The translations under genes were made by a program, and so were the position numbers. From positions 1,998-65,997 of the forward strand of contig CAZRHH010000011.1 in the NCBI GenBank assembly GCA_964599885.1: DNA of 64,000 nt, read 5' to 3'. The notes under the pieces were generated by a model, which saw nothing but the letters and a program-made list of their open reading frames with translations, searched no databases and was not told the DNA's origin. How positions within the stretch are numbered: position 1 is the stretch's first letter; each line of letters opens with the position of its first letter. Of the stretch, positions 1 through 64,000 are shown in pieces. The DNA is from an uncultured Dehalococcoidia bacterium (GTDB taxonomy: Bacteria; Chloroflexota; Dehalococcoidia; DSTF01; JACRBR01).

Positions 1-1
1 C

Positions 2-436
2 ATCGGCCAGAGCTGCCAGGAGGCACTGCTGCGCTGGCGCGACCGGTTCCGCCCTCAATTCGAGGTTTTCGAGAACCCACACCTGTTCCTCAATTCGAAC
101 GGCGCTCCACTTACGGTCAACGCTCTCAAGCTGGTCCTCAATAGAGCCGGCGATCGCGCGGACATCTCCCGCGTGCATCTCCACCTGCTTCGCCACACTT
201 TCGCTACGAACTATCTCGTTAAGGAAGTCGGAGACTCGTTGCGACTACAACAGCTGCTGGGCCACACCAGCTTAGAGATGGTGCGTCAGTACGTCGCGCA
301 GGCGAACGTGCAACAGAGCCTTATCGAGCGAAGAGCATCGCCGATGGATCTCATCGCGCAACACCAGTCGAACACACGAACTGGAAGGAGGGTTCAGCCG
401 AGACAGCCCCGACGGAACCTCCGTCTCGTCAAGTAG
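2..436 (+). CDS. Tyrosine recombinase / phage-type integrase, C-terminal catalytic domain; the 5' end lies outside the window
   Basis: Frame 2 translates continuously from the window edge. The ORF 173..436 carries the HxLRHTFAT ... LGH ... Y catalytic signature (LLRHTFATNYL ... LLGHTSLEMVRQY). Confidence 0.85.
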   Translation: MGQSCQEALLRWRDRFRPQFEVFENPHLFLNSNGAPLTVNALKLVLNRAGDRADISRVHLHLLRHTFATNYLVKEVGDSLRLQQLLGHTSLEMVRQYVAQANVQQSLIERRASPMDLIAQHQSNTRTGRRVQPRQPRRNLRLVK

Positions 437-493
437 TCGCAGCCACTCCCGCCTCAGGACGGCGTGACCTCCCACACCAGCTCGCGGCTGCGA

Positions 494-1351
494 TCAGCGC
501 ACAAGCCGCGGCGCGAACTGAACCGCCAGTCCGGACATCGTCACCCAGAACGATAGGAGTGCCAATGGACTGCCTCGTAGGCCTCGAAGATAGTGATTCG
601 ACAGCCGCGTCATCCACGAACTTGGAGTGAATATAAGGAAGAATAAGAGCATGGCCATAATCGCTAGCGCTAGGGCTATCAGCCCGACACCCAAAACCGC
701 CAAGTCGAACACGATGACACCTGTTACCCAGATGGCAGCACCCACCCATTCGATTGGCCAGAGGATCGATCTTCGTAAAGTGAGCACGATGAGCCGGGAC
801 GGCGAAGGCCATGGAGCGTACAACGCAAGTGACTCGAACGCCGGAAGCTGAGCGAGGTTTCCGGATCTCGCTCGCCAGCGGAAGGTAGACAGTCGCCTCG
901 GAATCGTAGTACTCCCGACGATCAAAAGTGCGGCGATACCGATGAGAGTTGTCGTGATCACCGGAGGCCCGACGCCCCACCTCAAGCGCATGCCAATCAA
1001 GGACAACGTGACTAGCGTGAACGTGCCGTTGAGAGCCATGCCGAGATAGTCGATTCGGTACGAATCCGTGCTCTCAGCCTTAGCCTTGCGCGGCGCCTCG
1101 CGCTCTCGTCGACGTGACGCGCTTCGACGGGTATCACGCGCGGCTCTCCAAAAGGCTACCCATGGCGCGTAAAGCAATGGGCGCGAAAGTCGATCGCCGA
1201 TGCGTTTCTCAAACCTGACGACGGCGGGATGTTGACCGAATAGTGCTTCGACGATTGCGAGCGCAAGCGCTACTCCGTAAAGTGCCCATTCAACGAAAGA
1301 CAGTCCGAACATGTCCATTGCCTTCGATCTCGATCTACGAACGTCCATCAT
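494..1351 (-). CDS. Integral membrane protein, hypothetical
   Basis: 285-aa ORF with several long hydrophobic segments. No recognisable motif. Confidence 0.45.
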   Translation of the reverse strand: MMDVRRSRSKAMDMFGLSFVEWALYGVALALAIVEALFGQHPAVVRFEKRIGDRLSRPLLYAPWVAFWRAARDTRRSASRRREREAPRKAKAESTDSYRIDYLGMALNGTFTLVTLSLIGMRLRWGVGPPVITTTLIGIAALLIVGSTTIPRRLSTFRWRARSGNLAQLPAFESLALYAPWPSPSRLIVLTLRRSILWPIEWVGAAIWVTGVIVFDLAVLGVGLIALALAIMAMLLFFLIFTPSSWMTRLSNHYLRGLRGSPLALLSFWVTMSGLAVQFAPRLVR

Positions 1352-1943
1352 AGCCCTTGCGAGCGTGAGCGCCCCAGTCGCCCAGAGGTCCCCGACCGAC
1401 GGACTGCTTGATCTGCGTTTTCAGGCTAGGCGATTGCTCGACGACCTATGCGGCGCTCATGAGTCCGCGAGTCGCGCTGCACACGAAATACTGGAGTTCG
1501 TCGATCTAGGTTTAGGCAACGTGGATTGGACTTCGTTTCTTCGCGAGCGGGCGAGGTTGGTACGAGCGGGCGCGTGTAACATACCTGGTCTATCCGCCTC
1601 CGGCCTGGAGTTCACAAGTGCCGTTCGAACGGCACTATTGATTCGCCCCTCCTTGCTGCGAACCGAGCTTCCGGCGCGACAAGTGCGACCATCTGGAGTG
1701 TTCTTGTCGCTGATCGTGATCGACATCCTCATGGAGTACGACCGCGGCTGGCGTAGCTTCGATGCCTCAGACGCGATCCGTCGAACAACGCTGGTGAGGC
1801 TGCTTCGGGCTCACGCGCTAACTCCAATCGTCGGTAACCTGGCGGGCAGAGCGTTCAATGCCGCCCGCTTTCAGTGGTGGAGCGAACCAAGCACTCGCTT
1901 TTCGGGCGAGATAACCCTGCTTGCAGGGTTGCTGTGCCCGTAA
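1311..1943 (+). CDS. Hypothetical protein
   Basis: 210-aa ORF with no recognisable domain. Its start overlaps the previous gene. Confidence 0.3.
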   Translation: MSIAFDLDLRTSIIALASVSAPVAQRSPTDGLLDLRFQARRLLDDLCGAHESASRAAHEILEFVDLGLGNVDWTSFLRERARLVRAGACNIPGLSASGLEFTSAVRTALLIRPSLLRTELPARQVRPSGVFLSLIVIDILMEYDRGWRSFDASDAIRRTTLVRLLRAHALTPIVGNLAGRAFNAARFQWWSEPSTRFSGEITLLAGLLCP

Positions 1944-2076
1944 CAACACGAGCGGACGCCTGGGTTGTGCGATCCGCGTTGCCCGCACATACGCCAGCTC
2001 GACTCAAGAGTTCGTGACCAACCGAAATTAGCGGAACCGGAGAAGAAGGGCGGGTTCAGTCAGCCTTCCCTAAGCT

Positions 2077-2373
2077 CTATCGGAGACTTTGGGGAAGAAC
2101 TAGCTGGCGGTAGTCCGCCGCAAGCAGCACCTCTTCGACGTCGGGAACGTTCAGTTCCATACCGAAGCCGGCGAGCAGAATAATTGCATCGCGGCTCGGT
2201 CGATCCCGTTGGCCGGAGAAGAGACGCGAGACGTAGCTCTCATCGAGCCAGGCGTCGCGCGCGATCTGCGCTTGGGACTTGGTCAGTTGTTCGCGAAACG
2301 TTTGCAGCGTCACGGTGAGAGGGCTGTCCTCGCGCCGCCGCTCGTCACGCCACTGAAGAGCTCTATTGGTCAT
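2077..2373 (-). CDS. XRE-family helix-turn-helix transcriptional regulator
   Basis: HTH-like stretch QAQIARDAWLDESYVSRLFSGQRDRPS. Confidence 0.55.
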   Translation of the reverse strand: MTNRALQWRDERRREDSPLTVTLQTFREQLTKSQAQIARDAWLDESYVSRLFSGQRDRPSRDAIILLAGFGMELNVPDVEEVLLAADYRQLVLPQSLR

Positions 2374-2618
2374 TGGTGGTCACCTCCAGACATACAAACA
2401 GCGTGAAGGCTGACCTGACCGAGCTATCCGCTACACCCGCCCTCCTTTCAATCCCCAGCGTTGATCGACTCGGGCTTTCCAGTCAATGCCGGCGGGTCAA
2501 GGACAATGTGCCGAACAGCACTCTAGGCTGACAGCTGCTAGTAGGAACTGGCGGTCGGGTGAGGAGACGCGAAGCACTTATCACAGGGCGTCTCCACCAG
2601 AGAGGTGGTGAAACAAGC

Positions 2619-2789
2619 ATGGATCTCCCCATCCAACCGGACATCAACGCGGTGAGTAAGTTCGACGAGCTTGAGTGGGACAAGCAGGAACTCGACCTCA
2701 TGCTCGACAGCCTGGAGCAAGAAGCGTTCCAGTTGCAGAGAACGGCCGAACTCGTCGTGAAGTTCGCCAAGCGAGTCGCACAACGCTAA
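2619..2789 (+). CDS. Small hypothetical acidic protein
   Basis: ATG at 2619 with GAGAGGTGG 8 nt upstream. 56-aa charged product. Confidence 0.3.
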   Translation: MDLPIQPDINAVSKFDELEWDKQELDLMLDSLEQEAFQLQRTAELVVKFAKRVAQR

Positions 2790-3046
2790 GCTCGTGCCCC
2801 TTCTCCGATCGTCACTCCTCTAGCTGCCCCATCACGGTGACGTAGTTCGACCTACAACTACCGTCTTGACACCGAATGAATACCGAATGAGACAATCGGC
2901 ACTTCCATAGGGTCGGCTCTGTATTCGTCTCGCGAAAAGACGGTATTGGCCTAGCACTTGCTTTCGCTATGCCGGCGCCCATCCGCGCCTGGAGCAAGCC
3001 AGCCGCCGGGATGCGCTTACGGCCGACCCAGAAATGGAGTCAGCCT

Positions 3047-3304
3047 ATGGACAGAACCGCTACCTATCTCATCATCATCGCCCGTACGCCAAGCGGCTAC
3101 GCCGCTTACGCTCCCGCGGTTCCTTCGCTCTTCGCCCAAGCCTCAACCGCCCGCGTCGCCTACGCGCGGCTCAAACCACTACTCAAAGCTCACATCAGTT
3201 CGCTCATCGCCAACGACAAACCGATCCCGCGCGATCCGGTCTTTCAGACACGGACGATTCGCCTCGACCTCTGGCACCTTAGGGAGCAGGAGGAACTGCG
3301 ATGA
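3047..3304 (+). CDS. HicB-like (UPF0150) antitoxin-fold protein, solitary
   Basis: GGAG sits 7 nt before ATG 3047. The sequence TATYLIIIARTPSGYAAYAPAVPSLFAQASTARVAYARLKPLLKAHI resembles the HicB N-terminal fold. No HicA partner is seen. Confidence 0.45.
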   Translation: MDRTATYLIIIARTPSGYAAYAPAVPSLFAQASTARVAYARLKPLLKAHISSLIANDKPIPRDPVFQTRTIRLDLWHLREQEELR

Positions 3305-3815
3305 AACCAAGGCTAGGAACTCAGGCTTGTAAGGTTGGCTTTCACAAGCCAAGAGTGCGGCCTCGCTATCGGTCGGATTCGTGCTGCCAGCACGAACAAG
3401 GGGGAACTCTGGTCTCCTCAACGAGGGAATCTGCAAGGGCCAGCTTGCAATCATCCCCCGGTCGTCGACCAGCTGTTGTCGGGCTCGCGGTACCTCCCTA
3501 CGGGCTACCCTCCACGGACCCGACCACCCGTCCTTCCGCCGCTGTGACACGTTGCGTCACACCGGTTCCCTCCGCTGCTTGTGCAGCGTCGGCGGCCGCG
3601 GCTGTCTCGACCGTGCCGTTGGCACCGTCTCCCCATCTCGCTAAGCACGGGTGGTCGGCTCACGCCGACAACAGTGCGCGCTTCGGGAATTCCCCCTTGA
3701 ACCCCCTTCCCTTGCGCTCGGACCGGCCTCTCTGGAGGCCTGCTTCCTTGCGGACCGAGGACGTAGTACCCGTCACCACCTTTCTGCCGTTGCAGAGCTT
3801 GTCAGCGTCTCCGGG

Positions 3816-4733
3816 ATGGTTGCTATGACAACCGAGACGTCCACCGTCCGCAGGCAGAACCGACTACCGCGATACCGCCGCGCTGCGCTACGGCCGCCAA
3901 TGCGGCTGACTGAACGGGACGAGCGAATCATCAACTGGATCTATGAGCTGCGCTTCGCGACGCAAGAGCAGATCCAGCAATTGCTGTTCTCACCGACGAC
4001 GGCATCGTCTTCCAAGCGTCGGCTCACGCTGCTCTACCACAACGGTTACCTTGACCGGCGGCTGATACCGCTGCGCTCGCGCTTCGGTGCCAACCGCGCC
4101 GTCTATTGCCTCGACAAGCGCGGTGCTCAGCTTCTTACGTTTGACGAGAAGACGAGTGGTGAGGCGCTCGCATGGCGAGCGCTTGACAACGATCGCGAGC
4201 TTTACTTTCTCGAACACACATTAGCTTCCAACCAAGTTCGCATCTGTGCTACATTAGCCGCTCGCCAACACGGCTTCGACCTCGTCTGGACAGACGAACG
4301 GGCTCTCAGGAGCCGCGCCATGCGGGACTTCGTCACCGACCCAAAACATCCCGACCGCCGACTCGCGGTCATCCCCGACGGCTACTTTCAACTCGCCTCG
4401 AATGATCGGCCGCTCGGCTTCGCGCTGGAACTCGACCGAGGCACGGTCGAGGAGAAACCCTTCAAGGCCAAGGTGCGCGCCCTCGGCGAATGGAAAGTTA
4501 CCGGCGCCTATCGCCGGCGCTTCGTCACTGACAGTCTGCGCGTGCTGTTCGTCGTCACGCCCACCACCCGTGATCCACGCCGGCTCGACCGCGTAAAGGT
4601 CTGGACAGAAGCCGAGCGCGGCCAGAGCTTGTTTTGGTTTGCGTCGCTGGCTGATCTTCAGCCCGACACCATTTTCGACAAACCTGTCTGGCGAGTCGCC
4701 GGGCGGGAGGGGAAGTACGCGCTGTTCGACTAG
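3816..4733 (+). CDS. Replication-relaxation family protein (Replic_Relax, wHTH)
   Basis: LTERDERIINWIYELRFATQEQIQQLLF ... LTLLYHNGYLDRR matches the replication-relaxation family of Gram-positive/actinobacterial plasmids and ICEs. Start chosen at the in-frame ATG 3816. The upstream part of the longer ORF does not look coding. Confidence 0.6.
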   Translation: MVAMTTETSTVRRQNRLPRYRRAALRPPMRLTERDERIINWIYELRFATQEQIQQLLFSPTTASSSKRRLTLLYHNGYLDRRLIPLRSRFGANRAVYCLDKRGAQLLTFDEKTSGEALAWRALDNDRELYFLEHTLASNQVRICATLAARQHGFDLVWTDERALRSRAMRDFVTDPKHPDRRLAVIPDGYFQLASNDRPLGFALELDRGTVEEKPFKAKVRALGEWKVTGAYRRRFVTDSLRVLFVVTPTTRDPRRLDRVKVWTEAERGQSLFWFASLADLQPDTIFDKPVWRVAGREGKYALFD

Positions 4734-4747
4734 AGGAGGTGGAGTAG

Positions 4748-5611
4748 ATGATCTGGCGACGCACCGCAGGCAACCACACAGCCGCTATCGGTAGTTTCGC
4801 GCGGCAATGGCTGGGCGGCTCAATGCTCGACCGCCTCATACCCGTCACGATCGTCGGCTGGGTTTGGAGCGTTGTCTGGGGTTTGATTGGAATCATGTCG
4901 CAAGAAGGCGGCATCTTCCTTCTCTGTTTACTCATCAGCACGGTGCCCTGGATCCTCTGGTTGCTCGACGCTCGTCTGGACGCGCAACAGGTCGAGACGG
5001 ACATTGCCGCTTTCGCTCACGGCGGGGCGATACTCGCGACGCGCTGCGAATACCTGGGTGGGCATCCGCAACTGCCACACGGGCGCTTCGCTTACCTGCT
5101 GCTTGAGGGTACGCAGCAGAACCCCAACCTCGCCCTCGTCTTCCCCACCGGCGCTTTGGCCAACGGTTCAATACCGTTTGGTGGTTCGGAGCGTTTCAAC
5201 TTGCCAATCCTCGACCTCAAGAAAACCAAACCCGAGAAGGGCTCAGACGAATCACCGGCAGCCGACATTGCCGCCGCGATTCACAAGGACGCCGGCCGGA
5301 TCCTGCGGCCCGAACGCCTGACTTTGGTCGTCGATTTTGACGGCTCCGGTGGCCGCACGCACAAGGTTGAGTTGACCAACTTCTTCCGCGGTAACAACGA
5401 GATCCGCAACTGGCGAAACTACCTAGTCTGCGCGCAGGCGCAGGCCGATACCGGCGTCACACCCCACGAGCCGTGGGTGAGTCTGAAGGCGGAACCAAGG
5501 GCGGAACCCGACGCCGAGACTTCCGAAAACACCACTGAGGAGCCGAGCCATGCGTTCTCTCGGAACGGACACGCGCACGAAGAACCCAGTAGCGCTTTCA
5601 GCCGAAGGTAG
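4748..5611 (+). CDS. Membrane protein with two N-terminal TM helices and an acidic disordered tail
   Basis: TM1 is LIPVTIVGWVWSVVWGLIGIM. TM2 is IFLLCLLISTVPWILWLL. The C-terminal third is low-complexity E/P/A-rich. Overlaps the next gene. Confidence 0.4.
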   Translation: MIWRRTAGNHTAAIGSFARQWLGGSMLDRLIPVTIVGWVWSVVWGLIGIMSQEGGIFLLCLLISTVPWILWLLDARLDAQQVETDIAAFAHGGAILATRCEYLGGHPQLPHGRFAYLLLEGTQQNPNLALVFPTGALANGSIPFGGSERFNLPILDLKKTKPEKGSDESPAADIAAAIHKDAGRILRPERLTLVVDFDGSGGRTHKVELTNFFRGNNEIRNWRNYLVCAQAQADTGVTPHEPWVSLKAEPRAEPDAETSENTTEEPSHAFSRNGHAHEEPSSAFSRR

Positions 5612-7010
5612 GCGCCAGGGCACCTACATCCTCGGAATTAACGGCACCGGCAAGTCGAACCTCATCCTCGACATTGCCTTGCAGGACATCGCCGCCGGCG
5701 ATGGTCTCTGCCTTATGGATCCCCATGGCGACTTGATCGAGGCGGTGTTGGAGCGTGTTCCGGCGCATCGCGTGGACGACGTGATTCTTTTTGATCCGTC
5801 GGACACCGACTTTCCGTTCGGCCTGAACATGTTCGAGTGCAGCGACACCTCGAACGCTCGTGTCGTTGACCGCGTCTGTTCCGAGGTGGTGCTCACGTTC
5901 AAGAAGTTGTTTGTGGACTTCTGGGGTCCGCGCATGGAGGACTTGATCCGCCACGCCGTGTTGACCCTGATGGCGACGCCCGAGTGCACGATGCTCGACA
6001 TGTTGCCTCTGCTCACGGACGCACGAGCGCGCGAGCGTTACGTCTCGCGCACCGAGGACGCAGTGCTGCGGCACTATTGGGAGCAGGGCTTCCCGGACAA
6101 CAAGCGCACGCAGAGTGAATGGGTGAGTTCGACACTCAACAAGATCGGCCGGTTCCTCACGAACCCGGTCATTCGCAACATCGTCGCGCAACCCAAGAGC
6201 AGTTTCGATCTGCGCGAGGTCATGGACAACGGCAAGGTGCTACTCGTCAATCTCTCCAAAGGCAAACTTGGGGAGGATAACGCTGCGCTGCTCGGGTCGG
6301 TGCTGGTAGGGAAGATTCTCATCGCCGCGCTTTCGCGCGCCGAAATGCGCTTCGAGGAGCGGCGACCGTTCCACCTGATCGTGGATGAGTATCACAGCTT
6401 CGCGACCGAGAGCTTTCCGACGCTCCAAGCTGAAGTGCGCAAGTTTGCCATCGACACCATCGTCGCGCACCAGTACCGCGACCAACTCGACCAGCTGAAT
6501 CGAGGTTCGACCCTTAGCGTCGGTAACTTCATCATCTTCCGCATCACCGGCAAGGATGCCGGCGAGATCGCGATGCAGTTCGACAACACACCACCAGAAG
6601 GCGAGCCAAAGCTCGCCAGCGTTCCCTATCGAACCGGGCGAGACGGCGTGTATCGCACGGCGGGCGACCAAGTGGTCGCCGCCAGTTCACGCCGCAACTA
6701 CAGCGACGTGCAGAATGAGACGGCCAACTATCTCACCAACACACCGAACTACCAGGCGTACTGCAAGTTCATCGAGAACGGGCGACTAGCGGAGCACCGC
6801 GTTGCGACGCGCCTCATCGATGTCCAGTCTGATCCCTCGATTGCTGAACGCATCCGCGAGAATTCGCGACGGCTGGCGACGCCCCGCGCTGAGGTGGAAG
6901 CTCGCGTCGCCGCGCTCTGGAGCGACGCGCATGAACGAGATGCCTACGAGGACGGCAACGGCACGAAACCGCACGCACGGCCCGCAACAAACGGGCGAGG
7001 ACGGACGTAG
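5550..7010 (+). CDS. Type IV secretion coupling-protein-like ATPase (TraD/TraG/VirD4-like P-loop NTPase)
   Basis: Walker A is YILGINGTGKSNLI and Walker B-like is HLIVDEYHSF. The size and its position beside Replic_Relax fit a conjugative DNA-transfer ATPase. No TM helices in this ORF. Confidence 0.6.
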   Translation: MRSLGTDTRTKNPVALSAEGRRQGTYILGINGTGKSNLILDIALQDIAAGDGLCLMDPHGDLIEAVLERVPAHRVDDVILFDPSDTDFPFGLNMFECSDTSNARVVDRVCSEVVLTFKKLFVDFWGPRMEDLIRHAVLTLMATPECTMLDMLPLLTDARARERYVSRTEDAVLRHYWEQGFPDNKRTQSEWVSSTLNKIGRFLTNPVIRNIVAQPKSSFDLREVMDNGKVLLVNLSKGKLGEDNAALLGSVLVGKILIAALSRAEMRFEERRPFHLIVDEYHSFATESFPTLQAEVRKFAIDTIVAHQYRDQLDQLNRGSTLSVGNFIIFRITGKDAGEIAMQFDNTPPEGEPKLASVPYRTGRDGVYRTAGDQVVAASSRRNYSDVQNETANYLTNTPNYQAYCKFIENGRLAEHRVATRLIDVQSDPSIAERIRENSRRLATPRAEVEARVAALWSDAHERDAYEDGNGTKPHARPATNGRGRT

Positions 7011-7441
7011 GATCTCGCCCTCTTCTTCTTTTCGCTCGCCGCTAGGCAGGTTCGTTCAAGGGTCTGGCGCTGCGCACCGATGCCCTCGAACGAAGTTCGT
7101 CGAGTTTGGTTGTCAGCCCCGCACGTCAAGGGGCATCCGTGAAGTCGCTGCTCGATTTCACAGAGACTTCCCCTGCGACGTGCTACGAGCAGTTGTGGTA
7201 ACACCGAGTCAGCTTCATAGAAGCAGAATCTCACAACACCCTATAGCACCACATCCCTTGCGAACCTAACACACCGACCTATAGTCGCGGGGAAGCCCAA
7301 AATAGCCTCGCGCGCGCGCAACGCAAAGATCCTATAAGCGGCACGGCTGGCAGCCGGCGAGACCGCAATTTGTGCCTGGATCGGCGCTTGGCAACTGAGA
7401 AGGTATACCAGCGACTATGGGCCATCGAGTTGAAGTCTTTG

Positions 7442-7471
7442 TTGACTAGAACGCGCGTTCTGGACTAGGAT
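7442..7471 (+). promoter_or_regulatory. Candidate sigma70-like promoter with a 14-bp perfect palindrome (AGAACGCGCGTTCT) in the spacer, upstream of the methyltransferase operon
   Basis: TTGACT at 7442..7447 is followed by the palindrome at 7448..7461 and TAGGAT about 18 nt downstream. It lies in the 500-bp intergenic gap before the MTase gene. Confidence 0.35.
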
Positions 7472-7521
7472 AACTTGGGGGATGGTAACCGCGTCCGTTG
7501 GGCGCAGGTTACAAATGCTGG

Positions 7522-8895
7522 ATGCAAAAACAACTTCGCTTCATTGATTTGTTTGCTGGACTAGGTGGTTTCCACCTAGCCCTAAAGAATCTTGGACACG
7601 AGTGCGTCTTCGCGTGCGAACTCGATCCCGAACTGAGGGACCTATACGAGAAGAACTTCGGTATGAAAGCAGCTGGCGACATCACTCAGATTAGGACACG
7701 CGAAGTCCCAAGACATGACATTCTCTGCGCCGGCTTTCCCTGCCAACCATTCTCGAAGGCCGGAGCTCAAGGTGGGTTAGACGATCCTAAGTGGGGCGGA
7801 CTCTTTCACCATATCCTGCGGATCGTAAAACATCACAAGCCGCGCTACATCATTCTTGAAAACGTTCCCAATTTCTCCCGGCACGATGAGGGGCGCACTT
7901 GGCTCAAGGCCAAGGACCTCTTGCGACAGGCTGGGTATGACGTTGACAGCAATGAATACTCGCCTCATCACTTTGGTATCCCGCAGATCCGCGACCGCAT
8001 CTACATCGTCGCCGAACGCCAGGCACTCAACTCGTTTGCATGGCCCATTGTCGACCAACCGTCGTCACACGCTCTATCGATTCAAGCCATTCTTGAAGAC
8101 AAGCCGGTTGACGCGCGGCCGATCCCTCCGCAAGTGCAGCAGTGCCTGAATGTATGGCAGGAATTCCTGGACCAGTTCCCAAAAGATCAGCAACTACCAT
8201 CGTTCCCGATTTGGTCGATGGAGTTCGGCGCGACCTATCCGTACGAAACGCGGACTCCCTTCGCGACGCCCGTCCGCGACCTGGCCAAGATGCGCGGGTC
8301 TCATGGAACTGCTCTGAAAGGACACACGCGCCGCGAAGCACTACTCGCGTTCCTCCCCTCCCACGCGAGGGTCCATTCGCGCCGCTTCCCTGAATGGAAG
8401 GTGCAATTCATTCGCGCGAATCGGGAACTCTACGCACGCAACAAAGCCTGGATCGACAAGTGGAAGCCTAAGATCATGGTCTTCCCCTCGAGCTTCCAGA
8501 AGTTTGAGTGGAACTGCCAGGGGTCTGAACGCGACCTCACCAAGTTGATCATCCAGATCAGGGCCTCCGGGGTTCGCGTTAAGCGCCCCACGACAGCGCC
8601 GTCGCTCGTTGCAATGACCGCGACACAAGTGCCGATAATCGGCTGGGAGTCCCGGTACATCACCCCCAGCGAGTGTCAGAAGCTACAAAGCATGGACTCG
8701 TTGCAGCACCTTCCCGCTTCCCCAACACGGGCGTATCAAGCGCTCGGCAACGCAATCAACGTTCGAGTCGCCGAACGCGTTCTGGGCGCGTTGGTAGGTT
8801 CTACGAATGGAGGTCGCGCGCCGAATCCCACGCGTACGCCTGTCACTACCCCGGTGGCATCATTTCCCGCCCATCGAGGTAAAGGCCATGGGTGA
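7522..8895 (+). CDS. dcm: DNA (cytosine-5)-methyltransferase
   Basis: C5-MTase motifs are present in order: motif I FAGLGG, motif IV PCQPFS, motif VI ENV, QIRDR, and motif X LGNAINV. An alternative TTG start lies at 7498. Confidence 0.8.
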   Translation: MQKQLRFIDLFAGLGGFHLALKNLGHECVFACELDPELRDLYEKNFGMKAAGDITQIRTREVPRHDILCAGFPCQPFSKAGAQGGLDDPKWGGLFHHILRIVKHHKPRYIILENVPNFSRHDEGRTWLKAKDLLRQAGYDVDSNEYSPHHFGIPQIRDRIYIVAERQALNSFAWPIVDQPSSHALSIQAILEDKPVDARPIPPQVQQCLNVWQEFLDQFPKDQQLPSFPIWSMEFGATYPYETRTPFATPVRDLAKMRGSHGTALKGHTRREALLAFLPSHARVHSRRFPEWKVQFIRANRELYARNKAWIDKWKPKIMVFPSSFQKFEWNCQGSERDLTKLIIQIRASGVRVKRPTTAPSLVAMTATQVPIIGWESRYITPSECQKLQSMDSLQHLPASPTRAYQALGNAINVRVAERVLGALVGSTNGGRAPNPTRTPVTTPVASFPAHRGKGHG

Positions 8896-10444
8896 TAACT
8901 CCTCCATTCTGGCTAGGGTCAATATCCGTCCCGAATCGGATGTGTACGCAACGTACCAACGGCTGAGCTATAAGCCGTGGTTTGCGCTGGCGGAGTTCGT
9001 GGATAACTCAACTCAAAACTACTACGACAACCGTGATCGTCTCCTGCGCGAGTACGAGAAGAGCCGGCCACCTGAGAAGCTTGTTATCGAGATCGTTTAC
9101 GACAATGAAGCGAACAAACTAACCATTCTGGACAACGCGAACGGAATGGAAATCGACGAACTCACGCGGGCGTTAACGTTGAACCGCCCGCCGCCCAACA
9201 CCGCCGGACGCTCGGAATTCGGAATGGGATTAAAGACGGCGGCGTGTTGGTTCGGCAAGACCTGGACGATCGAGACTAGTCGGCTCGGATCCGTGAGGCG
9301 ACTCACCGCTCAAATACACGTTCCCGATCTCGTCGCTAACAAGACTGAGGAGGTGCCAGTCTCAACGACGCCGGCGGAGCCGCTTGAGCACTTCACGACA
9401 ATCACGATCGAGGGCCTCTACAACCCGATCCGGGGCCGTACGCCCGGCCGAATCCGCGACCAGCTAGCGAGCATCTACCGTCGCGACATCCATTCGGGTG
9501 AAATCGAAATACGCTGGAACAACGAACCGGTTACCTTCCCAGAGCCACCGATTCTCGAAGAGACACTCCCGTCGGGCGAAGTAAAACGTTGGCGAACCGA
9601 TGTTTTCTTCAACGTCGCCTGCGATGGAAGACCCGACGCTCTCCCGGTGCGTGGCTGGCTCGCGATCCGCATCCCGGCGAGTCAACGAGATGCAGGCTTC
9701 GTCCTAATGCGCAAAGGACGGGTGATTGTTGGCGGCCCAGGGGAAGGCTACAAGCCAACGGAGATATTCGGGCAGGGGAACACCTTCCGTTCGCAACGTC
9801 TGTTCGGCGAGTTGGATCTAAATGACTGGCCCGTCTCGCAGGCCAAGGACGCCTTCGATTGGTCAGGGGGCCTGGAGGATGCCTTCATCGAGCGGCTCAA
9901 AGATGTCGCACAAGAGTACATGGATAAGGCAGAAGGTCACCGCTCCGGAGATGCAGTCACTCAAGGCGACATGCAGTTGGCCGCCGAAACCACGCAGCAA
10001 GTCTTTAGCAACCCGCAGTTCACATCTGCCATCGTTGCCGATCTTAGCCAACGGGCCGAAGTAGACGCGTCCGAGGCGGGTTTTGCCGAGGCGTTAGTCT
10101 CGACGAGGTCCGGGCCAATCCTTTATCGCCTCGATTTGGGAACCGAAGCTTGGCAGTTTCGTCTCTACTGGCAAACCCAGAAGAGTGAAGCTCACTGGAT
10201 GCAAGTTCATTACCCAGACGACAACACGATCGACATCTTCCTCAACATGGCCCATCCATTCCTCGAACCTCACGTCACGAACCAACAGTCGCTGGAACTC
10301 ATCAACAAGTTCGTTCTGGCGCTGGCCCTTGCTGAGCGCATGGCTCGTCGCATACATGGCGACGGCCTCGTTGCTCCAGGAGACTTCAGGACGTTCATGA
10401 ATCGCGTCCTGCGTCGAACCGCTGACTTGGAGGGTGGACTATGA
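8888..10444 (+). CDS. GHKL-superfamily ATPase (HATPase_c_3 / MORC-like)
   Basis: The GHKL boxes are present in order: N-box EFVDNSTQN, G1 box LDNANGM, G2 box SEFGMGLKTA. Its ATG overlaps the MTase stop (ATGGGTGA). Confidence 0.65.
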   Translation: MGDNSSILARVNIRPESDVYATYQRLSYKPWFALAEFVDNSTQNYYDNRDRLLREYEKSRPPEKLVIEIVYDNEANKLTILDNANGMEIDELTRALTLNRPPPNTAGRSEFGMGLKTAACWFGKTWTIETSRLGSVRRLTAQIHVPDLVANKTEEVPVSTTPAEPLEHFTTITIEGLYNPIRGRTPGRIRDQLASIYRRDIHSGEIEIRWNNEPVTFPEPPILEETLPSGEVKRWRTDVFFNVACDGRPDALPVRGWLAIRIPASQRDAGFVLMRKGRVIVGGPGEGYKPTEIFGQGNTFRSQRLFGELDLNDWPVSQAKDAFDWSGGLEDAFIERLKDVAQEYMDKAEGHRSGDAVTQGDMQLAAETTQQVFSNPQFTSAIVADLSQRAEVDASEAGFAEALVSTRSGPILYRLDLGTEAWQFRLYWQTQKSEAHWMQVHYPDDNTIDIFLNMAHPFLEPHVTNQQSLELINKFVLALALAERMARRIHGDGLVAPGDFRTFMNRVLRRTADLEGGL

Positions 10445-12570
10445 CGAACGGAGTCATCGGGATCGACGAGGTCCCGGAGGACGATCCACGTTGGGCAGTC
10501 GACATCGATGGCGAGGAACTGACGCACCTTCAAGGTCGCTACCAAGGTAGGGTAGACGCCGACGAGTGGGACGTTGTTCGAGACACCGCAGCTAAACTCT
10601 TGGCGAACTGCCCGAACCCACGGGCACAGCTTCAGACGACTACCGGGCTCGCCCTGGGAAAAGTCCAAAGTGGCAAGACGCTGTCTTATACGGCACTCAT
10701 CTCACTCGGCATCGACAACGGCTACCGGATGTCCGTCGTCCTCGCCGGCACGAAGAACCCATTGTTAAAGCAGAACTTCGACCGTCTTTGCTATGACTTA
10801 GAGACGACCCGCCCCAACATCACACCCATACAAAACCCAACGCCGCTCGATGCCGTGGTGATTCGCTCAGTCATTGAGTCCGGACGGCACCCGCTTCTCG
10901 TGGTGCTGAAACACCGCAAACGTATTGACGAGTTGGTCGCCGCCCTAACGACCGAGGAGTTGACGCGATACCCCACTCTCCTTATCGACGATGAGGGTGA
11001 CGAAGCATCGCTCAATACGCAGTTCAGGCGTGGCCGGCAATCAGCGGTGTACAGCAGTATCCTTCGGCTTCGAGATCGACTTCGGTTTCACGCCTATGTG
11101 GCTTACACGGCGACTCCGCAGGCAAACCTTCTCATCTCCGGTATCGATGGCCTTTCACCCGATTTCGGCGTGTTAGTTCCGCCCGGACGCACGTACTGCG
11201 GCGGGTCGACCTTCTTTGGGCCCCGTCAAAACGAGTTCGTCCGAACGGTGCGTGCACAGGATGCAGCTCAACACGAGGCGACGCGCATTACCCAAAGTCT
11301 GCGCGAAGCATTGGCGGCGTTTGTCGTGGGTGCCGCCATTCGCCATCTTCGCGAGAATGCAGCGTGGCACTCGATGCTGATACATACAAGCCAACTCAAG
11401 GCTGATCACCAGCCATTAGAAAGCACTTTGCGCGAATTGATCGGAGCATGGCGCGACATCTCACGCTTAGACCCGCAAGACCCAACTCACGCCGAACTCT
11501 TCAAAATCTTTCAAACTGCGTTCGCTGATCTGCAGACGACAGTCGGTGAGCAGCCGACGTGGGAGCAAGTTGCTGAACAGATTCCGACAGAGCTTGGCGC
11601 CATCGAAATCTGGATGGTCAATAGCCTACCGGTTGGGCGCGACCCAATCGCGACGCCCTTCCGTCTGATAAACAACATCCTTGTCGGGGGCAACATGTTG
11701 GGTCGCGGGGTTACGATCCCGGGTTTGGCCGTCACCTACATCACTCGCCGCGCACAGAAAGAAACGAACGCCGATACTATGGAGCAGCGAGCTCGTTGGT
11801 TCGGCTACAAGCGGCACTATCTGGACCTCTGCCGAATCTATCTGACGGAGCAGTTGCGGGCCGACTACACACGTCTCCTACGTCACGAGGACGACTTCTG
11901 GGATGCACTCCGCAGGAATGAACGACAAGGGCTTTCTATTCGAGACTGGCCACGTATGTTCGCGCTGGACCTGACGCTGGGCGTATCACCGACGCGGTCG
12001 AGCGTAGCGGATTTTAGACAATTTCATGGGCGGAAGTGGGACACCCAGAACCAGTTGGTCAGAGACGGCCAGAAGGCAGTTGCCAACACCCAGTCCGCGA
12101 GACAATTCCTGTCTGGGCTCAACGGGACGCGGCGGCGGGTCGCCAATGTCGAGCACATCTTTTTCGAGTGTCCAACCGACCAACTCATCACTCAGCTACT
12201 CTCGCGCTTCGACGGTGAGGGATCGGATTGGGAGAACGCGTACACGTGTGAATATCTCACCAGACTCTTCATGGCTGGAGTTCTTCCAACTGTAGACGTC
12301 GTGGCTATGACGAACGGCGACGTACGCGAACGCACCCCCGATAAAAAGCGCGGCGGACGAGTAAATCCAATGCAGGGGCGTTCGCCGAACCGATCACCAG
12401 ATGATCCGTTGTTCTATCCAGGCGACGAGAACATCCATGGTGATCGTGTCCAGTTTCAGCTTCACTTCATCCGTCTAACAGACGATGGAACGGAAACGAC
12501 GGCTTTCGCGCTACACGTTCCCGAGGACGTGCGCTACGACTTGCGTTACGTGGTGAGGGATCCGACCTAA
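10441..12570 (+). CDS. Z1-domain protein (SF2 helicase-like P-loop ATPase)
   Basis: Walker A is GKVQSGKT and Walker B is LLIDDEGDEAS. ATGA overlaps the upstream gene and TAATG overlaps the downstream one. The size and layout are typical of Z1 proteins found next to Dcm and HATPase genes. Confidence 0.6.
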   Translation: MTNGVIGIDEVPEDDPRWAVDIDGEELTHLQGRYQGRVDADEWDVVRDTAAKLLANCPNPRAQLQTTTGLALGKVQSGKTLSYTALISLGIDNGYRMSVVLAGTKNPLLKQNFDRLCYDLETTRPNITPIQNPTPLDAVVIRSVIESGRHPLLVVLKHRKRIDELVAALTTEELTRYPTLLIDDEGDEASLNTQFRRGRQSAVYSSILRLRDRLRFHAYVAYTATPQANLLISGIDGLSPDFGVLVPPGRTYCGGSTFFGPRQNEFVRTVRAQDAAQHEATRITQSLREALAAFVVGAAIRHLRENAAWHSMLIHTSQLKADHQPLESTLRELIGAWRDISRLDPQDPTHAELFKIFQTAFADLQTTVGEQPTWEQVAEQIPTELGAIEIWMVNSLPVGRDPIATPFRLINNILVGGNMLGRGVTIPGLAVTYITRRAQKETNADTMEQRARWFGYKRHYLDLCRIYLTEQLRADYTRLLRHEDDFWDALRRNERQGLSIRDWPRMFALDLTLGVSPTRSSVADFRQFHGRKWDTQNQLVRDGQKAVANTQSARQFLSGLNGTRRRVANVEHIFFECPTDQLITQLLSRFDGEGSDWENAYTCEYLTRLFMAGVLPTVDVVAMTNGDVRERTPDKKRGGRVNPMQGRSPNRSPDDPLFYPGDENIHGDRVQFQLHFIRLTDDGTETTAFALHVPEDVRYDLRYVVRDPT

Positions 12571-13535
12571 TGCTACGCGAACTCTACGAACAGATTGCTG
12601 CGGACATCTCGGGGCATCGCTTCACGGCTAGACCTATTAACGCGTTCCAGGGCGCGTATCTGGCCGTCGATTCCCAACAACGCCCGGCACTATTTATGCC
12701 GACCACCGGTTCGTCGTCAGAGCCTCCGCTGCGCACCGCCCAAGTATCGCTACGGCTGAGCGGGAGGTTCACAATCACTCCAAACAATGCCGAGCCCGTT
12801 ACGGGAACCTTCGACTGCCTGGCTTGCGAGGCGACCGAGGCGCCGGCGATCCAGACCTTTCTCGTACTGGTCGAATCTTTTGTGGCGCATCAACCAAGCG
12901 ACATCACCATAAGCGAGTTCTTTCGGACCATCGTGCGGCTGTTCGCTATGCCTGCCGCGCGGGATCTGACGGCAGAGCGACAGGGTCTTTGGGGGGAGTT
13001 GTTCATGATGCGAACCGTGAACGGCTTCGCCTTCTGGGCTCCCTTTTGGCACACAGAACCGACGCGCCGATTCGACTTTTCTTCTATTGGGAAGAGGGTC
13101 GAAGTAAAGACCGCTCTAGAGGGGCCACGGATTCATCATTTTGGCCACAGGCAGATTTATCCCGTACCAGGCGAAGAGATAGTCGTCGCATCGCTGCTCG
13201 TGACCTATGATGATGCTGGGATGTCACTCCGGGACCTCATACTTGAGTGCCGACGTGAAACCGCATCAACGCCCCAGTTCATGAGCCTAGAAAGGGCTGT
13301 TCGGCGAGCAGGCATGGATGATGGAGATGAGACCGGACCAAAGTTCGATCCGACTGCGGCGGCGATTAATCTTGCATGGTTCGACTCCCAGGACGTTCCA
13401 CACTTCCAGGTTCCCGAGCCGCCGGGCGTCTCTGACACTCGTTACCGCGTCGATCTTTCCACCGCACCTCCTCTGGATGAGGGCGCTGTCACGAACTGGC
13501 TGCAGAACTGGCAACTCGTTGGCGCCACGCCCTAG
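12570..13535 (+). CDS. Putative PD-(D/E)xK-like nuclease (4th gene of the operon)
   Basis: A candidate D ... E-V-K motif sits in RRFDFSSIGKRVEVKT. It is translationally coupled to the Z1 gene. Assignment is by motif only. Confidence 0.4.
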   Translation: MLRELYEQIAADISGHRFTARPINAFQGAYLAVDSQQRPALFMPTTGSSSEPPLRTAQVSLRLSGRFTITPNNAEPVTGTFDCLACEATEAPAIQTFLVLVESFVAHQPSDITISEFFRTIVRLFAMPAARDLTAERQGLWGELFMMRTVNGFAFWAPFWHTEPTRRFDFSSIGKRVEVKTALEGPRIHHFGHRQIYPVPGEEIVVASLLVTYDDAGMSLRDLILECRRETASTPQFMSLERAVRRAGMDDGDETGPKFDPTAAAINLAWFDSQDVPHFQVPEPPGVSDTRYRVDLSTAPPLDEGAVTNWLQNWQLVGATP

Positions 13536-13705
13536 AGCCGCCGCCTAACCCCTTGACAGCTTCCTTATCATCAGAACACCAGCCCGTCACTTGAAGGGAG
13601 AATCTATGGCCGTCCTTGACGACACATGTGCACGATGCGGCGCGCGGTTTATCGCCTCGGTCGCTGATGCAGCGAGCTTTAGCACTGCCTGGGCTGGCTA
13701 ATTCA

Positions 13706-14233
13706 CTACGGTGTTGTTCTTAGCAACCCTAGGTTTATTAGTCGGTAAGCCATTGCTTGCGGACTGACCTGGAATCGCGATGCGAGATTTTGCACAAGTT
13801 GATCCTGTGACGGCATTGCACGCGCGTTGAGGCTACGAGTTACTTCCTGTCTTAAGAGCGCGGCCGGCATGAGTAGCTCCGCGGCGAACGCATTCGCTTG
13901 GATCTCTTCTGCATCGGTAGCGAGGCTTGACTTCGTATCGCGTCGGTTGACGTGAATGAACGAGTCGACGATGAGTGGTCGTCCTTTATGAAGTTGGAGA
14001 TGCGCGATTTCATGCGCAATCGTAAATCTTTGCCGAGTCGCTGGGTGCGTAGAATTGACACCAATGATTGTACGACTGGGTTCTCTAAAGAGCATACCCG
14101 AGGTATCGCTATCAAGGGGCCTGTATAAGAGTTCAACCCCGAGCGCTTGAGCTATGTCTTCTACGGGTACCGGAATGCGCGCCAGGTTCGTCTTCTGCAA
14201 GAGTTGTTGCGCAACCGACTCAGCTCTGTTCAC
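13706..14233 (-). CDS. ImmA/IrrE-family zinc metallopeptidase
   Basis: HExxH motif in FTIAHEIAHLQLH. Four-nucleotide overlap with the upstream XRE gene. Confidence 0.7.
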   Translation of the reverse strand: MNRAESVAQQLLQKTNLARIPVPVEDIAQALGVELLYRPLDSDTSGMLFREPSRTIIGVNSTHPATRQRFTIAHEIAHLQLHKGRPLIVDSFIHVNRRDTKSSLATDAEEIQANAFAAELLMPAALLRQEVTRSLNARAMPSQDQLVQNLASRFQVSPQAMAYRLINLGLLRTTP

Positions 14234-14595
14234 GACCGCTTCCTGGCTGGGGCGGGGCTTTCACCGACTATTTGCCTAACCCATTCTTGTTCATCTTTGG
14301 GGAGGGCCGTCAGTTGCTTTAGTACGCCTGCGGTCAGTTGTGTTTCTGCGCGAGTCGGCAACAGATCTTTTGGATCTAGGCCAACAGCCGCTGACAGGAG
14401 GTAGGCCATGTGAAGGGGTAATCGTTGATTACCCTTCTCGATGTTGGTGATAGAGGTTCTAGTAAGGCCGACGCGTTTTGCGAGCGTCTCCTGACGCAAG
14501 CCTGCACGCTGTCGAGCGCTGCTGAGGCGCCTTCCGAACTCAACGTAGACCCATTCCACGGTCGGAATTGTGACGGGTGTCACATGATCTGTCAA
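14230..14595 (-). CDS. XRE-family HTH transcriptional regulator (ImmR-like partner of ImmA)
   Basis: QETLAKRVGLTRTSITNIEKGNQRLPL is a classic XRE helix-turn-helix. Confidence 0.7.
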   Translation of the reverse strand: MTDHVTPVTIPTVEWVYVEFGRRLSSARQRAGLRQETLAKRVGLTRTSITNIEKGNQRLPLHMAYLLSAAVGLDPKDLLPTRAETQLTAGVLKQLTALPKDEQEWVRQIVGESPAPARKRS

Positions 14596-14850
14596 TGCCG
14601 CTGACAGTCAACGTCACTGACATTTAGTATGTCATCGGGTCTATGTAGTTGACAGGCAGTTGCGCGCGCAGTAATTTGATGGCGGAGTCGCGGATGGATC
14701 GGGATGGAGAGGTGGAGTTAGTGACGCAGCCATCGTCGAGACAGCTAACAAGGTTGCCTTGCTTCGAGCGTTCGTCGACATCGCGGCTTTGGCGGTGCAC
14801 TAGTTGTTCTAGCGGTAACAGTGTCGAGCATGACACACGAATTGCATCGG

Positions 14851-15009
14851 AGGTTCCTGATGTCCTATTCAATCGGCGAGAAGCCCGGCAAAGGAAAGTA
14901 CTGCTGCACGAACTGCAACTGGTCGGTTGATCTTGACGACGCGGACGATCGACTTCCACCTTGCGGCAACTGCGGAAAGGGGCAACAGACGACGTACAAC
15001 AATTGCTAG
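14851..15009 (+). CDS. Small zinc-ribbon protein (CxxC ... CxxC)
   Basis: GGAGG lies 7 nt before ATG 14851. The product has four Cys in KYCCTNCNW ... PCGNCGK. Confidence 0.35.
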   Translation, partial: RFLMSYSIGEKPGKGKYCCTNCNWSVDLDDADDRLPPCGNCGKGQQTTYNNC

Positions 15010-15050
15010 CCGACCTCATCAACCTAAGACTCGCGAAATGGAGACCAACG

Positions 15051-15170
15051 ATGACAGATCGCAAGATCGGACGCGACGCGAAGACCGGCAGAATCATTCC
15101 CGTGAAGGAAGCCGAACGCCGGCCGAACACTACCGTCGTCGAAACGGTCAAGGTGCCCAAGAGGAAGTAG
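15051..15170 (+). CDS. Small basic protein (39 aa), hypothetical
   Basis: GGAG lies 7 nt before ATG 15051. Product is MTDRKIGRDAKTGRIIPVKEAERRPNTTVVETVKVPKRK. Confidence 0.25.
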   Translation: MTDRKIGRDAKTGRIIPVKEAERRPNTTVVETVKVPKRK

Positions 15171-15291
15171 TTCTTGAGCCGGTTGGCCACGGCGCCCTGG
15201 TCTACGGACGCCGCGCGACCGCGCCGCCAAACGCAAGGGCTATCCGCTCTCGCACTCGAACAGGACAGTCCTGCCAGGAGGGGTTCCAGCA

Positions 15292-15537
15292 ATGTCGGAG
15301 AAACCAGCCACCATCATCGTCAACGGTACTCGGCACGAGTGGTCGGAGAAGACCATTTCCCACGCAGAGGTAGTAACGCTTGAGGTGCCTGACTACCCGC
15401 AGCACCCGGAGATCACTTACTCGATCAAATACACGCGCGGGCAAGGAAACAAACCTGAAGGCATCCTGGCTCCCGGTGAGTCTGTAAACGTTAAAGACGG
15501 AATGGTCTTCAGTGTTCAAGAAACTGGTCAGTCGTAA
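15292..15537 (+). CDS. Ubiquitin-like beta-grasp protein (multiubiquitin-like)
   Basis: AGGAGG lies 10 nt before the ATG. The product is 81 aa, with TIIVNGTRHEW ... ITYSIKYTRG ... GESVNVKDGMVFSV, a beta-grasp pattern seen in prokaryotic Ubls encoded beside E1-like genes. Confidence 0.5.
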   Translation: MSEKPATIIVNGTRHEWSEKTISHAEVVTLEVPDYPQHPEITYSIKYTRGQGNKPEGILAPGESVNVKDGMVFSVQETGQS

Positions 15538-16702
15538 CGACGACATTCGTCGCTTAGTTGAAACGGGCTACGCGGTTGCTTTCGACAGCAACTGCCTAGT
15601 CGTCCGCGATATTCCCTACCTCGACGCTGATCGGACGCTGCAAACTGGGGCGATTGTCACAAAGCTAGTGTTCATCGATCAAGAGCGTGTGACACAGGAC
15701 GATCACCAGATCTTCTTCGCAGGCTCCCCGCCGCATGGCCTGAACGGGGAGCCCATTCCCAATCTTGGCGGAGGCCCCACCCAGCTGCCTCTAGGCGAAG
15801 CGAGCAGCGATGTGGTCGTTCAGCGTTCCTTTTCGAACAAACCTAAGAGCGGCGCCTACAGCGATTTCTATGAGAAGATCGAGACGTACGTGACGATCAT
15901 CTCAGGGCCAGCCATAGCGCTCCATCACGTTAGTCCGCGTACCTTCCGTGCAGTCGAGAGCGTTGACCACGACTCGGTCTTCAAGTTCCACGACACTTTG
16001 ACAAGCAGGGCCGAGATTACTGACCTAGCCGCCAAGTTCAAGGATGATGTGGTGGCTGTCATCGGCCTGGGAGGCACGGGCTCGTACGTGCTGGACTTGT
16101 TGGTCAAGACTCCGGTGCGCGAGATCCGAGGGTTCGATAAAGACCTGTACTACGTGCATAACTCGTTTCGCTCGCCAGGGCGACTGGCGTCGAGCGATCT
16201 GGGCCAAAGCAAGGCTGCGGTCTACCTGGAGCGATACTCCGACTTTCGGTACGGCCTCTCCATCGAGGAAAAGTTCATTGATGCATCATCGAACGATGAA
16301 CTTGCGGGCGTCACGTTTGCGTTCGTCTGTGTCGACAAAGGCTCATCCCGCGCGGGGATCTTTGATCTGTTGATCGCGAACCACATACCGTTCATCGACG
16401 TCGGTATGGGTTTGAAGCGAACAGAATGCGGGCTACTCAACGGGCAACTTCGGGTGACGTATTACGCCGGGGAAAACGGCGCGGAGTTCCGTGATAAGCA
16501 ACTAGCGCCTCTGGAAGATGGAGGCGACGATGTGTACCGCGTCAACATACAGACGAGTGAGCTCAATGCATTCAACGCAGCTCTAGCATTAATCAGATTC
16601 AAACAGCTACGGGGGTTCTACATACAGGAGGAGCCTCTATACAATCTTCTATTCGAAATACGTGACCTGAAGATAGTCGGCGCCTCAACCAATGAGATTT
16701 GA
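15512..16702 (+). CDS. E1-like (ThiF/MoeB-family) ubiquitin-activating-type enzyme with an N-terminal domain of unknown function
   Basis: The central Rossmann motif VAVIGLGGTGSYVLDLLVKTPVREIRGFDKD matches the ThiF/E1 nucleotide-binding fold. It overlaps the Ubl gene by 26 nt and the next gene by 11 nt. Confidence 0.6.
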   Translation: MFKKLVSRNDDIRRLVETGYAVAFDSNCLVVRDIPYLDADRTLQTGAIVTKLVFIDQERVTQDDHQIFFAGSPPHGLNGEPIPNLGGGPTQLPLGEASSDVVVQRSFSNKPKSGAYSDFYEKIETYVTIISGPAIALHHVSPRTFRAVESVDHDSVFKFHDTLTSRAEITDLAAKFKDDVVAVIGLGGTGSYVLDLLVKTPVREIRGFDKDLYYVHNSFRSPGRLASSDLGQSKAAVYLERYSDFRYGLSIEEKFIDASSNDELAGVTFAFVCVDKGSSRAGIFDLLIANHIPFIDVGMGLKRTECGLLNGQLRVTYYAGENGAEFRDKQLAPLEDGGDDVYRVNIQTSELNAFNAALALIRFKQLRGFYIQEEPLYNLLFEIRDLKIVGASTNEI

Positions 16703-17090
16703 GATGGAGTGTGTCCACTACATGCCGGGAGAGTTGCGCGAAGGCGTCCTGTATGTGTCCGAGGAATTCGGCATCGCAAACCACCTATGCGCGTGTGGCT
16801 GCGGATCAAAGGTTAGGACCGCGCTGGGCCCTATGGAGTTTGCAGTGACCGAGACGGCGGACGGCCCAACGTTGCGTCCGTCCGTCGGAAACTGGCAGCG
16901 CGAGTGCCAATCGCACTACTGGATAACGCGAGGAGAGGTTATCTGGGCGGAACGTTGGACTCCCGACCAGATCGCCGCGGGAAGAACGCGAGAAGAAGCC
17001 CGGAGGCGCGCCTACTATGACGCGATCGATCGCCGGCGTGGCGGACTCTTAGGACAGATCTGGCGATGGACGAGGAGCTTGTTCTCGTGA
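16692..17090 (+). CDS. Cys/His-rich small protein (possible binuclear zinc / RING-like treble clef)
   Basis: Ligand candidates are C-x-H (MECVHY), H-L-C-A-C-G-C-G, and C-Q-S-H. Co-operonic with the E1-like gene. Confidence 0.45.
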   Translation: MRFEMECVHYMPGELREGVLYVSEEFGIANHLCACGCGSKVRTALGPMEFAVTETADGPTLRPSVGNWQRECQSHYWITRGEVIWAERWTPDQIAAGRTREEARRRAYYDAIDRRRGGLLGQIWRWTRSLFS

Positions 17091-17276
17091 TAGTCGCTAA
17101 CCTGCGTCGCACAATATTCGTTATGCGACCCCATTTCTTAGCCTCGGCTAGGCACGCCGTTAACGATTCGTTGTAGGCCGAACTAACTCATAGGCGCACG
17201 CCTCCAGCCTAACGCTATCGGCTCGAAAACTGCCGTCTTGACGGACGATGTTTTCGGTGTGCGATAATCCGGGCCG

Positions 17277-17642
17277 ATGACAGACGACGAAGTCCAAACA
17301 TTCGAACAGCTCCTTGGCAAGAAGCTCTCCCAGCAACAGGAGGCGGTGACTAAGCAGATCTCCGGACTCGCTAAGCGCGTCGAAGACGGCTTCGCCAACA
17401 CCGCGACGATTGCGCACGTCGACGCGATCGCCAAGCACCTCGGCGACACAATGGAGAAGCTCCATAGCGTAACGACAACCTTAAACGGGGTTGTCCAGAC
17501 GCAACGCGAGCATTCTCAGTCATTTGACTCGATCGATCGCAAGCTCAACGCACACCTTGACCGCCTCGATCGTCACGGCACGCGTATTGAAGTGCTTGAG
17601 GCCAAGACCTCGCGCCTCCCTGCTCCGCCGCGGAGAACGTAA
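17277..17642 (+). CDS. Hypothetical coiled-coil protein
   Basis: 121 aa, heptad-like, charged. Confidence 0.35.
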   Translation: MTDDEVQTFEQLLGKKLSQQQEAVTKQISGLAKRVEDGFANTATIAHVDAIAKHLGDTMEKLHSVTTTLNGVVQTQREHSQSFDSIDRKLNAHLDRLDRHGTRIEVLEAKTSRLPAPPRRT

Positions 17643-17708
17643 CTCCGAACCCACCCGCAACGTCCTAACTCTCCACGTTCTTCTGGATGTTCATCGACTG
17701 TTTGGTCG

Positions 17709-18338
17709 ATGTCAGTAGCAACACGCCCTAGTGAAAGGAGCCTCTGCTTGAACAGTCGTGCCACCATCAGTCACGCCAAGGTCGGCGGCAGCGAGTACGG
17801 TCGGGAAAGCATCCTGACCCTCACACTCGATGTTCGTTTGCCGACCCCCGTCGAAGTCCGCAGCCTCAATGAATGGGCTGGTTCGGAACTCGACTGGGAG
17901 ACGCGCCAACAGATCGCCAAGGCCCAGCAACGCCGCCGCAGTAACACCAAAAACGGCAAGCTGACCAAGGCGCAGAAGAAGGCGCAAGAAGAGTCGCACG
18001 AGCAGGAAATGGAGTGCTCGGTCGCTTCGTGCGAGAACTGCTACCCGGACGGCGCCACGGACGCGCTGATCTGCTTGGAGCACCGTCTCCCCTGGCAAGA
18101 GTGTCAGGACTGCGACGGTGAAGGAGCGATCTTCCTCGACGGCGAGGACATCAAATGCCTCCGTACCAAGTACGAGGACTACGTCGAGACGCAAGCCGGT
18201 TTCAATCGCGAAGCCATCATGGCTGCCCAGGAAGCCGCGCTGTTCCTCCTGCTCATCAAGAAGCCGGTGCACCTAACCATCGCGCCGGCACAGCAGGCGT
18301 TTGCTGACCTGCTCCAACTATCAGCACCCATCGCCTAG
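17709..18338 (+). CDS. Hypothetical Cys-rich protein
   Basis: 209-aa ORF with a Cys cluster CSVASCENCYPDG ... CLEH ... CQDCDGEG. The start is uncertain. Confidence 0.3.
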   Translation: MSVATRPSERSLCLNSRATISHAKVGGSEYGRESILTLTLDVRLPTPVEVRSLNEWAGSELDWETRQQIAKAQQRRRSNTKNGKLTKAQKKAQEESHEQEMECSVASCENCYPDGATDALICLEHRLPWQECQDCDGEGAIFLDGEDIKCLRTKYEDYVETQAGFNREAIMAAQEAALFLLLIKKPVHLTIAPAQQAFADLLQLSAPIA

Positions 18339-18591
18339 AGAAAGGAAGTATCCGTTGCCACGCAACGAGAACGAAGAGGAAGCGCCTCGGGAACCCCGTA
18401 ACTGGACCGAGTGGCGCGAGGAAGCCAGCCAAGCCTTGAGCGAACTCGATCGAGCGCTCGCCCAGGCCCGGCAGGTCATCTACCGACTCCGACCAATGGT
18501 ACGTCCCAAGAACGAGCAGCAGCCGACCGAAGAGCGGTCCGAACGCCCAGCACCGACGGTGCAATTTCAGCGGCGCGGACGCAACGGTCGA

Positions 18592-18917
18592 TGAACGCCG
18601 CTCACCCGGGAACCTTCTGGTCACTGTCGTTCACGTTCAATGACTGGGAGCTCGCCGGCAAAGCCTACGAGCAAAGTCGCGATCTGATCTTCGGCCTCGA
18701 CATGGACGCGTCGGCCTACCGGATTCTCCTGAACGGTCGGGCATACGTCGTCAACGTTGGTGCTGGAGTTCCCGAGCAAGCTCTAGTCGGCAAGCTCAAG
18801 GTCATCTGTCAGAAAGGAGAAGAGTCTCCCCTTGCCGATGAAGTTGCGCTCACGCTCGCTGTAAGACACGAGCAGTTTCGCGCAACCAACGGAACAAGAT
18901 ACGAGCGCCGAGGCTAA
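18592..18917 (+). CDS. Hypothetical protein
   Basis: ATG 18592 lies inside the longer ORF 18411..18917. A terminator hairpin follows. Confidence 0.3.
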
Positions 18918-18936
18918 CCCTAGACGCTCACCAATA

Positions 18937-18977
18937 GCCCGCTGTTTCTCTTCGTACAGAACAGCGGGCTTCTTTCC
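18937..18977 (+). terminator. Rho-independent terminator-like hairpin
   Basis: GCCCGCTGTT ... AACAGCGGGC makes a 10-bp stem, followed by CTTCTTTCC. Confidence 0.5.
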
Positions 18978-19082
18978 AAGCACCTCAAGACGATCACTAG
19001 CAACGACGCACGGGGACAGTCTGCCGGACTGCTCTAAGCATCGCGTCGCCCAAGCCAACACCACGACAAGGAGGATTGGAAG

Positions 19083-19313
19083 TTGAACCAAAACGTTCGC
19101 GTTTGCGACTCATGTCTCGACGCCGCGGCCGACGAAGGCTTGGCGCGCGACCACGAAGCCGCCATGTTTTGTATAGAACTCGGCGACGAGCTCGCCGATC
19201 ACCTCTGCGAGGAGATCGAATGTGACGGCATCGCCCGTTGCAGTTGCTCGTGTCACGAGTCTGCGAAGCAAGCACTACGAAGTCACGCCACGGCTCGCGG
19301 AGGCCTGTCATGA
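19083..19313 (+). CDS. Small Cys-rich protein, hypothetical
   Basis: 76 aa with CDSC ... C ... CSCSCH. ATGA overlap with the next gene. Confidence 0.35.
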   Translation: MNQNVRVCDSCLDAAADEGLARDHEAAMFCIELGDELADHLCEEIECDGIARCSCSCHESAKQALRSHATARGGLS

Positions 19314-19603
19314 AGCTTCTTACCACGGAGATCCGTGATGCCTTACCCACGCTCGGCAGCACCGAGACCTTGGGCATGGACGCACCAATCATCGTCAAGT
19401 TCTTCACGCCCACGTCCAGGTGGACCTGGTACGCAACCGAGTTTGATGGCGAGGATCTTTTCTTCGGATTGGTGGACGGGTTGGAAAAGGAGTTCGGCTA
19501 CTTCTCACTCACTGAACTGGAGTCGGTGCACGGTCCCTACGGAGTCGGCATCGAACGTGACCTCTACTTCGGAACGCATCACACGCTGAAGGAGTTCGTT
19601 TGA
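19310..19603 (+). CDS. DUF2958-like small protein, common on conjugative elements
   Basis: IVKFFTPTSRWTWYATEFDGEDLFFGLVDG ... EFGYFSLTELES resembles the DUF2958 family. Confidence 0.45.
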   Translation: MKLLTTEIRDALPTLGSTETLGMDAPIIVKFFTPTSRWTWYATEFDGEDLFFGLVDGLEKEFGYFSLTELESVHGPYGVGIERDLYFGTHHTLKEFV

Positions 19604-19618
19604 ACTAACTTTCAGCAC

Positions 19619-19660
19619 GCCCGCTGTTTCTCTTCGCACAGAGCAGCGGGTCTTTTCTTG
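19619..19660 (+). terminator. Rho-independent terminator-like hairpin, a near-duplicate of the one at 18937
   Basis: CCCGCTG ... CAGCGGG stem followed by TCTTTTCTT. Confidence 0.5.
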
Positions 19661-19700
19661 CGAAGCTTTCAGCACATAGATGCACCGACAGCCGACCTAA

Positions 19701-20607
19701 ATGATCAACCATCTTGACATTTCTGATCTTTCCGTCGTACGATCGATGAAAGCCCTGAAACCTATGTACGAATCGTTCTTTGGTCTCCAGGAGAGGCCGT
19801 TTTCCATCTCACCCGATCCGCGATTCTTCTTCCTTAGCAGTCAGCACAAGGAAGCGCTTGCGAAGTGCCAATACGCCGTTCAAGAGCGGATGGGTCTCAC
19901 CGTCGTCTACGGCGACGTCGGCACCGGCAAAACAACGATCGCGCGGCGCCCTTTTTCAAACCTTCGCCGACAAACCCAACCACAAGATAGCCATGATCAT
20001 CAGCCCGCGTCTCAAGACTGAGAACGCGTTTCTGCGCGAGATCATGAAGGAGTTTGGCGTCGGAACGAAGCAGTCGTTCGCTGACTCGCTCGACCTGTTT
20101 CGCGCGTTCCTCGCTGCCGAATACAAGGCTGGCCGCACCGTAGTCCTCCTGATCGATGAGGCTCAAGGAATACGCAGCGTGAACTTCGAACTCATCCGCA
20201 GTTTGCTCAACTACGAAACGGACAGTCAGAAGCTGCTCAACGTTGTGTTGTTTGGTCAGAACGAACTGGCCACCAAGCTCGATAACCGCCCGGAGCTGAA
20301 GAGCCGCGTCACTATCTTCGGCGCGCTCACTTCCCTCTCGCGCGAGGACACCGAGAGCATGATTCGCTTTCGCTACCGCGTGTCCGGAGGTGAGGACCCG
20401 CCGTTCGCGCCGGCCGCCTACGACGCACTGTTTCGCTACTCGACCGGACTACCACGAATGATCTGCACACTGAGCGACACCGCACTCACGAAGGCTTTCG
20501 TCCGGGAACAGCGGACGATCGACGATGCACTGGTTCGCGCCGCAGCTGAGGAGATGCGCGCGGTCGTCCAGGCAGAGCGCACGGCCAGGGCAAGGAAGGC
20601 CGCATGA
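19701..20607 (+). pseudogene. ExeA/GspA-like AAA ATPase with an apparent 1-nt frameshift near 19940-19950
   Basis: ORF 19701..20021 gives FFGLQERPFSISPDP ... GDVGTGKTTIARR. The +1 frame ORF 19780..20607 continues with LFQTFADKPNHKIAMIISPRL ... VVLLIDEAQ. The two join naturally as one ExeA-like protein if one base is restored in the run GCGCGGCGCC. Confidence 0.5.
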
Positions 20608-20972
20608 GCGACGCGCCCGACGGCACCTTCTCCAAACTAATGGAGTTATCAGAGACGCCGCTCCCTCCTCCACCCGATAAGCCGGCGACGCGTCCCGCAG
20701 CACCTAAGCCAGCTCCGACACCCACTGTAGATCTCCCTGTCAAACCCATCGAGGACGTAGATACCGTGCCTCACATCAGCCAGAACTATCGCTTTACCGA
20801 CGAAGAGCTGCGGTGGTTGCGCGGTCGATCCTTTGACCTGAGCGAACAGCATGGCGCCAAGATTTCTCAGAACACCATCCTTCGCATCGCGCTTCGCGAG
20901 TTACGCGAAGCCTGTGAACGGAACCCGCAGTCCAATCCCCTTTTGAAGAACGTCGCTCGCCTCAAGAAATAA
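20604..20972 (+). CDS. Hypothetical protein with a Pro-rich N-terminus
   Basis: 122 aa. ATGA overlap with the upstream gene. Confidence 0.35.
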   Translation: MSDAPDGTFSKLMELSETPLPPPPDKPATRPAAPKPAPTPTVDLPVKPIEDVDTVPHISQNYRFTDEELRWLRGRSFDLSEQHGAKISQNTILRIALRELREACERNPQSNPLLKNVARLKK

Positions 20973-20990
20973 CCCACACGTTACCGTGCA

Positions 20991-21085
20991 CCCGTCCACC
21001 CGTGGTTGCATGGTTGCGTCCACCCACCCGTCCAACATTGCGTCCACCCGTTGTTGCGTCCACCCAACGACGCGTCCACCCTCCC
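20991..21085 (+). repeat. Iteron-like direct repeats (5 copies of a [C/G]CGTCCACCC core at 16-24 bp spacing)
   Basis: CCGTCCACCCGTGG, GCGTCCACCCACCC, GCGTCCACCCGTTG, GCGTCCACCCAACG, GCGTCCACCCTCCC. The array ends with the inverted segment GTGCAACCGTGGGAGG. It lies immediately upstream of the Rep-like gene. Confidence 0.6.
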
Positions 21086-21134
21086 GTGCAACCGTGGGAG
21101 GATGGTTGTAGACATCGGTGAGACGATGTAAGCA

Positions 21135-21926
21135 ATGGACGAACCAACTATCCGACGACGAAACATGCTCAAGAATCACTACACGATGACGTCCAACGTC
21201 ATCCTCTTCGGCTACGCAGAACTCACCGACAGCGAGAAGCTCACCTACCAGGCGATCGACAGTTTCGACTGGAGTGACGAGGCGGGGAAGCGCAAGGGAT
21301 ACGCGTTCCCGTCGCTGCGCACCTTGGCGCGGCTGCGCGGTGTCGACGAGCGCACGCTGCGTCGGCATGTTGCCGCGCTTGAAGAAGCCGGCTTGTTGCG
21401 CCGCGAACTACGCTCGGGTCAACCGAGTTTGTTGTGGATCGAGGAGCCATCGGAGCAGGAGAGTGAGACGTACTTATCCACAATGGCTATGAGTCCGGAC
21501 ACGGATGTCCGGGGTACCCCGGACACAGATGTCCGCCCTAATGAATCAGAAGAAGAGAAAAAGACAAAACCGTTAACGCTCGCTAAAGCGTTTGAGGGGA
21601 GAAGGGGAGGGAAGCGTTTCCTATCGGCTGAGGAGCGAGCGAAAAGTGAGTGGTTGGCCAACGAGATGGTTCGCGTTTGCGGCGATCCTCATAGTCTAGG
21701 CTTCTATCGGCGCATTGCGCAGAGCGTGCCTGAACATCGGGTATTTGAAGCACTTAGTGAGGTGCGCTTGGCCGACAGTGAAGGCCGCGTTCGGACATCC
21801 AAGGGGGCGCTGTTCGTGGACCTGATCCGAGCGTACCAGGCGACCACGAGGAAGGAGAGACCACAACCTAGTAGCCCGCCACGAGCCGAAGCAGAGATGG
21901 GAGAGAGATTGAAGAGGTCGCTCTGA
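21135..21926 (+). CDS. Replication-initiator-like winged-helix protein
   Basis: N-terminal wHTH-like region GYAFPSLRTLARLRGVDERTLRRHVAALEEAGLLRR. It is preceded by the iterons. An internal tandem PDTDVR/GTPDTDVR repeat is present. Confidence 0.5.
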   Translation: MDEPTIRRRNMLKNHYTMTSNVILFGYAELTDSEKLTYQAIDSFDWSDEAGKRKGYAFPSLRTLARLRGVDERTLRRHVAALEEAGLLRRELRSGQPSLLWIEEPSEQESETYLSTMAMSPDTDVRGTPDTDVRPNESEEEKKTKPLTLAKAFEGRRGGKRFLSAEERAKSEWLANEMVRVCGDPHSLGFYRRIAQSVPEHRVFEALSEVRLADSEGRVRTSKGALFVDLIRAYQATTRKERPQPSSPPRAEAEMGERLKRSL

Positions 21927-22089
21927 TTGGTGTTGCCATCGTTCATGGCCACCAACGAGGAAAGATCGAAATTGAACGCGAACACGGCTGCGTCTTCTTC
22001 GTCCGATCGCGCCGCCGATCCTACCTGTGGTCTTCCTGAATACTTTCGGTGACCGGCAGAACGAACAGGGTCGCCTGCCGGTTGGCACT

Positions 22090-22851
22090 ATGCTTACGGC
22101 TGATCCTAGTGAGATATTCCAATCCGGCCGTTTCTTTTTCGATGAATGGAGCAAGGCATTGAACCAGCGGATCGCGTTCCTAGACGTTGAAGGCACGCTT
22201 CTAAGGCGCGCCATCCACCTCGACAACGGCAAGGTGGCGCCAAGCGCCTGGACTCTCATCGCCGAGATCCTAGGCCCTGACGCCCTTCGCGAGGAAGAGG
22301 AGACTAAGGATCGATGGAATGACGGAAAGTACAGCGGATACATCGAATGGATGCGCGAGACGATCCGCATTCATCAGAAGTATGGACTGACCGTAGAAGC
22401 GTTCAACGAAGCTCTCGATGCGGTAGAGCCCATGCCGGGCGCGGCTCAAACGGTCGCCCAGCTACATACACGCGGATACGTAACCGCGATGATCTCCGGA
22501 GGGTTCAAGCGCCTTGTAGACAGGTTGCAGCGTTCGTTCCGCATCGACCACGCGCTTGCAGGCTGTGAGTACTTCTTCGATGATGCTGGACAGTTAGAAC
22601 ACTGGAACTTGATGCCGGCGGACTACGAGGGCAAGGTTGAGTTCATGCATGCGCTGATTAGAGAATACGGTACTGGGAGCGAGCACTGCATCTTCGTCGG
22701 GGACGGGCCCAACGATGTTGCGCTTGCAAAGGCGGTCGGAGTGTCTATCTGTTTCAATGGGCCGAAGATGCTGAGTGAGGTCACCACTCATTCCGTCATT
22801 CAGTCATTGGGGGAAGAAGACCTGACAGCTATTCTGAAATACGTTCACTAG
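22090..22851 (+). CDS. HAD-superfamily hydrolase (SerB-like fold)
   Basis: HAD motif I-like FLDVEGTL and motif IV FVGDGPNDVALAKAVGVSI. An alternative longer start lies at 22027. Confidence 0.55.
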   Translation: MLTADPSEIFQSGRFFFDEWSKALNQRIAFLDVEGTLLRRAIHLDNGKVAPSAWTLIAEILGPDALREEEETKDRWNDGKYSGYIEWMRETIRIHQKYGLTVEAFNEALDAVEPMPGAAQTVAQLHTRGYVTAMISGGFKRLVDRLQRSFRIDHALAGCEYFFDDAGQLEHWNLMPADYEGKVEFMHALIREYGTGSEHCIFVGDGPNDVALAKAVGVSICFNGPKMLSEVTTHSVIQSLGEEDLTAILKYVH

Positions 22852-23092
22852 CGCTGTCGTCGCCAGCGAGTTGAATGGTCCAGAATTTTAACCCAAGGCG
22901 TTCGCCGGCCTGTCGCAACGCAGCGGAGCCCTGAACGGCTTCCTGGATTAGACGCTCGAAATCTAGATCTCGAGTTGGCGGCGTCATTGCGTCGTAATCG
23001 TCGGCAATGAACATCTTCACGTTGTTCGATTCGCTGGGAGGAGTGTCCTCGCTAAATCGTCGAAGTGCCATCGAACCTCCTTTGGGCTGGAG

Positions 23093-24205
23093 TCATAGTA
23101 GCTTATGCAGAAACTCACCGATCTGCTCGGCAATTAACTTGAGGTCATTTCGAGTTCGGGGCGTGTCTAGCTCTCCCTCCGTCTTGCTCTGGCCAATACA
23201 GTCAATATTCAATACACCACTCATTCGAAAACGCATCCGATCGTCGAAGTCGGGGATTGGCGCGGAGAGGATCCACCGCAAGTCCGGGTGAGCTTTCTTC
23301 AGTTCGGCCTCAGGAATCGGATGATTGAGCCATCCGGGCTCGAACAGAGCTACTACCATCTTGCGTTCTTTGAAGGCGACACCAGCAGCTCCCTGCCCGA
23401 TCGGAATCCTAATATCCAACTCGTCTCCATCGCTGCTCGAATGAAATCGCCCCGACGGGAATCCGAGGCCGATTGGAATGTACAAATCGTCCTTTAGCGT
23501 TGGGACCATCACATTAGCTCTCAGCGCCGTCGACGAGATGCCTAGTGAATTTGCAATCTGCCGCACCCCCACATCGAGTACGCGTCTCAATGCTTCCTGG
23601 TCTTCGTCGCAGAGATTGAGCTGCTTTAGGAATGGAAACCAAGAGCCCTCGCAGTGGCCGGGTTGGAAGAAGTCGCTGTGCCTGTAGTGTCGGAACTGCA
23701 CCTCGTTCACGATCCTGAGAGACTCTTGCTCAAATCCTCTTCGGCCTGAGGGGCCTGCGTCTTTGATGACGAGGTGCATATACTTGGTGATCCCAGCCCA
23801 GAAGTCCTCGCCGCCAATTTCGTTGCGAAGCGAACCGAGTTGATGTCGACCGAGGACCGTACTCCAGTCGAAAGCTGGATCGACAATCGAGCCGCAGAAG
23901 ATTACGTTGTCCAAGCGAACCTGTGAGTACTTCTTCAGAGCGCTGGCGATCAAGAACGTCCCGAAGCTGTGCGCGATCACGGATACCCGGTCAACGCCCT
24001 CTTTCTTCCGGATGTCTTGTATCTCGTTGTTTAGCCAGTCCACCTTCGCGGAGCGTTCTTTGTCTCGCATGAGTTGCCACTTGCTGAACTTTCCGTAGTC
24101 CAAGAGATACGGGGTCATGCCGAAATGACAGAGTAGCGGAGCCACTTGTTTCTGCCAGAGCCCTGTGGTTTCAATCCCGTGCAAGGTCACTACGACGCGG
24201 TTCAT
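23093..24205 (-). CDS. Alpha/beta-hydrolase (GxSxG) fused to a C-terminal GAF-like domain
   Basis: The nucleophile elbow is VIAHSFGT. The C-terminal half has IGQGAAGVAFKERKMVV, typical of GAF small-molecule-binding domains. Confidence 0.55.
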   Translation of the reverse strand: MNRVVVTLHGIETTGLWQKQVAPLLCHFGMTPYLLDYGKFSKWQLMRDKERSAKVDWLNNEIQDIRKKEGVDRVSVIAHSFGTFLIASALKKYSQVRLDNVIFCGSIVDPAFDWSTVLGRHQLGSLRNEIGGEDFWAGITKYMHLVIKDAGPSGRRGFEQESLRIVNEVQFRHYRHSDFFQPGHCEGSWFPFLKQLNLCDEDQEALRRVLDVGVRQIANSLGISSTALRANVMVPTLKDDLYIPIGLGFPSGRFHSSSDGDELDIRIPIGQGAAGVAFKERKMVVALFEPGWLNHPIPEAELKKAHPDLRWILSAPIPDFDDRMRFRMSGVLNIDCIGQSKTEGELDTPRTRNDLKLIAEQIGEFLHKLL

Positions 24206-24600
24206 AGCTTGAATCCGTCGGGCAAGAGTTGCGCCAGGGGGGTCGACCTCACCCTATCTCCCGCTCTCGTCAACACCGTAATGTCCGGAGCAAACTCATA
24301 AAGGACCTGTCTGCAAGCGCCACATGGACTGCATCCGCCGGCACCATCGCATACGACCGCGATTGCATCGAATGACCGTACGCCCTCCGACACGGCCTTG
24401 AATACTGCGACTCTCTCCGCGCAGACCGTCAGGCCAAACGAACTATTCTCCACGTTCGTGCCAGTGTAGACCTCGCCTGCGACAGTCTTCAGAGCAGCGC
24501 CCACCTTGATCTTCGAAAACGGAGCATATGCCAGCCGCGCCGCATCCGCGGCTTGCGCTAGGAGCGAGAGCTGCTCAGCATCTGATCGCTGCTTGCTCAT
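24202..24600 (-). CDS. cdd: Cytidine deaminase (homotetrameric Cdd type)
   Basis: Zinc ligand motifs TVCAERVAVFKAV and SPCGACRQVL. GGAGG RBS upstream of the ATG at complement 24600. The longer ORF start is unlikely. Confidence 0.75.
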   Translation of the reverse strand: MSKQRSDAEQLSLLAQAADAARLAYAPFSKIKVGAALKTVAGEVYTGTNVENSSFGLTVCAERVAVFKAVSEGVRSFDAIAVVCDGAGGCSPCGACRQVLYEFAPDITVLTRAGDRVRSTPLAQLLPDGFKL

Positions 24601-24710
24601 TGTGCCGCCTCCTTTTGCCCTGCCTCCGGATGCATGCCCGAAGGGCAAGACGAACTGTTTGACACGAACCTCACGGGCAATGAGAGCTGGGACAGCGTCC
24701 CTTCGGCTGC

Positions 24711-26381
24711 CTATGATATCTGTGTTTTCCGAAGAACGGTTGGTTGATAGGGAGTATCGCCGCGGACTGCGATTGGGGATGCAAGCGTCGATTCGAAGCT
24801 GCTGCGGCCTGAGGTGTTCGGTGGCATCGAAAAGAAGAGGCCAGGTAGGCGGACCGTGATGAAATCGTCGTCCTCTGGTGAAGAGGTTTCTTCGAACACC
24901 ACCTCAGCTAGAACCCGCAGATCATCGAACCGCGTAGTCGGCGGATGTTCTGCGAACAGCTCGGTAACCCAGACATAGCGAGAATACTGTTGGCCCCTAT
25001 AGAGTTCAGCCAGATCCTTTGAGAGGCCGGCTACGGCTTTTGGGTCAAGATTCCGTCGAAAGTCGTTCGAGGACGCGAGAAACGTTCGGATACGAAGAAC
25101 AGCCTTAGGCAGCAAGCTCACATCTACTTGCTTGAGCGCCTTCAGTAGGATCCTCCAACCTTTGATCGAGGCCAGTTCCGGGGGAAGATCCACGCCGGAC
25201 AGGAGTGGCCCGATGATTCGGAGCACCGTCGTGTCCTTGTAGAACTTTCGAACCTCCTTAGTCAATTCGGCTGGAAGGTTCGAGGTGATGACTCGAAGCC
25301 TGGGGAACCCCTCGCTCCTCGCGTTCGCCGCAGAGAGCTCGAATTCCAGGTATGGACCCATTTGGTCGCAGTGCCCGATAAATCTCGGACACCATGCGCT
25401 CGAGTCAGCAACTGTCCGTTCTTTGGGATCTTTTGGAATGGGCGCTGCAAAGGCCGCGTCGTAGGTGTGTCCGACGACCGTCATCGCGTGGCGTGAACCG
25501 TCTGCGAGCCCCAGTACCAAGATGACTGGCAATCCCGACTCTACGTAGCTGTAAATCGTCTTCTCCGCCTGCTTATGGGCGCTCGGCTTCGCAAAATTGT
25601 GATCGACATAGGCGTAAGTCTTCGGAGCGAGACCGAGTTCGTGCAATGCCCAAAGCATCTGCTCTACCGTGAGTCCGTCCCTTGCGGGGAACGGTCCACC
25701 GCCAGTTCCAAGTGAGTATCGCGTCGCACGCTCAGTGATTTCGGCAGTCGAAGCCGAACGGGCTGGATCCGGGAAGCAACTCTCCAAGATCGACGACGTC
25801 ATCCAGAGCGCTGCCGTGGCACACGCCGCGACACGATGATCTTGTTCGATAAAGGGAGCGCCATGAGTGACGAGACGGTTTCCGACGAGGTTGACCTCAG
25901 CAGGGCGTTGGCAAGTTACGAAGGCAGCAGCATCTAGCGCGGGCAAGATGTACGTTCGGCCAAGAGTTCGGGGTTCTACTGGACTGGTTACAGCATAGCC
26001 TTGATAGACTCGCTGTAACCGTTTCTCGCGGAACAAATCACCGAAGGTTACCCGTTCCTTAAAGAAGTGATAGCGCGTTGTTCGACGCGGATAATCTCTA
26101 AATGCTTTGGCGTACGCCTTCGCGTACGCCTCGACATAATTGCGATCCACGTATTCTTCGGCAATGATGCACGCCGTCCCAATTGATCTGGTGCCTGAGG
26201 GCAGCACCATCGATAAGAGATTCACGAACGCTGCACCGCGTTCGGCGGAAAGAAGATCTAGCGTAGCGCCGGTGATCAAGTCCTTCTTGATTCCGGTCAT
26301 CTCCTCGACGTATTCACGGATGTCCGATGGATCGTCGAGATCATAGATGCGAAGTAGTGGGAACCGGGGATGGGTTCGCAT
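24711..26381 (-). CDS. Large protein with a papain-like (C39-like) Cys/His signature in the N-terminal half
   Basis: The motif QDHRVAACATAALWM followed by MTVVGHTYD is compatible with a papain-fold cysteine peptidase or transglutaminase-like core. The C-terminal 250 aa are unassigned. Confidence 0.45.
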   Translation of the reverse strand: MRTHPRFPLLRIYDLDDPSDIREYVEEMTGIKKDLITGATLDLLSAERGAAFVNLLSMVLPSGTRSIGTACIIAEEYVDRNYVEAYAKAYAKAFRDYPRRTTRYHFFKERVTFGDLFREKRLQRVYQGYAVTSPVEPRTLGRTYILPALDAAAFVTCQRPAEVNLVGNRLVTHGAPFIEQDHRVAACATAALWMTSSILESCFPDPARSASTAEITERATRYSLGTGGGPFPARDGLTVEQMLWALHELGLAPKTYAYVDHNFAKPSAHKQAEKTIYSYVESGLPVILVLGLADGSRHAMTVVGHTYDAAFAAPIPKDPKERTVADSSAWCPRFIGHCDQMGPYLEFELSAANARSEGFPRLRVITSNLPAELTKEVRKFYKDTTVLRIIGPLLSGVDLPPELASIKGWRILLKALKQVDVSLLPKAVLRIRTFLASSNDFRRNLDPKAVAGLSKDLAELYRGQQYSRYVWVTELFAEHPPTTRFDDLRVLAEVVFEETSSPEDDDFITVRLPGLFFSMPPNTSGRSSFESTLASPIAVRGDTPYQPTVLRKTQIS

Positions 26382-26456
26382 GAGACAAGGGCTCCCAAGA
26401 AAAAGAGCTCCTTGCGCACCAAGAAGCTCTATCGGGTGATCCGGATTCTTGCGGAC

Positions 26457-26636
26457 TAGTGGTTTACGACGATCGTGTGATTGTTTCCCGTGGTTGGTGG
26501 ATTGGCAAGCCAGCGGTTTAGTTCGGCATCGAGACGTCGCAATTCGCTCTCGATGAACGAATTCGCAGCACGCACTTCCTCGTCACTATTCCTACGTCGT
26601 TTATTGGACCGGGTTTCCGCCTTTTTAGTGGCCATC
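26457..26636 (-). CDS. Small basic protein (59 aa), hypothetical
   Basis: Absent from the ORF table because it is under 60 aa. The ATG at complement 26636 is preceded by GGAGGAGG. Product is MATKKAETRSNKRRRNSDEEVRAANSFIESELRRLDAELNRWLANPPTTGNNHTIVVNH. Confidence 0.4.
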
Positions 26637-26942
26637 GATGCCTCCTCCAGTCGAAACCTTAATCATCCCTCCGATCAGCCAAAGCCGTCAAGATCGATCA
26701 CTTGTATAAGCAATTATACTAGACCGGACACGCGACCTGTCAAGACTGAACTTGGGACTTGAAGCGATGAACATGGACTTGAGGCAATGATCTAATTCGA
26801 TCGCGACCTAACGGTCAAGACGCCTGCTTGACGGACGAATGGTTCATCGGGCGTCGGCACTCGATCTCGGTGCTCCGGCCCTTCGGAATATCGAGGAGTC
26901 TGGCTCCTAGAGCGACACCGCTCGATCGGTTGTCGCCTCGTG

Positions 26943-27226
26943 ATCGAAACCATCAATTCGACGTGACCGCTTGGCATGTATACAATCTCATGGTCAGATG
27001 CCGCGCAGGCATGACCATGGGACTGTCCGCGGTGTTGCGAGGACGGCGTCCTTGTCCAGATTCAGTGATGCCCCTCGGACACGGAACCTCGCTATCGAGC
27101 CTTCTAATCCGACGGTCGCAGGTTCGAATCCTGCCGGGGGTGCCACTAGATGCGAAAATTGCACCAAACCGCGCATTCCGCGGCTGGACGCCGACCATCG
27201 GACTGGTTCGCGACCATCGGATTCGC
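26943..27226 (+). repeat. tRNA-3'-end-like repeat, copy 1 (upstream arm + 76-nt pseudo-tRNA 27070..27145 + downstream arm)
   Basis: GTCGCAGGTTCGAATCCTGCCGGGGGTGCCA is a tRNA T-arm, acceptor 3' strand and CCA. The 5' half does not fold into D or anticodon arms. It shares about 130 bp upstream with copies 2 and 4, and about 80 bp downstream with copy 3. Confidence 0.6.
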
Positions 27227-27309
27227 TAGAACCATGCATGACGATCGCGCGGCGCCCCATCTGCGGAGGCATCTTCACGGTCTTCGAGTTGACTATCGGA
27301 AATGCAGTC

Positions 27310-28221
27310 TCATGGTCGCTTCTTGAGCGGAATGGGGTTGCTCGCTGGCGTTAGGGCGATCGCCAGGTCGTTGAAGCCTTGCTGCGACCAACCGACGCGT
27401 TCAGAACCCATCCGTTCGCGGAGCAGCGCGAAGAGTTGCTCCGCGGCAAGGACATCTTGCCAGTCTCCCCAACCGAGCTCTGCAAATCGCTTCGGTAGCG
27501 GCCGGTGACGCGTACGCCTTCCGTTTGCACCATCGCCGAAGAACGTGTCCACGATCACGCGATTTGCAGCACCCTTGAGTAACTCCACGAATCGCTCTGG
27601 CGAATGCGGCAGGGTGGGACTGACGGCGGCCTGCACCTTCACGCCTGCGGAGCGCGCTTTACGCATCGCGGCAAGGCGGCGATTGATGCTCGGACACGTC
27701 GGCGTAAGCGCGCGACGAACGTGATCGTCGTCGGTCTCGACGGTCATTGATAGCCACGCGAAAGGCATGCCATGCAACAAGTCGAGGTCGCGCTCGACGA
27801 TCGGCGACCGGGTCTGCACCACGAGCAATCCGATGGGCTGTTCGCGGAACACCTCCAGGATGGAGCGCGTGATTGCGAGTCGTCGTTCGGCCGGCTGGTA
27901 CGGATCTGTCGCTGAGCTCATGAATACGCGGATGGAGTTCGGATCGGTGACCGTCCCAAGATCGCGTCGTAAGGCCTCCGCAGCGTTCGCCTTGGCGCGG
28001 AGCCACTGACCCCAAGGCCGGCCCGCGTACAGCCCAATCGGCGACTCGGCGACATAGCAATACACGCCGCAACCTCCGTCGCCGAACGCGCAGCCCATGT
28101 ATGGGTTGAGCGTGTGTGTGAACGCATTGAGAAATCCGCTCGCGGGCGTCAGGACGCTACGCGATCGAACGAGCTGAGTCTCCGATGGCTTTAGGAGCGG
28201 CATTCGGTCTTTGTAGTACAT
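27310..28221 (-). CDS. Radical SAM enzyme, spore-photoproduct-lyase (SplB)-like / DNA repair photolyase family
   Basis: The Cys triad LNPYMGCAFGDGGCGVYCYV is characteristic of the SPL-like radical SAM family. 303 aa. Confidence 0.65.
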   Translation of the reverse strand: MYYKDRMPLLKPSETQLVRSRSVLTPASGFLNAFTHTLNPYMGCAFGDGGCGVYCYVAESPIGLYAGRPWGQWLRAKANAAEALRRDLGTVTDPNSIRVFMSSATDPYQPAERRLAITRSILEVFREQPIGLLVVQTRSPIVERDLDLLHGMPFAWLSMTVETDDDHVRRALTPTCPSINRRLAAMRKARSAGVKVQAAVSPTLPHSPERFVELLKGAANRVIVDTFFGDGANGRRTRHRPLPKRFAELGWGDWQDVLAAEQLFALLRERMGSERVGWSQQGFNDLAIALTPASNPIPLKKRP

Positions 28222-28227
28222 TCGTTC

Positions 28228-29862
28228 TCATCGGTCAAGCCTGAAACCGTCACAAGGCAACAGGTTTGCTCCGGGAAGGTCGGCCGCGACTCCGCGCGAG
28301 AGGACATATGCGTAGTTGCCCGCCAGGCGCATAGTCCTCGTCATGTCCTGAATGGTTAGATCCGTAAGGTTGAACCGGCGTGCATGTTCCAAGAGCTCCT
28401 GGGGACGTAGGTCTGCGTCTTCGATAACCACGTAGTCGCAATGGTTGAGGGCCTCGATGAGAACACTGGTTCCAGCTTTGGTCACGAGTGCACCCGGATC
28501 GAACCGCCGCGTTGGCAAATGGACAGCGTCCTGTGTGCCGTCCCGGGCACTCGCCGGCATGCCCGCGAAATAGGTTGAGAGCGCGGGCTGGGCGAATACG
28601 TGGCCCTCGTCGACGGCGAAGCGATGCGACGATGTGAGTAGCCCGTCGCGGTCGCTTCCGTTGCCACGCAGCCGGTCGGCAGGGGAACGCTCCCCTGCAT
28701 CAAACCAACTATTGTCTGCCGGCGGAGTCCGGAGTTCGCCTCTGGTGAACGAACGAACCTTGAAGTAGCTCGACATGTCTAACACTTTGCACACCAGGCC
28801 AAAGCGAAGGCCGCGGCGCCGAGGGAGCGGGCACCCTTCGACGAGCCACGAGCGGTAATCCGTCGGTATTCTCGAAAGAACCTCAGTCGATCGCTCGACT
28901 TCGCGGTCCTTAAGGCGCTTCGAAACTGTGGGGCCGATACTATCGATCAGTTGGATGCGTAGACGAGGGTCGATATCATGACGCTGCGCCCATCTCACCA
29001 ATCGTGTGCTCAGTTCCGCAGTTAGCGCTCCGCTACCGGCTCCGAGATCGACGAAATCGAACGTTGACCTCCCGCGACTGAATCGCTGCTGTTCGAGCAA
29101 GGGCTCGAAGACGTGGTTCCAAAGCCGCTGAGAGCGGTCACGGAAGAACGGATCCCCCGTTACACCCAACCGGTTTGCAACGGCACCAATCGCACGGAGG
29201 CTCCCTACGTCTCCTCCGGCTCTGTTGCCGGGGTATACCAACAGCGACATCTCTCCGCCTGGTTCCAGGGGGTATCGCCGGTAGTGGCCGAAGATCCGCG
29301 ACGGGTGATCCTTCAGCGCGACGATCGGAAGGAATCGCGTCGTGTGCGGCACTGTTGGCCATAGTCGTGCCAGGAGGTACACCGGGTTGCGCAATGTGCT
29401 TGTCGCTGCCGCGATGTCGCGGGTTGACGAATCGACGAGTGCGAAACACTCAAACCCTATCGTTGCAGCAACTGCGTCCTCGACCATCCGTGACGGCTCT
29501 CGAGCCTTTACCACCACAAGGTCGTCGAGCAGCGACCAGTAGTCGTGACAGTAGCGCGTTACTCCTTCGGAGAATCCGGATCGAATGTATCGTTCCCAGC
29601 TTTGGTGGAGCGACGCGCATTTCGAGAGTAGCGGTTGGTGTCTGAGCGTCTGAAGTGGACGCCAGTATTCCCACCAGTCGATGGCCGTGAGCGAAAGTGC
29701 TCCCGACGCCCCGATGTTTACCGACCGAATAATGTCAGGTCGGTGGAAGGCTGCTCCAAGAAGCGTGCGATCGTGCGATTCAACCGCTTGATCGCTTACG
29801 GGCACCGGCAACATCGCGTCACTCCTGGTCAATTCGGTTCCGTGTGGGTGACACGAAATCAC
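28228..29862 (-). CDS. Large protein with a central class I SAM-dependent methyltransferase fold
   Basis: Motif I-like FDFVDLGAGSGALTAEL. The N- and C-terminal regions are unassigned. Same strand and adjacent to the radical SAM gene. Confidence 0.45.
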   Translation of the reverse strand: MISCHPHGTELTRSDAMLPVPVSDQAVESHDRTLLGAAFHRPDIIRSVNIGASGALSLTAIDWWEYWRPLQTLRHQPLLSKCASLHQSWERYIRSGFSEGVTRYCHDYWSLLDDLVVVKAREPSRMVEDAVAATIGFECFALVDSSTRDIAAATSTLRNPVYLLARLWPTVPHTTRFLPIVALKDHPSRIFGHYRRYPLEPGGEMSLLVYPGNRAGGDVGSLRAIGAVANRLGVTGDPFFRDRSQRLWNHVFEPLLEQQRFSRGRSTFDFVDLGAGSGALTAELSTRLVRWAQRHDIDPRLRIQLIDSIGPTVSKRLKDREVERSTEVLSRIPTDYRSWLVEGCPLPRRRGLRFGLVCKVLDMSSYFKVRSFTRGELRTPPADNSWFDAGERSPADRLRGNGSDRDGLLTSSHRFAVDEGHVFAQPALSTYFAGMPASARDGTQDAVHLPTRRFDPGALVTKAGTSVLIEALNHCDYVVIEDADLRPQELLEHARRFNLTDLTIQDMTRTMRLAGNYAYVLSRGVAADLPGANLLPCDGFRLDR

Positions 29863-29941
29863 AGGGGGTCGGCGATCTCCAACGCCGCGATGTCACGTCG
29901 GACTCAGCATGAACCTGACGAGCGACTTCTCCATCGAGTAA

Positions 29942-30103
29942 AATCTCATGGTCAGATGCCGCGCGGGCATGACCATCGGACTCTTCGCGGCGTTGCGTCA
30001 GCGGCGTCCTTGCCCAGATTCAGTGATGCCCCTCGGACACGGAAACTCGCTATCGAGCCTTCTAATCCGATGGTCGCAGGTTCGAATCCTGCCGGGGGTG
30101 CCA
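29942..30103 (+). repeat. tRNA-3'-end-like repeat, copy 2 (upstream arm + pseudo-tRNA 30028..30103)
   Basis: Near-identical to copy 1 from AATCTCATGGTCAGATGCCGCGC through GGGGGTGCCA. The downstream sequence is unrelated. Confidence 0.6.
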
Positions 30104-30340
30104 CTCAACTTTCGAAGGGCTTCTTGAACGTTTGCAGTAGCATCCCAGCTGATTGCTGGAAAACACGCAACCCTGTCGGGGCACTTCATGCTTGAGGGTG
30201 GCGACGATCCACCCCAGCCGCTGGAACCGCTGCGGGCATGCGTCGTCCGCTGGTACGAGCGATCCGCGACGGATCACCACGGCGGGAATGGTGCGTTTGA
30301 CAGCTTGTGGGTTTGCGACCGCCCAGCCTAGGATGTTCCT

Positions 30341-32134
30341 GTGCTTCCGAAACCATTGATTCTGGCCCTTGCGCTCGTGGCGTCGCTCCTCATCGTGTCC
30401 TGCGGCGATGACCGGAACTCCCGCGACGACCGGGACGCATCGACCGCGCCGACCGTGAGCCCCGATATCCGTGACCGGCTTCAGAAGCCGGGCATGATCA
30501 CCCACGTGCGATACACGTCGTTCACGCCGCCGTGGCCGACGCGCACAGAAGCGTGGATCGACTGGGAAAACGATCGTGTTCGCACCTGGAACATCCAGTG
30601 GACCGATAGCCCCACGAATCCTTCTGTGTGCACATCGATCCAACACGCGGACGGTTGGTATCCCTGTCTGCCATCTCTGGAGAACTACGCTGCGGAGGAC
30701 TTTTCCCGGTTGTATGCGATCTGGCCCAGGGTCCCTCTCCGGACGTCGGATTCGGAAGTGAGCTTCCTGGGCGGAGTCCAGGCGATCTTTTCCGGCGCGT
30801 CGGACGTAGACTGGGCCACGCTGAAGATCGCGCCCGAAGCGACCACTACGGCAACATCTCAGGGCGACACGAATGTCGTCGTCAATTCCTGGGAAGTCCT
30901 ATCCGCCTTCGAAGTGCCCTGCCCGGAAGGCCAAGCGGGTTCTGCGACCTTCGACTACACCGCGACCGAGGAGGGCGAGCCGATCTCGGAGTTCATGATG
31001 GTGAGCTGCGGCGCCGAGCGCGGACAGTACCTCGGCGTCCTATACCACGAGATCGAGTTCGTCGAACCGTCTGATCTCCCGCCGGACTTCTTCGACGCCG
31101 ACGCGACTCGCGCGTCGCTCATCGGTGACCAGCTATCATCGGCCGCGGCACAGCTCGGCGCAATGTTCTGGTTGGGCGAACAGGCCGGCGAGTGGACACT
31201 GCAAGGGGTTGAGCAGCGTGAAGGAACGGCCACCGTCGGCTATTCGCGCGGGGATGGGGACGAAGAAGATGCAGTCACGCTGCAGACGCGTGCGCCGGGA
31301 TCCGGGCGCTTGTGTGACAACGCTGAGCCGATCCCGCATGACGCATACAACGGCTCGCTTTGCAGCGGCGATTACCCAGGGGACGACGAATACCGCATCG
31401 TCTGGACGCCGCCCGGGTTCGACTTGTGGCTGGAGCAGGAATCGTATCCGCCGGACCTCACCCGCGACGACGTGCTCGCGCTCGCTGCGAGCATCCAGCG
31501 ATGGGAGCGGTCGGCTTCAGAGCCATTGCTGACCGGCGATGACGTGCGCAGGCTTGTCGCTGACTCACTGGAACTGGTCTGTCCCAGCAAGCTGCGTGCG
31601 ATACGCGAAGCGCGCTCCACCGCGGCGTTCACCTTCGATCGAGAGACCGGTGAGTGGCACGGCGCGTTCGGCTCCTTCGGCGAGTACGCCGTGCCCGATT
31701 CGAAGCCGGTCGCGATTCCCGCCAGCCAACGCGAGGAAGTCGAATCGACGCTCTCCCACAATGCCGCACAGTTCGCCGAGTGTACGTTCGACGAACAGCC
31801 GCCACCGCAAGAAGGGGACGACGTCCTGGGCATCGAGTTTATGGGCCCGGACGAAGACGGCCTTTCGTTTAAGATCACCGGCGTTGACTCCGACACGGAA
31901 GCGGCCCTCAGCTTCTGCCTGTTGTCAGTTGGTGACGACAGCGGCTGTGAGCTGACGGATCCCGATGGTACGAACGTTGAGCTCCGCGGTGTGAACATCA
32001 ACACCATCCGCTCGAACGTCGTCGAGATCGACGTCGGTCTGTCGCCGGACGAACTCGGCCGCACCGGACCCTGGACGATGTCGCTCGACCTCGGAGACGG
32101 CCGGAAGACAAGCACCACATTTGACGTGCGGTAA
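30341..32134 (+). CDS. Secreted lipoprotein, hypothetical (597 aa)
   Basis: Signal peptide with lipobox LLIVSCGDD. No catalytic motif recognised. Confidence 0.5.
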   Translation: MLPKPLILALALVASLLIVSCGDDRNSRDDRDASTAPTVSPDIRDRLQKPGMITHVRYTSFTPPWPTRTEAWIDWENDRVRTWNIQWTDSPTNPSVCTSIQHADGWYPCLPSLENYAAEDFSRLYAIWPRVPLRTSDSEVSFLGGVQAIFSGASDVDWATLKIAPEATTTATSQGDTNVVVNSWEVLSAFEVPCPEGQAGSATFDYTATEEGEPISEFMMVSCGAERGQYLGVLYHEIEFVEPSDLPPDFFDADATRASLIGDQLSSAAAQLGAMFWLGEQAGEWTLQGVEQREGTATVGYSRGDGDEEDAVTLQTRAPGSGRLCDNAEPIPHDAYNGSLCSGDYPGDDEYRIVWTPPGFDLWLEQESYPPDLTRDDVLALAASIQRWERSASEPLLTGDDVRRLVADSLELVCPSKLRAIREARSTAAFTFDRETGEWHGAFGSFGEYAVPDSKPVAIPASQREEVESTLSHNAAQFAECTFDEQPPPQEGDDVLGIEFMGPDEDGLSFKITGVDSDTEAALSFCLLSVGDDSGCELTDPDGTNVELRGVNINTIRSNVVEIDVGLSPDELGRTGPWTMSLDLGDGRKTSTTFDVR

Positions 32135-32289
32135 CGCGTGGTTACCCCTTGGTTGTCGGAGGAACAGCGGACGGATTTAAGTCAGGAAGTCACGACTTGC
32201 GCCTGACTCCATCGACATGATCTAATCCGGTGGTCTAGTCTGCTAGGCATCGAGACCACAGGACTCGTTTCAGTTCTGGACGCTTTCGG

Positions 32290-32466
32290 TCTTCACTCAG
32301 ATTCACGGTTGCCCCGCGGACACGAAGTTTCGTTAACGAGCCTTCTAATCCGACGGTCGCAGGTTCGAATCCTGCCGGGGGTGCCACCAGATTCAAAATG
32401 ACCTCAAAACCGCGCATTTCGCGGGTTGAGGCCGACCATCGGACTTGTTCGCGACCATCGGATTCG
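32290..32466 (+). repeat. tRNA-3'-end-like repeat, copy 3 (diverged 5' part, pseudo-tRNA 32311..32386 + downstream arm)
   Basis: The 3' 45 nt are identical to copy 1. The downstream arm with the GACCATCGGA direct repeat is shared with copy 1. Confidence 0.55.
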
Positions 32467-32886
32467 TGCGAGCGCGTGCGCGTTCGGTCGAGCGGATGTT
32501 GTCCTACCAAATGTGGGCAGGCACGAGCCTTTGGAACGGCGACCGCTCACATGACCACGAGACTTCCGGTCTCACGATTGACGCGCGCCCACGAACGCGC
32601 CGTTTGACCTCGCTGAGCGTTGAGCGTATAGTCGCGTCACAACTGAATAGAGACGCCTGAGGTGGCCCGAACCCGATGTGAGGGTCTACGCAGGGGAAGC
32701 CGGTGAGAATCCGGCGCTGTCGCGCAACTGTGATCCCGCTCCCGCGGGTAAGCCAGGATACCTGCCCCAGGCGAATCCGAACGCCTTCGCGTGAAAGGGG
32801 TAGGAATCATGACTTCTATGTTTTGACTTTACCCCGAGTCCTTGCGACTCGGGGTTCTCCGTTTCTGACACTCTCGGATGTGAAAG

Positions 32887-34200
32887 GTGACGATCGTGCT
32901 GACACGGTTCTTCCTCGCCTGCTCGGCGATCTTCCTACTTGTTGCTGTAACAACTAACGCGTTCGCGGCCGGACCAGAATCCGCGGCGGCGCTGCAGGCA
33001 ACCAACTACATTCGCTCGCTGCAAAACGCGGACGGCGGCTTTCCCGCCTTCGGTGCAGACTCTAGTCCGTCAACGACCCTCGAAGCCGTGTTCTCCTTCA
33101 GCGCGTATGGCGTTGATGCGCGAACGGTGGAGAATGGAACGAACGGACCAGATGACTACCTGGCGGACCAGGTTGCTGGCGCAACTCTGCCCGCGGGAGC
33201 GGTGGCCAAACTCGCAGCCGGCCTTGCCGCAATGGATATCGATCCAGCGTCCTTCGCCGGCATGAACGTGCTCTCCGCGATGGAAGCCAACTACGATCCG
33301 GCGACGGGGAAATACGGTGATGACGTGTTCGCCCAGTCGCTGTTCATGCTCGCTGAGGTCGCGCTCGACCGGACGGTCCCTTCGATGGCTGCTGACTATC
33401 TCCAGTCGTTACAACTCATTGCCGGGGGCTGGGAGTTCTCGAGCGGCTGGGGTGCCGATACCAACAGCACCGCCCTGGCGCTCCGTGCGTTGATCGCCGC
33501 CGGCGTACCGGCTAGCGATCCCGACATCGCGGGGGCCATCGGGTACTTGCACGCCACGCAACAAGCTGACGGCGGATTCCCGTACTCCGTTCCCGGCGAT
33601 TCTGATCCTAATTCGACGGCCTATGTCATTCAGGCCATCGTCGCAGTGGGTCAAAGTGCCGAAGCAGGAGGCCCGTGGGATCTGGGCGGAAATGCGAATC
33701 CGTTGCACGCTCTCGTCGGCTTTCAGAACCCCGCCACCGGTGCCTTGCAGTTCTTTGGCAGCGACAACCCGTTCGCGACGTATCAGGGCGTACCGGGGCT
33801 GATGCTCGCGGCCTTCCCTGAGCAGTTCGATCCCGATGCGGTTCAACCAACGCCGACGGAGACCGCTACGGATTCACCAACCGCAACGGCAACTGCAACG
33901 ACTACGATCTCCGCTACGGCGACTGGGATCTCTCGTTCGAGCAACCGCGCGCCCGCGTCCACCGTGACGACCGCGCCCGTGGCTGCTGTGTCGACACCAG
34001 AGTCGGTCCCAACAAGAGTGAGTACGGTGCTCGCCGGATCAGCGCAGCCGAATCGACCGACGGGCGTCACCGCACTTCCTTCGGCGGGTTCCGGCGCAGA
34101 ACACTCTGCTTCTGGCGTCGCGATGCTCGCGTTCGCGCTATCAGGCGCAGCACTCGTCGCCGCTGGACTCGCGTCTCGCGGGAGGACGTCGGAACGGTGA
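32887..34200 (+). CDS. Cell-surface protein with prenyltransferase/squalene-oxidase-like repeats and a C-terminal sortase-type anchor
   Basis: Signal peptide, repeated QxxDGGFP motifs (QNADGGFPAF, QQADGGFPYS), a Thr/Ala/Pro-rich stalk, then LPSAG + hydrophobic segment + RGRTSER. Confidence 0.5.
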   Translation: MTIVLTRFFLACSAIFLLVAVTTNAFAAGPESAAALQATNYIRSLQNADGGFPAFGADSSPSTTLEAVFSFSAYGVDARTVENGTNGPDDYLADQVAGATLPAGAVAKLAAGLAAMDIDPASFAGMNVLSAMEANYDPATGKYGDDVFAQSLFMLAEVALDRTVPSMAADYLQSLQLIAGGWEFSSGWGADTNSTALALRALIAAGVPASDPDIAGAIGYLHATQQADGGFPYSVPGDSDPNSTAYVIQAIVAVGQSAEAGGPWDLGGNANPLHALVGFQNPATGALQFFGSDNPFATYQGVPGLMLAAFPEQFDPDAVQPTPTETATDSPTATATATTTISATATGISRSSNRAPASTVTTAPVAAVSTPESVPTRVSTVLAGSAQPNRPTGVTALPSAGSGAEHSASGVAMLAFALSGAALVAAGLASRGRTSER

Positions 34201-35246
34201 TGCCGATTGGCGCGAAACAAGGTCATCCCGCTTCGTGGGCAATCTGGATGTGCTCCGCGATGTTGATGGCGCTTGTGACATCGAACCCGCTGTACCACGC
34301 AACGATCGCGCTTTGCGCGTTGGTTGTGTACGCAAGCGTACGGTCGGACAGGACGCGAGGCCTGGAGGTCTTACTGGTCGCGGGCCTCATCCTCTCGTGT
34401 CTCAGCATCCTCCTCAACCTGGTGACGGGCAGCACGGGGCCGACCGAAGTGTTCGTGCTGCCCGGCGCTACGCTGCCGGGGTGGCTCGGTTCGGTCACCC
34501 TGGGCGGCCGGGTCACGGCCGAGTCGCTGGTCTACGCTGCCGATCAGGCTCTCGCGCTGGTTGCTCTCCTCTGCATCATCTGCGCGTTCAATGCCAGCAT
34601 CGATCACTTTCAGCTCCTCAAGCTAACGCCGCCGGGGCTGGCGCAACTGGGTGTTGTCGTCAGCGTCGGACTGCTTCTCGTGCCGGAGACGCTCGCCCGC
34701 GCGCGGACGTTGCGTGAGGCGCACATCAGTCGCGGGCGCAACGTTGGCTTCGGAACTATTCCATCATCGCTGCTCTCCTTGTTGAGCGACGGTCTCGAAC
34801 GCGCCGTCCAGCGGGCGGAGTCGCTTGACGCCCGCGGGTTCGGAGCGATGGCCGCGCCGCCACGACGGAGCGAAACTACGTTTTCGATCGGCGGCCTCGT
34901 GCTGGCCGCCGTCGGCGCGTTCTCCTGGTACTACGCGGAAGACGGGCGGCCGCTGGCGGCGACAGCTCTACTTTTCGGCGCGCTGCTGGTGATCTCCGTC
35001 GCCTGGCGTCAAGCGTCGCGCGGGACTGCGCGCCGGCTGTACGTCGCGACGTGGAGAAGGACGGATCTGTTCGTCGTCTCGGCGGCGATCGTGGGCGCCG
35101 TTGCGTTCTTCGCCCTCCGTGTAGGAGGGGGCAACCAGATCGACTATCTGCCGTTCCCGGTGGTGCATGCACCTGGCTACGGCATCGCTGCCGCAGCCGC
35201 TTGTTTGTTGCTGCTCGCACCGGTAATCACGAGGAACGAGCCTTGA
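34197..35246 (+). CDS. ecfT: ECF transporter transmembrane (T) component
   Basis: Polytopic membrane protein with an EcfT/CbiQ-like layout. Overlaps the neighbouring genes. Confidence 0.6.
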   Translation: MMPIGAKQGHPASWAIWMCSAMLMALVTSNPLYHATIALCALVVYASVRSDRTRGLEVLLVAGLILSCLSILLNLVTGSTGPTEVFVLPGATLPGWLGSVTLGGRVTAESLVYAADQALALVALLCIICAFNASIDHFQLLKLTPPGLAQLGVVVSVGLLLVPETLARARTLREAHISRGRNVGFGTIPSSLLSLLSDGLERAVQRAESLDARGFGAMAAPPRRSETTFSIGGLVLAAVGAFSWYYAEDGRPLAATALLFGALLVISVAWRQASRGTARRLYVATWRRTDLFVVSAAIVGAVAFFALRVGGGNQIDYLPFPVVHAPGYGIAAAAACLLLLAPVITRNEP

Positions 35247-36829
35247 AGCCGATCGTCGAGGCCGCGGCGCTGAGCTTCGCCTATGGAGCGTCAGCCCGTT
35301 GTGTCTTGCGTGAGCTTGATCTCCGCGTAGGAGAAGGAGAGCTCGTGCTGCTGGCTGGCCCCTCGGGCGGCGGAAAATCCACGCTTCTCCGATGTTTGAA
35401 CGGACTGATCCCGCACTTTCACGGCGGCAGATTTTCCGGGCGTGTGCTCGTCGGGGGACTCGATACGCGTGAGCATCAGCCTCGCGACATCGCATCCGTC
35501 GCGGGGCTCGTCTTCCAAGAGCCGGAAGCACAGAGTGTCGCCCGCACCGTGCAGGAAGAGATCGTTTTCGGCATGGAGAACCGCGGGTTCGATCGCGCTC
35601 TCATGCGCAAACGGCTCGAAGAGGCGCTCGATGCTCTCGGGATCGCTGCGCTTCGGACACGGGAGCTCGCGACGCTCTCCGGTGGCGAGCTGCAACGCGT
35701 CGCAATTGCCGCTGTCCTGACGATGCAGCCGCGCCTCATTTTGATGGATGAGCCAACCTCGCAGCTCGATCCGCAGGCGGCGGACGATGTTCTGCGCCTG
35801 GCTCGCGATCTACGCGAAGACCACGGCCTGACCGTCGTCCTCTCCGAGCACCGGCTGGATCGCGTTGCCTCCTACGTCGATCGCGTTCTGCATCTGCCGG
35901 GCGACGGCAGTGTGCAGACCCTCGCGCCACGCGATGCGATGCGCGTCCTGGTGGGAGCACCACCTGTCACCCAGATCGCGCGGGCGATGGAGTGGTCACC
36001 ATTGCCGCTATCGATCGCGGAGGCACGGCGCTTTCTTCCTGCCAACAAACACGGCTCCACACAACCATCTACGCCAGCAGTTACGGGCGATATCCTCGCT
36101 TCGATCCACAACATCACCGTACAGCTCGCTGGCCGAACGGTGCTGACAGTTGAGCGCATGACATTTCGCGAAGGCGAGTGCGTCGGCCTGATGGGCCGAA
36201 ACGGCGCGGGAAAGACGACCCTTCTTCGAGCGCTGGCCGGGCTCTTACGACCGAACACGGGTCGTCTCGCAGGCTTGACCGCCTTCGAGGCTCGCGTTCG
36301 GTACAAGGATATTGCGTTCGTTCCCCAGGATCCCGCGGCGACTCTGTTCAAGGCCACGCTCGAAGCCGAAGTAGGCGATGTTCTGGACGGCACGGGCCGC
36401 ACCGGTACCCTCGACGCCACACTCGCCGAATGGGATCTCGAACGCTTCCGGGAGCGTGACCACCGAGATTTGAGTGTCGGCGAACGGCAGCGAGCTGCTC
36501 TCGCGGCGCTTCTCGTCGGTCGACCGCGAATGATCCTGCTCGATGAGCCGACCCGGGGCATGGATGCAGCTACGAAGTCGCTCTTGTTGCGAAACCTCAA
36601 GCGTCGTTGTCGAGACGGTGCATGCGTGCTCCTGGCGAGCCACGACGTAGAACTCGTGGCGATGTTTGCCGATCGCGTTGTCCTGCTCGCGGAAGGCGAA
36701 GTGGTGCTCGACGCGCCGGCCCGCAGGGTCCTCACCGGTTCAATCACGTTCTCGACGCAGGCGAACAAGCTCGTCGGTGGCGATGTCCTCACAACAGAGG
36801 AAGCACTCGCGACGCTGGGGAGAACCTGA
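35243..36829 (+). CDS. ECF transporter duplicated ATPase (fused EcfA-EcfA', two ABC NBDs)
   Basis: Two Walker A motifs (GPSGGGKST, GRNGAGKTT) and two signature motifs (LSGGELQRVAIA, LSVGERQRAALA). TTG start at 35243 overlaps the ecfT stop. Confidence 0.75.
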   Translation: MKPIVEAAALSFAYGASARCVLRELDLRVGEGELVLLAGPSGGGKSTLLRCLNGLIPHFHGGRFSGRVLVGGLDTREHQPRDIASVAGLVFQEPEAQSVARTVQEEIVFGMENRGFDRALMRKRLEEALDALGIAALRTRELATLSGGELQRVAIAAVLTMQPRLILMDEPTSQLDPQAADDVLRLARDLREDHGLTVVLSEHRLDRVASYVDRVLHLPGDGSVQTLAPRDAMRVLVGAPPVTQIARAMEWSPLPLSIAEARRFLPANKHGSTQPSTPAVTGDILASIHNITVQLAGRTVLTVERMTFREGECVGLMGRNGAGKTTLLRALAGLLRPNTGRLAGLTAFEARVRYKDIAFVPQDPAATLFKATLEAEVGDVLDGTGRTGTLDATLAEWDLERFRERDHRDLSVGERQRAALAALLVGRPRMILLDEPTRGMDAATKSLLLRNLKRRCRDGACVLLASHDVELVAMFADRVVLLAEGEVVLDAPARRVLTGSITFSTQANKLVGGDVLTTEEALATLGRT

Positions 36830-37814
36830 GATGCGATGGATCATTCTGTTCGTGGCGACTGTCGTGCTCGCGATGGGTGCCGTGCCGAGTCGCGCTCACG
36901 CCTCATCGGCCATCGTCACATCCGATGCGGGTTGCGTGCAGAGCGCGGCTTCGGCCGCCGTCAACCAGGCCGGACTCGTCGTCACCTTTGGTGATGGACG
37001 CACGGTCACGTTCTGTGTCGAATTCGGCGAGGACTCGATCACCGGTCTTGAACTGCTTCAACGCTCCGGCCTGCAGTTGGTCACCTCGAATTCGAGCGGC
37101 CTTGGAGCGGCTGTGTGCAGCATTGACGGCGAAGGTTGCCAGGATCCGGGTGACTGCTTTTGCAAGTGCAAGGGAGGAAGCTGCGAGTACTGGGCCTATT
37201 ATCTGTACGACGATGGTGGCTGGAAGTTCTCACCTGTTGGCGCGGGCAATCGCTCCGTTCACGACGGCGACACCGACGGTTGGGCCTGGGGCGGAGGTTC
37301 TGGCGACACGCCGAACGGGAATGCTCCGGCGTGTGCCGAACCCACGCCGACGACTACGGTGGTACCGCCTCCGACACCTCGTCCATCCGCGACTCCGAGA
37401 GCGTCCGCCCCGACGGTTCCTCTAGAGCCGTCGGCAACGAGCGCTTCTCAAATTATCGAGACGAGCACGCTGGCTCCCACGGTACAGCTAGCCGTTCCAC
37501 CGCCCATTCCTACGGCTCCCGTTGTTCCCACGGTAGCGGTCCTTTCCGGAGTTCAGACGCCACGACAGCCGACGTCACCTTCTGGCACCCCGACCGCCAC
37601 CAGCAGTGAGCGTTCCGATCCCAGCGCGACGCCGTCGCGCGAGGCACGGGCGGGCGCTACTCGCGTGAGTGCCGATGAAGGTACGCGCAACCTGTCGACG
37701 CGCGCGGGTGGCGGCGGTTCCAGCCGGCTGAGCCTTGTCACGTTTGGCGCGGTTGCGGCCGTTCTCGCTGGTACCGCCAGCGTAGTGATCTGGAGACGCC
37801 GTGGTCGCGTCTGA
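36829..37814 (+). CDS. Secreted Cys-rich protein with a Pro/Thr stalk and C-terminal membrane anchor
   Basis: Signal peptide. Cys-rich domain CFCKCKGGSCEYWAYYLYDDGGW, reminiscent of ECF-associated substrate-capture proteins (DUF4430-like). C-terminal TM + RRRGRV. Confidence 0.45.
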
Positions 37815-38634
37815 CATCCGCATCCCTCGCGCACGGTTCACGCTCGCGTCGCGCCACGGCAGTACGGTCGCGATCGCTGTCATCAGCGCAGTAGGTGTCG
37901 CTGCATTCTTTTATCCGTTCATTACGGCGGGAGCGGCACAGGGAACGGAAGCGCAGGCCCATGCGGGCGATGCGCCCCTGATCTTTGGTACGCTCGCTGC
38001 CCTGGCGGGCGTGCTCTTCGTCGTGGAGCTCGCGTCGCAAGGCATGAACGCCAAGGTCGCTTCCGTGCTGGCTGTGTTGGCGACCGCTGCTGCCGCTCTT
38101 CGGATCGTTCCTCTGCCGGCCGGCGCAACGGCATTTTTCTTCCTGATCATCCTGAGCGGATACGTCTTCGGACCACGATTTGGCATGCTGCTGGGCGCCT
38201 TGGCCCTATTCGTTTCCGCGTTTGCCGTCGGCGGGTTCGGCCCATGGGTTCCGTTCCAGATGTTTGCGTCAGCGTGGATCGGCATGACCGCCGGTTGGCT
38301 CGGCGGCATGCGGCATGTCCTTGCCGGACGGCCGCGTATTGAGGTCGCTCTCCTCGCGTTGTTTGGTGGCGCCTGGGGCTTTGCTTACGGCGCACTGATG
38401 AATCTCTGGTTCTGGCCTTACATCGCCACTGGAGAGAATGTTTCGTGGGCGCCGGGGTTAGGTTTCGTGGAAACCCTTCGCCACTACTGGGCGTTCTACG
38501 TGCTGACGTCGTTCGGATGGGACGCGTGGACCGCACTGGGAAATGTGGTGCTTATCGCCGTCGCGGGACGGTCGGTGCTGCGGGTGCTTTTGCGATTCCG
38601 CGATCGGTTCACTGTTCAGTGGCGGTCGCTCTGA
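37801..38634 (+). CDS. ECF transporter substrate-specific (S) component-like membrane protein
   Basis: Six or seven TM helices, about 277 aa, last gene of the ECF cluster. GTG start. Confidence 0.45.
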   Translation: MVASDIRIPRARFTLASRHGSTVAIAVISAVGVAAFFYPFITAGAAQGTEAQAHAGDAPLIFGTLAALAGVLFVVELASQGMNAKVASVLAVLATAAAALRIVPLPAGATAFFFLIILSGYVFGPRFGMLLGALALFVSAFAVGGFGPWVPFQMFASAWIGMTAGWLGGMRHVLAGRPRIEVALLALFGGAWGFAYGALMNLWFWPYIATGENVSWAPGLGFVETLRHYWAFYVLTSFGWDAWTALGNVVLIAVAGRSVLRVLLRFRDRFTVQWRSL

Positions 38635-38669
38635 CGTCGTCCAGCGCTCGATCGCTTGTTGCCACAGCG

Positions 38670-38953
38670 ATCGAAACCATCAATTCGACATCACCGCGTG
38701 GCACGAATACAATCTCATGGTCGGGTGCCGCGCGGGCATGACCATGAGACTCTTCGCGATGTTGCGCGAACGGCGTCCTTGCCCAGATTCGGTGATGCCT
38801 CTCGGACACGGAAACTCGCTACCGAGCCTTCTAATCCGATGGTCGCAGGTTCGAATCCTGCCGGGGGTGCCACCAGATTCGAATCTCGCTCCAAGTCATC
38901 GCTTCGCTGTCGAAGATCAGAGCACCGGATTGACTCGCGAGCACCGGATTCGT
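38670..38953 (+). repeat. tRNA-3'-end-like repeat, copy 4 (full upstream arm + pseudo-tRNA 38797..38872 + diverged downstream arm)
   Basis: Homologous to copy 1 from ATCGAAACCATCAATTCGAC onward. The downstream arm GAGCACCGGATTGACTCGCGAGCACCGGATTCG is a diverged version of the GACCATCGGA repeat. Confidence 0.6.
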
Positions 38954-39044
38954 CTGGACATGCACGACGATCCGAGTTTCAGGTTGCCTGCCTGATCCTG
39001 GCCAGATAACGCCGACCACGTTCTACGGCGCTCTGTTGACGAGC

Positions 39045-39091
39045 GGATTACCAATCCGACGATGTCGGTTCGAATCTTTCCGTGGGTGCCG
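39045..39091 (+). repeat. tRNA-3'-end-like repeat, copy 5 (degenerate fragment)
   Basis: CCAATCCGACGATGTCGGTTCGAATCTTTCCGTGGGTGCC aligns to the CTAATCCGACGGTCGCAGGTTCGAATCCTGCCGGGGGTGCC core with indels. Confidence 0.4.
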
Positions 39092-39228
39092 TTATTCCTG
39101 TCGCCGCTAAGCTTTCCTACGACGACCTGCGTCCAATTCGCCTATCAACGCTCGATGCCAGATAATCGCCGCATCTGCGCTTGCTCGTGAAACGCGTGGG
39201 GCAGAGACGGATAGCAAGGAGTGACGGC

Positions 39229-39723
39229 ATGGACACGACAGTGACACCAGACCGCGTCGTAATCCGCGGCGCGATCGAGGCGATGGCGCCCGAATTTGCG
39301 ACTCTCGTGCGGGAGATTGGCGACGGGGGATGGAAGACGAAGAGCGGGATTCCCGCGTACACCTGCGGGCAACTCGCATGGCACTTGGCGTCGGGCACTT
39401 CGTTCCTTGCCGGTCAAATAGGGAAGGCGAAGGACGGAAAGGCGCTCAATCCGCCTGCATTCCTGCGGCCGATCCTCTACAAAATGAGCGAGTGGCGGGT
39501 TCGCGTCGTATCGCGGAAGGCGACCCCTGCGTCGGTGCTCGCCGATTTTGACACCGCCGCGCGGAAACTCCTGGCAGTGCTGGAATCGTTTGACGATGAA
39601 ACGCTGCGATTGTCCGCTACGCGTATGGGCGAGACGCTGACGATCGCCGGCCTGTTTCAGAAGCCCGTGGAGCACCTGGCGGAGCATGCCGCCCACATCC
39701 GCGCCGGCCTGCGCGACGCGTAG
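39229..39723 (+). CDS. DinB/YfiT-like (DinB_2) superfamily protein
   Basis: AAGGAG RBS before ATG 39229. Four-helix-bundle family pattern with a conserved His region (WHLASGTSF ... EHLAEHAAH). Confidence 0.5.
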   Translation: MDTTVTPDRVVIRGAIEAMAPEFATLVREIGDGGWKTKSGIPAYTCGQLAWHLASGTSFLAGQIGKAKDGKALNPPAFLRPILYKMSEWRVRVVSRKATPASVLADFDTAARKLLAVLESFDDETLRLSATRMGETLTIAGLFQKPVEHLAEHAAHIRAGLRDA

Positions 39724-39792
39724 CCTCCTGCGCAGCGTCGACGGAGAGTGGCCGGTGCTGTGGCAGCGTGGGATCTTTCGGGTCCGTCACCA

Positions 39793-40232
39793 ATGCAATG
39801 GACTGCGGTATTGCGCTGCGTTGAAACGAACGAGGAGCTAACCTCACTCCTGGACAGGCAGCGTTGGACACTCGCAGCCGTGGGCGTGCCGGGCGTCTTG
39901 CTCGCAGTTTTCTTCGCTCACTCCTCTTGCGGTGTCGATCGGATCGAGATCTCGGCTGGAGACGCCGCCTTCGACACGGACACGCTGAAGGTTCCTGCGG
40001 AGGGGCCCTTCGCCATCGTATTCAAGAACAACGACAGCGGCATAGAACACGGCTTCGCCATCTACGAGAGTCGAGAGGCGGCCAAGGGCGGAGACGATTC
40101 AACGCTGCAACCGAGATTACGAGCGGTCCCGATACGCAAGAGCTAGACGTCGCCGCGCCAGACGCGGATGAGTACTTCTTCTGGTGCGATGTGCATCAGG
40201 ACCGGATGGGTGGGAGGCTGATTGCACGTTAG
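39793..40232 (+). pseudogene. Cupredoxin-like (blue copper) protein with an apparent 1-nt frameshift near 40095-40110
   Basis: One frame gives the signal peptide plus the cupredoxin beta-strands EISAGDAAFDTDTLKVPAEGPFAIVFKNNDSGIEHGFAIY. The C-terminal copper ligands (YFFWCDVHQDRMGG) are in the -1 frame ORF ending at 40232. Confidence 0.45.
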
Positions 40233-40515
40233 GAAGTCTGCGGTGAATGCGCCGTTGAGTCATGCTTCGCTCGAGCAGCGTCTCGCCCGTGCGCAGACTG
40301 TCAAAGCGGACGCAGGTGCCGGGCAGCAGGACGAGGATCACGGATAGACTTCGGCTCAGGTCCGTCGCTGTCTGACCAGCTTCGGGCTCAGGGATTGCTC
40401 GGAGCGGCAAACTCCGTGCGGTCCCGACCTTCGCTGGGAAGATAGCACGGCCAGTCAAGCGCCAGAAGCTGAAGGCGCAGAACCTAAAGCTCGACATGCA
40501 GCGGGGGATAGCGGT

Positions 40516-41397
40516 GTGGATGATTCGGATTGGCTGGCTCGGTTGCCGGCGTTACTCGAGCGGTGCGTTGAACGCTGGTCGTTGGAGTTAGGAGAGCGGC
40601 TCGAAACCGGGTACCTCGCGGAAGTCCGCGGCTGCACAGGCCCGGACGGCGAAGACCTCGTGATCAAGGTTTCGGCGCCACTCGCGAACACCGCGAACGA
40701 AGCCAACGCCCTTGCGCACTGGGGCGGACGTGGCGCCGCCAGGCTCGTGGCGTGGGACGCGGACATCGGCGCCCTGCTCCTCGAACGAATCCGGCCGGGC
40801 ACGCTGCTGATGGACCGAGACCGCTCCGCCACGGACGACGAACTCGCCATCACTGCCGCGTCTCGTGCACTCGCCGCCATGCAGGCCGTACCCGCGCCCC
40901 CGGCGGGTAGCTTTCCTTCGTTCGAGGAGAAGCTGCGGTGGTGGCTGGACTACACGGCCATCTATGGCGAACCCGAAGCAGCTGGCACGCTGATGCTGCC
41001 GCTCTTCGAACATAGTGCCCTCCGCCTCGATGCCTTCGCGAAGCGCAAGACGCTGGCTCACGGCGGCGACTTCATCGCAAAGAACTTGCTGCTCGGACCC
41101 AACGGCTGTTATGCCGCTGTCGATCCGCTGCCCTACATCGGTGACCCCTGCTCCGATGCCGGCCAGTTCTCGGCGTGGCACTCGCCGGTCGTGACCGTCA
41201 TCCCGCGCGCGCGGCATCGCGGAGGCAACCGGAAACGACCCGGACCGCGCGGCGCCGTGGGCGGCGGTCTGGATGGTCTTCCAAGCCTGCGAAACCTGGC
41301 GCGACGACTCGGACGATGTGCAGGCGTGGGTGGTGGGCGATGAGTGTCGACGCCTGCTGCATGCCCCGCCAATAACCCACGTGACTTCACCGTAACC
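40516..41397 (+). pseudogene. Aminoglycoside phosphotransferase (APH-family, streptomycin-kinase-like) with an apparent frameshift near 41200-41212
   Basis: Kinase core HGGDFIAKNLLL ... AAVDPLPYIGDPCSDAGQF. The plausible C-terminus RGIAEATGNDPDRAAPWAAVWMVFQACETWRDDSDD continues in another frame after the CCCGCGCGCGCGG run. Confidence 0.5.
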
Positions 41398-41538
41398 GTT
41401 GCTGAGAATCGTCGGATTGGGTCTCCGCCCGGACGTGATCAGGCGCGCAGACCACACCGGGGGCCGAGTCCCGGCGCGTGCGTGAGCAGGTGCGAGAGAC
41501 GCTGATCTGCTCCTAACGTTCCTGGCGCACTTAGGCCG

Positions 41539-41919
41539 TTAGCTGCCGGCGGACTGGAAGAGCTCGATCGGATTGCCGGAGGGGTCGTCGAGCAGGATCT
41601 GCTTCCCTCCCGGACCGGTGACGATGTCATTGCGGAAGCGCACGCCTTCGGCTCGCAGGCGCTCAACCTCGGCCGCGATGTCATCGACCACGAAGTGGAT
41701 CCGGTTCCAGCCACCGGGGACCGGCTGGGCACCGTCGGGCATGGGACGCGCGGCGGAGCTCTGAGGCCCGCTCAGCAGGATGCGCAGATTGCCCCGGAAG
41801 ACATCGGCGAAGGCCGGGGCGTTGGTGCCGATCGTGAAACCGAAATGCTTCGTGTAGAAGTCGACCGCGCTAGGGACGTCCTCGACCATGTAGCGGACGC
41901 TGACGGTGTCTTCGGGCAT
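41539..41919 (-). CDS. VOC-family (glyoxalase/bleomycin-resistance) protein
   Basis: 126 aa with the typical VOC betaalphabetabetabeta layout (YMVEDVPSAVDFYTKHFGF ... IHFVVDDIAAEVERLRAEGVRF). Confidence 0.65.
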   Translation of the reverse strand: MPEDTVSVRYMVEDVPSAVDFYTKHFGFTIGTNAPAFADVFRGNLRILLSGPQSSAARPMPDGAQPVPGGWNRIHFVVDDIAAEVERLRAEGVRFRNDIVTGPGGKQILLDDPSGNPIELFQSAGS

Positions 41920-41932
41920 GGGACTAACCTCC

Positions 41933-42709
41933 TTACGGGTGCTGTTGGATGACGTGAAGCATGAACCGCACGCGGTTCTCGATGTCCGCCGCGGTACGCT
42001 GAAACGCCGGATAGCTCTCCTCGTTGGTGTCCCCCTCCAGCGCCGGATCGGCGATGCTCCAGTGGATGCGTTCGGGCCCCCCTGGGAATTCGGGGCATGC
42101 CTCCCGCACCCGGTCGCAGAGGGTGACCACGTAATCGAAGCGCCGCCGCGCGAACCGGCTTAGGTGCTGGGATCGTTTCGAGCTGATGTCGATGCCCCGC
42201 TCGCGCATCACCCTGACCGCGTTCTGATGCATGCTCTTGGGATGACTGCCGGCACTGTGAACGTCGACGGTCTCGCCGGCCAGCTGCCGGAGCAGCGCCT
42301 CGGCGATCTGCGAGCGGGTGCTGTTGCCCGTGCACAGAAACAGGACGCGGACGCGGCGCCCTTGAGCCGCATAGCTGTCTCCGACGGGGGGTGCGAGGGC
42401 AAGCCCCGGGTGGAGCGCTCCGCCGGCGTCCGCCAGCAGCTCCCGGCATCGAGCGAGATCGACGCGGTAGTAGGCGTCTCGCCCATCGGCCGAGCTTCGC
42501 CGCATCGACACCAACTGGCCTGCCCGCAACCGGGCGAGGTGGTAGGAGACCAGGCTCTGTGGCGTGCGGAGCACCTTCGTGAGCTCGCGAACCTGCCGGT
42601 CGCTACCGGCGAGTTCGCGGAGCAACTGCCAGCGCAGCGGGTGTCCGGCGAGTTGCAGGAAGCTCGGGGGGGCGGTCATCGGGCGAAGCTCCATGCTCAT
42701 GGTCACCAC
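41933..42709 (-). CDS. ArsR-family HTH regulator fused to an LMW-PTP-type arsenate reductase domain
   Basis: N-terminal ArsR wHTH. C-terminal P-loop VLFLCTGNSTRSQIAEAL (CX5R of the LMW PTP/ArsC family). Confidence 0.7.
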   Translation of the reverse strand: MVTMSMELRPMTAPPSFLQLAGHPLRWQLLRELAGSDRQVRELTKVLRTPQSLVSYHLARLRAGQLVSMRRSSADGRDAYYRVDLARCRELLADAGGALHPGLALAPPVGDSYAAQGRRVRVLFLCTGNSTRSQIAEALLRQLAGETVDVHSAGSHPKSMHQNAVRVMRERGIDISSKRSQHLSRFARRRFDYVVTLCDRVREACPEFPGGPERIHWSIADPALEGDTNEESYPAFQRTAADIENRVRFMLHVIQQHP

Positions 42710-42754
42710 GATACATCAACGTCAATAGATTGAACAAGGTGGTTTGATAGATAT

Positions 42755-43174
42755 TTGAAGGCTTCGGCGGACCGATTCCCGCCCTTGTTCACGCGAGGCA
42801 ATGCATCGCTACCAGCGCCGGGGGCGATTTTTGCCGCCGCTCTGGCTCTTGGCCTCAGCGGCGATCTACTGCTCCGTGCCTGGCCGTGGGGTCTGAATGC
42901 GGCTGTCTGGCTTATGGGTCTGTGCGCGGTTGCCTTCGCGCTGCCGCGATTCGAGTCGCTCGCGCTTCCCCGTCCGCGAGGCACGATGTGGCTCGCGGCA
43001 GCGCTCGGCTTTTCGCTCATGCTCGTCTGGCGATCGTCGCCTGTCCTTCAGACGCTCAATGTGATCGCGGTCTTTCTTTGTCTGTGGATGGTGGCCTTCC
43101 GCACGAACGCTCACGCCCTGCGCGTGCACCACATCGGGCCTGAACCACACTGCATCACGAGTTCTCGCATCTGA
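42755..43174 (+). CDS. Membrane protein, N-terminal part of a DUF4173-like protein (possibly split)
   Basis: Several TM helices. Its stop overlaps the next ATG (TGATG). Confidence 0.35.
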   Translation: MKASADRFPPLFTRGNASLPAPGAIFAAALALGLSGDLLLRAWPWGLNAAVWLMGLCAVAFALPRFESLALPRPRGTMWLAAALGFSLMLVWRSSPVLQTLNVIAVFLCLWMVAFRTNAHALRVHHIGPEPHCITSSRI

Positions 43175-44082
43175 TGCTTTGGGCGTTGTTCGCATGGCTG
43201 GCGGGGAGTTATCTCTGGGGTGCACTCCTCGCTGAACGCGAACCTGTGCCCGAAACTCCTCGGATCGGCTGGCTCCGGTTTGAGTTCATCGAGGCGGGCG
43301 TGGTCTTCGGCCTGATCAACGCCCTCTTCCTGGCGTTCGTCGGCGTCCAGTTTCGCTATCTCTTCGGCGGCGCCGACAGCGTGGAATCCTCATCGTCGCT
43401 GACCTATGCAGAGTATGCGCGCCGCGGATTCTTCGAGCTTGTTGCGGTTGCGGCGCTGGTTGTCCCGCTCCTGCTTCTCACCCATTGGCTGTTACCGCGG
43501 GGATACTCAAGACTGCACCGCTTCTATGCCTTGCTCGCCACCGTGCTCGTCGTGCTGGTGTTCGTTGTGATGGCGTCGGCGCTCCAGCGGATGCGTCTCT
43601 ACCAGGAAACATTCGGACTGACGGAACTCAGGCTGTACACCACGGCTTTCATGGCCTGGCTTCTCGCTGTGTTCGGGTGGCTCGCCTTCACGGTTCTCCG
43701 CGGACAGCGCGACCGCTTCGCGTTTGGAATCCTGGTGGCCGGCCTTGCAGTGCTCGTCGGCCTCAACGGTCTCAACCCCGACGCTCTCATTGTCCGGCGT
43801 AACGCGGCGATGGCAGTCGTAGACCGTCCCTTTGACAGCGCGTATGCACTCAATCTGAGTCACGACTCGGTGCCGTCGCTCGTCGCCAACCTCGACAAGC
43901 TGCCGCTGACCGAGCGCTGTGCGGTAGGACGCGAGCTTCGGCGCCGTTACCTCGATGCAGATGGCGACTGGCGGAGTTGGAGTTGGGGTCGGTTCCGGGC
44001 GCGCAGTGCGGTCTCGTCCAGCACGCAACTCGCCACTGCCTGCGACGCGGCTGGCAGTGAAGTGACGACGGTGGCGGAGTGA
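43174..44082 (+). CDS. DUF4173-like polytopic membrane protein
   Basis: Multiple TM helices. Together with 42755..43174 it gives about 440 aa, the usual size of this family. Confidence 0.45.
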   Translation: MLWALFAWLAGSYLWGALLAEREPVPETPRIGWLRFEFIEAGVVFGLINALFLAFVGVQFRYLFGGADSVESSSSLTYAEYARRGFFELVAVAALVVPLLLLTHWLLPRGYSRLHRFYALLATVLVVLVFVVMASALQRMRLYQETFGLTELRLYTTAFMAWLLAVFGWLAFTVLRGQRDRFAFGILVAGLAVLVGLNGLNPDALIVRRNAAMAVVDRPFDSAYALNLSHDSVPSLVANLDKLPLTERCAVGRELRRRYLDADGDWRSWSWGRFRARSAVSSSTQLATACDAAGSEVTTVAE

Positions 44083-44089
44083 TCGTCCC

Positions 44090-44542
44090 TCAGCTGACCG
44101 GAGCCGCCATGATCCGCTCGATCTGCCCGGCGTGTTCGTGGTCATGGTCCGCTACGTTCTCCAGCACGCTCATGACGCTGTACTGGTCTTTACCGAGCGC
44201 GCGCACTTCGTAGAACGTGGCTTCGTCAACGCCGTCGACCGCGGACTCAAGTTCTTTCCGGTGTCTCTTGAGCGCGGCGATGACCGCCGGTATCGACGCC
44301 ACATCGTCGGGCGTTGCATCGGGGATCTGGACAGTGATGCCGCGGAGAAAGCCAAGGACGCGTGTGTACGAAACCTCCGCCTCAATCACATGCCGCAGGA
44401 CTTCTTGCATAGACCAGCCGCCACGCCTCGTCCGTAACAGGTCTTCGTCGGACAGCAGCCGCAAGCGTTTCAGGAGGGCGGCGCGCGCGCGCGCTGCGGC
44501 GTCCAGATTTTCCGCAAGATCGCGTTCAAACTCCGTTGTCAT
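44090..44542 (-). CDS. DinB-family (DinB_2) protein
   Basis: GGAGGAGG RBS before the internal ATG at complement 44542. The C-terminus has HDHEHAGQIERI. The longer ORF start is unlikely. Confidence 0.5.
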   Translation of the reverse strand: MTTEFERDLAENLDAAARARAALLKRLRLLSDEDLLRTRRGGWSMQEVLRHVIEAEVSYTRVLGFLRGITVQIPDATPDDVASIPAVIAALKRHRKELESAVDGVDEATFYEVRALGKDQYSVMSVLENVADHDHEHAGQIERIMAAPVS

Positions 44543-44559
44543 TCGTCCTCCTCCGGAAC

Positions 44560-45219
44560 TCATCGCTTCGCTACCGGCCGCCCCTCCGACATCCATTCCG
44601 GCCATCCGCCTTCAAGGCGCACCGCGTCGAAGCCGCGCTCGCGCAAGAGAGCGACCGCTTCATCCGCAAACAAGCAATACTCGCCACGGCAGTAGGCGAC
44701 GATCCGTTTGTTGCGCGGCAGCTCCTTGATGCGCTCATCGAGTTCCTCGATGGGAATGGATAACGCACCAGCGACGTGACCGTGTTCAAACTCCATCGCC
44801 GGACGCACGTCGACCAGTACGGCTTCGCCCTGCTTGAGGAGCCGTTGTAGCTCTTTCCGAGGCAGCTCCCGGTCACCGCCGTTTCCCGAAAAGTCGTCGC
44901 GTAGCCTTCCTATCTCGGGAAGCCGCTCCGCGGCCACGCCACGGAGGGCAAGCCAAAGCGATGTCACGGCCGGCGTTGCCAACCGGTAGACGACGCTCGT
45001 ACCGCGGCGCTCTGATTCCACGAGCCGCGCGTTCTTCAGGATTTGGAGGTGCTGCGAGACGTTGGCGAGCGTCATGCCCGTCTCGGCCGCCAGGGCATCG
45101 ACGCGCCGTGGCGCTTGAGCCAGAAGGTCGACAAGCTCGAGGCGACTGTCGCTTGCCAGGGCCTGGGCGACGCGCGCGAACTCCGGGTAGAGCCGATCCT
45201 TGAATTCACGGTGGGCCAT
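44560..45219 (-). CDS. ArsR-family regulator fused to a rhodanese domain
   Basis: ArsR HTH (LANVSQHLQILKNARLV), then a rhodanese domain with active-site CRGEYC. Confidence 0.65.
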   Translation of the reverse strand: MAHREFKDRLYPEFARVAQALASDSRLELVDLLAQAPRRVDALAAETGMTLANVSQHLQILKNARLVESERRGTSVVYRLATPAVTSLWLALRGVAAERLPEIGRLRDDFSGNGGDRELPRKELQRLLKQGEAVLVDVRPAMEFEHGHVAGALSIPIEELDERIKELPRNKRIVAYCRGEYCLFADEAVALLRERGFDAVRLEGGWPEWMSEGRPVAKR

Positions 45220-45338
45220 GGCAAGAGTGTGCCTCAGGATCATCAGATAGTCAATATATCAAGCAATCACTTGACAGCTAGGGTATTCCCGGGTTAGGAT
45301 CGCGCATCGTCAGACGCACAGACTGCAGAGGAGAACTC

Positions 45339-45470
45339 GTGGCACGCCGTATTGACTGCCCGTGCGGGCACGTCCTTCGAGGAGCGGACGACGAGGAACT
45401 CTTCAGACTGGCGCGGATCGACGACGAGGTCCGGGCGGGCGTCGTCGCCGACGCGCGCGACGAGTAGAAC
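45339..45470 (+). CDS. DUF1059-like small protein (possibly truncated)
   Basis: GAGGAG lies 7 nt before GTG 45339. VARRIDCPCGHVLRGADDEELFRLARIDDE matches the CPCG ... GADDEEL signature of DUF1059. The product is shorter than is typical. Confidence 0.3.
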
Positions 45471-45752
45471 CGCTCCAGGTCGGAAAGGGATCGGACGGAG
45501 CCGCCCAGATGCACTACTACGTCGAAAAGATTGTCGAGCACAGGTTTGAGGAAGCAAATCCGAACACAGAGGAATGCGCACTTCCTACGGGAAGAGCGCG
45601 CGCTTCGCCAGCGGCGCCGATCAGAACTGCTTCGGTCGGTCATCTGTCACCTCACGAGCTTGGACCGCTCTTTGAATGTGCGTGGAGACGCCCGATGGGG
45701 CGCCATACGCGCGGCCGACGCACGGGGCGCATAGTACCGATACGGATGGGAT

Positions 45753-46562
45753 GTGGTCATGGTAGATCAGGTAGTAGCCGCCAACGTCGATCGCGAACGA
45801 CTACGCCGCCAGATAAGCGAGAAGTACACAGAAGTCGCGCAAGAGCCAGAGAAAGGGTTCCACTTCCATACGGGACGACCGCTGGCAATGATGCTTGGCT
45901 ACGACGCCCAAGACATCGACATCCTTCCCACTGGCACCGTTGATTCTTTCGCCGGAACGGGTAACCCCTTCTCTCTAGGAAGGCTGAACGCCGGCGAGAC
46001 GGTGCTCGACATCGGCTGCGGCGCAGGGTTCGACACGCTGCAGGCGGCGATGCAGGTAGGGCCGCGCGGACGCGTCATTGCCGTGGATATGACCGAGGCG
46101 ATGCGCGCGAAGACCAGCACGGCAGCAGCCGCGCTCGGCCTCACGAACGTAGATGTACGCCACGGCTTTATGGAAGAGTTGCCGGTTGATGACGCGAGCG
46201 TCGATGTCGTGATCAGCAACGGCGTCATCAACCTGACGCCGGACAAAGTCGGCGTCATGCGCGAAGTCTTTCGTGTGCTGAAGCCGGCCGGACGCTTCCA
46301 GATCGGCGACATCGTCGTCCACAAGGAAGTGCCGCAGGAAGCGAAGGACGACATCGATCTATGGTCTGGCTGAATTGCCGGTGCTCTGCTGTATGCAGAG
46401 TGGAACTGGGTGCTGGAGCACGTCGGCTTCCGGGACGTCCGCTGGGGGCGTGAGGTCGATGTCTTCTCGGGTTCGAAGCACGAGTCGGAAGCAAGGGACT
46501 TCGATACGCGCGGCGTGACGTTCGCCGGTGTCAAGCCCCCAACGGAAGGCGACTCAGCATGA
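45753..46562 (+). CDS. ArsM/AS3MT-family SAM methyltransferase-like protein interrupted by an in-frame TGA at 46371..46373
   Basis: SAM motif VLDIGCGAGFD and the ISNGVINLTPDK motif. The TGA falls where homologues have the As(III)-binding Cys (..DLWSG[TGA]IAGALLYAEW ..). The frame continues 62 codons and ends ATGA-coupled to the next gene. Either a selenocysteine or a disrupted gene. Confidence 0.5.
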
Positions 46563-47050
46563 CGTTGTCTGTAACGCGCCGCCGGTTGCTCGCTATCCAG
46601 GGATTCGACGAGGTCGACGGAGCAACGCTGGCCCAAACCGAACGCTGGCTGCGTATGTCGCCGGCGCTCTGCGCAGTCGTCGCAGCGGTGGGCACTGCGC
46701 TCGCGTCTCCCTGGATCCTCTGGACACTCGCCGCGGTCGCGGCACTTGGTGCGGCGCTTCCGTTCCATCCCTTCGACCTGATCTATAACCTGGGCGTTCG
46801 ACGCCTCACCGGCACGCCCAAGCTTCCCGCAAACGGGTCGCCGCGACGCTTCGCCTGTGGCATGGCGAGCGTGTGGTTGATCACGACCGGCGCGTTGTTT
46901 GCCGCCGGACTCAACGTTGCAGGTTACGCGCTGGGCTTCACGTTTGTGGCGACGGCCACGCTCGTCGCGACCACGCACATTTGTATTCCGTCGATGATCT
47001 TCAGGACAGCATGCGGCCAGATGCCATCATTCCGAACCGGCGCGTCGTAG
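46559..47050 (+). CDS. DUF4395-like small membrane protein
   Basis: 163 aa with four TM segments. Translationally coupled to the ArsM-like gene. Confidence 0.45.
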   Translation: MTLSVTRRRLLAIQGFDEVDGATLAQTERWLRMSPALCAVVAAVGTALASPWILWTLAAVAALGAALPFHPFDLIYNLGVRRLTGTPKLPANGSPRRFACGMASVWLITTGALFAAGLNVAGYALGFTFVATATLVATTHICIPSMIFRTACGQMPSFRTGAS

Positions 47051-48306
47051 GCGCCACCGCCCCGTCGGCGGGCCTGCGTCTCGGGCTGTCGGCGAACTGG
47101 CAGCAGTTCGCTCTGCTCGTTGCCACGAACGCCTTCGTCGGAGGAATGGTCGGGCTCGAACGATCGGTCCTGCCGGTGCTGGCCCGCGATGAGTTCGGTA
47201 TTGCGTCCAAGACCGCCGCCGTGTCGTTCATCGCGGCGTTCGGCCTGGCGAAGGCGCTCGCGAACCTTTTCGCCGGGCGTTTATCTGAGCGCTTCTCGCG
47301 ACGGTCGATCCTTATCGCCGGATGGCTCGTGGGCGCCCCGGTACCGCTGATGATCATCTTCGCCCCAACATGGAGTTGGATCGTCGGCGCCAACCTGCTG
47401 CTCGGATTGAATCAAGGCCTCACCTGGTCAATGACCGTCAATATGAAGATCGACCTCGTCGGGCCGCGTCAACGCGGTCTGGCGTTGGGGCTCAACGAGG
47501 CCGCGGGCTATCTGTCCGTCGCTGCGGCCGCGTTCGCCGCCGGTGTCATCGCCAGCGCCTACGGGCTGCGGCCGGAACCGTGGTATCTGGGCATCGCGTT
47601 CGCGGCGGCCGGGCTGGCGCTCAGCGTGCTCTTCATCAGAGACACGGCGCCGCACATGCGCTTAGAGTCGGAACGGCTGAACGCCGGGGAACCCCCGGCT
47701 CCCTCGCTTGCGCTCAGTTTTGCGCGCGGGACGTGGCGCGACGCACATCTCGTCGGCATCTCGCAAGCGGGCTTCGTTAACAATCTCAACGACGGTCTGG
47801 CTTGGGGCATCTTCCCGCTGTTCTTCGCGAGCCGCGGCCTGTCGCTCGAGCGCATCGCCGTCCTTGCCGCGATCTATCCGCTTGTCTGGGGCGGTCTCCA
47901 AATCGGTACGGGATGGGCGAGCGACTGGCTCGGCAGGAAGACGCCGATCGTGAGCGGCATGATCATGCAGGCCATCGCGATCTCGATGATCGGATTCGGC
48001 GACGATTTCAGGACATGGTTCGCCGCGCTGTTCGTTCTCGGGTTAGGCACCGCGATGGTCTATCCGGCGTTGCTCGCGGCGACAGGCGATGCTGTTCCGC
48101 CGGGCGAACGCGCGACGGCATTGGGCGTCTATCGCTTCTGGCGCGACGGCGGAGCGATCGCAGGAGCGCTCGTCGCTGGGGCGCTCGCAGACGTCTTCAG
48201 CTTCAACATCGCGATTCAGGTAGTGGCGGCGATCACGGCGATGTCCGGCATCGCTGCGGCCGTAGCGTTGCGCGGAAAGCAATCGGCGAGAGAGGTGCCC
48301 GCATGA
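47011..48306 (+). CDS. MFS transporter
   Basis: Twelve TM helix pattern. MFS motif-A-like LAKALANLFAGRLSERFSRR. Confidence 0.7.
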   Translation: MRPDAIIPNRRVVGATAPSAGLRLGLSANWQQFALLVATNAFVGGMVGLERSVLPVLARDEFGIASKTAAVSFIAAFGLAKALANLFAGRLSERFSRRSILIAGWLVGAPVPLMIIFAPTWSWIVGANLLLGLNQGLTWSMTVNMKIDLVGPRQRGLALGLNEAAGYLSVAAAAFAAGVIASAYGLRPEPWYLGIAFAAAGLALSVLFIRDTAPHMRLESERLNAGEPPAPSLALSFARGTWRDAHLVGISQAGFVNNLNDGLAWGIFPLFFASRGLSLERIAVLAAIYPLVWGGLQIGTGWASDWLGRKTPIVSGMIMQAIAISMIGFGDDFRTWFAALFVLGLGTAMVYPALLAATGDAVPPGERATALGVYRFWRDGGAIAGALVAGALADVFSFNIAIQVVAAITAMSGIAAAVALRGKQSAREVPA

Positions 48307-49664
48307 AGGTAATCCCATTCGTGCACGAAGGACTCGGCAACAGTTCGTACCTGGTGGGACTCGATGACGGGCGTGCGATCGCCATCGATCCCGACCGGAG
48401 CGTTAGTCGATACCTTCGCACAGCCGAAGCGCACGGCTGGAACATCGACTCGGTGCTTGAGACGCACCTCCACGCGGACTTCGTCTCAGGAGCAAACGAA
48501 CTGGTCGCGCAGGCGGGCGCGAGGCTGTTCGTTCCTGCTGGCGCCGAATCGAAACTTGCACATCATCCTGTGCAGCCGGGCGACAAGATCACGCTCGACG
48601 GCATTGAGGTGGGAGCGATCGCATCACCGGGCCATACGCCGGAGCATCTGAGCTATGTGCTTCGGCTGGGGCCGCAGCCGCCTGTGCTTTTCAGCGGCGG
48701 TTCGCTGATCGTTGGCGGCGCGGCGCGCACCGACCTGATTGCACCTGAAGCGACGGAGTCGCTTACACGCGCGCAGTTTCGCACGCTGAAGCATGCCTTC
48801 GTGACTCTTCCCGACGAAACGCTGCTCTATCCAACGCACGGAGGAGGCTCCTTCTGTTCCGCCGGCAGCGGCGGCGAGCGCACATCGATGCTTGGAGCGG
48901 AACGGCTGAGCAACCCCGCGATGAACGTGGAGACGGAAGATGAATTTGTGCGCTGGTTTCCGGGGACGTTCCCTGCGGCGCCCGCGTACTTCTTCCGCAT
49001 GCGGGCGTTCAACCAGGCGGGGCCGCGACTGCGCGGCGACATAGCGATGCCGCGAACACTGGCGGCCGCGGAGTTCGAAGAGGCGGCACCAGCCGCTCTG
49101 GTGATCGACACACGATCCGTGGAGGAGTATTCCGCCGCGCATATTCAGGGATCGCTGCACATCGCCTTCCGCGATGTCTTTCCCGTATGGCTTGGCTGGC
49201 TCGTTCCGGCGGATACAAGATTGCTGTTCGTCGCCAGCAAAGAGTCGCTCGATGCGATCGTGGGTGAGTGCCTGCTGGTGGGATACGAGAACTTCGGCGG
49301 GTGGCTCGATGGCGGAGTTGACGCATGGCGCGCGACGGGGCGGCTGCTCTCGTCCGTAGGGTTCGTGGACGGTAGGCACGCGAGATCACTGATAGCCGAC
49401 GGATCGGAAGCAATCGACGTGCGCGAGCCGGATGAGTTCGCGCTCGGGCACCTGCCGGCTGCGCGGCACGTCCCGCTCGGGAGGCTCGCGCAGCAACAAC
49501 TGGATGGCTCCAGCGACAAGCCGGCGGTGGTGTATTGCGGACATGGCGAACGGGCTTCGACGGCGGCCTCGATCCTCGAACGGTCGGGCCGTAACTCTGT
49601 TACTAACGTCCGCGGCGGGTATCCCGCTTTGAAGGCGGCCGAAGAAGGGAGGACCGATGAGTGA
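48303..49664 (+). CDS. MBL-fold metallo-hydrolase fused to rhodanese domains (persulfide dioxygenase-like)
   Basis: HxHxDH metal site THLHADFVSG ... SPGHTPEH. The C-terminal rhodanese has VVYCGHGERA. Confidence 0.7.
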   Translation: MKVIPFVHEGLGNSSYLVGLDDGRAIAIDPDRSVSRYLRTAEAHGWNIDSVLETHLHADFVSGANELVAQAGARLFVPAGAESKLAHHPVQPGDKITLDGIEVGAIASPGHTPEHLSYVLRLGPQPPVLFSGGSLIVGGAARTDLIAPEATESLTRAQFRTLKHAFVTLPDETLLYPTHGGGSFCSAGSGGERTSMLGAERLSNPAMNVETEDEFVRWFPGTFPAAPAYFFRMRAFNQAGPRLRGDIAMPRTLAAAEFEEAAPAALVIDTRSVEEYSAAHIQGSLHIAFRDVFPVWLGWLVPADTRLLFVASKESLDAIVGECLLVGYENFGGWLDGGVDAWRATGRLLSSVGFVDGRHARSLIADGSEAIDVREPDEFALGHLPAARHVPLGRLAQQQLDGSSDKPAVVYCGHGERASTAASILERSGRNSVTNVRGGYPALKAAEEGRTDE

Positions 49665-49706
49665 CGACCGCCGCCACCGGCCGTTCGAGACCGTTCTGCA
49701 GGAGCG

Positions 49707-50900
49707 TCAACGCAAAGCCCGCCGCAGCTCGCGCAGGATGCTCTTTGGCTGCGCGGCGTCGATGCGTACGTCGTCGCAGCCAACCCACGTTGCAGCTTCA
49801 CGCAGCGCCGACGCCATCGCAGCGATGGCGGATGGATCTTCCAGCGAGAGCGACCGCGCGACGAGTGTGCGCTTCTCTCGCGACGGGTCGACGCGCCCGA
49901 CGAGACGGCCGCCAGACAGCAGCGGCATCGTGAAGTAGCCGTGTATGCGCTGATCCTTCGGCTTGTACGCCTCGAGCAGGAACGCGAAGCCGAACAGCCA
50001 CTCCGTGCGCTCGCGGTCCCACACGAGCGAGTCGAACGGCGACAGCAGAGTTGTGCGGTGCTTGTCGCGCGGGTTGGCGGTGACTGCATCCGGATGCACG
50101 AACGCATCTTCCGCCCATCCTTCGACGCGGACGCGCACGAGTCCGTTCGCATCGATCGCTTCGTCGACGAGGCGGCGGCAGTCGGGCGCGACGCCGAGGA
50201 TTTTCGGCGTCAATCGGTGGTAGTTGGCGATATCGCGCCGCGTGCCGACGCCGAGCGCTCGCGCCGACTGCGCGACGAGGCAGCGATAGCACTCCGCGTC
50301 CGATGGATCGGTGCTGCGCAGCCGTCGCGGCAACACGCGCTCCGGCAAGTCGTACACGCGCTTCCAGCCCCGCCGCGTCGCGACGACGGCGTCGCCCCGG
50401 CGGTACAAGTGCTCGAGCGCGCGCTTCGACTCGGACCAGTTCCACCAGCCGGCCTGGTCGCGCGCGCCGCCAGCTTCGGTTGTTGTGATCGGACCGGCCG
50501 CGAGATGGGCGCGCACGTCATCGATCGCGCGTCCGGCGCCGGCCGGCCATCGCTCCGCGATCGCACGGCGCCGGAATGCAAAATAGGGCCACAGTTCAAT
50601 CGGCAGGATGCAGTTGGCGTGGGACGAGTACTCGAATGCCTGCGGTGGCCCTCCCCAGTACGCTGCTTCTACGTCCGCGCGCGGTACGGCGCCGAGCCGT
50701 GCGTATGCGACGAGTTCGTGTGAGCGCGCCAGCACGGAGATCGTGTCGAGCTGCACTGCGCCGGTGAGCCGCAGCGTGTCATGTACGCTTGCTGGCGCGG
50801 TCGCGCTCGTGAGGCCTTGCGCACACAACGCGATCGCCCGCGCCTCGGCGGCGCTTAGCTGTTCTATGGGTGCGGGTGCGCTTCGGGCATTCGTGGGCAT
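49707..50900 (-). CDS. Winged-helix YcaQ/AlkZ-like protein (putative DNA glycosylase family)
   Basis: The sequence from MPTNARS onward (397 aa) shows the AlkZ-like wHTH family pattern. The upstream part of the long ORF is Arg-rich and looks non-coding. Confidence 0.5.
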   Translation of the reverse strand: MPTNARSAPAPIEQLSAAEARAIALCAQGLTSATAPASVHDTLRLTGAVQLDTISVLARSHELVAYARLGAVPRADVEAAYWGGPPQAFEYSSHANCILPIELWPYFAFRRRAIAERWPAGAGRAIDDVRAHLAAGPITTTEAGGARDQAGWWNWSESKRALEHLYRRGDAVVATRRGWKRVYDLPERVLPRRLRSTDPSDAECYRCLVAQSARALGVGTRRDIANYHRLTPKILGVAPDCRRLVDEAIDANGLVRVRVEGWAEDAFVHPDAVTANPRDKHRTTLLSPFDSLVWDRERTEWLFGFAFLLEAYKPKDQRIHGYFTMPLLSGGRLVGRVDPSREKRTLVARSLSLEDPSAIAAMASALREAATWVGCDDVRIDAAQPKSILRELRRALR

Positions 50901-51108
50901 AGCGCCAATTGTAGTGCGGCGCGGGCGTACGCTCCCGGTCCGGTTGCGGGTGCCCGATACAGCCACGACTCGTTGGGCACGCAACGACTCGCAGGAGGCG
51001 CGTAACAGCGTCAGCCGCCAGCGGCCGCGCGAACGGCGCGCGGCGGTGTATGATGGCGGCCTGACGGTCCGCCGGTGGTGGCGCGTGCGAGGGCCAACGA
51101 GGGACGCC

Positions 51109-53970
51109 ATGTCCCGGATGTTGCGCATCGGGTTGGTCGCGGGGGCGGCGTGTTTGCTGCTCGCAGCGGGGCTGTCTGCACGCGGCGCACGAGCCGTGCC
51201 TGATTCCGGCGACATCACGATACCCTTTACCAGCACCCACACCCCACCAATCTCCTCGGTCCAGACCCGCACGCACACGCCGACGCGCACAGCGACGCGG
51301 ACGCCGCGCCCGACGAACACCGCGACGGCGCGGCCGACGGCGACACGGACGCCGCTGCCGATCGCGCCGAACCCGACGGCGCCGCCCGGCGTTGCGACGG
51401 TGCCGCCGCCCGACCTTCCGGTCGCCGTGCCATCGGCAACAAACACGCCGCTGTCGGTCGTCGTTCCGACACCGGAACCGACGGAGTTCCCTGTTGGCGT
51501 GCCGGCCGCCACATCGACGTTGCCTTCATTCTCGGCGGGCGAGACGCCGGACCTCGTTGCAACGGCGATCGAAGTAACGCAGGGGATGCAAAATCTGGCG
51601 AACGACATGCCGCTGGTCGAGGGCCGCCTGACGGTCGCGCGGGTGTACGTGAAGACGCAGGATCCCGATGTGCCCGCTGCGAACGTGAAGGGTGTGCTCG
51701 CGGCGTTCCGCGACGGCCAGTACATCGGCGTCGAGTATCCGGAGAACGGACCGATTTCGGCGGTGCCGGATGGCGGCCTGCGCCTGAACATCGACGACAG
51801 CCTGTACTTCTATCTGCCGGACGCCTGGACGACGGGCCAGATCACGCTGCGCACGTTCGTCTACGCGACGACGCCGGACGCGCCGTACGACGAAGAGCCG
51901 ACGGAAATGAACAACTTCGCCGAGGTCGGCGTGCAGTTCCAGGACGGCGATCCGCTCGAGCTGCGGCTGGCGCCTTTGCACCTGCACGTGCTGGCAAACC
52001 CGAACAACTCCGACATCACGTATCACTACGACAACAACGAGTCCGATGCCCTGGCGATCATCCTCGGCGTGCTGCGGCTGCACCCGATCGGCACGAACGA
52101 CCTCGCGTTCAACACGAGTTCGCACCTGGTTCTCGAAGGCACGGACGGCCCGAACATCGCCGTCAGTTCGATCAAGCCCCTCGGGCACCAGGATGACGTC
52201 GAGTGGAATCTGTCGGTGGCCGACGATCGCCACGCCGCCAACGAGCGGATCGCGTTCTTCAAGAGCATGGCGCCGGAGCCGTATCAGGACTGGCGGTGGT
52301 ACGGCATGGTCGATCAGTCGGTGTCGATGGGCGGCTTCATCGGCTGGGCGAGCAACGGCGGCACGCACGGGTTGATGGACAACAGCACATCGGAGGCAGA
52401 CTGGAACAACATGGGCGGCTACGCTCTGGCGCACGAGATCGCCCACATTTTCCTTTCGGCCCCGGAGCACGTCGCGTGTTCTGGCGGCGAGTCGGGGCCC
52501 GATCCCGACTATCCGTACCCCGAGCCAAACTGCCAGCTCGCCGACATCGACCCGGAGGGCTACTACGGATTCGACACGTATTGGCAGCTCTGGGGGCTTC
52601 CCGGTCCGGAGGTGATCAGCAACGATCCGGGCGCGCCGGCAAACCAGTTCGCGTTCCCGATGATGGGTTCGCAGCGGCCGTGGTGGCTCGACCCGTTCTA
52701 CTACTGCCGCCTGCTTGACGCGTACGGCATCGCCTGCGATCCGCTGGCGCTGAACGTCGCCGGGCGGACCGGTGATGACACGCGCCACGTGCACGCGCGC
52801 TCCATCGACGATCGTACTGATGCGGCGATCCGAGCGCGGCTCGAGCCGCCTCGCCGCCTCGTGCGCGGGACCGCCGACGGCTACATCTACGTCAGCGCGC
52901 GCGTCGACGCCGTTGCTGGCACCGCGGCATTCATCGACATCATGCGGATGGTCGATCCGGCGCCGGGCGCGGTGGAAGCGTCGCGCCTCGCGCAGGACAA
53001 CCCACAGCCCTCGGACTACATGCTCGTGCTCGATGATGCGGTAGGCAACACGCTTGCCTCGTACCCCATTCCCCCGTCAGAGCCGGCAGGGCACGGCGCT
53101 CCCGCGGGCAACCCGCTCTTCACCGGCATCGTCCCGTATTTCGATGGCACGGCGTTCATTCGGCTGCGCCGCGCCGATACAGTACTCGCCGAGCGTGCTG
53201 TCAGCGCGCAGGCGCCTGTCGTACGCGTGCTCTCGCCGAACGGCAGCGAGAGCCTGAGCGACAACATGGAGGTGCGTTGGGAAGCCTCGGACCCCGACGG
53301 CGACGCGCTCCGGTTCACGGTGATGTACAGCAACGACGCCGGAGCCACGTGGTTGCCGCTCGCGACCGACCTGCGCGGCAACGAACTGTCGCTCGCGGCT
53401 ATCGACGAAGTGCCCGGGAGCGAACGCGCGCTGATCCGCGTACTCGCCAGCGATGGCGTGCGCACCACGGCGGACGATTCTGACGCCGTCTTTGGTGTGC
53501 CCGATGCGCCGCCGCAGCCGTATATCATCGGGCCGGCGGACGGCGCGACGTTCCCCGAGGGCGCCAGTGTCACGTTGATGGGCGGCGCGAACGATCTTGA
53601 AGACGGCGCACTCTCCGGCGACAGCCTGCGCTGGAGTTCTAGCATCGATGGCGATTTGGGCGCGGGGCACGACGTGCGCACGCGCGATTTGCAGCCCGGC
53701 ACGCACGCCATCGAACTGAGCGCGACGGACCAGGTTGGCGGCGTGGACCGACGGACGGTGGAGATCACGATCGGTGATCCACGCACGGGTCAGCCGGATC
53801 AGGATGAGCGCGACAGAGCCGCGGACCTGCTGCTCAACGGGAAGGATGATGGCGGCGGCACGCCGTGGCTGATCATTGGAATCGGCGCCGCTGCGGCGGC
53901 GATGGTGTCGATCGCCGTGGCCGCGCTTGCGACGATGCGGCTGCGCCGGCGATCGGAGCCGGGCGCGTGA
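51109..53970 (+). CDS. Secreted zinc metalloprotease (HExxH) with a Thr/Pro-rich linker and C-terminal membrane anchor
   Basis: Signal peptide MSRMLRIGLVAGAACLLLAA. Zincin motif YALAHEIAHIF. C-terminal TM + RLRRRSEPGA. Start set at the in-frame ATG 51109. Confidence 0.55.
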   Translation: MSRMLRIGLVAGAACLLLAAGLSARGARAVPDSGDITIPFTSTHTPPISSVQTRTHTPTRTATRTPRPTNTATARPTATRTPLPIAPNPTAPPGVATVPPPDLPVAVPSATNTPLSVVVPTPEPTEFPVGVPAATSTLPSFSAGETPDLVATAIEVTQGMQNLANDMPLVEGRLTVARVYVKTQDPDVPAANVKGVLAAFRDGQYIGVEYPENGPISAVPDGGLRLNIDDSLYFYLPDAWTTGQITLRTFVYATTPDAPYDEEPTEMNNFAEVGVQFQDGDPLELRLAPLHLHVLANPNNSDITYHYDNNESDALAIILGVLRLHPIGTNDLAFNTSSHLVLEGTDGPNIAVSSIKPLGHQDDVEWNLSVADDRHAANERIAFFKSMAPEPYQDWRWYGMVDQSVSMGGFIGWASNGGTHGLMDNSTSEADWNNMGGYALAHEIAHIFLSAPEHVACSGGESGPDPDYPYPEPNCQLADIDPEGYYGFDTYWQLWGLPGPEVISNDPGAPANQFAFPMMGSQRPWWLDPFYYCRLLDAYGIACDPLALNVAGRTGDDTRHVHARSIDDRTDAAIRARLEPPRRLVRGTADGYIYVSARVDAVAGTAAFIDIMRMVDPAPGAVEASRLAQDNPQPSDYMLVLDDAVGNTLASYPIPPSEPAGHGAPAGNPLFTGIVPYFDGTAFIRLRRADTVLAERAVSAQAPVVRVLSPNGSESLSDNMEVRWEASDPDGDALRFTVMYSNDAGATWLPLATDLRGNELSLAAIDEVPGSERALIRVLASDGVRTTADDSDAVFGVPDAPPQPYIIGPADGATFPEGASVTLMGGANDLEDGALSGDSLRWSSSIDGDLGAGHDVRTRDLQPGTHAIELSATDQVGGVDRRTVEITIGDPRTGQPDQDERDRAADLLLNGKDDGGGTPWLIIGIGAAAAAMVSIAVAALATMRLRRRSEPGA

Positions 53971-54025
53971 TCCTGCGAATGGACACTCGCGTCAAAGCGT
54001 GTGGTGCCAGTGCGATTGGGATGCG

Positions 54026-54196
54026 CTACTTGCCCTTGCCGTGACCCTTGTCGCTGTGGTGCTTGTTCACCGTCCGCGCGGCGATCTCCTTCGCCCTCTT
54101 TACGGGCCGGCCCTGTTCGAGTTCGCTCTCTTTCACATGCTCGTACATGCGCTGCTCTTTGTCGCTGACGCTCGGCAAATGCTGCTTCTTTGGCAT
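54026..54196 (-). CDS. Small hydrophilic protein (56 aa), hypothetical
   Basis: Not in the ORF table. GGAGGTG lies 6 nt before the ATG at complement 54196. Product is MPKKQHLPSVSDKEQRMYEHVKESELEQGRPVKRAKEIAARTVNKHHSDKGHGKGK. Confidence 0.35.
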   Translation of the reverse strand: MPKKQHLPSVSDKEQRMYEHVKESELEQGRPVKRAKEIAARTVNKHHSDKGHGKGK

Positions 54197-54453
54197 CGTC
54201 GGTCACCTCCGCAGTCACCGTAGCGCGGCGCGCGTTTGTGATGCGTAAACGGGTGTGCCGCGGGCAATGCGGCGGCGTAACGCTACGCCAGGTTCATGAG
54301 GCAGAATTAACGTTTTCGCCGTGAAAGTTCCATCTATCGCCAGGCGTTCAACCTGGCTTTAATGGCTGAGTCCAACCGCACCAGAACGCAAAGAGAGCGC
54401 CCCCGCCGTCTCCGGAGACGGCGGGGGCTCACTTCGTTCGAGTGCAATCGCTC

Positions 54454-56619
54454 CTACGAGCCGCCGGCCGGTCCCGGCGCCGGCATGTGATCGTCGGAAC
54501 CTTCGACGCGGATCGTCGGGAGGTAGCGGACGAGCCAGCTCGGCGCCCACCAGTTCGCGTTGCCCATCAGCTCCATCGCCGAAGGGACGAGCACGAGGCG
54601 CACGACCGTGGCGTCGATAAACACGGCGAACGCGAGGCCGAAGCCGAACAGCTTGAGATCGCGCAGATCGCCGAGGACGAAGCTGCCGAAGACGCACACC
54701 ATGATCGCCGCCGCGGCCGTGATCACGCGGCCCGTCGCTGCGAGGCCATCGGCGACGGCGCGCGCGTTGTCGCCGTGCTTGTCGTACTCCTCGCGGACGC
54801 GTGTGAGCAGGAAGACCTCGTAGTCCATCGAGAGCCCGAAGACGATCGCGAACAGCATCATCGGCGCCCACGCTTCGATCGGGCCTTCCTTGCCCTGACC
54901 GACGATGAAGTCAAACCAGCCCCACTGGAACACCGCGACCATCGCGCCGAACGACGCACCGATCGACAGCAGGTTCATCAGCACGGCCTTGAGCGGCACG
55001 ACGACACTGTGGAAGACGACGAGCAACAGCAGGAACGAGAGGGCAAGTACGGCGCCGATAAAGATCGGCAGCCGCTCACCGATGTAGTCGGCAAAGTCCA
55101 CGACGCCGGCGGCGCCGCCCATCGTCAGGATGTTGAGCGATGTTTCTTCCTCGATCGGCGGGATCGCCTCGCGGCGCACGCGGTGGACCAGATCGGTCGT
55201 CGCCTCATCCTGCGGCGCCGTCGTCGGGAACACGTTGAGCAGCACGAGGCCGCTGTCGCCCAGAGTCTGGGGCGGTGACACGGAATCCACGCCTTCGGTG
55301 GACTCAAGCCGGCCGACCAGCGCGTCGACGTCCGTGTCGTTGGGCGGACTATCGCCACCATCGACCAGGATCAGCAGCGAACCGTTGAAACCGGGGCCGA
55401 AGCCCGTCGACAACAGGTCGTACGCCTGCCGGCTGGTGTCGTTTTCGGGGCGGTTTCCGGCGTCGCCGAAGCCGAGGCGCATCGAGAAGAGCGGGATGGT
55501 CAACACCAGTAAGAGCGTCGTGCTGATGATCAACGCCGGCCACGGGTGCGCCTGGATGACGCGGCTCCAGCGCCACCACAGCGTGCGGTGGATCTCGCCC
55601 GGCTTCTCCTTGCGATGCGGCAGGCCGAAGCGGTCGATGTTGCGGCCGGCGAACCCGAGCAGCGCGGGCAGCAGCGTGAGAGCCGCGAGCATGGTTGTCA
55701 GAACCGCCAGGATGGCGCCGATCGCCAGCCCGCGCACGAAGTCCAGATTCATCAAGAACATGCCGGCCAGCGCGATGACGACGGTGATACCCGCGAACAG
55801 CACCGCACGACCAGAAGTGTCGAGACTGAGCAGCGCGGCATCTTCCGGCTCGAGTCCGTCACGCAAACCATCGCGGAACCGCGAGACGATGAGTAGCGCG
55901 TAGTCGATGCCGACGCCGATGCCGATCATGCCCGCCATCTGCGTCGTGAAATCGGGCATCGGTAGCCAGCGGGCGAGCACCGTCACAACCGCCACGCCGG
56001 TGCCGATGCCGAACAGCGCCGTCATAATCGGCAGGCCCATCGCAATGATGGAGCCGAAGGCAATGAGCAGGATGATGATCGCCGCCGTGATGCCGATGAA
56101 CTCGCTCGAGAACGCCGGCGCCTCCGCGAATACGTCGCCGCCCAGTTCGATGCGGAGTCCGTCGACGATGACCTCGTCTCGCAGATCCTTAATGACGTGC
56201 GCTTCATCGAGGTAGTCGGCGAAATCGCGCTCCGAAAAGTTCAGTTCCGCGTAGGCAACGCGGCCGCCTTCGGCGATCTGGTGTTCGTTGCCCGCCTGGT
56301 AGGGGCTGACGGCTTCCACGCCCTGCACGTCCGACTCGATCTGCGTCAGGAAGCCTTCGATCGCTCCGCGAACCTTGGGATCGTCCACGCCCTGCTCGGC
56401 CTCGAAGACGACCTGCCCCTGGAAGCCAGTACGTTCGCTGACGCCACGGTCTTCGAGCAGATCTGTGGCGGCCTGAGTTTCGGAGCCGGGCAGCGTGAAT
56501 TCAGAGTTGAACTTGCCTCCGTACACCACCGAGAGCGCGGTCAGGCCGACGAAAATGGCGAGCCACGCGGCGACGACATACCGGCGGCGGCGATAGCAAA
56601 ACTGTGCGATGGACCTCAT
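54454..56619 (-). CDS. MMPL-family (RND superfamily) transporter
   Basis: 721 aa, two clusters of six TM helices separated by soluble domains, typical of MMPL. Confidence 0.8.
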   Translation of the reverse strand: MRSIAQFCYRRRRYVVAAWLAIFVGLTALSVVYGGKFNSEFTLPGSETQAATDLLEDRGVSERTGFQGQVVFEAEQGVDDPKVRGAIEGFLTQIESDVQGVEAVSPYQAGNEHQIAEGGRVAYAELNFSERDFADYLDEAHVIKDLRDEVIVDGLRIELGGDVFAEAPAFSSEFIGITAAIIILLIAFGSIIAMGLPIMTALFGIGTGVAVVTVLARWLPMPDFTTQMAGMIGIGVGIDYALLIVSRFRDGLRDGLEPEDAALLSLDTSGRAVLFAGITVVIALAGMFLMNLDFVRGLAIGAILAVLTTMLAALTLLPALLGFAGRNIDRFGLPHRKEKPGEIHRTLWWRWSRVIQAHPWPALIISTTLLLVLTIPLFSMRLGFGDAGNRPENDTSRQAYDLLSTGFGPGFNGSLLILVDGGDSPPNDTDVDALVGRLESTEGVDSVSPPQTLGDSGLVLLNVFPTTAPQDEATTDLVHRVRREAIPPIEEETSLNILTMGGAAGVVDFADYIGERLPIFIGAVLALSFLLLLVVFHSVVVPLKAVLMNLLSIGASFGAMVAVFQWGWFDFIVGQGKEGPIEAWAPMMLFAIVFGLSMDYEVFLLTRVREEYDKHGDNARAVADGLAATGRVITAAAAIMVCVFGSFVLGDLRDLKLFGFGLAFAVFIDATVVRLVLVPSAMELMGNANWWAPSWLVRYLPTIRVEGSDDHMPAPGPAGGS

Positions 56620-56937
56620 CTAAACCTTCTCCTCCGGTTCTGGACCGTAAACGCATGCCGCGTCTCCGCGGCGAACTCACCTACCATATGACGGTGCTGC
56701 TGACATCGTTGTGACAGGAGCGCGAACGGAAACGCGTTCATCCTGACAGCGCCATGGCAACAAGCTGGCCGTATGCAAGACATGGGGCCGTCGATTCGTG
56801 GCCGAAACCCCGTCACCGCAGGGCCATCCAGTCTGACGGGTCACCACCGATCCCGCCTCGGACGAAGGACGGATATTCGCCTCCGCCGATTGGCCTGCCC
56901 GCGCCTCTAACACGACAGCGGGCTTCCTATTCAGCTA

Positions 56938-57432
56938 TCAGCGCGCTGCCTGTCCGGCCAGATGCTCCATCAAGCGTACAAGGCTCTGCGTCCACCCTTC
57001 TTCCTGCGCCGCCAACATCGCGGCCGCCCGCGCACCGAGGCCGATCGCACCGGATTGCAGCGTGAGCTTTGTCGTGTTCCCCGTGTGCTCAGCGAACGTA
57101 ACCGTCGTCAGCGCTTCGAGTACTGCGACGCCCCGCGCGTCCTGGGCAACATCGGTGAACACGAGGCGTTCGGGCTCGACGATCTCCCGGAAAACGCCGA
57201 TCATCGGATATTCCACGCCATCGGGTGCGCGCATGATGATGCGGAACGCGCCGCCTGGGCGCGCATCCCAGTCGCACACCGGATTGGTAAACCCCTGCGG
57301 TCCCCACCACTGCGCTACGTGCTGCGGATCGGTCCATGCCCGGAAGACGACGGCGCGCGGCGCGTCGAAGATACGGGTGATCGCTACCGATGTCGCCGCG
57401 TGTTGTCTGGCCGGATGTTCTTGTGCCGTCAC
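56938..57432 (-). CDS. SRPBCC (AHSA1/activator-of-Hsp90-ATPase-like) protein
   Basis: ITRIFDAPRAVVFRAWTDPQHVAQWWGP is the family signature. Confidence 0.7.
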   Translation of the reverse strand: MTAQEHPARQHAATSVAITRIFDAPRAVVFRAWTDPQHVAQWWGPQGFTNPVCDWDARPGGAFRIIMRAPDGVEYPMIGVFREIVEPERLVFTDVAQDARGVAVLEALTTVTFAEHTGNTTKLTLQSGAIGLGARAAAMLAAQEEGWTQSLVRLMEHLAGQAAR

Positions 57433-57504
57433 GGTTCCTCCGCTGCTGGTACTCGGACAGCGCGCTGTGCCGTGCGTCGATCGCCGGCACAGCGCGCTGG
57501 GTCG

Positions 57505-58005
57505 TTACTTGATCGCCTGCAGGTGCTCTTCGAGGCGGTCCCACGTTTCCGTCATGCCCTCGACGACACCCATCGCCAGCACGGCGTCCATGTCCTCGGC
57601 CGTGGCAAACTGCGCGCTGCTGGTGATCTTCGTCTTGCCGCCGACGTCGGTGAATTCGACCGTCACGAGCATCTGCTTCGCTTCGTCCATGTTCCCCTCA
57701 GCGTCCGAGAAACCGTCGACGTACACGAGGCGCTCTGGAGGCGTCACTTCGCGGTAGATCGCCTTGCCCCACGATTCTTCGCCGCCCGGGCCCGTCATGC
57801 AGTAGTGCCATGTGCCGCCGGGGCGGACGTCCATATTGGAGACGGTGGCCGGCCATGAGCGCGGACCCCACCACTTCAGCATGTGCTCGGGCTCAGTCCA
57901 CGCTTTCCAGACGAGTTCGCGCGGCGCGTCGAATACGCGCTCTACGAGGAGCTGGCGTTCCGCCTTGTTCGTCGTTACGGCTGTGGTGTCGGTGCTGCTG
58001 GCCAT
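57505..58005 (-). CDS. SRPBCC (AHSA1-like) protein
   Basis: VERVFDAPRELVWKAWTEPEHMLKWWGP. Start at the internal Met MASSTDTT. The upstream part of the long ORF is Arg-rich and non-coding-like. Confidence 0.65.
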   Translation of the reverse strand: MASSTDTTAVTTNKAERQLLVERVFDAPRELVWKAWTEPEHMLKWWGPRSWPATVSNMDVRPGGTWHYCMTGPGGEESWGKAIYREVTPPERLVYVDGFSDAEGNMDEAKQMLVTVEFTDVGGKTKITSSAQFATAEDMDAVLAMGVVEGMTETWDRLEEHLQAIK

Positions 58006-58127
58006 GATGCTTGTCCTTTCGTTCGTTGCTGACGGTTCGTGCTGCTGGCGGGCGAAACGCGCGCCCCGAAGTGCATGTTGGTGACGATGACGGCGGATCC
58101 GCCATACCTCGTGTGTCGCTGCGGCGA

Positions 58128-58634
58128 TCAGTCCGCGGCTTGTGCGATTCCCTCGACGAGTTCGGCGAGGCGGTCCATCGTGACCGCGGCGCCCTCCTCC
58201 ATGCCCATCTCGATCACGGTGTCGCGGATCTCCTTCGACGGGTACAGCGTGACGACGTTGAGCGTCGTCACGCTGTCGTTCTCGACGAGCGTGAGCGTGT
58301 TGATCGCCGGGTCGCCCTCGTTGAACGGCGCGACGTCGTAGATCTCTGTGGAGACGAGGCGGTCGGGCGCGCTGATCTCCTGGTAGACGCCCTTGAACGG
58401 CACCTCTTCGCCGCTCGCCTCGCGCGTGACGTAGCGCCATGCGCCGCCTACGCGCAGGTCGATCTCGCAGACGAGCATCGTGCTTTCGCGGAAGCCCCAC
58501 CAGCGCTTGACGTGTTCGGGCGTCGTGTACGCCTCGAGGACGAGCGCTCGCGGCGCCTTGAACGTGCGCGTCATCGTGACTTCGCGGTCGGATGGCAGGG
58601 TGAACGTTGTCGCGGCCTTGTTGTCGGTGGTCAT
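58128..58634 (-). CDS. SRPBCC (AHSA1-like) protein
   Basis: MTRTFKAPRALVLEAYTTPEHVKRWWGF. Start at the internal Met MTTDNKAA. Confidence 0.65.
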   Translation of the reverse strand: MTTDNKAATTFTLPSDREVTMTRTFKAPRALVLEAYTTPEHVKRWWGFRESTMLVCEIDLRVGGAWRYVTREASGEEVPFKGVYQEISAPDRLVSTEIYDVAPFNEGDPAINTLTLVENDSVTTLNVVTLYPSKEIRDTVIEMGMEEGAAVTMDRLAELVEGIAQAAD

Positions 58635-58695
58635 GCTGCTACTCCTTCTCTCGTTCGAATGCGTGCGTTGATGTTCCCTGCGATGGTGCGTAGCG

Positions 58696-59055
58696 CTACT
58701 TCCCCGCGCGATCGTCGTTGCTGTCGTACTGCTCGTTGTCCTGTAATTCGCGCAAATAGTCCTCCAGGCGATCAAAGCTCTGTTCCCAGAACTGACGGTA
58801 CTTTTCGAGCCAGTCGGCGACGTCCTTCAACGGCGCCGGCTTCAGGCGGCACGGGCGCCACTGCGCCTCGCGGCCGCGCTCGATCAGCCCGGCGCGCTCA
58901 AGGACCTTGAGGTGCTTGGAGACGGCGGGCAGGCTCATCTCAAACGGCTCTGCCAGGTCCGTCACCGAGGCTTCGCCCGATGCCAGGCGCGCGAGAATGG
59001 CGCGCCGGGTCGGGTCGGCGAGGGCGGCGAACGTGGTGTCGAGAACGTCGGACAC
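58696..59055 (-). CDS. ArsR/SmtB-family metalloregulator
   Basis: LADPTRRAILARLASGEASVTDLAEPFEMSLPAVSKHLKVLERAGLI is the ArsR wHTH. It heads the SRPBCC triplet. Confidence 0.75.
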   Translation of the reverse strand: MSDVLDTTFAALADPTRRAILARLASGEASVTDLAEPFEMSLPAVSKHLKVLERAGLIERGREAQWRPCRLKPAPLKDVADWLEKYRQFWEQSFDRLEDYLRELQDNEQYDSNDDRAGK

Positions 59056-59323
59056 GGTAATAAACCCCTCGGTTAATTAACTTAATGGTAAAATACGCCA
59101 TCACGGACGGCCTGTCAAGGGGTTGGGGCGAAAAATTGTCGTTGCGATTTTCTCACTTCCGGAATTGCTGCTGATCACAGTGCGGAGGCGCACACTGAGG
59201 GTTCGTACGGCTCAGAACATTCTTGGGCGCAAGACTGTTTCTTTCGTCTGGACGGGTGTAGTGTTCGCTCTCGGCGAAGCACGTGTCGTCGGCGGCAGGC
59301 TGCGATGTTGAGGAGGAGTGAGG

Positions 59324-60397
59324 ATGAAGTACGACGCGATCGTAGTGGGTGCGCGGTGCGCCGGCTCGCCGACGGCGATGCTCCTCGCGCGCGCCGGTTA
59401 TCGCGTGCTGTTGCTGGACAAGGCGACGTTCCCGAGCGACAAGCTTTCGACGCACTACATCCAGCCACCCGGCGTGCAGTGCCTGGACGAGTGGGGCTTG
59501 CTCGATGCGGTGATCGCTGCCGGCACGCCGCCGATTGCGAGCTTCGGCCTGTACTCCGGCGACAGCCTCGTGTATCAGGCGCCGATGGAAGGTGCGGCGT
59601 ACTGCCCGCGCCGGTACCTGCTCGACATGATCCTCGTCGATGCGGCGGTGGCGGCGGGCGCTGAATTGCGCACGGCATTCAAGGTCGACGAGATCACGAT
59701 GGACGGCGAGACGGTGACGGGCATCGTCGGCCACGGCCGCGATGGCAAGCGCGTGCGCGAGTCGGCGCGGTACGTGATCGGCGCCGAGGGCCACCACTCG
59801 GTCGTCGCGGACGCGGTACAAGCGCCTTCGTACCGCGAACGTGAAGCGCTCACCGGCGGCTACTATTCGTACTGGTCGGGCGTTGAACTGCCGGGCGCCG
59901 AAGTGCACTTTTCGGACCGCGGCGGCGTGCTCGCCTTCCCGACGAACGACGGCCGCGTCTGCGTCGCCGCAGGCGGGCCGCGGAGCGAGTTCCTGGCCTA
60001 CCGCGCAGACATCGAAGCGGGGTTCTTCTCGATCCTCGATGCGGCGCCAGAGTTCGCGGCGAAAGTGCGCGCCGCCCAGCGCGAAGAGCGCTGGATGGGC
60101 ACCGCCGACGTGCCGAACTTCTTCCGCAAGCCCTGGGGCTCCGGCTGGGCGCTCGTCGGCGACGCCGGCTACATGAAGGATCCGACCACCGGCTGGGGCA
60201 TCGCCGACGCGTTTCGCGATGCCGGGCTGCTGGCGAAGGCGCTCGATGACACGTTCGCCGGCCGCACGCCCGCGGATGAAGCGCTCGCCGCGTACCAGGC
60301 GCAGCGCGATGCGGCCGCGGTGCCGGTATACGAACTGACGCTGATGATGGCGAGCGGCGAGATGCCGACGCTTCCGGAACCGGCGCCGGCGGGGTAA
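59324..60397 (+). CDS. FAD-dependent monooxygenase / oxidoreductase
   Basis: Dinucleotide-binding motif YDAIVVGARCAGSPTAMLLARAG and GD-motif region WALVGDAGYMKDPTTGWG. Confidence 0.7.
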   Translation: MKYDAIVVGARCAGSPTAMLLARAGYRVLLLDKATFPSDKLSTHYIQPPGVQCLDEWGLLDAVIAAGTPPIASFGLYSGDSLVYQAPMEGAAYCPRRYLLDMILVDAAVAAGAELRTAFKVDEITMDGETVTGIVGHGRDGKRVRESARYVIGAEGHHSVVADAVQAPSYREREALTGGYYSYWSGVELPGAEVHFSDRGGVLAFPTNDGRVCVAAGGPRSEFLAYRADIEAGFFSILDAAPEFAAKVRAAQREERWMGTADVPNFFRKPWGSGWALVGDAGYMKDPTTGWGIADAFRDAGLLAKALDDTFAGRTPADEALAAYQAQRDAAAVPVYELTLMMASGEMPTLPEPAPAG

Positions 60398-60414
60398 CGG
60401 CGCGGCGGTACGAG

Positions 60415-62253
60415 CTATGTCGCGGCGGTGCTGATCGGTTCGGGTTCGACGACGAGCGGGCTGTCCTCCGTGACGAGCGGCAAACTGAAACCGAACTCGG
60501 AACCGCCGCCATCGCGCGGGTTCACCCAGATTCTGCCGTCGAGCGCTTCGATCAGGCGCTTGCACACGGACAGGCCGATGCCGATGCCCTCGGCAGAACC
60601 GGCTGTGCGGTCCGAGCGATAGAACGGCTCGAAGATCGCTTCGCGCTCTGCCGCATCGATCCCGCGGCCGCGATCGTACACGCGTACCATCGCCATGCCG
60701 TCCTCCTGCTCGACGATGACGTCGACCGTGCTGTCGGCGGGGCTGTACTTGATCGCGTTGCCGATGAGGTTGCGCAGCACCTGCTCGACGTAGGTCAAGC
60801 CGCCCAGGGCGAGGATCGTGCCATCGCCGCGGACGAGGACGCGCCGGCCGGGCGCCCGCCGCAACTGCTCGTTCGTGGCCGCGTCGGCCATGCGCATCAG
60901 CGCCAGTGGTTCGCTGTCGAGCCCGGCGCCGCGTTCGAGGCGCGCCAGCGTCAGCAGGTTGTCGATGATGGCGACGAGCCGTTCAGCGCTCTCATGAATG
61001 TCGTCCAGCGCGCCTTGCCGCATCTCGGCGTCAAGACGGTCGCCGCGTTTGCGGAGGATCTCGGCGTTACCGAGTACCGTCGTGATCGGCGTGCGCAATT
61101 CGTGCGAGACGAGGCTGAGGAACTCGTCTTTGGCGTGGCTGGCGCGTTCATTGGCTGCCGCCATTTCGTTGAACGCCGCGGCAAGCTGCTCGAACTCGCT
61201 GACACCGCCCGACGCCTCGGCGCGTGCGCCGAGATCGCCGCTGGTCAGCGCCGTACTCGCACCGACGAGCGACGACACGGGCCGCACGATCCACTGCTGT
61301 GCCAGCACGAAGGTCGCCAAGAGCGCGAGCAGCGTCAGCAGCGCCACCGGCCAGAGGTCGCGCGCCAGGCTCTCTGCGAGCGGCGTGACGAGCGCATCTG
61401 TTTCGGCGCCGACGACGACGGTGACGGCGGCGTCATCGGCGTCGGTGACGCGCACCGCGGCGATCCGGCGGCCACCGGGGACATCGCCGATGTCCGAATC
61501 GAGGAACGTTCCGAGCGAGGCGAACACCTCGGAGTACCCTTCGGCGGTCTGGCCACCGGCGAACGCCGGCACGTCCTCTCCATCCCCTACGGTCGAGCTG
61601 ATCACGACGCCGTTCTGATCGAAGGTTGTGAGGCGGCCTGTCTCGGGCAGACCACTGTTTGAGATCAGTTCGTCGCCCTCGGTCAGGCCGAGACCGGTCG
61701 AAAGATATGCGACGATGTCGCCTTCGTCAGTGGCCCGGATCGGCAGCCCAAACCCAAGACTCGGTTCGTCGTCCGGCGGGCTGAGTTCGAAGCCGCCGGT
61801 TGCGAAGTCCCCACGATCCACTGCGGTCGTGAACCACAGATTGTTCGAGGCATCGAACTCGCCGACCTTGGCGGCTTCGCTGGAACACAAGACACGACCG
61901 TCGGTGTCCCACAGGGCAAAGCCGCTCGTACCCGGAAGCAGGACGTCGAGGACGAACAGGGTGCTGGTGCATCTGTCGAATGCTTCGACGGAGGTTGGGT
62001 CGGCGGCTAACTCCTGAAATTGCTGCGCTCGGGCCGCGAGGCCGAGCAGACGCTCAGCGCTTTCGAAGCGTTCGCGCTCGGCCTTGGCCGCAAAGAGCGC
62101 GAGTCGCTGCAGATTCTCCTCTGCGCGTCTTTCGCCGTCCGACCGCTGCTGTACGTGCTGATAGACGAGCAGCCCCACCAGCACCACCATGGCGAGGAGA
62201 ATAAGTACGGCGAGACGAGCACCAATACCTCGAAGGAAGGAGGGCGTTGTCAT
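60415..62253 (-). CDS. Sensor histidine kinase
   Basis: N-terminal TM helix, HisKA H-box LSLVSHELRTPITTV, and HATPase_c G-boxes (DRGRGIDAAE ... GIGIGLSVCK). Confidence 0.75.
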   Translation of the reverse strand: MTTPSFLRGIGARLAVLILLAMVVLVGLLVYQHVQQRSDGERRAEENLQRLALFAAKAERERFESAERLLGLAARAQQFQELAADPTSVEAFDRCTSTLFVLDVLLPGTSGFALWDTDGRVLCSSEAAKVGEFDASNNLWFTTAVDRGDFATGGFELSPPDDEPSLGFGLPIRATDEGDIVAYLSTGLGLTEGDELISNSGLPETGRLTTFDQNGVVISSTVGDGEDVPAFAGGQTAEGYSEVFASLGTFLDSDIGDVPGGRRIAAVRVTDADDAAVTVVVGAETDALVTPLAESLARDLWPVALLTLLALLATFVLAQQWIVRPVSSLVGASTALTSGDLGARAEASGGVSEFEQLAAAFNEMAAANERASHAKDEFLSLVSHELRTPITTVLGNAEILRKRGDRLDAEMRQGALDDIHESAERLVAIIDNLLTLARLERGAGLDSEPLALMRMADAATNEQLRRAPGRRVLVRGDGTILALGGLTYVEQVLRNLIGNAIKYSPADSTVDVIVEQEDGMAMVRVYDRGRGIDAAEREAIFEPFYRSDRTAGSAEGIGIGLSVCKRLIEALDGRIWVNPRDGGGSEFGFSLPLVTEDSPLVVEPEPISTAAT

Positions 62254-62375
62254 AGATCGTATTCATATTGGCTGACGGCGCCGTTTCGTGGGCCATCATG
62301 GCGAAAAATGCATTGCAAATTCGTCAACGATTTACTCGGCGGCGGATGGCGGTGCATTGCAGCGCCATACGATTG

Positions 62376-62738
62376 TTACGGCGCCGGAACGAACTTCATC
62401 GAGAGCGAGTTGACGCAGTGACGCGTGTTCTTCGCCGTCAACCGCTCGCCGAGGAATACGTGGCCGAGATGCGCGTTGCAGTTCGCGCATTCGATCTCGA
62501 TCCGCTGGCCGTCCGGGTCGGGCAGCCGCTTGACGGCGCCGGGCACCTCGTCATCGAACGCGGGCCAGCCGCAATGGGCGTCGAACTTGTCGCCAGAGCG
62601 GTACAGCTCGGCGTTGCAGCGCCGGCAGACGTACGTGCCGGCCTGGTAGAAGTCGTCATACTCGCCTGAAAACGGGCGTTCGGTGCCCTTCGATTCAATG
62701 ACGTACTTCTCTTCGGCCGTAAGTTCATTGAGTTGCAT
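62376..62738 (-). CDS. msrB: Peptide-methionine (R)-S-oxide reductase MsrB
   Basis: RYVCRRC ... CGWPAF ... [14 protein letters not shown]: SelR-family zinc site and catalytic region. Start at MQLNELT. Confidence 0.8.
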
Positions 62739-62955
62739 CTGGCGCTCCTTCTTGGGTCGCGATCGGTGCGTCGGCGCGCGATACGGCGTCGTCTGTCTAT
62801 TCGGTATACGGCACGCGTGAGACCTTCGGAAGCCGCCGGACATCGCGTCTGCGTGGCAGTTGACGCCGGAGCGAACGTCACGCCCCGCCTCGTGCATTCA
62901 TCTCCGGCTTCGATGATACGGCGACGCGGTCACGATAGATGCGACGGTCGAGTTC

Positions 62956-63804
62956 TCATGAGCCAACAGGCCGCCAGATCTTCAGCTCGTTGTCCGGCAG
63001 GCGCACCGAGAACAGCCCGGCGGGCGACGCTTCAGCCAGCAGCGCTCGCAGGTCGCGCTCGAAGTCTGCGAGGCGATCGCCGAACAGGTGCGGCGCCGTG
63101 GATGAACTCGACAGCGCCTTCGCGACCTCATCGTCGATCGTGCGCTCGATGACGCGGCCGTCCGGCACGACGACGAGCTCCGGCCCGCGGAGCCCGGCGC
63201 CGCGAAAGACGGCATTCTCATCACCGGGCGACGTATTGCGTACGGACTGACCGGCGCGTTTGTCGGCCCCGAGATAGCGCCGGCGAAGTGCAACGACGGC
63301 GTCGTCGGGCGGCGGCGCTGAGGCGTCGTCGCGCGCGTGCATGTCCTTCGATGGCGTGCGGTAGCCGATGTGATCGACGTGGACAACGGCGCCGCCGGGT
63401 TCGAGCATGCCCGTGGCCGTGGCGGCGACGCGCGGCCGGTCCATCCAATGGAACGACGCCGCGAACGTGATCGCGTCGAACCGGCCGAGACCCGCCGGCA
63501 GCGCTTCGGCGCGAAGATGCACCCACGTCGCGTTCTGGACGCCCTTCGCTTCGGCGCTCCGGCGAGCGTACTCCACCATACCGGCATCGGCGTCGACGCC
63601 CACGATTTCGCCGAACACCCCGGCGCACAGCAGCGCGACCGTGCCCGGCCCGCAGCCCACGTCGAGCAGGCGGCCACGTCCATCGAGGTGAAGCGCGGAG
63701 GCGAGCGCGTCGGCGAGACCGGGCGCGTAGGGCAGGCGACCGCGCTCGTAGTAGGGGGCCGAGCCGGCGAATAGCGTCTCGTCCCACGTCCAATCGCTCG
63801 TCAT
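62956..63804 (-). CDS. Class I SAM-dependent methyltransferase
   Basis: Motif I LLDVGCGPGTVA. Start at the internal Met MTSDWTWDE. Confidence 0.6.
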   Translation of the reverse strand: MTSDWTWDETLFAGSAPYYERGRLPYAPGLADALASALHLDGRGRLLDVGCGPGTVALLCAGVFGEIVGVDADAGMVEYARRSAEAKGVQNATWVHLRAEALPAGLGRFDAITFAASFHWMDRPRVAATATGMLEPGGAVVHVDHIGYRTPSKDMHARDDASAPPPDDAVVALRRRYLGADKRAGQSVRNTSPGDENAVFRGAGLRGPELVVVPDGRVIERTIDDEVAKALSSSSTAPHLFGDRLADFERDLRALLAEASPAGLFSVRLPDNELKIWRPVGS

Positions 63805-64000
63805 CGCGTGAGTGTATCGGCGCGACCTTAGACCAGGGCAGACCACCGCACCGAGAGTGTTCTGTCCCTGCTCGGCGGTAGGGGCGGACCCATGTGTCCG
63901 CCCCGGTATCGCTAACCAGGCTGCGCCAATAGAAGCGCGGCCGGCAACGGCAACCGAGCGAAGAGATCATGGATGAGGAGCCGAGTTGGAGCTGTGTTGA

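Follow-up and report, generated by a model that had tools for sequence, protein, structure and literature searches.

A 64,000-nt stretch of DNA from an uncultured Dehalococcoidia (Chloroflexota) bacterium, referred to here as the window, very probably contains a tandem array of integrated elements at a single tRNA-Arg(UCU) gene. The repeats in this array are best read as the docking sites, some remnant and some still intact, of mobile DNA that was serially inserted into that one gene. The row of small integrase-less gene cassettes between them is a genomic island of a known kind, belonging to a family that seems undescribed so far. This reading draws on the tRNA origin of the repeat cores, the attP architecture around them, the integrase adjoining attL, the polymorphism among relatives and the wide occurrence of the cassettes, each of which can be read from the sequences compared. 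The features of the locus are as follows, with coordinates counted from the first letter of the window.

1 to 27145, + strand: element A, ~27.9 kb, with its left end at about -778 (Pfam; synteny with locus L024)
2 to 436, + strand: 3' part of a tyrosine integrase gene, with the C-terminal motifs HLLRHTFAT... and LLGHTS readable
26973 to 27101, + strand: P arm of junction 1 (nhmmer E=4e-29; half-site scan)
27102 to 27145, + strand: core 1, attR of element A and attL of islet B (exact matches; identical to the genuine tRNA of L003 and others)
27146 to 30103, + strand: islet B, 2,958 bp, with a radical SAM gene and a gene for a 544-aa protein
27147 to 27245, + strand: P' arm of junction 1 (nhmmer E=5e-18; P'-arm alignment)
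27291 to 27317, + strand: pseudo-core at the end of the radical SAM gene, kept in the window, L048 and L032
27310 to 28221, - strand: radical SAM gene of islet B (Pfam, NCBIfam)
28228 to 29862, - strand: gene for the 544-aa protein of islet B (no family match)
29936 to 30103, + strand: junction 2, P arm (29936-30059) and core 2, without a recognisable P' arm
30060 to 30103, + strand: core 2 (exact match)
30104 to 32386, + strand: islet C, 2,283 bp, with a single 597-aa ORF (30341-32134) and the divergent junction 3 as its right border
32212 to 32482, + strand: junction 3, divergent P arm (32212-32342), core 3 and P' arm (32389-32482)
32343 to 32386, + strand: core 3 (exact match)
32387 to 38872, + strand: islet D, 6,486 bp, with a cobalamin riboswitch and five genes
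32643 to 32783: cobalamin riboswitch of islet D (Rfam RF00174, 67.1 bits)
32887 to 38634, + strand: the five genes of islet D, including a duplicated ABC ATPase and an ECF S component (Pfam)
38700 to 38971, + strand: junction 4, P arm (38700-38828), core 4 and P' arm (38875-38971)
38829 to 38872, + strand: core 4 (exact match)
39038 to 39091, + strand: copy 5, in which a mimic of the anticodon arm (GACGAGCGGATT ACC AATCCGACGATG) precedes the decayed remains of a T arm and acceptor end (alignments)
39092 to 41523, no strand: distal variable part of the island (Pfam)
39181 to 39723, + strand: DinB/MDMPI_N gene of the distal part (Pfam)
40516 to 41343, + strand: APH_6_hur kinase gene of the distal part (Pfam)
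41524 to 42755, - strand: conserved chromosomal flank, with genes for a glyoxalase (41539-41919) and an ArsR-LMW phosphatase fusion (41933-42709) (Pfam)

The 31-mer GTCGCAGGTTCGAATCCTGCCGGGGGTGCCA occurs four times exactly, always on the + strand and ending at 27145, 30103, 32386 and 38872, as a preliminary description of the locus had reported; no match was obtained in 100 shuffles (0/100). The invariant block measures 49 nt (GAGCCTTCTAATCCGAYGGTCGCAGGTTCGAATCCTGCCGGGGGTGCCA), with a single C/T difference among the copies. Each core is the 3' 44 nt of tRNA-Arg(UCU), running from the anticodon loop through CCA, and is identical to nt 33-76 of the tRNA-Arg(tct) genes that ARAGORN recognised in L003 and in 21 further Dehalococcoidia/Chloroflexota loci. 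When set against genuine tRNAs, the invariant block was identical to the 3' half of tRNA-Arg(UCU) in Dehalococcoidia genomes, a conservation across genomes that is partly built into the result, since the search patterns demanded an exact core. Identity to the tRNA begins at the anticodon loop in every arm lineage, an unrelated viral contig included. The copies had been described as not being functional tRNAs, in agreement with ARAGORN, which found zero tRNAs within the 64,000-nt window, and with the Rfam tRNA model, on which copy 4 scored 15.8 bits versus a gathering score of 29. One complete chromosome contains the exact core at two places only, the tRNA itself and an attR; the core is therefore not a dispersed repeat.

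The degenerate fifth copy was located by alignment at ~39038-39091. It is part of a conserved block (P' arm, pseudo-core and DinB gene) that recurs in L007, where 2344-3241 is 80% identical at the nucleotide level to window positions 38908-39749. Four exact copies and one decayed copy thus lie in the window as first described, but the array does not stop at five, as a sixth core lies ~780 bp upstream of the window on L057, a contig of the same organism. L057 opens with the last 30 nt of this core, so that the contig end falls inside it, and continues into a P' arm and the full integrase; assemblies break at this locus because the arms and core are conserved. The copy at the equivalent place is a complete tRNA in three relatives (L024, L029 and L053).

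The repeat unit extends well beyond the tRNA fragment recognised initially: the tRNA part stands, but each junction is a full composite attP-like site of ~270 bp with iterated half-sites, composed of a P arm, the tRNA-derived core and a P' arm. In the P arm (~130 nt), two 12-mer half-sites in inverted orientation accompany a CAGATTC box, and the P' arm (~100 nt) contains a CAGATTC box and two direct half-sites, all half-sites mimicking the tRNA anticodon arm. At junction 1, the inverted half-sites (26984-26995 and 27013-27024) lie around a palindrome, with the CAGATTC box at 27057-27063, while the P' arm has direct half-sites at 27193-27204 and 27212-27223 together with a small hairpin and a CAGATTC box in degenerate form. 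P arms were detected by nhmmer at 26973-27101, 29936-30059, 32212-32342 and 38700-38828. Those of copies 1, 2 and 4 show 85-87% mutual identity and form the upstream block originally attributed to these three copies; however, copy 3 belongs to the set too, with an arm at only 50-56% identity to the others and 86.5% identity to the P arm of L032. The shared downstream block after copies 1, 3 and 4 mapped to 27147-27245, 32389-32482 and 38875-38971, and neither nhmmer nor the alignment of P' arms revealed a recognisable P' arm after copy 2. Both of islet C's own arms are accordingly atypical (P' arm missing after copy 2, divergent P arm at copy 3). Islet C lacks a P' arm, as does islet B in L048, and therefore a complete attP is not present in every unit.

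The pseudo-core at the end of the radical SAM gene consists of a half-site, a 3-nt spacer and an inverted half-site, reproducing anticodon-arm geometry; its right half-site (27306) has zero mismatches, and its left half (GACTATCGGAAA) is degenerate in the window. In total, 17 zero-mismatch half-sites were found in the window, all at junctions or at adjoining P'-distal sites (27306, 32553), compared with a chance expectation of ~0.24 computed from the consensus. The half-sites and CAGATTC boxes are presumably binding sites of the integrase and accessory factors.

Core 1 is the attR of element A, in keeping with the original proposal that the first copy marks the right end of a large integrase-led element. 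The gene content of element A (integrase, HTH protein, Replic_Relax, TrwB-like coupling protein and defence cargo; Pfam) indicates that it is integrative and probably mobilisable. In L024, tRNA-Arg is followed by integrase, Replic_Relax and TrwB-like protein genes in the same order as in element A. The full-length integrase has 350 aa, begins 160 bp after the core at about window position -616, and is encoded by a complete gene at L057 193-1245 (Pfam Phage_integrase). Its amino acid identity is 70-74% to the homologues in L024 and L029 and 88% to that in P0002/L053; the L024 homologue is Xer-like, scoring below the XerC/D model cut-offs. L024, L029 and L053 each present a genuine tRNA, then a P' arm, then the integrase (70-88% identical to that at the window edge).

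Downstream of element A, each islet carries its own cargo. The radical SAM enzyme described in the first islet matched Pfam and NCBIfam families, but the accompanying 544-aa protein, previously termed MTase-like, matched no family in either database, leaving that label unsupported, and nor did the 597-aa protein of islet C, which had been listed as a lipoprotein. Islet D had been credited with a complete ECF transporter, of which the duplicated ABC ATPase and the ECF S component stood but the T component was not confirmed. The cobalamin riboswitch at 32643-32783 is absent from that earlier account. Neither jackhmmer nor, for the ORFs tested, Pfam detected a tyrosine recombinase in islets B, C and D or in ~20 further att-bounded cassettes. 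Islets B, C and D can thus be classed as cassettes of the cis-mobilizable-element (CIME) type, att-flanked and without a tyrosine recombinase.

Arrays with the same arms were found at >30 metagenomic loci. The ~20 att-bounded cassettes each contain 1-6 genes, including APH kinases, Arr, GNAT, amidase and DinB; the units are small (0.8-6.5 kb) and of mixed orientation. Where a P' arm is present, it lies next to the cargo, within ~65-240 bp (checked for window islets B and D, L013, L025 and L037). As judged from these loci, integrase-less units are the rule, and they recur across many genomes with a varied cargo of one to six genes.

Islet content differs between the related genomes L048, L032, L003 and L015, which include near-empty sites. 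In L048, element A is absent and a genuine tRNA is directly joined to islet B, which matches the window islet at 83% nucleotide identity over 2,830 bp (L048 5172-7992) but whose P' arm is missing. The chromosomal flank is 88% identical at the nucleotide level to L032 and 76-78% identical to L003 and L015, and in each of these the homology begins at 41524-41548. The sites of L003 and L015 are nearly empty, the tRNA or core adjoining this flank. L032 lacks islet C, islet D and the DinB gene; its radical SAM gene is only 71% identical, versus 88% for the flank, and abuts the flank with no att site between, which indicates that deletions or other rearrangements also shape the array. Region 39092 to 41523 is missing between att site and flank in L032, L003 and L015, and contains no recognisable att sites; in L044 and L007, its DinB gene belongs to the cargo of a cassette. 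The array originally placed at 26943-39091 is thus real, but its right end was set too early, the variable part of the island reaching ~41,524. With no copy called as a tRNA, a 3' block that is a genuine tRNA-Arg(UCU) 3' half, and polymorphic relatives, the interpretation as a tRNA-targeted att-site array was upheld; the evidence for integration is comparative, between genomes.

We propose a mechanism in which the Xer-like tyrosine integrase of the 28-kb element would recombine the attP of a circular element with the anticodon-arm region of the tRNA gene. The crossover is likely to fall in the anticodon loop. The incoming element would supply the tRNA 3' 44 nt, from anticodon loop to CCA, so that the tRNA stays intact, and the displaced tRNA 3' half would remain at the far end of the element. 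Repeated events would stack elements in tandem, and each internal junction would then comprise the P arm of one element, a core and the P' arm of the next, a hybrid attP. Using any two cores, the integrase may also excise and re-insert cassettes in trans, and the intact cores and half-sites suggest mobilisation of cassettes by the integrase of a neighbouring element. Taken furthest, the arrays may constitute a working integron-like cassette system in tRNA-Arg(UCU), in which a Xer-like integrase on a larger mobilisable element captures, excises and reshuffles in trans integrase-less cassettes that bear a complete ~270-bp attP around the tRNA half. We put this forward tentatively, with well short of even confidence.

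The islets could instead be decayed elements that once had their own integrase, element A alone being mobile and the cassettes being fixed chromosomal DNA, which we consider somewhat unlikely. Decayed cores and arms do exist (copy 5, and distal copies in L004, L005, L010 and L013 as well as in the window), islet C has no P' arm, in L032 radical SAM gene and flank are fused, typical cargo genes occupy 39.1-41.5 kb without att sites, and excision of the islets is putative. Against such a fossil array, however, the four cores are 98-100% identical whereas the P arms are 50-87% identical, a difference of 13-50%, and zero-mismatch half-sites are intact in the arms of islets B and D. In addition, ~20 cassettes have no integrase and yet, in those with a P' arm, this arm adjoins the cargo in the cases checked, which independent random deletions could hardly produce, and the DinB and radical SAM cargos sit in different array contexts between genomes.

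Homologous recombination or segmental duplication might also have spread the junctions, with cassettes swapped via the conserved ~270-bp arms after DNA uptake. Arms and cores together offer 170-300 bp of 85-100% identity in direct orientation, enough for RecA-dependent exchange, and cassette content varies among relatives while the arms persist. As a replacement for integration this is improbable, as it leaves unexplained why the repeat consists of precisely the tRNA 3' half from the anticodon loop, why a tyrosine integrase lies beside tRNA and P' arm in four genomes, and why the arms contain iterated anticodon-arm mimics; it may well act alongside integration, not in its place. A multicopy gene for a structured tRNA-like RNA, corresponding to a ~170-nt unit ending in CCA, can be set aside almost entirely: an acceptor-like stem, at the cost of one bulged base, and a T arm are possible in each window copy, copy 3 differs from the other copies by compensatory changes in the upstream hairpin, and a weak, sub-threshold YrlA match reached 14.2 bits, but only the P-arm inverted repeat and T arm are conserved across 12 family members, the putative 5' acceptor strand is not (12 homologues; covariation term -0.14 kcal/mol), neither ARAGORN nor Rfam gave a hit at threshold, and compensatory inverted-repeat changes are equally expected of paired protein-binding half-sites.

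Several known systems resemble this array. In Streptococcus thermophilus, ICESt1/ICESt3-related elements show tandem accretion of ICEs/IMEs with CIMEs (Pavlovic et al. 2004, cited in PMC3146451; review PMC5704250). There, as here, units are stacked at one attachment site with att repeats between them, and some, the CIMEs, keep att sites without integration or transfer genes, their movement with a neighbouring element, or through its integrase, having been proposed. The present system differs in its target (the anticodon loop of tRNA-Arg(UCU)), in its Dehalococcoidia host and in having integrase-less units as the rule, and is known from sequence alone. The ssrA islands of Dehalococcoides, in the same bacterial class, are likewise multiple and arranged in tandem, here on the downstream side of a single small RNA gene whose 3' end recurs as direct repeats at their borders (McMurdie et al. 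2011, PMC3146451); 15 lack an integration module and were proposed to be CIMEs (PMC3146451). Those islands use the tmRNA T-loop as target, a 20-bp repeat, the 540-aa serine recombinase DsiB and rdhA cargo (PMC3146451). Membership of that family was ruled out for the present array by its tRNA-Arg(UCU) target, 44-nt core, Xer-like tyrosine recombinase and long arms with half-sites. Tycheposons of Prochlorococcus integrate at tRNA genes with a partial tRNA copy alone separating neighbours; newcomers push older elements inward, leaving remnants and extra partial tRNAs deeper, and each element brings an integrase and a replication module of its own (Hackl et al., bioRxiv 10.1101/2020.12.28.424599). 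The likeness to our array, by description, lies in elements at a tRNA gene with partial tRNA copies between neighbours, whereas the units here mostly lack an integrase and replication module, and host phylum and integrase lineage differ.

By analogy, the arrays also resemble integrons, as rows of small, promoter-independent, recombinase-free cassettes each ending in a recombination site, with one simple Xer-like tyrosine recombinase that would serve the array. The cargo is similar (APH, Arr, GNAT, glyoxalase-type and DinB-type genes). The attC sites between integron cassettes are imperfect palindromes of 60-140 bp. Assignment to integrons was rejected: the L024 integrase homologue scored 55.9 bits on the NCBIfam model integrase_gron versus a cut-off of 265, with XerC/XerD as best matches, below cut-off; attC hairpin sites and attI are absent, the ~270-bp junctions instead carrying a tRNA half, with an inverted repeat only in the P arm. 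Unlike integrons, the array is anchored in a tRNA gene and its cassettes are of mixed orientation.

Neither tandem islands at tRNA genes nor CIMEs without an integrase are new, and both are usually seen as occasional decay by-products of larger elements. Here, integrase-less small cassettes with complete arms are the dominant form, occurring in dozens of uncultured Dehalococcoidia genomes with an integron-like cargo spectrum. The conserved arms and core can serve as sequence baits with which to retrieve such cassettes from metagenomes. If the cassettes are mobilised in trans, they would represent a second, independent route to cassette-based gene capture, via ordinary attP/attB chemistry and a tRNA anchor, and resistance-type genes (APH, Arr, GNAT) and corrinoid-uptake modules would have a source in a poorly studied phylum. 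Were this a working system, soil and groundwater Dehalococcoidia would share an exchangeable pool of antibiotic-modifying kinases, Arr and GNAT enzymes, corrinoid uptake functions and signalling enzymes.

The preliminary description had placed a tRNA-3′-end-like 31-mer at four positions of the window, and four exact copies were found, all on the plus strand and ending at 27145, 30103, 32386 and 38872 (0 of 100 shuffles matched), as was the fifth, decayed copy at ~39038–39091. The invariant block spans 49 nt with a single C/T difference, and the cores are 98–100% identical to each other. A profile of the shared upstream block (P arm) matched before copies 1, 2 and 4, as had been described, with 85–87% identity among these arms; copy 3, which had been left out, belongs to the set too, at 50–56% identity to the others. 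The shared downstream block (P′ arm) was confirmed by profile after copies 1, 3 and 4, with no match after copy 2. The profile matches were:

26973–27101, P arm of copy 1 (upstream-block profile)
29936–30059, P arm of copy 2 (upstream-block profile)
32212–32342, P arm of copy 3 (upstream-block profile)
38700–38828, P arm of copy 4 (upstream-block profile)
27147–27245, P′ arm after copy 1 (downstream-block profile)
32389–32482, P′ arm after copy 3 (downstream-block profile)
38875–38971, P′ arm after copy 4 (downstream-block profile)

No copy is itself a tRNA, in agreement with the earlier reading: ARAGORN called zero tRNAs in the window, and the Rfam tRNA model gave copy 4 15.8 bits, versus a gathering score of 29. 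A scan with the 43-nt core (one genome per species) returned 32 loci, nearly all from Dehalococcoidia or Chloroflexota MAGs, at 22 of which ARAGORN called a genuine tRNA-Arg(tct), GCCCCCGTAGCTCAGTGGACAGAGCACCGGACTTCTAATCCGACGGTCGCAGGTTCGAATCCTGCCGGGGGTGCCA. The window cores correspond to nt 33–76 of this tRNA, from the anticodon loop through CCA. In every partial-copy lineage, including that of an unrelated low-GC IMG/VR contig (L001), identity to the tRNA starts at or just before TTCTAA. For tRNA-targeting tyrosine integrases, Williams is said to have described in 2002 a sublocation I, an anticodon-loop crossover with the element supplying the tRNA 3′ half; from the position of the identity boundary, we infer the same arrangement here. 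The complete chromosome OY969567.1 contains just two exact cores (one tRNA and one attR, with a decayed copy nearby), and the core thus does not represent a dispersed repeat family.

The low-GC viral contig (IMG/VR UViG_3300029286_001477) carries the same 44-nt tRNA-Arg(UCU) 3′ half at 2152–2195 and its own tyrosine integrase at 2361–3470; as its flanks show no relation to the P and P′ arms, the same site is targeted by other element families as well. Scanning viral contigs for the P arm plus core gave no match, and relaxing the scan brought up one unrelated element sharing the tRNA half, and one genuine tRNA. Contig JADMII010000010.1 carries two complete tRNA-Arg(tct) genes with the same 3′ half, at 3899–3974 (L008) and 6117–6192 (L028), the former adjoined by an integrase; a whole tRNA copy may be carried by an element.

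The ~130 nt upstream of the core were aligned for 12 partial copies, taken from the window and eight further loci, revealing an attP-like architecture. Conserved along the P arm are, from 5′ to 3′, an inverted-orientation half-site, AATCYSRTGGTC, a short palindrome (ATGCCC...GGGCAT) and a direct-orientation half-site, GACCAYSGGAYT; a variable stretch separates these from an invariant CAGATTC, which precedes TTCTAA by exactly 38 nt. In the P′ arm, CAGATTC recurs 3′ of CCA, in an orientation that varies between loci, followed by a small hairpin and one or two direct half-sites within TTCGCGASCAYCGGATTCG. The half-site is the sequence of both sides of the tRNA anticodon arm (GAGCACCGGACT / AATCCGAYGGTC). 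Its consensus, GASCAYSRGAYT, has 17 zero-mismatch matches in 64 kb, versus ~0.24 expected by chance (calculated from the consensus), all of them at junctions or adjoining P′-distal sites (27306, 32553). Two further pseudo-cores show the anticodon-arm geometry of half-site, 3 nt and inverted half-site. One spans 27291–27317, where the radical SAM gene has its 3′ end, and three genomes conserve it (the window; L048, ~5172–5200; L032, ~1745–1775); it may be a secondary site for recombination or one for accessory binding. The second is part of copy 5, with conserved counterparts in L007, L040, L045 and L044.

Suggestive single- and four-sequence folds raised the possibility of a structured or tRNA-like RNA. 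This reading was rejected: in the 12-member alignment, conservation is limited to the T arm and the inverted repeat of the P arm, with a covariation term of −0.14 kcal/mol in the family-wide consensus, and Rfam and ARAGORN were negative. A two-piece (permuted) tmRNA or a YrlA/Y-RNA-like module had been suggested by the T arm, the CCA end and a GGATTCG further downstream. Both were rejected: ARAGORN called no tmRNA, YrlA scored 14.2 bits versus 69, and the GGATTCG belongs to the half-site motif. A further candidate reading was an IS110-type bridge RNA or another transposon end.

The window starts within a tyrosine recombinase gene, encoding a 144-aa fragment with 70–74% identity to the integrases of L024 and L029 and 88% to that of L053 (P0002), which was the best match in a homologue search that returned no identical protein. 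At all three of these loci a genuine tRNA-Arg(tct) and a P′ arm immediately precede the integrase gene, and L024 also encodes Replic_Relax and TrwB-like proteins in the same order as in the window. The L024 integrase is a two-domain, Xer-like protein scoring below the XerC/XerD cut-offs, with no match to its N-terminal region in three family libraries; such an enzyme would fit arms built of core-like half-sites. The missing left end is covered by a short-read Logan contig from the same organism (SRR6868922_45108, L057), of which one sub-range (L052) is 100% identical to window 2570–17242; the organism is present in read sets SRR6868922 and SRR6868923. This contig reaches window position −808 (negative values lie upstream of position 1). 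Its first bases are the final 30 nt of the core; a P′ arm and a complete 350-aa integrase (L057 193–1245) come next, placing a sixth core copy where attL should be, with the contig ending within the repeat, short of any tRNA 5′ half. Its position 1 falls exactly inside the repeated core; the repeats interrupt assembly at this locus, so that MAG-based surveys probably under-count such arrays.

Several gene groups were observed in element A, the unit extending from the integrase to copy 1. At 7522–13535 (+), a Dcm cytosine methylase is followed by HATPase_c_3, Z1-domain and DUF4420 (PD-(D/E)XK-like) proteins, resembling a restriction/defence gene cluster. At ~15292–17090 (+) (L057 16101–17899), Multi_ubiq, DUF6791-ThiF (E1-like) and BubE-family genes are grouped in what resembles a bacterial operon for ubiquitin-like conjugation, of a kind linked to phage defence. 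The element also carries a Peptidase_M78 (ImmA-like) gene at 13706–14233 (−) and a small HTH gene at 2077–2373 (−); proteins of these types regulate excision in other integrative elements.

Islet presence differs between related genomes. L048 lacks element A; immediately behind its genuine tRNA lies a homologue of the whole of islet B (83% nucleotide identity over 2,830 bp), ending in P arm and core. In L032, whose chromosomal flank is 88% identical to window 41524–42355, P arm, core and P′ arm are followed by the radical SAM gene alone (71% nucleotide identity) and then the flank, without the 544-aa gene of islet B, islets C and D, or the DinB and APH genes. The window's flank genes lie 1.4 kb from the tRNA in L003 and 250 bp from a core in L015. 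These comparisons place the island at ~−780 to ~41,524, past the array end in the preliminary description. Between 39.1 and 41.5 kb, where the DinB and APH genes lie, no att site is recognisable; cassettes of L044 and L007 carry the DinB gene as cargo. L020 has a genuine tRNA-Arg(tct) (2243–2318, −), and ~400 bp downstream of it a homologue of the 544-aa protein is encoded (46% identity; 321–1844, +). No arms are recognisable there, and the gene represents either a cassette fixed long ago or an ancestral part of the flank.

Scanning metagenomes for CAGATTC together with the core added 17 loci. When arms, cores, tRNAs and integrases were mapped across the full set of loci, arrays were seen in L004, L007, L010, L013, L035, L043, L044, L048, L050 and L051, with ~20 att-bounded units of 0.8–6.5 kb carrying one to six genes each. 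Decay is seen in distal cores of arrays; the window's four are exact. The cargo includes an amidase, several APH kinases, an Arr rifampin ADP-ribosyltransferase, a GNAT acetyltransferase, DinB, cyclase-hydrolase fusions, a GGDEF-EAL protein, an alcohol dehydrogenase and an HTH regulator. APH-type kinases recur in the arrays (L004, L007, L035, L048 and L050, and window 40516–41343), alongside Arr and a GNAT acetyltransferase, a spectrum similar to that of environmental integron cassettes; an integron was rejected, as neither integrase nor sites fit. An iterated integrase search of all ORFs of all loci found tyrosine recombinases only in L001, L002, L008, L021, L024, L029 and at the window edge, and none inside cassettes. 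Islet D is headed by a cobalamin riboswitch at 32643–32783 (+) (RF00174, 67.1 bits), the sole Rfam match in the window at the gathering threshold. The genes that follow (32887–38634) encode a prenyltransferase/terpene-cyclase-like protein, a duplicated ABC ATPase and an ECF S component, an arrangement suggestive of a self-contained uptake cassette under B12 control within a mobile unit.

The array is best explained by serial site-specific integration at tRNA-Arg(UCU), as originally proposed, given the core's identity with the tRNA 3′ half, the integrase beside the attL-position core and the polymorphic relatives. Serial integration would yield a 28-kb integrase-bearing, probably mobilisable element and CIME-like (cis-mobilizable) cassettes, with every internal junction a hybrid attP, which would explain the arm-sharing pattern. 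Typical arms flank islets B and D on either side. Islet C is the divergent unit, with both its own arms atypical: the P′ arm is missing after copy 2, and the P arm preceding copy 3 has diverged. The exact cores, intact half-sites, consistent absence of integrases and cargo in varying contexts make it plausible that the integrase excises and re-inserts cassettes in trans; homologous recombination between arms may move cassettes as well.

The array family was not found described in a literature search. Among the closest systems are the tandem accretion with CIMEs in streptococci, the tandem ssrA islands of Dehalococcoides, of which 15 lack integration modules and were proposed to be CIMEs (PMC3146451), and tycheposon islands, which contain partial tRNA repeats (bioRxiv 10.1101/2020.12.28.424599). 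The mechanism class is ordinary; what is unusual is the predominance and spread of small integrase-less cassettes with complete arms.

Follow-up and report, generated by a model that had tools for sequence, protein, structure and literature searches.

A probable selenocysteine codon in an ArsM-like methyltransferase gene from an uncultured Dehalococcoidia bacterium, within a sulfur-trafficking type of gene neighbourhood

Here we describe a compact gene cluster in a 64-kb stretch of DNA from an uncultured Dehalococcoidia bacterium (the whole stretch is referred to below as the window). The first gene of the cluster (45759..46562, + strand) encodes an ArsM-like class I SAM-dependent methyltransferase of 267 aa with one selenocysteine (Sec), as judged from its translation, Pfam matches to Methyltransf_31/25/11, NCBIfam ArsM-type models and the starts of its orthologues, if an in-frame UGA at 46371..46373 (+) is read as Sec. 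Tightly packed behind it and in the same direction lie the genes for a DUF4395 membrane protein (46559..47050, +; Pfam PF14340), which is ATGA-coupled to the methyltransferase gene, for an MFS transporter (47011..48306, +; Pfam MFS_1, 2e-43), whose start is approximate (ATG 47011 within ORF 46873-48306), and for a metallo-beta-lactamase (MBL) fold of the glyoxalase II or persulfide-dioxygenase-like type fused to rhodanese (48312..49664, +; Pfam Lactamase_B and two Rhodanese matches), which scores below the cut-offs of both NCBIfam GSH_gloB and bifunc_ST_SDO (Blh). Divergent from this group is a gene for an ArsR-family HTH fused to rhodanese (44560..45243, - strand; Pfam HTH_5 and Rhodanese, NCBIfam HTH_metalloreg), likely the regulator of the operon. 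An ArsR-arsenate reductase (ArsC) fusion (41933-42709) is found 3.5 kb upstream of the methyltransferase gene, beside a glyoxalase-fold gene at 41539-41919. We regard the methyltransferase gene as a selenoprotein gene in which the UGA is recoded to Sec, and give this reading a probability of roughly 0.85.

On the + strand, translation of the frame from 45753 to 46562 gives TGA 46371-46373 as its sole internal stop. This codon opens a U-I-A-G motif of the UxxG type (46371-46382). Beyond it the frame runs on through 62 sense codons (IAGALLYAEWNWVLEHVGF...; 46374..46559, +), the C-terminal part of the methyltransferase that would be translated only with UGA recoding, up to a terminal TGA at 46560-46562 that forms an ATGA overlap with the start codon (ATG 46559) of the DUF4395 gene. 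An earlier sequence-only reading of the window had drawn attention to a frame broken by this TGA alone and resumed in phase for 62 codons, and to the coupling of the extended frame to the next gene; both observations hold. The gene could begin at ATG 45759 or at the alternative GTG 45753, and since the orthologues start at the position of ATG 45759 (as does the public protein P0012) the likely gene is 45759-46562. The UGA is then residue 205, or residue 207 when counted from the GTG. P0012, which is 100% identical, is annotated as a 204-aa product ending at 46373.

TGA also serves as an ordinary stop in this DNA, where it ends 30 of the 54 heuristically called ORFs of the window. A reassigned genetic code was considered and is ruled out, because TGA terminates the methyltransferase gene itself as well as these many other ORFs. 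When the 64-kb window was searched for other genes with in-frame TGA by a codon-position GC test, the one at 46371 was the only credible case.

A protein search with the methyltransferase returned close homologues of two length classes, one of ∼261 aa (65-78% identity) and one of ∼204 aa (80-100% identity over the shared part). All 13 of the full-length homologues that were aligned carry Cys at the TGA column (LWSxC-IAGAL), and all seven aligned members of the shorter class (P0012 from the window and six relatives with 81-93% identity over the shared part) stop one residue before it, at LWSG. The same pattern is seen on a larger scale: when 1.84 billion cluster representatives were scanned in full, 42 of the nearest 150 at 50% identity end exactly before the TGA column. 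We fetched the DNA of 45 loci from a one-genome-per-species collection and of 80 metagenome loci, and could locate the column in 115 of them (∼35 species-level metagenome-assembled genomes and 80 metagenome contigs). The codon is TGA in 111 and TGC in four. Loci with the TGA form are 48-100% identical to the window protein and belong to Dehalococcoidia, other Chloroflexota, Rokubacteria/Methylomirabilota and unassigned contigs from soil, sediment and groundwater; in nearly all of them the collinear frame runs on for ∼55-65 codons with the motifs DVFSGS.HES.A..F.T.G. The codons downstream of the TGA are under purifying selection, with a mean dN/dS of 0.29 over 53 codons after the TGA against 0.15 over the 53 before it (25 Chloroflexota sequences). 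A few relatives seem decayed, one by in-frame TAA/TAG (L021), one by a deletion (L030) and one by mismatches (L039).

The sequence-only reading had proposed that a Cys occupies the TGA column in ArsM homologues, as the 13 full-length homologues and the ArsM structures discussed below bear out, and had suggested that orthologues be aligned at this column; the alignment gives Cys in full-length homologues, TGA in 111 of 115 loci and TGC in the remainder. As an alternative it had named a gene disrupted by a nonsense codon or by an error, against which the 111 TGA codons and the downstream dN/dS of 0.29 both speak. If the gene were a pseudogene, the TGA would terminate translation and the 62 codons beyond it would be a decaying remnant, in agreement with the 204-aa product given by public gene callers and with the existence of decayed-looking relatives (L021, L030 and L039). 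Such a remnant would hardly keep its TGA in 111 of 115 loci at 48-100% identity across several phyla, nor a downstream frame free of further stops with dN/dS of 0.29; moreover, the ATGA coupling with the following gene lies at the end of the extended frame, and a product cut short at the TGA would be missing the region that corresponds to the substrate-binding part of ArsM. We accordingly leave the pseudogene only a very slight chance. A sequencing or assembly error at a codon that is truly TGC or TGT is conceivable in a metagenome-assembled genome, the source of this DNA, but the same TGA is present in an independent Logan assembly (L001) of SRR6868922 and in over 100 relatives assembled independently, and the hairpin described next co-occurs only with TGA; we give an error next to no weight. 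Conservation of the TGA across relatives therefore excludes both of these explanations for practical purposes.

Immediately downstream of the UGA, and within the coding region, lies a SECIS-type hairpin (gCUCUGC-UGUAU-GCAGAGu; 46383..46401, +) with six Watson-Crick pairs and a closing G.U pair. It is part of the minimum free energy structure predicted by RNAfold, and its 71-nt context has a z-score of -2.99. The UGA and the stem are separated by 9-10 nt, the CTCTGC arm starting at 46384, 10 nt past the TGA; the apical loop UGUAU opens at a distance of 16 nt from the UGA and has G in its second position. In the bacterial SECIS model the apical loop lies ∼16-37 nt after the UGA and carries a G among its first positions; both the spacing and the loop G of the hairpin fit this model. 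The 6-bp stem had been noticed in the sequence-only reading, and its fold is upheld by RNAfold, while the 12-nt offset given there needs correction to 10 nt for the CTCTGC arm. The SECIS fold after the TGA that had been proposed as a check is thus found in the predicted structure, and comparison of relatives shows it to be kept in the TGA forms and not in nine Cys forms.

A single hairpin of this kind would be weak evidence, because a comparable one follows ∼3% of the TGA triplets of the window (50 of 1715), so the case rests on comparison with relatives. We aligned 103 distinct 48-nt segments of the Sec form, starting from the TGA and free of gaps. Columns 13-19 and 25-31 form a helix that is paired in 96.4% of cells, as against 20-51% in controls with the 3′ strand displaced by 1-3 columns, and none of 500 shuffles matched the observed pairing or covariation score. 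Compensatory changes are seen at three pairs in 14 cells, namely CG to GC at 14-30 (four sequences), UA to CG at 15-29 (two) and GC to CG at 18-26 (eight), and G is the second loop base in 93 of the 103 sequences. In some lineages another perfect hairpin is found in a shifted register (CUCCUC-GUC-GAGGAG). The GCU and GCA alanine codons of the stem are near-invariant at their third positions, although synonymous sites elsewhere in these genomes vary freely, and nine Cys-form genes with a similar peptide keep only two to five of the seven hairpin pairs. Part of the hairpin's conservation should be ascribed to the protein, since the hairpin overlaps a conserved peptide (GALLxAEW). At the gathering threshold, Rfam finds no SECIS in the whole window, a cobalamin riboswitch being its sole match, and a permissive scan of 46340-46460 gives matches to unrelated families at chance level (E 3.5-7.8); a missing Rfam match comes as no surprise, bacterial SECIS elements being gene-specific.

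Together these observations favour the argument, already made in the sequence-only reading, that a UGA exactly at a catalytic Cys position marks a Sec/Cys pair: the homologues carry Cys, 111 of 115 loci carry TGA, the downstream codons are under selection, and the hairpin covaries in the TGA forms. With the ribosome at the UGA, the intragenic hairpin (46383-46401) would recruit SelB-GTP-Sec-tRNA(Sec), as is standard for bacterial SECIS elements; recoding would yield the 267-aa methyltransferase, and termination at the UGA an inactive fragment of 204 aa.

The machinery for such recoding was looked for in the window and in the fetched loci. ARAGORN predicts no tRNA in the 64-kb window, NCBIfam and Pfam give no match to SelA, SelB or SelD among the ∼35 window ORFs that were scanned, and the fetched related loci contain no tRNA-Sec. 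The Sec-decoding trait and a tRNA-Sec of the unusual 8/4 type have been reported in Chloroflexi (PMC1794560, PMC5322559, PMC5389517). It could be argued that the UGA is read through with an amino acid other than Sec, either by hairpin-stimulated near-cognate insertion of Trp, Cys or Arg or by a SelB-like system that delivers Cys, a view to which the lack of Sec machinery in the 64-kb window lends itself, as does our having assigned Sec by inference. Several points run counter to it: every sense-codon homologue has Cys at this position, the hallmark of Sec/Cys exchange; the hairpin agrees with the bacterial SECIS model in its spacing and loop G; UxxG is curated as Sec in the NCBIfam ArsM-type models and in the literature; and the Sec trait is known in Chloroflexi. 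Non-Sec read-through is in our judgement quite improbable, if a little less so than a pseudogene, and the inserted residue would most plausibly be Sec rather than another amino acid. On a practical level, the public annotation of this selenoprotein gene is wrong in that it truncates the product to 204 aa instead of 267 aa.

With Cys substituted for Sec in the query, which has little effect on the scores, the best NCBIfam matches of the methyltransferase are NF041537 (228 bits, cut-off 510), NF041536 (225 bits, cut-off 575) and NF047649 (205 bits, cut-off 460), over residues ∼10-240; NF008823, 'arsenite methyltransferase', scores 226 bits, below its cut-off of 263. The closest solved structures are those of ArsM (5EVJ, E 1.3e-26; 4FR0, E 3.9e-23). 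In alignment with 4FR0, 4KW7 and 5EVJ, and with residues numbered from GTG 45753, the TGA-encoded residue 207 falls on CmArsM Cys224, Thr69 on Cys72 and Gly157, which sits in SNGVINL, on Cys174. The CC motif around Cys44 is replaced by FHFHT, and the N-terminal 88 residues have no Cys. The sequence-only reading had cautioned that the other conserved ArsM cysteines are Gly and Thr here, and Gly157 and Thr69 are indeed what is aligned to Cys174 and Cys72.

This loss of cysteines is characteristic of a whole group of proteins. In an alignment of the nearest cluster representatives, canonical ArsM has the CC motif, Cys72, Cys174 and Cys224, and the branch of the window protein has (F/Y)HFHT, Thr/Val/Ala, Gly and Cys-or-Sec at the same columns. 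Of the nearest 150 representatives, 31 are canonical (C, C, C) and none of these is truncated at the Sec column; about 31 are Cys forms of the single-Cys branch; and 42 end at the Sec column, with Gly at the Cys174 column in all but one and Cys in none. The window protein, on the evidence of these alignments, is a member of a large paralogous branch within the ArsM family, in which only the Cys224 equivalent is kept, as Cys or Sec. In ArsM, As(III) or MAs(III) is bound jointly by Cys174 and Cys224, neither of which is dispensable, and the N-terminal cysteines (the CC motif around Cys44, and Cys72) are needed for the first methylation. Because the first two residues act jointly on As(III) and methylarsenite, canonical arsenite methylation is unlikely for a branch with a single Cys or Sec.

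The gene neighbourhood provides a second line of evidence on function. The ArsR-rhodanese gene adjoins the methyltransferase gene in 42 related loci, 35 of them with the Sec form and seven with the Cys form, and the MFS gene does so in 28; the DUF4395 gene is found at the same position in loci L127-L131, and TusA and DsrE genes stand directly upstream of the methyltransferase gene in several relatives. The cluster of ArsR-rhodanese, MFS and MBL-rhodanese is common to Sec-form and Cys-form orthologues, and about half of the ∼115 loci, other phyla included, have at least one cluster partner within 3 kb, many flanks being short. The ArsR-ArsC fusion and the glyoxalase-fold gene never adjoin the methyltransferase gene in the ∼115 other loci. 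To judge from their domains, the conserved neighbours are sulfane-sulfur trafficking or detoxification genes rather than ars genes, and the neighbourhood suggests sulfur or selenium chemistry in place of arsenite methylation.

The protein might nevertheless be a genuine methyltransferase of arsenite or methylarsenite in which Sec is the arsenic ligand. Its closest solved structures are ArsM (E 1e-23 to 1e-26), it scores 226 bits with NF008823, the ArsR-ArsC fusion and the glyoxalase-fold gene are 3.5 kb away on the upstream side, and the literature names the family arsenite methyltransferase. The NF008823 score is however below the cut-off (226 against 263), and the CC motif, Cys72 and Cys174 are missing throughout the subfamily: the Cys174 column is without Cys in all 42 Sec-type representatives, while the 31 canonical ones, never truncated, have the full set of ArsM cysteines. 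Both Cys174 and Cys224 are required in ArsM, and the conserved neighbours in other loci are sulfur-trafficking genes, not ars. We consider an arsenic function unlikely, but a good deal less so than any of the alternatives to Sec weighed above, and with the ArsR-ArsC fusion nearby an arsenic link is conceivable in this genome. The diverged, non-arsenic methyltransferase that the sequence-only reading had entertained has turned out to be probable, with three of the four ArsM Cys positions replaced across the subfamily and sulfur-trafficking genes as neighbours.

For the enzyme itself we would propose a sulfur or selenium substrate. Sec would sit at the position of ArsM Cys224, which is substrate-binding, beside the methyl group of SAM, and we tentatively predict, at somewhat less than even odds, that it binds not arsenite but a soft chalcogen or metalloid species such as sulfane sulfur, sulfide or selenide, the bound species being methylated for export. 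The chalcogen could be passed to Sec, or to Cys in other lineages, by rhodanese, TusA or DsrE proteins; the bound species would then be methylated from SAM and exported by way of the MFS and DUF4395 proteins, with the ArsR-rhodanese protein as the sensor of sulfur stress. Extending this to the branch as a whole is slightly more speculative: the Sec or Cys single-thiol 'ArsM' proteins may methylate reactive sulfur or selenium species and not be arsenic enzymes at all, with rhodanese, TusA and DsrE as carriers, MFS and DUF4395 proteins as the exit route and control by ArsR-rhodanese. Nothing relevant turned up in a literature search for DUF4395 or for methyltransferases encoded in persulfide operons.

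ArsM-type UxxG selenoproteins have been known since 2007-2008 (PMC13188914, PMC2398784). A 2026 review lists 'arsenite S-adenosylmethyltransferase' (PRK11873/NF008823) as a selenoprotein family with the motif UxxG, and cites Fomenko et al. 2007 for the ArsM selenoprotein family from Sec/Cys-pair searches (PMC13188914); the family also appears in the GOS metagenome survey (PMC2398784), and WP_011987699.1 is a published example of a Sec-ArsM protein. Given the same UxxG motif (U-I-A-G) and the same fold, the window gene belongs to this already known family. Three points, which we did not find stated in the searchable literature, may go beyond the published picture: the predominance of TGA over TGC (111 against four), the restriction of Sec, among the nearest 150 clusters, to the branch without the arsenic-binding cysteines, and the consistent placement of this branch in an operon with rhodanese, TusA, DsrE and persulfide-dioxygenase-like genes.

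These points have consequences for annotation. As the window gene and dozens of related cluster representatives are called as fragments, the selenoproteomes of Dehalococcoidia and of other soil and sediment bacteria are under-counted. Furthermore, the Sec-bearing 'ArsM' relatives that were sampled lack the arsenic-binding Cys pair and lie in sulfur-trafficking operons, so the arsM label may be wrong for them in surveys of arsenic cycling. Should the sulfur or selenium reading be true, the 'arsenite methyltransferase selenoprotein' family would be misnamed, and there would be a widespread route to volatile methylated sulfur or selenium compounds in soil and sediment, one that is overwhelmingly Sec-encoding in the sampled loci.

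Compared with the published ArsM-type selenoprotein family, the window protein shares the fold, a single Sec in U-x-x-G at the Cys224 column where most characterised homologues have Cys, and a SECIS hairpin directly downstream within the coding region; it differs in scoring under the NF008823 cut-off and in belonging to a branch without the other ArsM cysteines. NF041537 (ArsM/AhpD), NF041536 (ArsM/DUF2284) and NF047649 (methyltransferase/UXPK-star) are the best-scoring models for its methyltransferase domain, and their proteins carry the same UxxG Sec motif according to the review (PMC13188914). In those double selenoproteins the methyltransferase is joined to AhpD, DUF2284 or a UXPK tail as a second domain, and there are two Sec residues; the window protein has a single domain and one Sec.

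With canonical ArsM/AS3MT (CmArsM, 4FR0/4FS8; Chlamydomonas ArsM, 5EVJ) the window protein has in common the class I SAM core, at ∼35% identity over ∼190 residues, and the motifs SN-x-V-x-NL and (C/U)-x-x-G-A-L, with Sec placed on Cys224. In contrast, it has FHFHT for CC, Thr for Cys72 and Gly for Cys174, has no C-terminal domain (267 aa against ∼370-400 aa) and is apparently not part of an ars operon. At the level of the operon the nearest parallels are the cst system of S. aureus (CstR, CstA, CstB) and BigR-Blh of Xylella and Agrobacterium. We know of no SAM methyltransferase or DUF4395 protein in either. The likeness is one of domain content only, and consists in an ArsR-type regulator, a persulfide-dioxygenase-like MBL-rhodanese protein and a transporter, with TusA and DsrE carriers in relatives of the window locus; unlike in those systems, the regulator in the window is itself fused to rhodanese.

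Several proteins homologous to the ArsM-like methyltransferase (P0126, P0130, P0144, P0154 and P0121) carry extra N-terminal domains and end exactly before the Sec column, that is, the position of the in-frame TGA read as selenocysteine, with the architectures DUF2652-methyltransferase and CMD/AhpD-methyltransferase-methyltransferase. More fused architectures of the ArsM-like selenoprotein probably exist, truncated in databases. In addition, a Binatia contig that holds an orthologue (L036) encodes a second, more distant methyltransferase paralogue at approximately 1692-2080 (+), whose reading frame is likewise interrupted by TGA at the corresponding column (AAVAG*LAGTLAEP).

Three orthologous loci have a degraded appearance, through either decay of the copy or an error in assembly: L021 contains an in-frame TAA/TAG 36 codons past the Sec codon, the Sec column falls within a deletion in L030, and L039 combines mismatches in the hairpin with altered flanking residues.

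Within the window, 515 nt (45244-45758) separate the ArsR-rhodanese gene from the methyltransferase, an unusually long intergenic distance compared with the ∼120 nt of relatives. This gap includes, on the forward strand, a 42-aa ORF (45339-45467; VARRIDCPCGHVLRGADDEELFRLARIDDE...) that had no match in Pfam and is possibly a gene, either small or truncated. Located 3.5 kb upstream of the methyltransferase is a reverse-strand pair, in which one gene (41933-42709) joins an ArsR-type HTH to an arsenate reductase domain of thioredoxin (LMWP) type and the other, adjoining it, has a glyoxalase fold (41539-41919). This pair was absent from beside the methyltransferase in all other loci examined.

Further upstream, a cobalamin riboswitch on the forward strand (32643-32783; Rfam RF00174, 67 bits, E 2e-14) has two genes downstream, 35051-36829 for an ATPase of ECF/ABC type and 37801-38634 for an ECF substrate component; the locus is probably that of a transporter regulated by B12 or cobalt. 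G+C is lower in the left part of the window (1-30000; 0.55-0.60 versus 0.62-0.69), which may be a defence island or a mobile one. Its ORFs, for example 10441-12570 and 15512-16702 (both +), include a PRK06153-family member and an MzaC-like Z1-domain ORF, the anti-phage MZA system model scoring far below its cut-off, and several large ORFs in this part had no family match.

In the related locus L127, the orthologous operon is adjoined by a gene (5030-5875, -) for an ABC ATPase that carries a fused YHS domain, accompanied by two FtsX-type permeases. The listed selenoprotein families include YHS-domain proteins.
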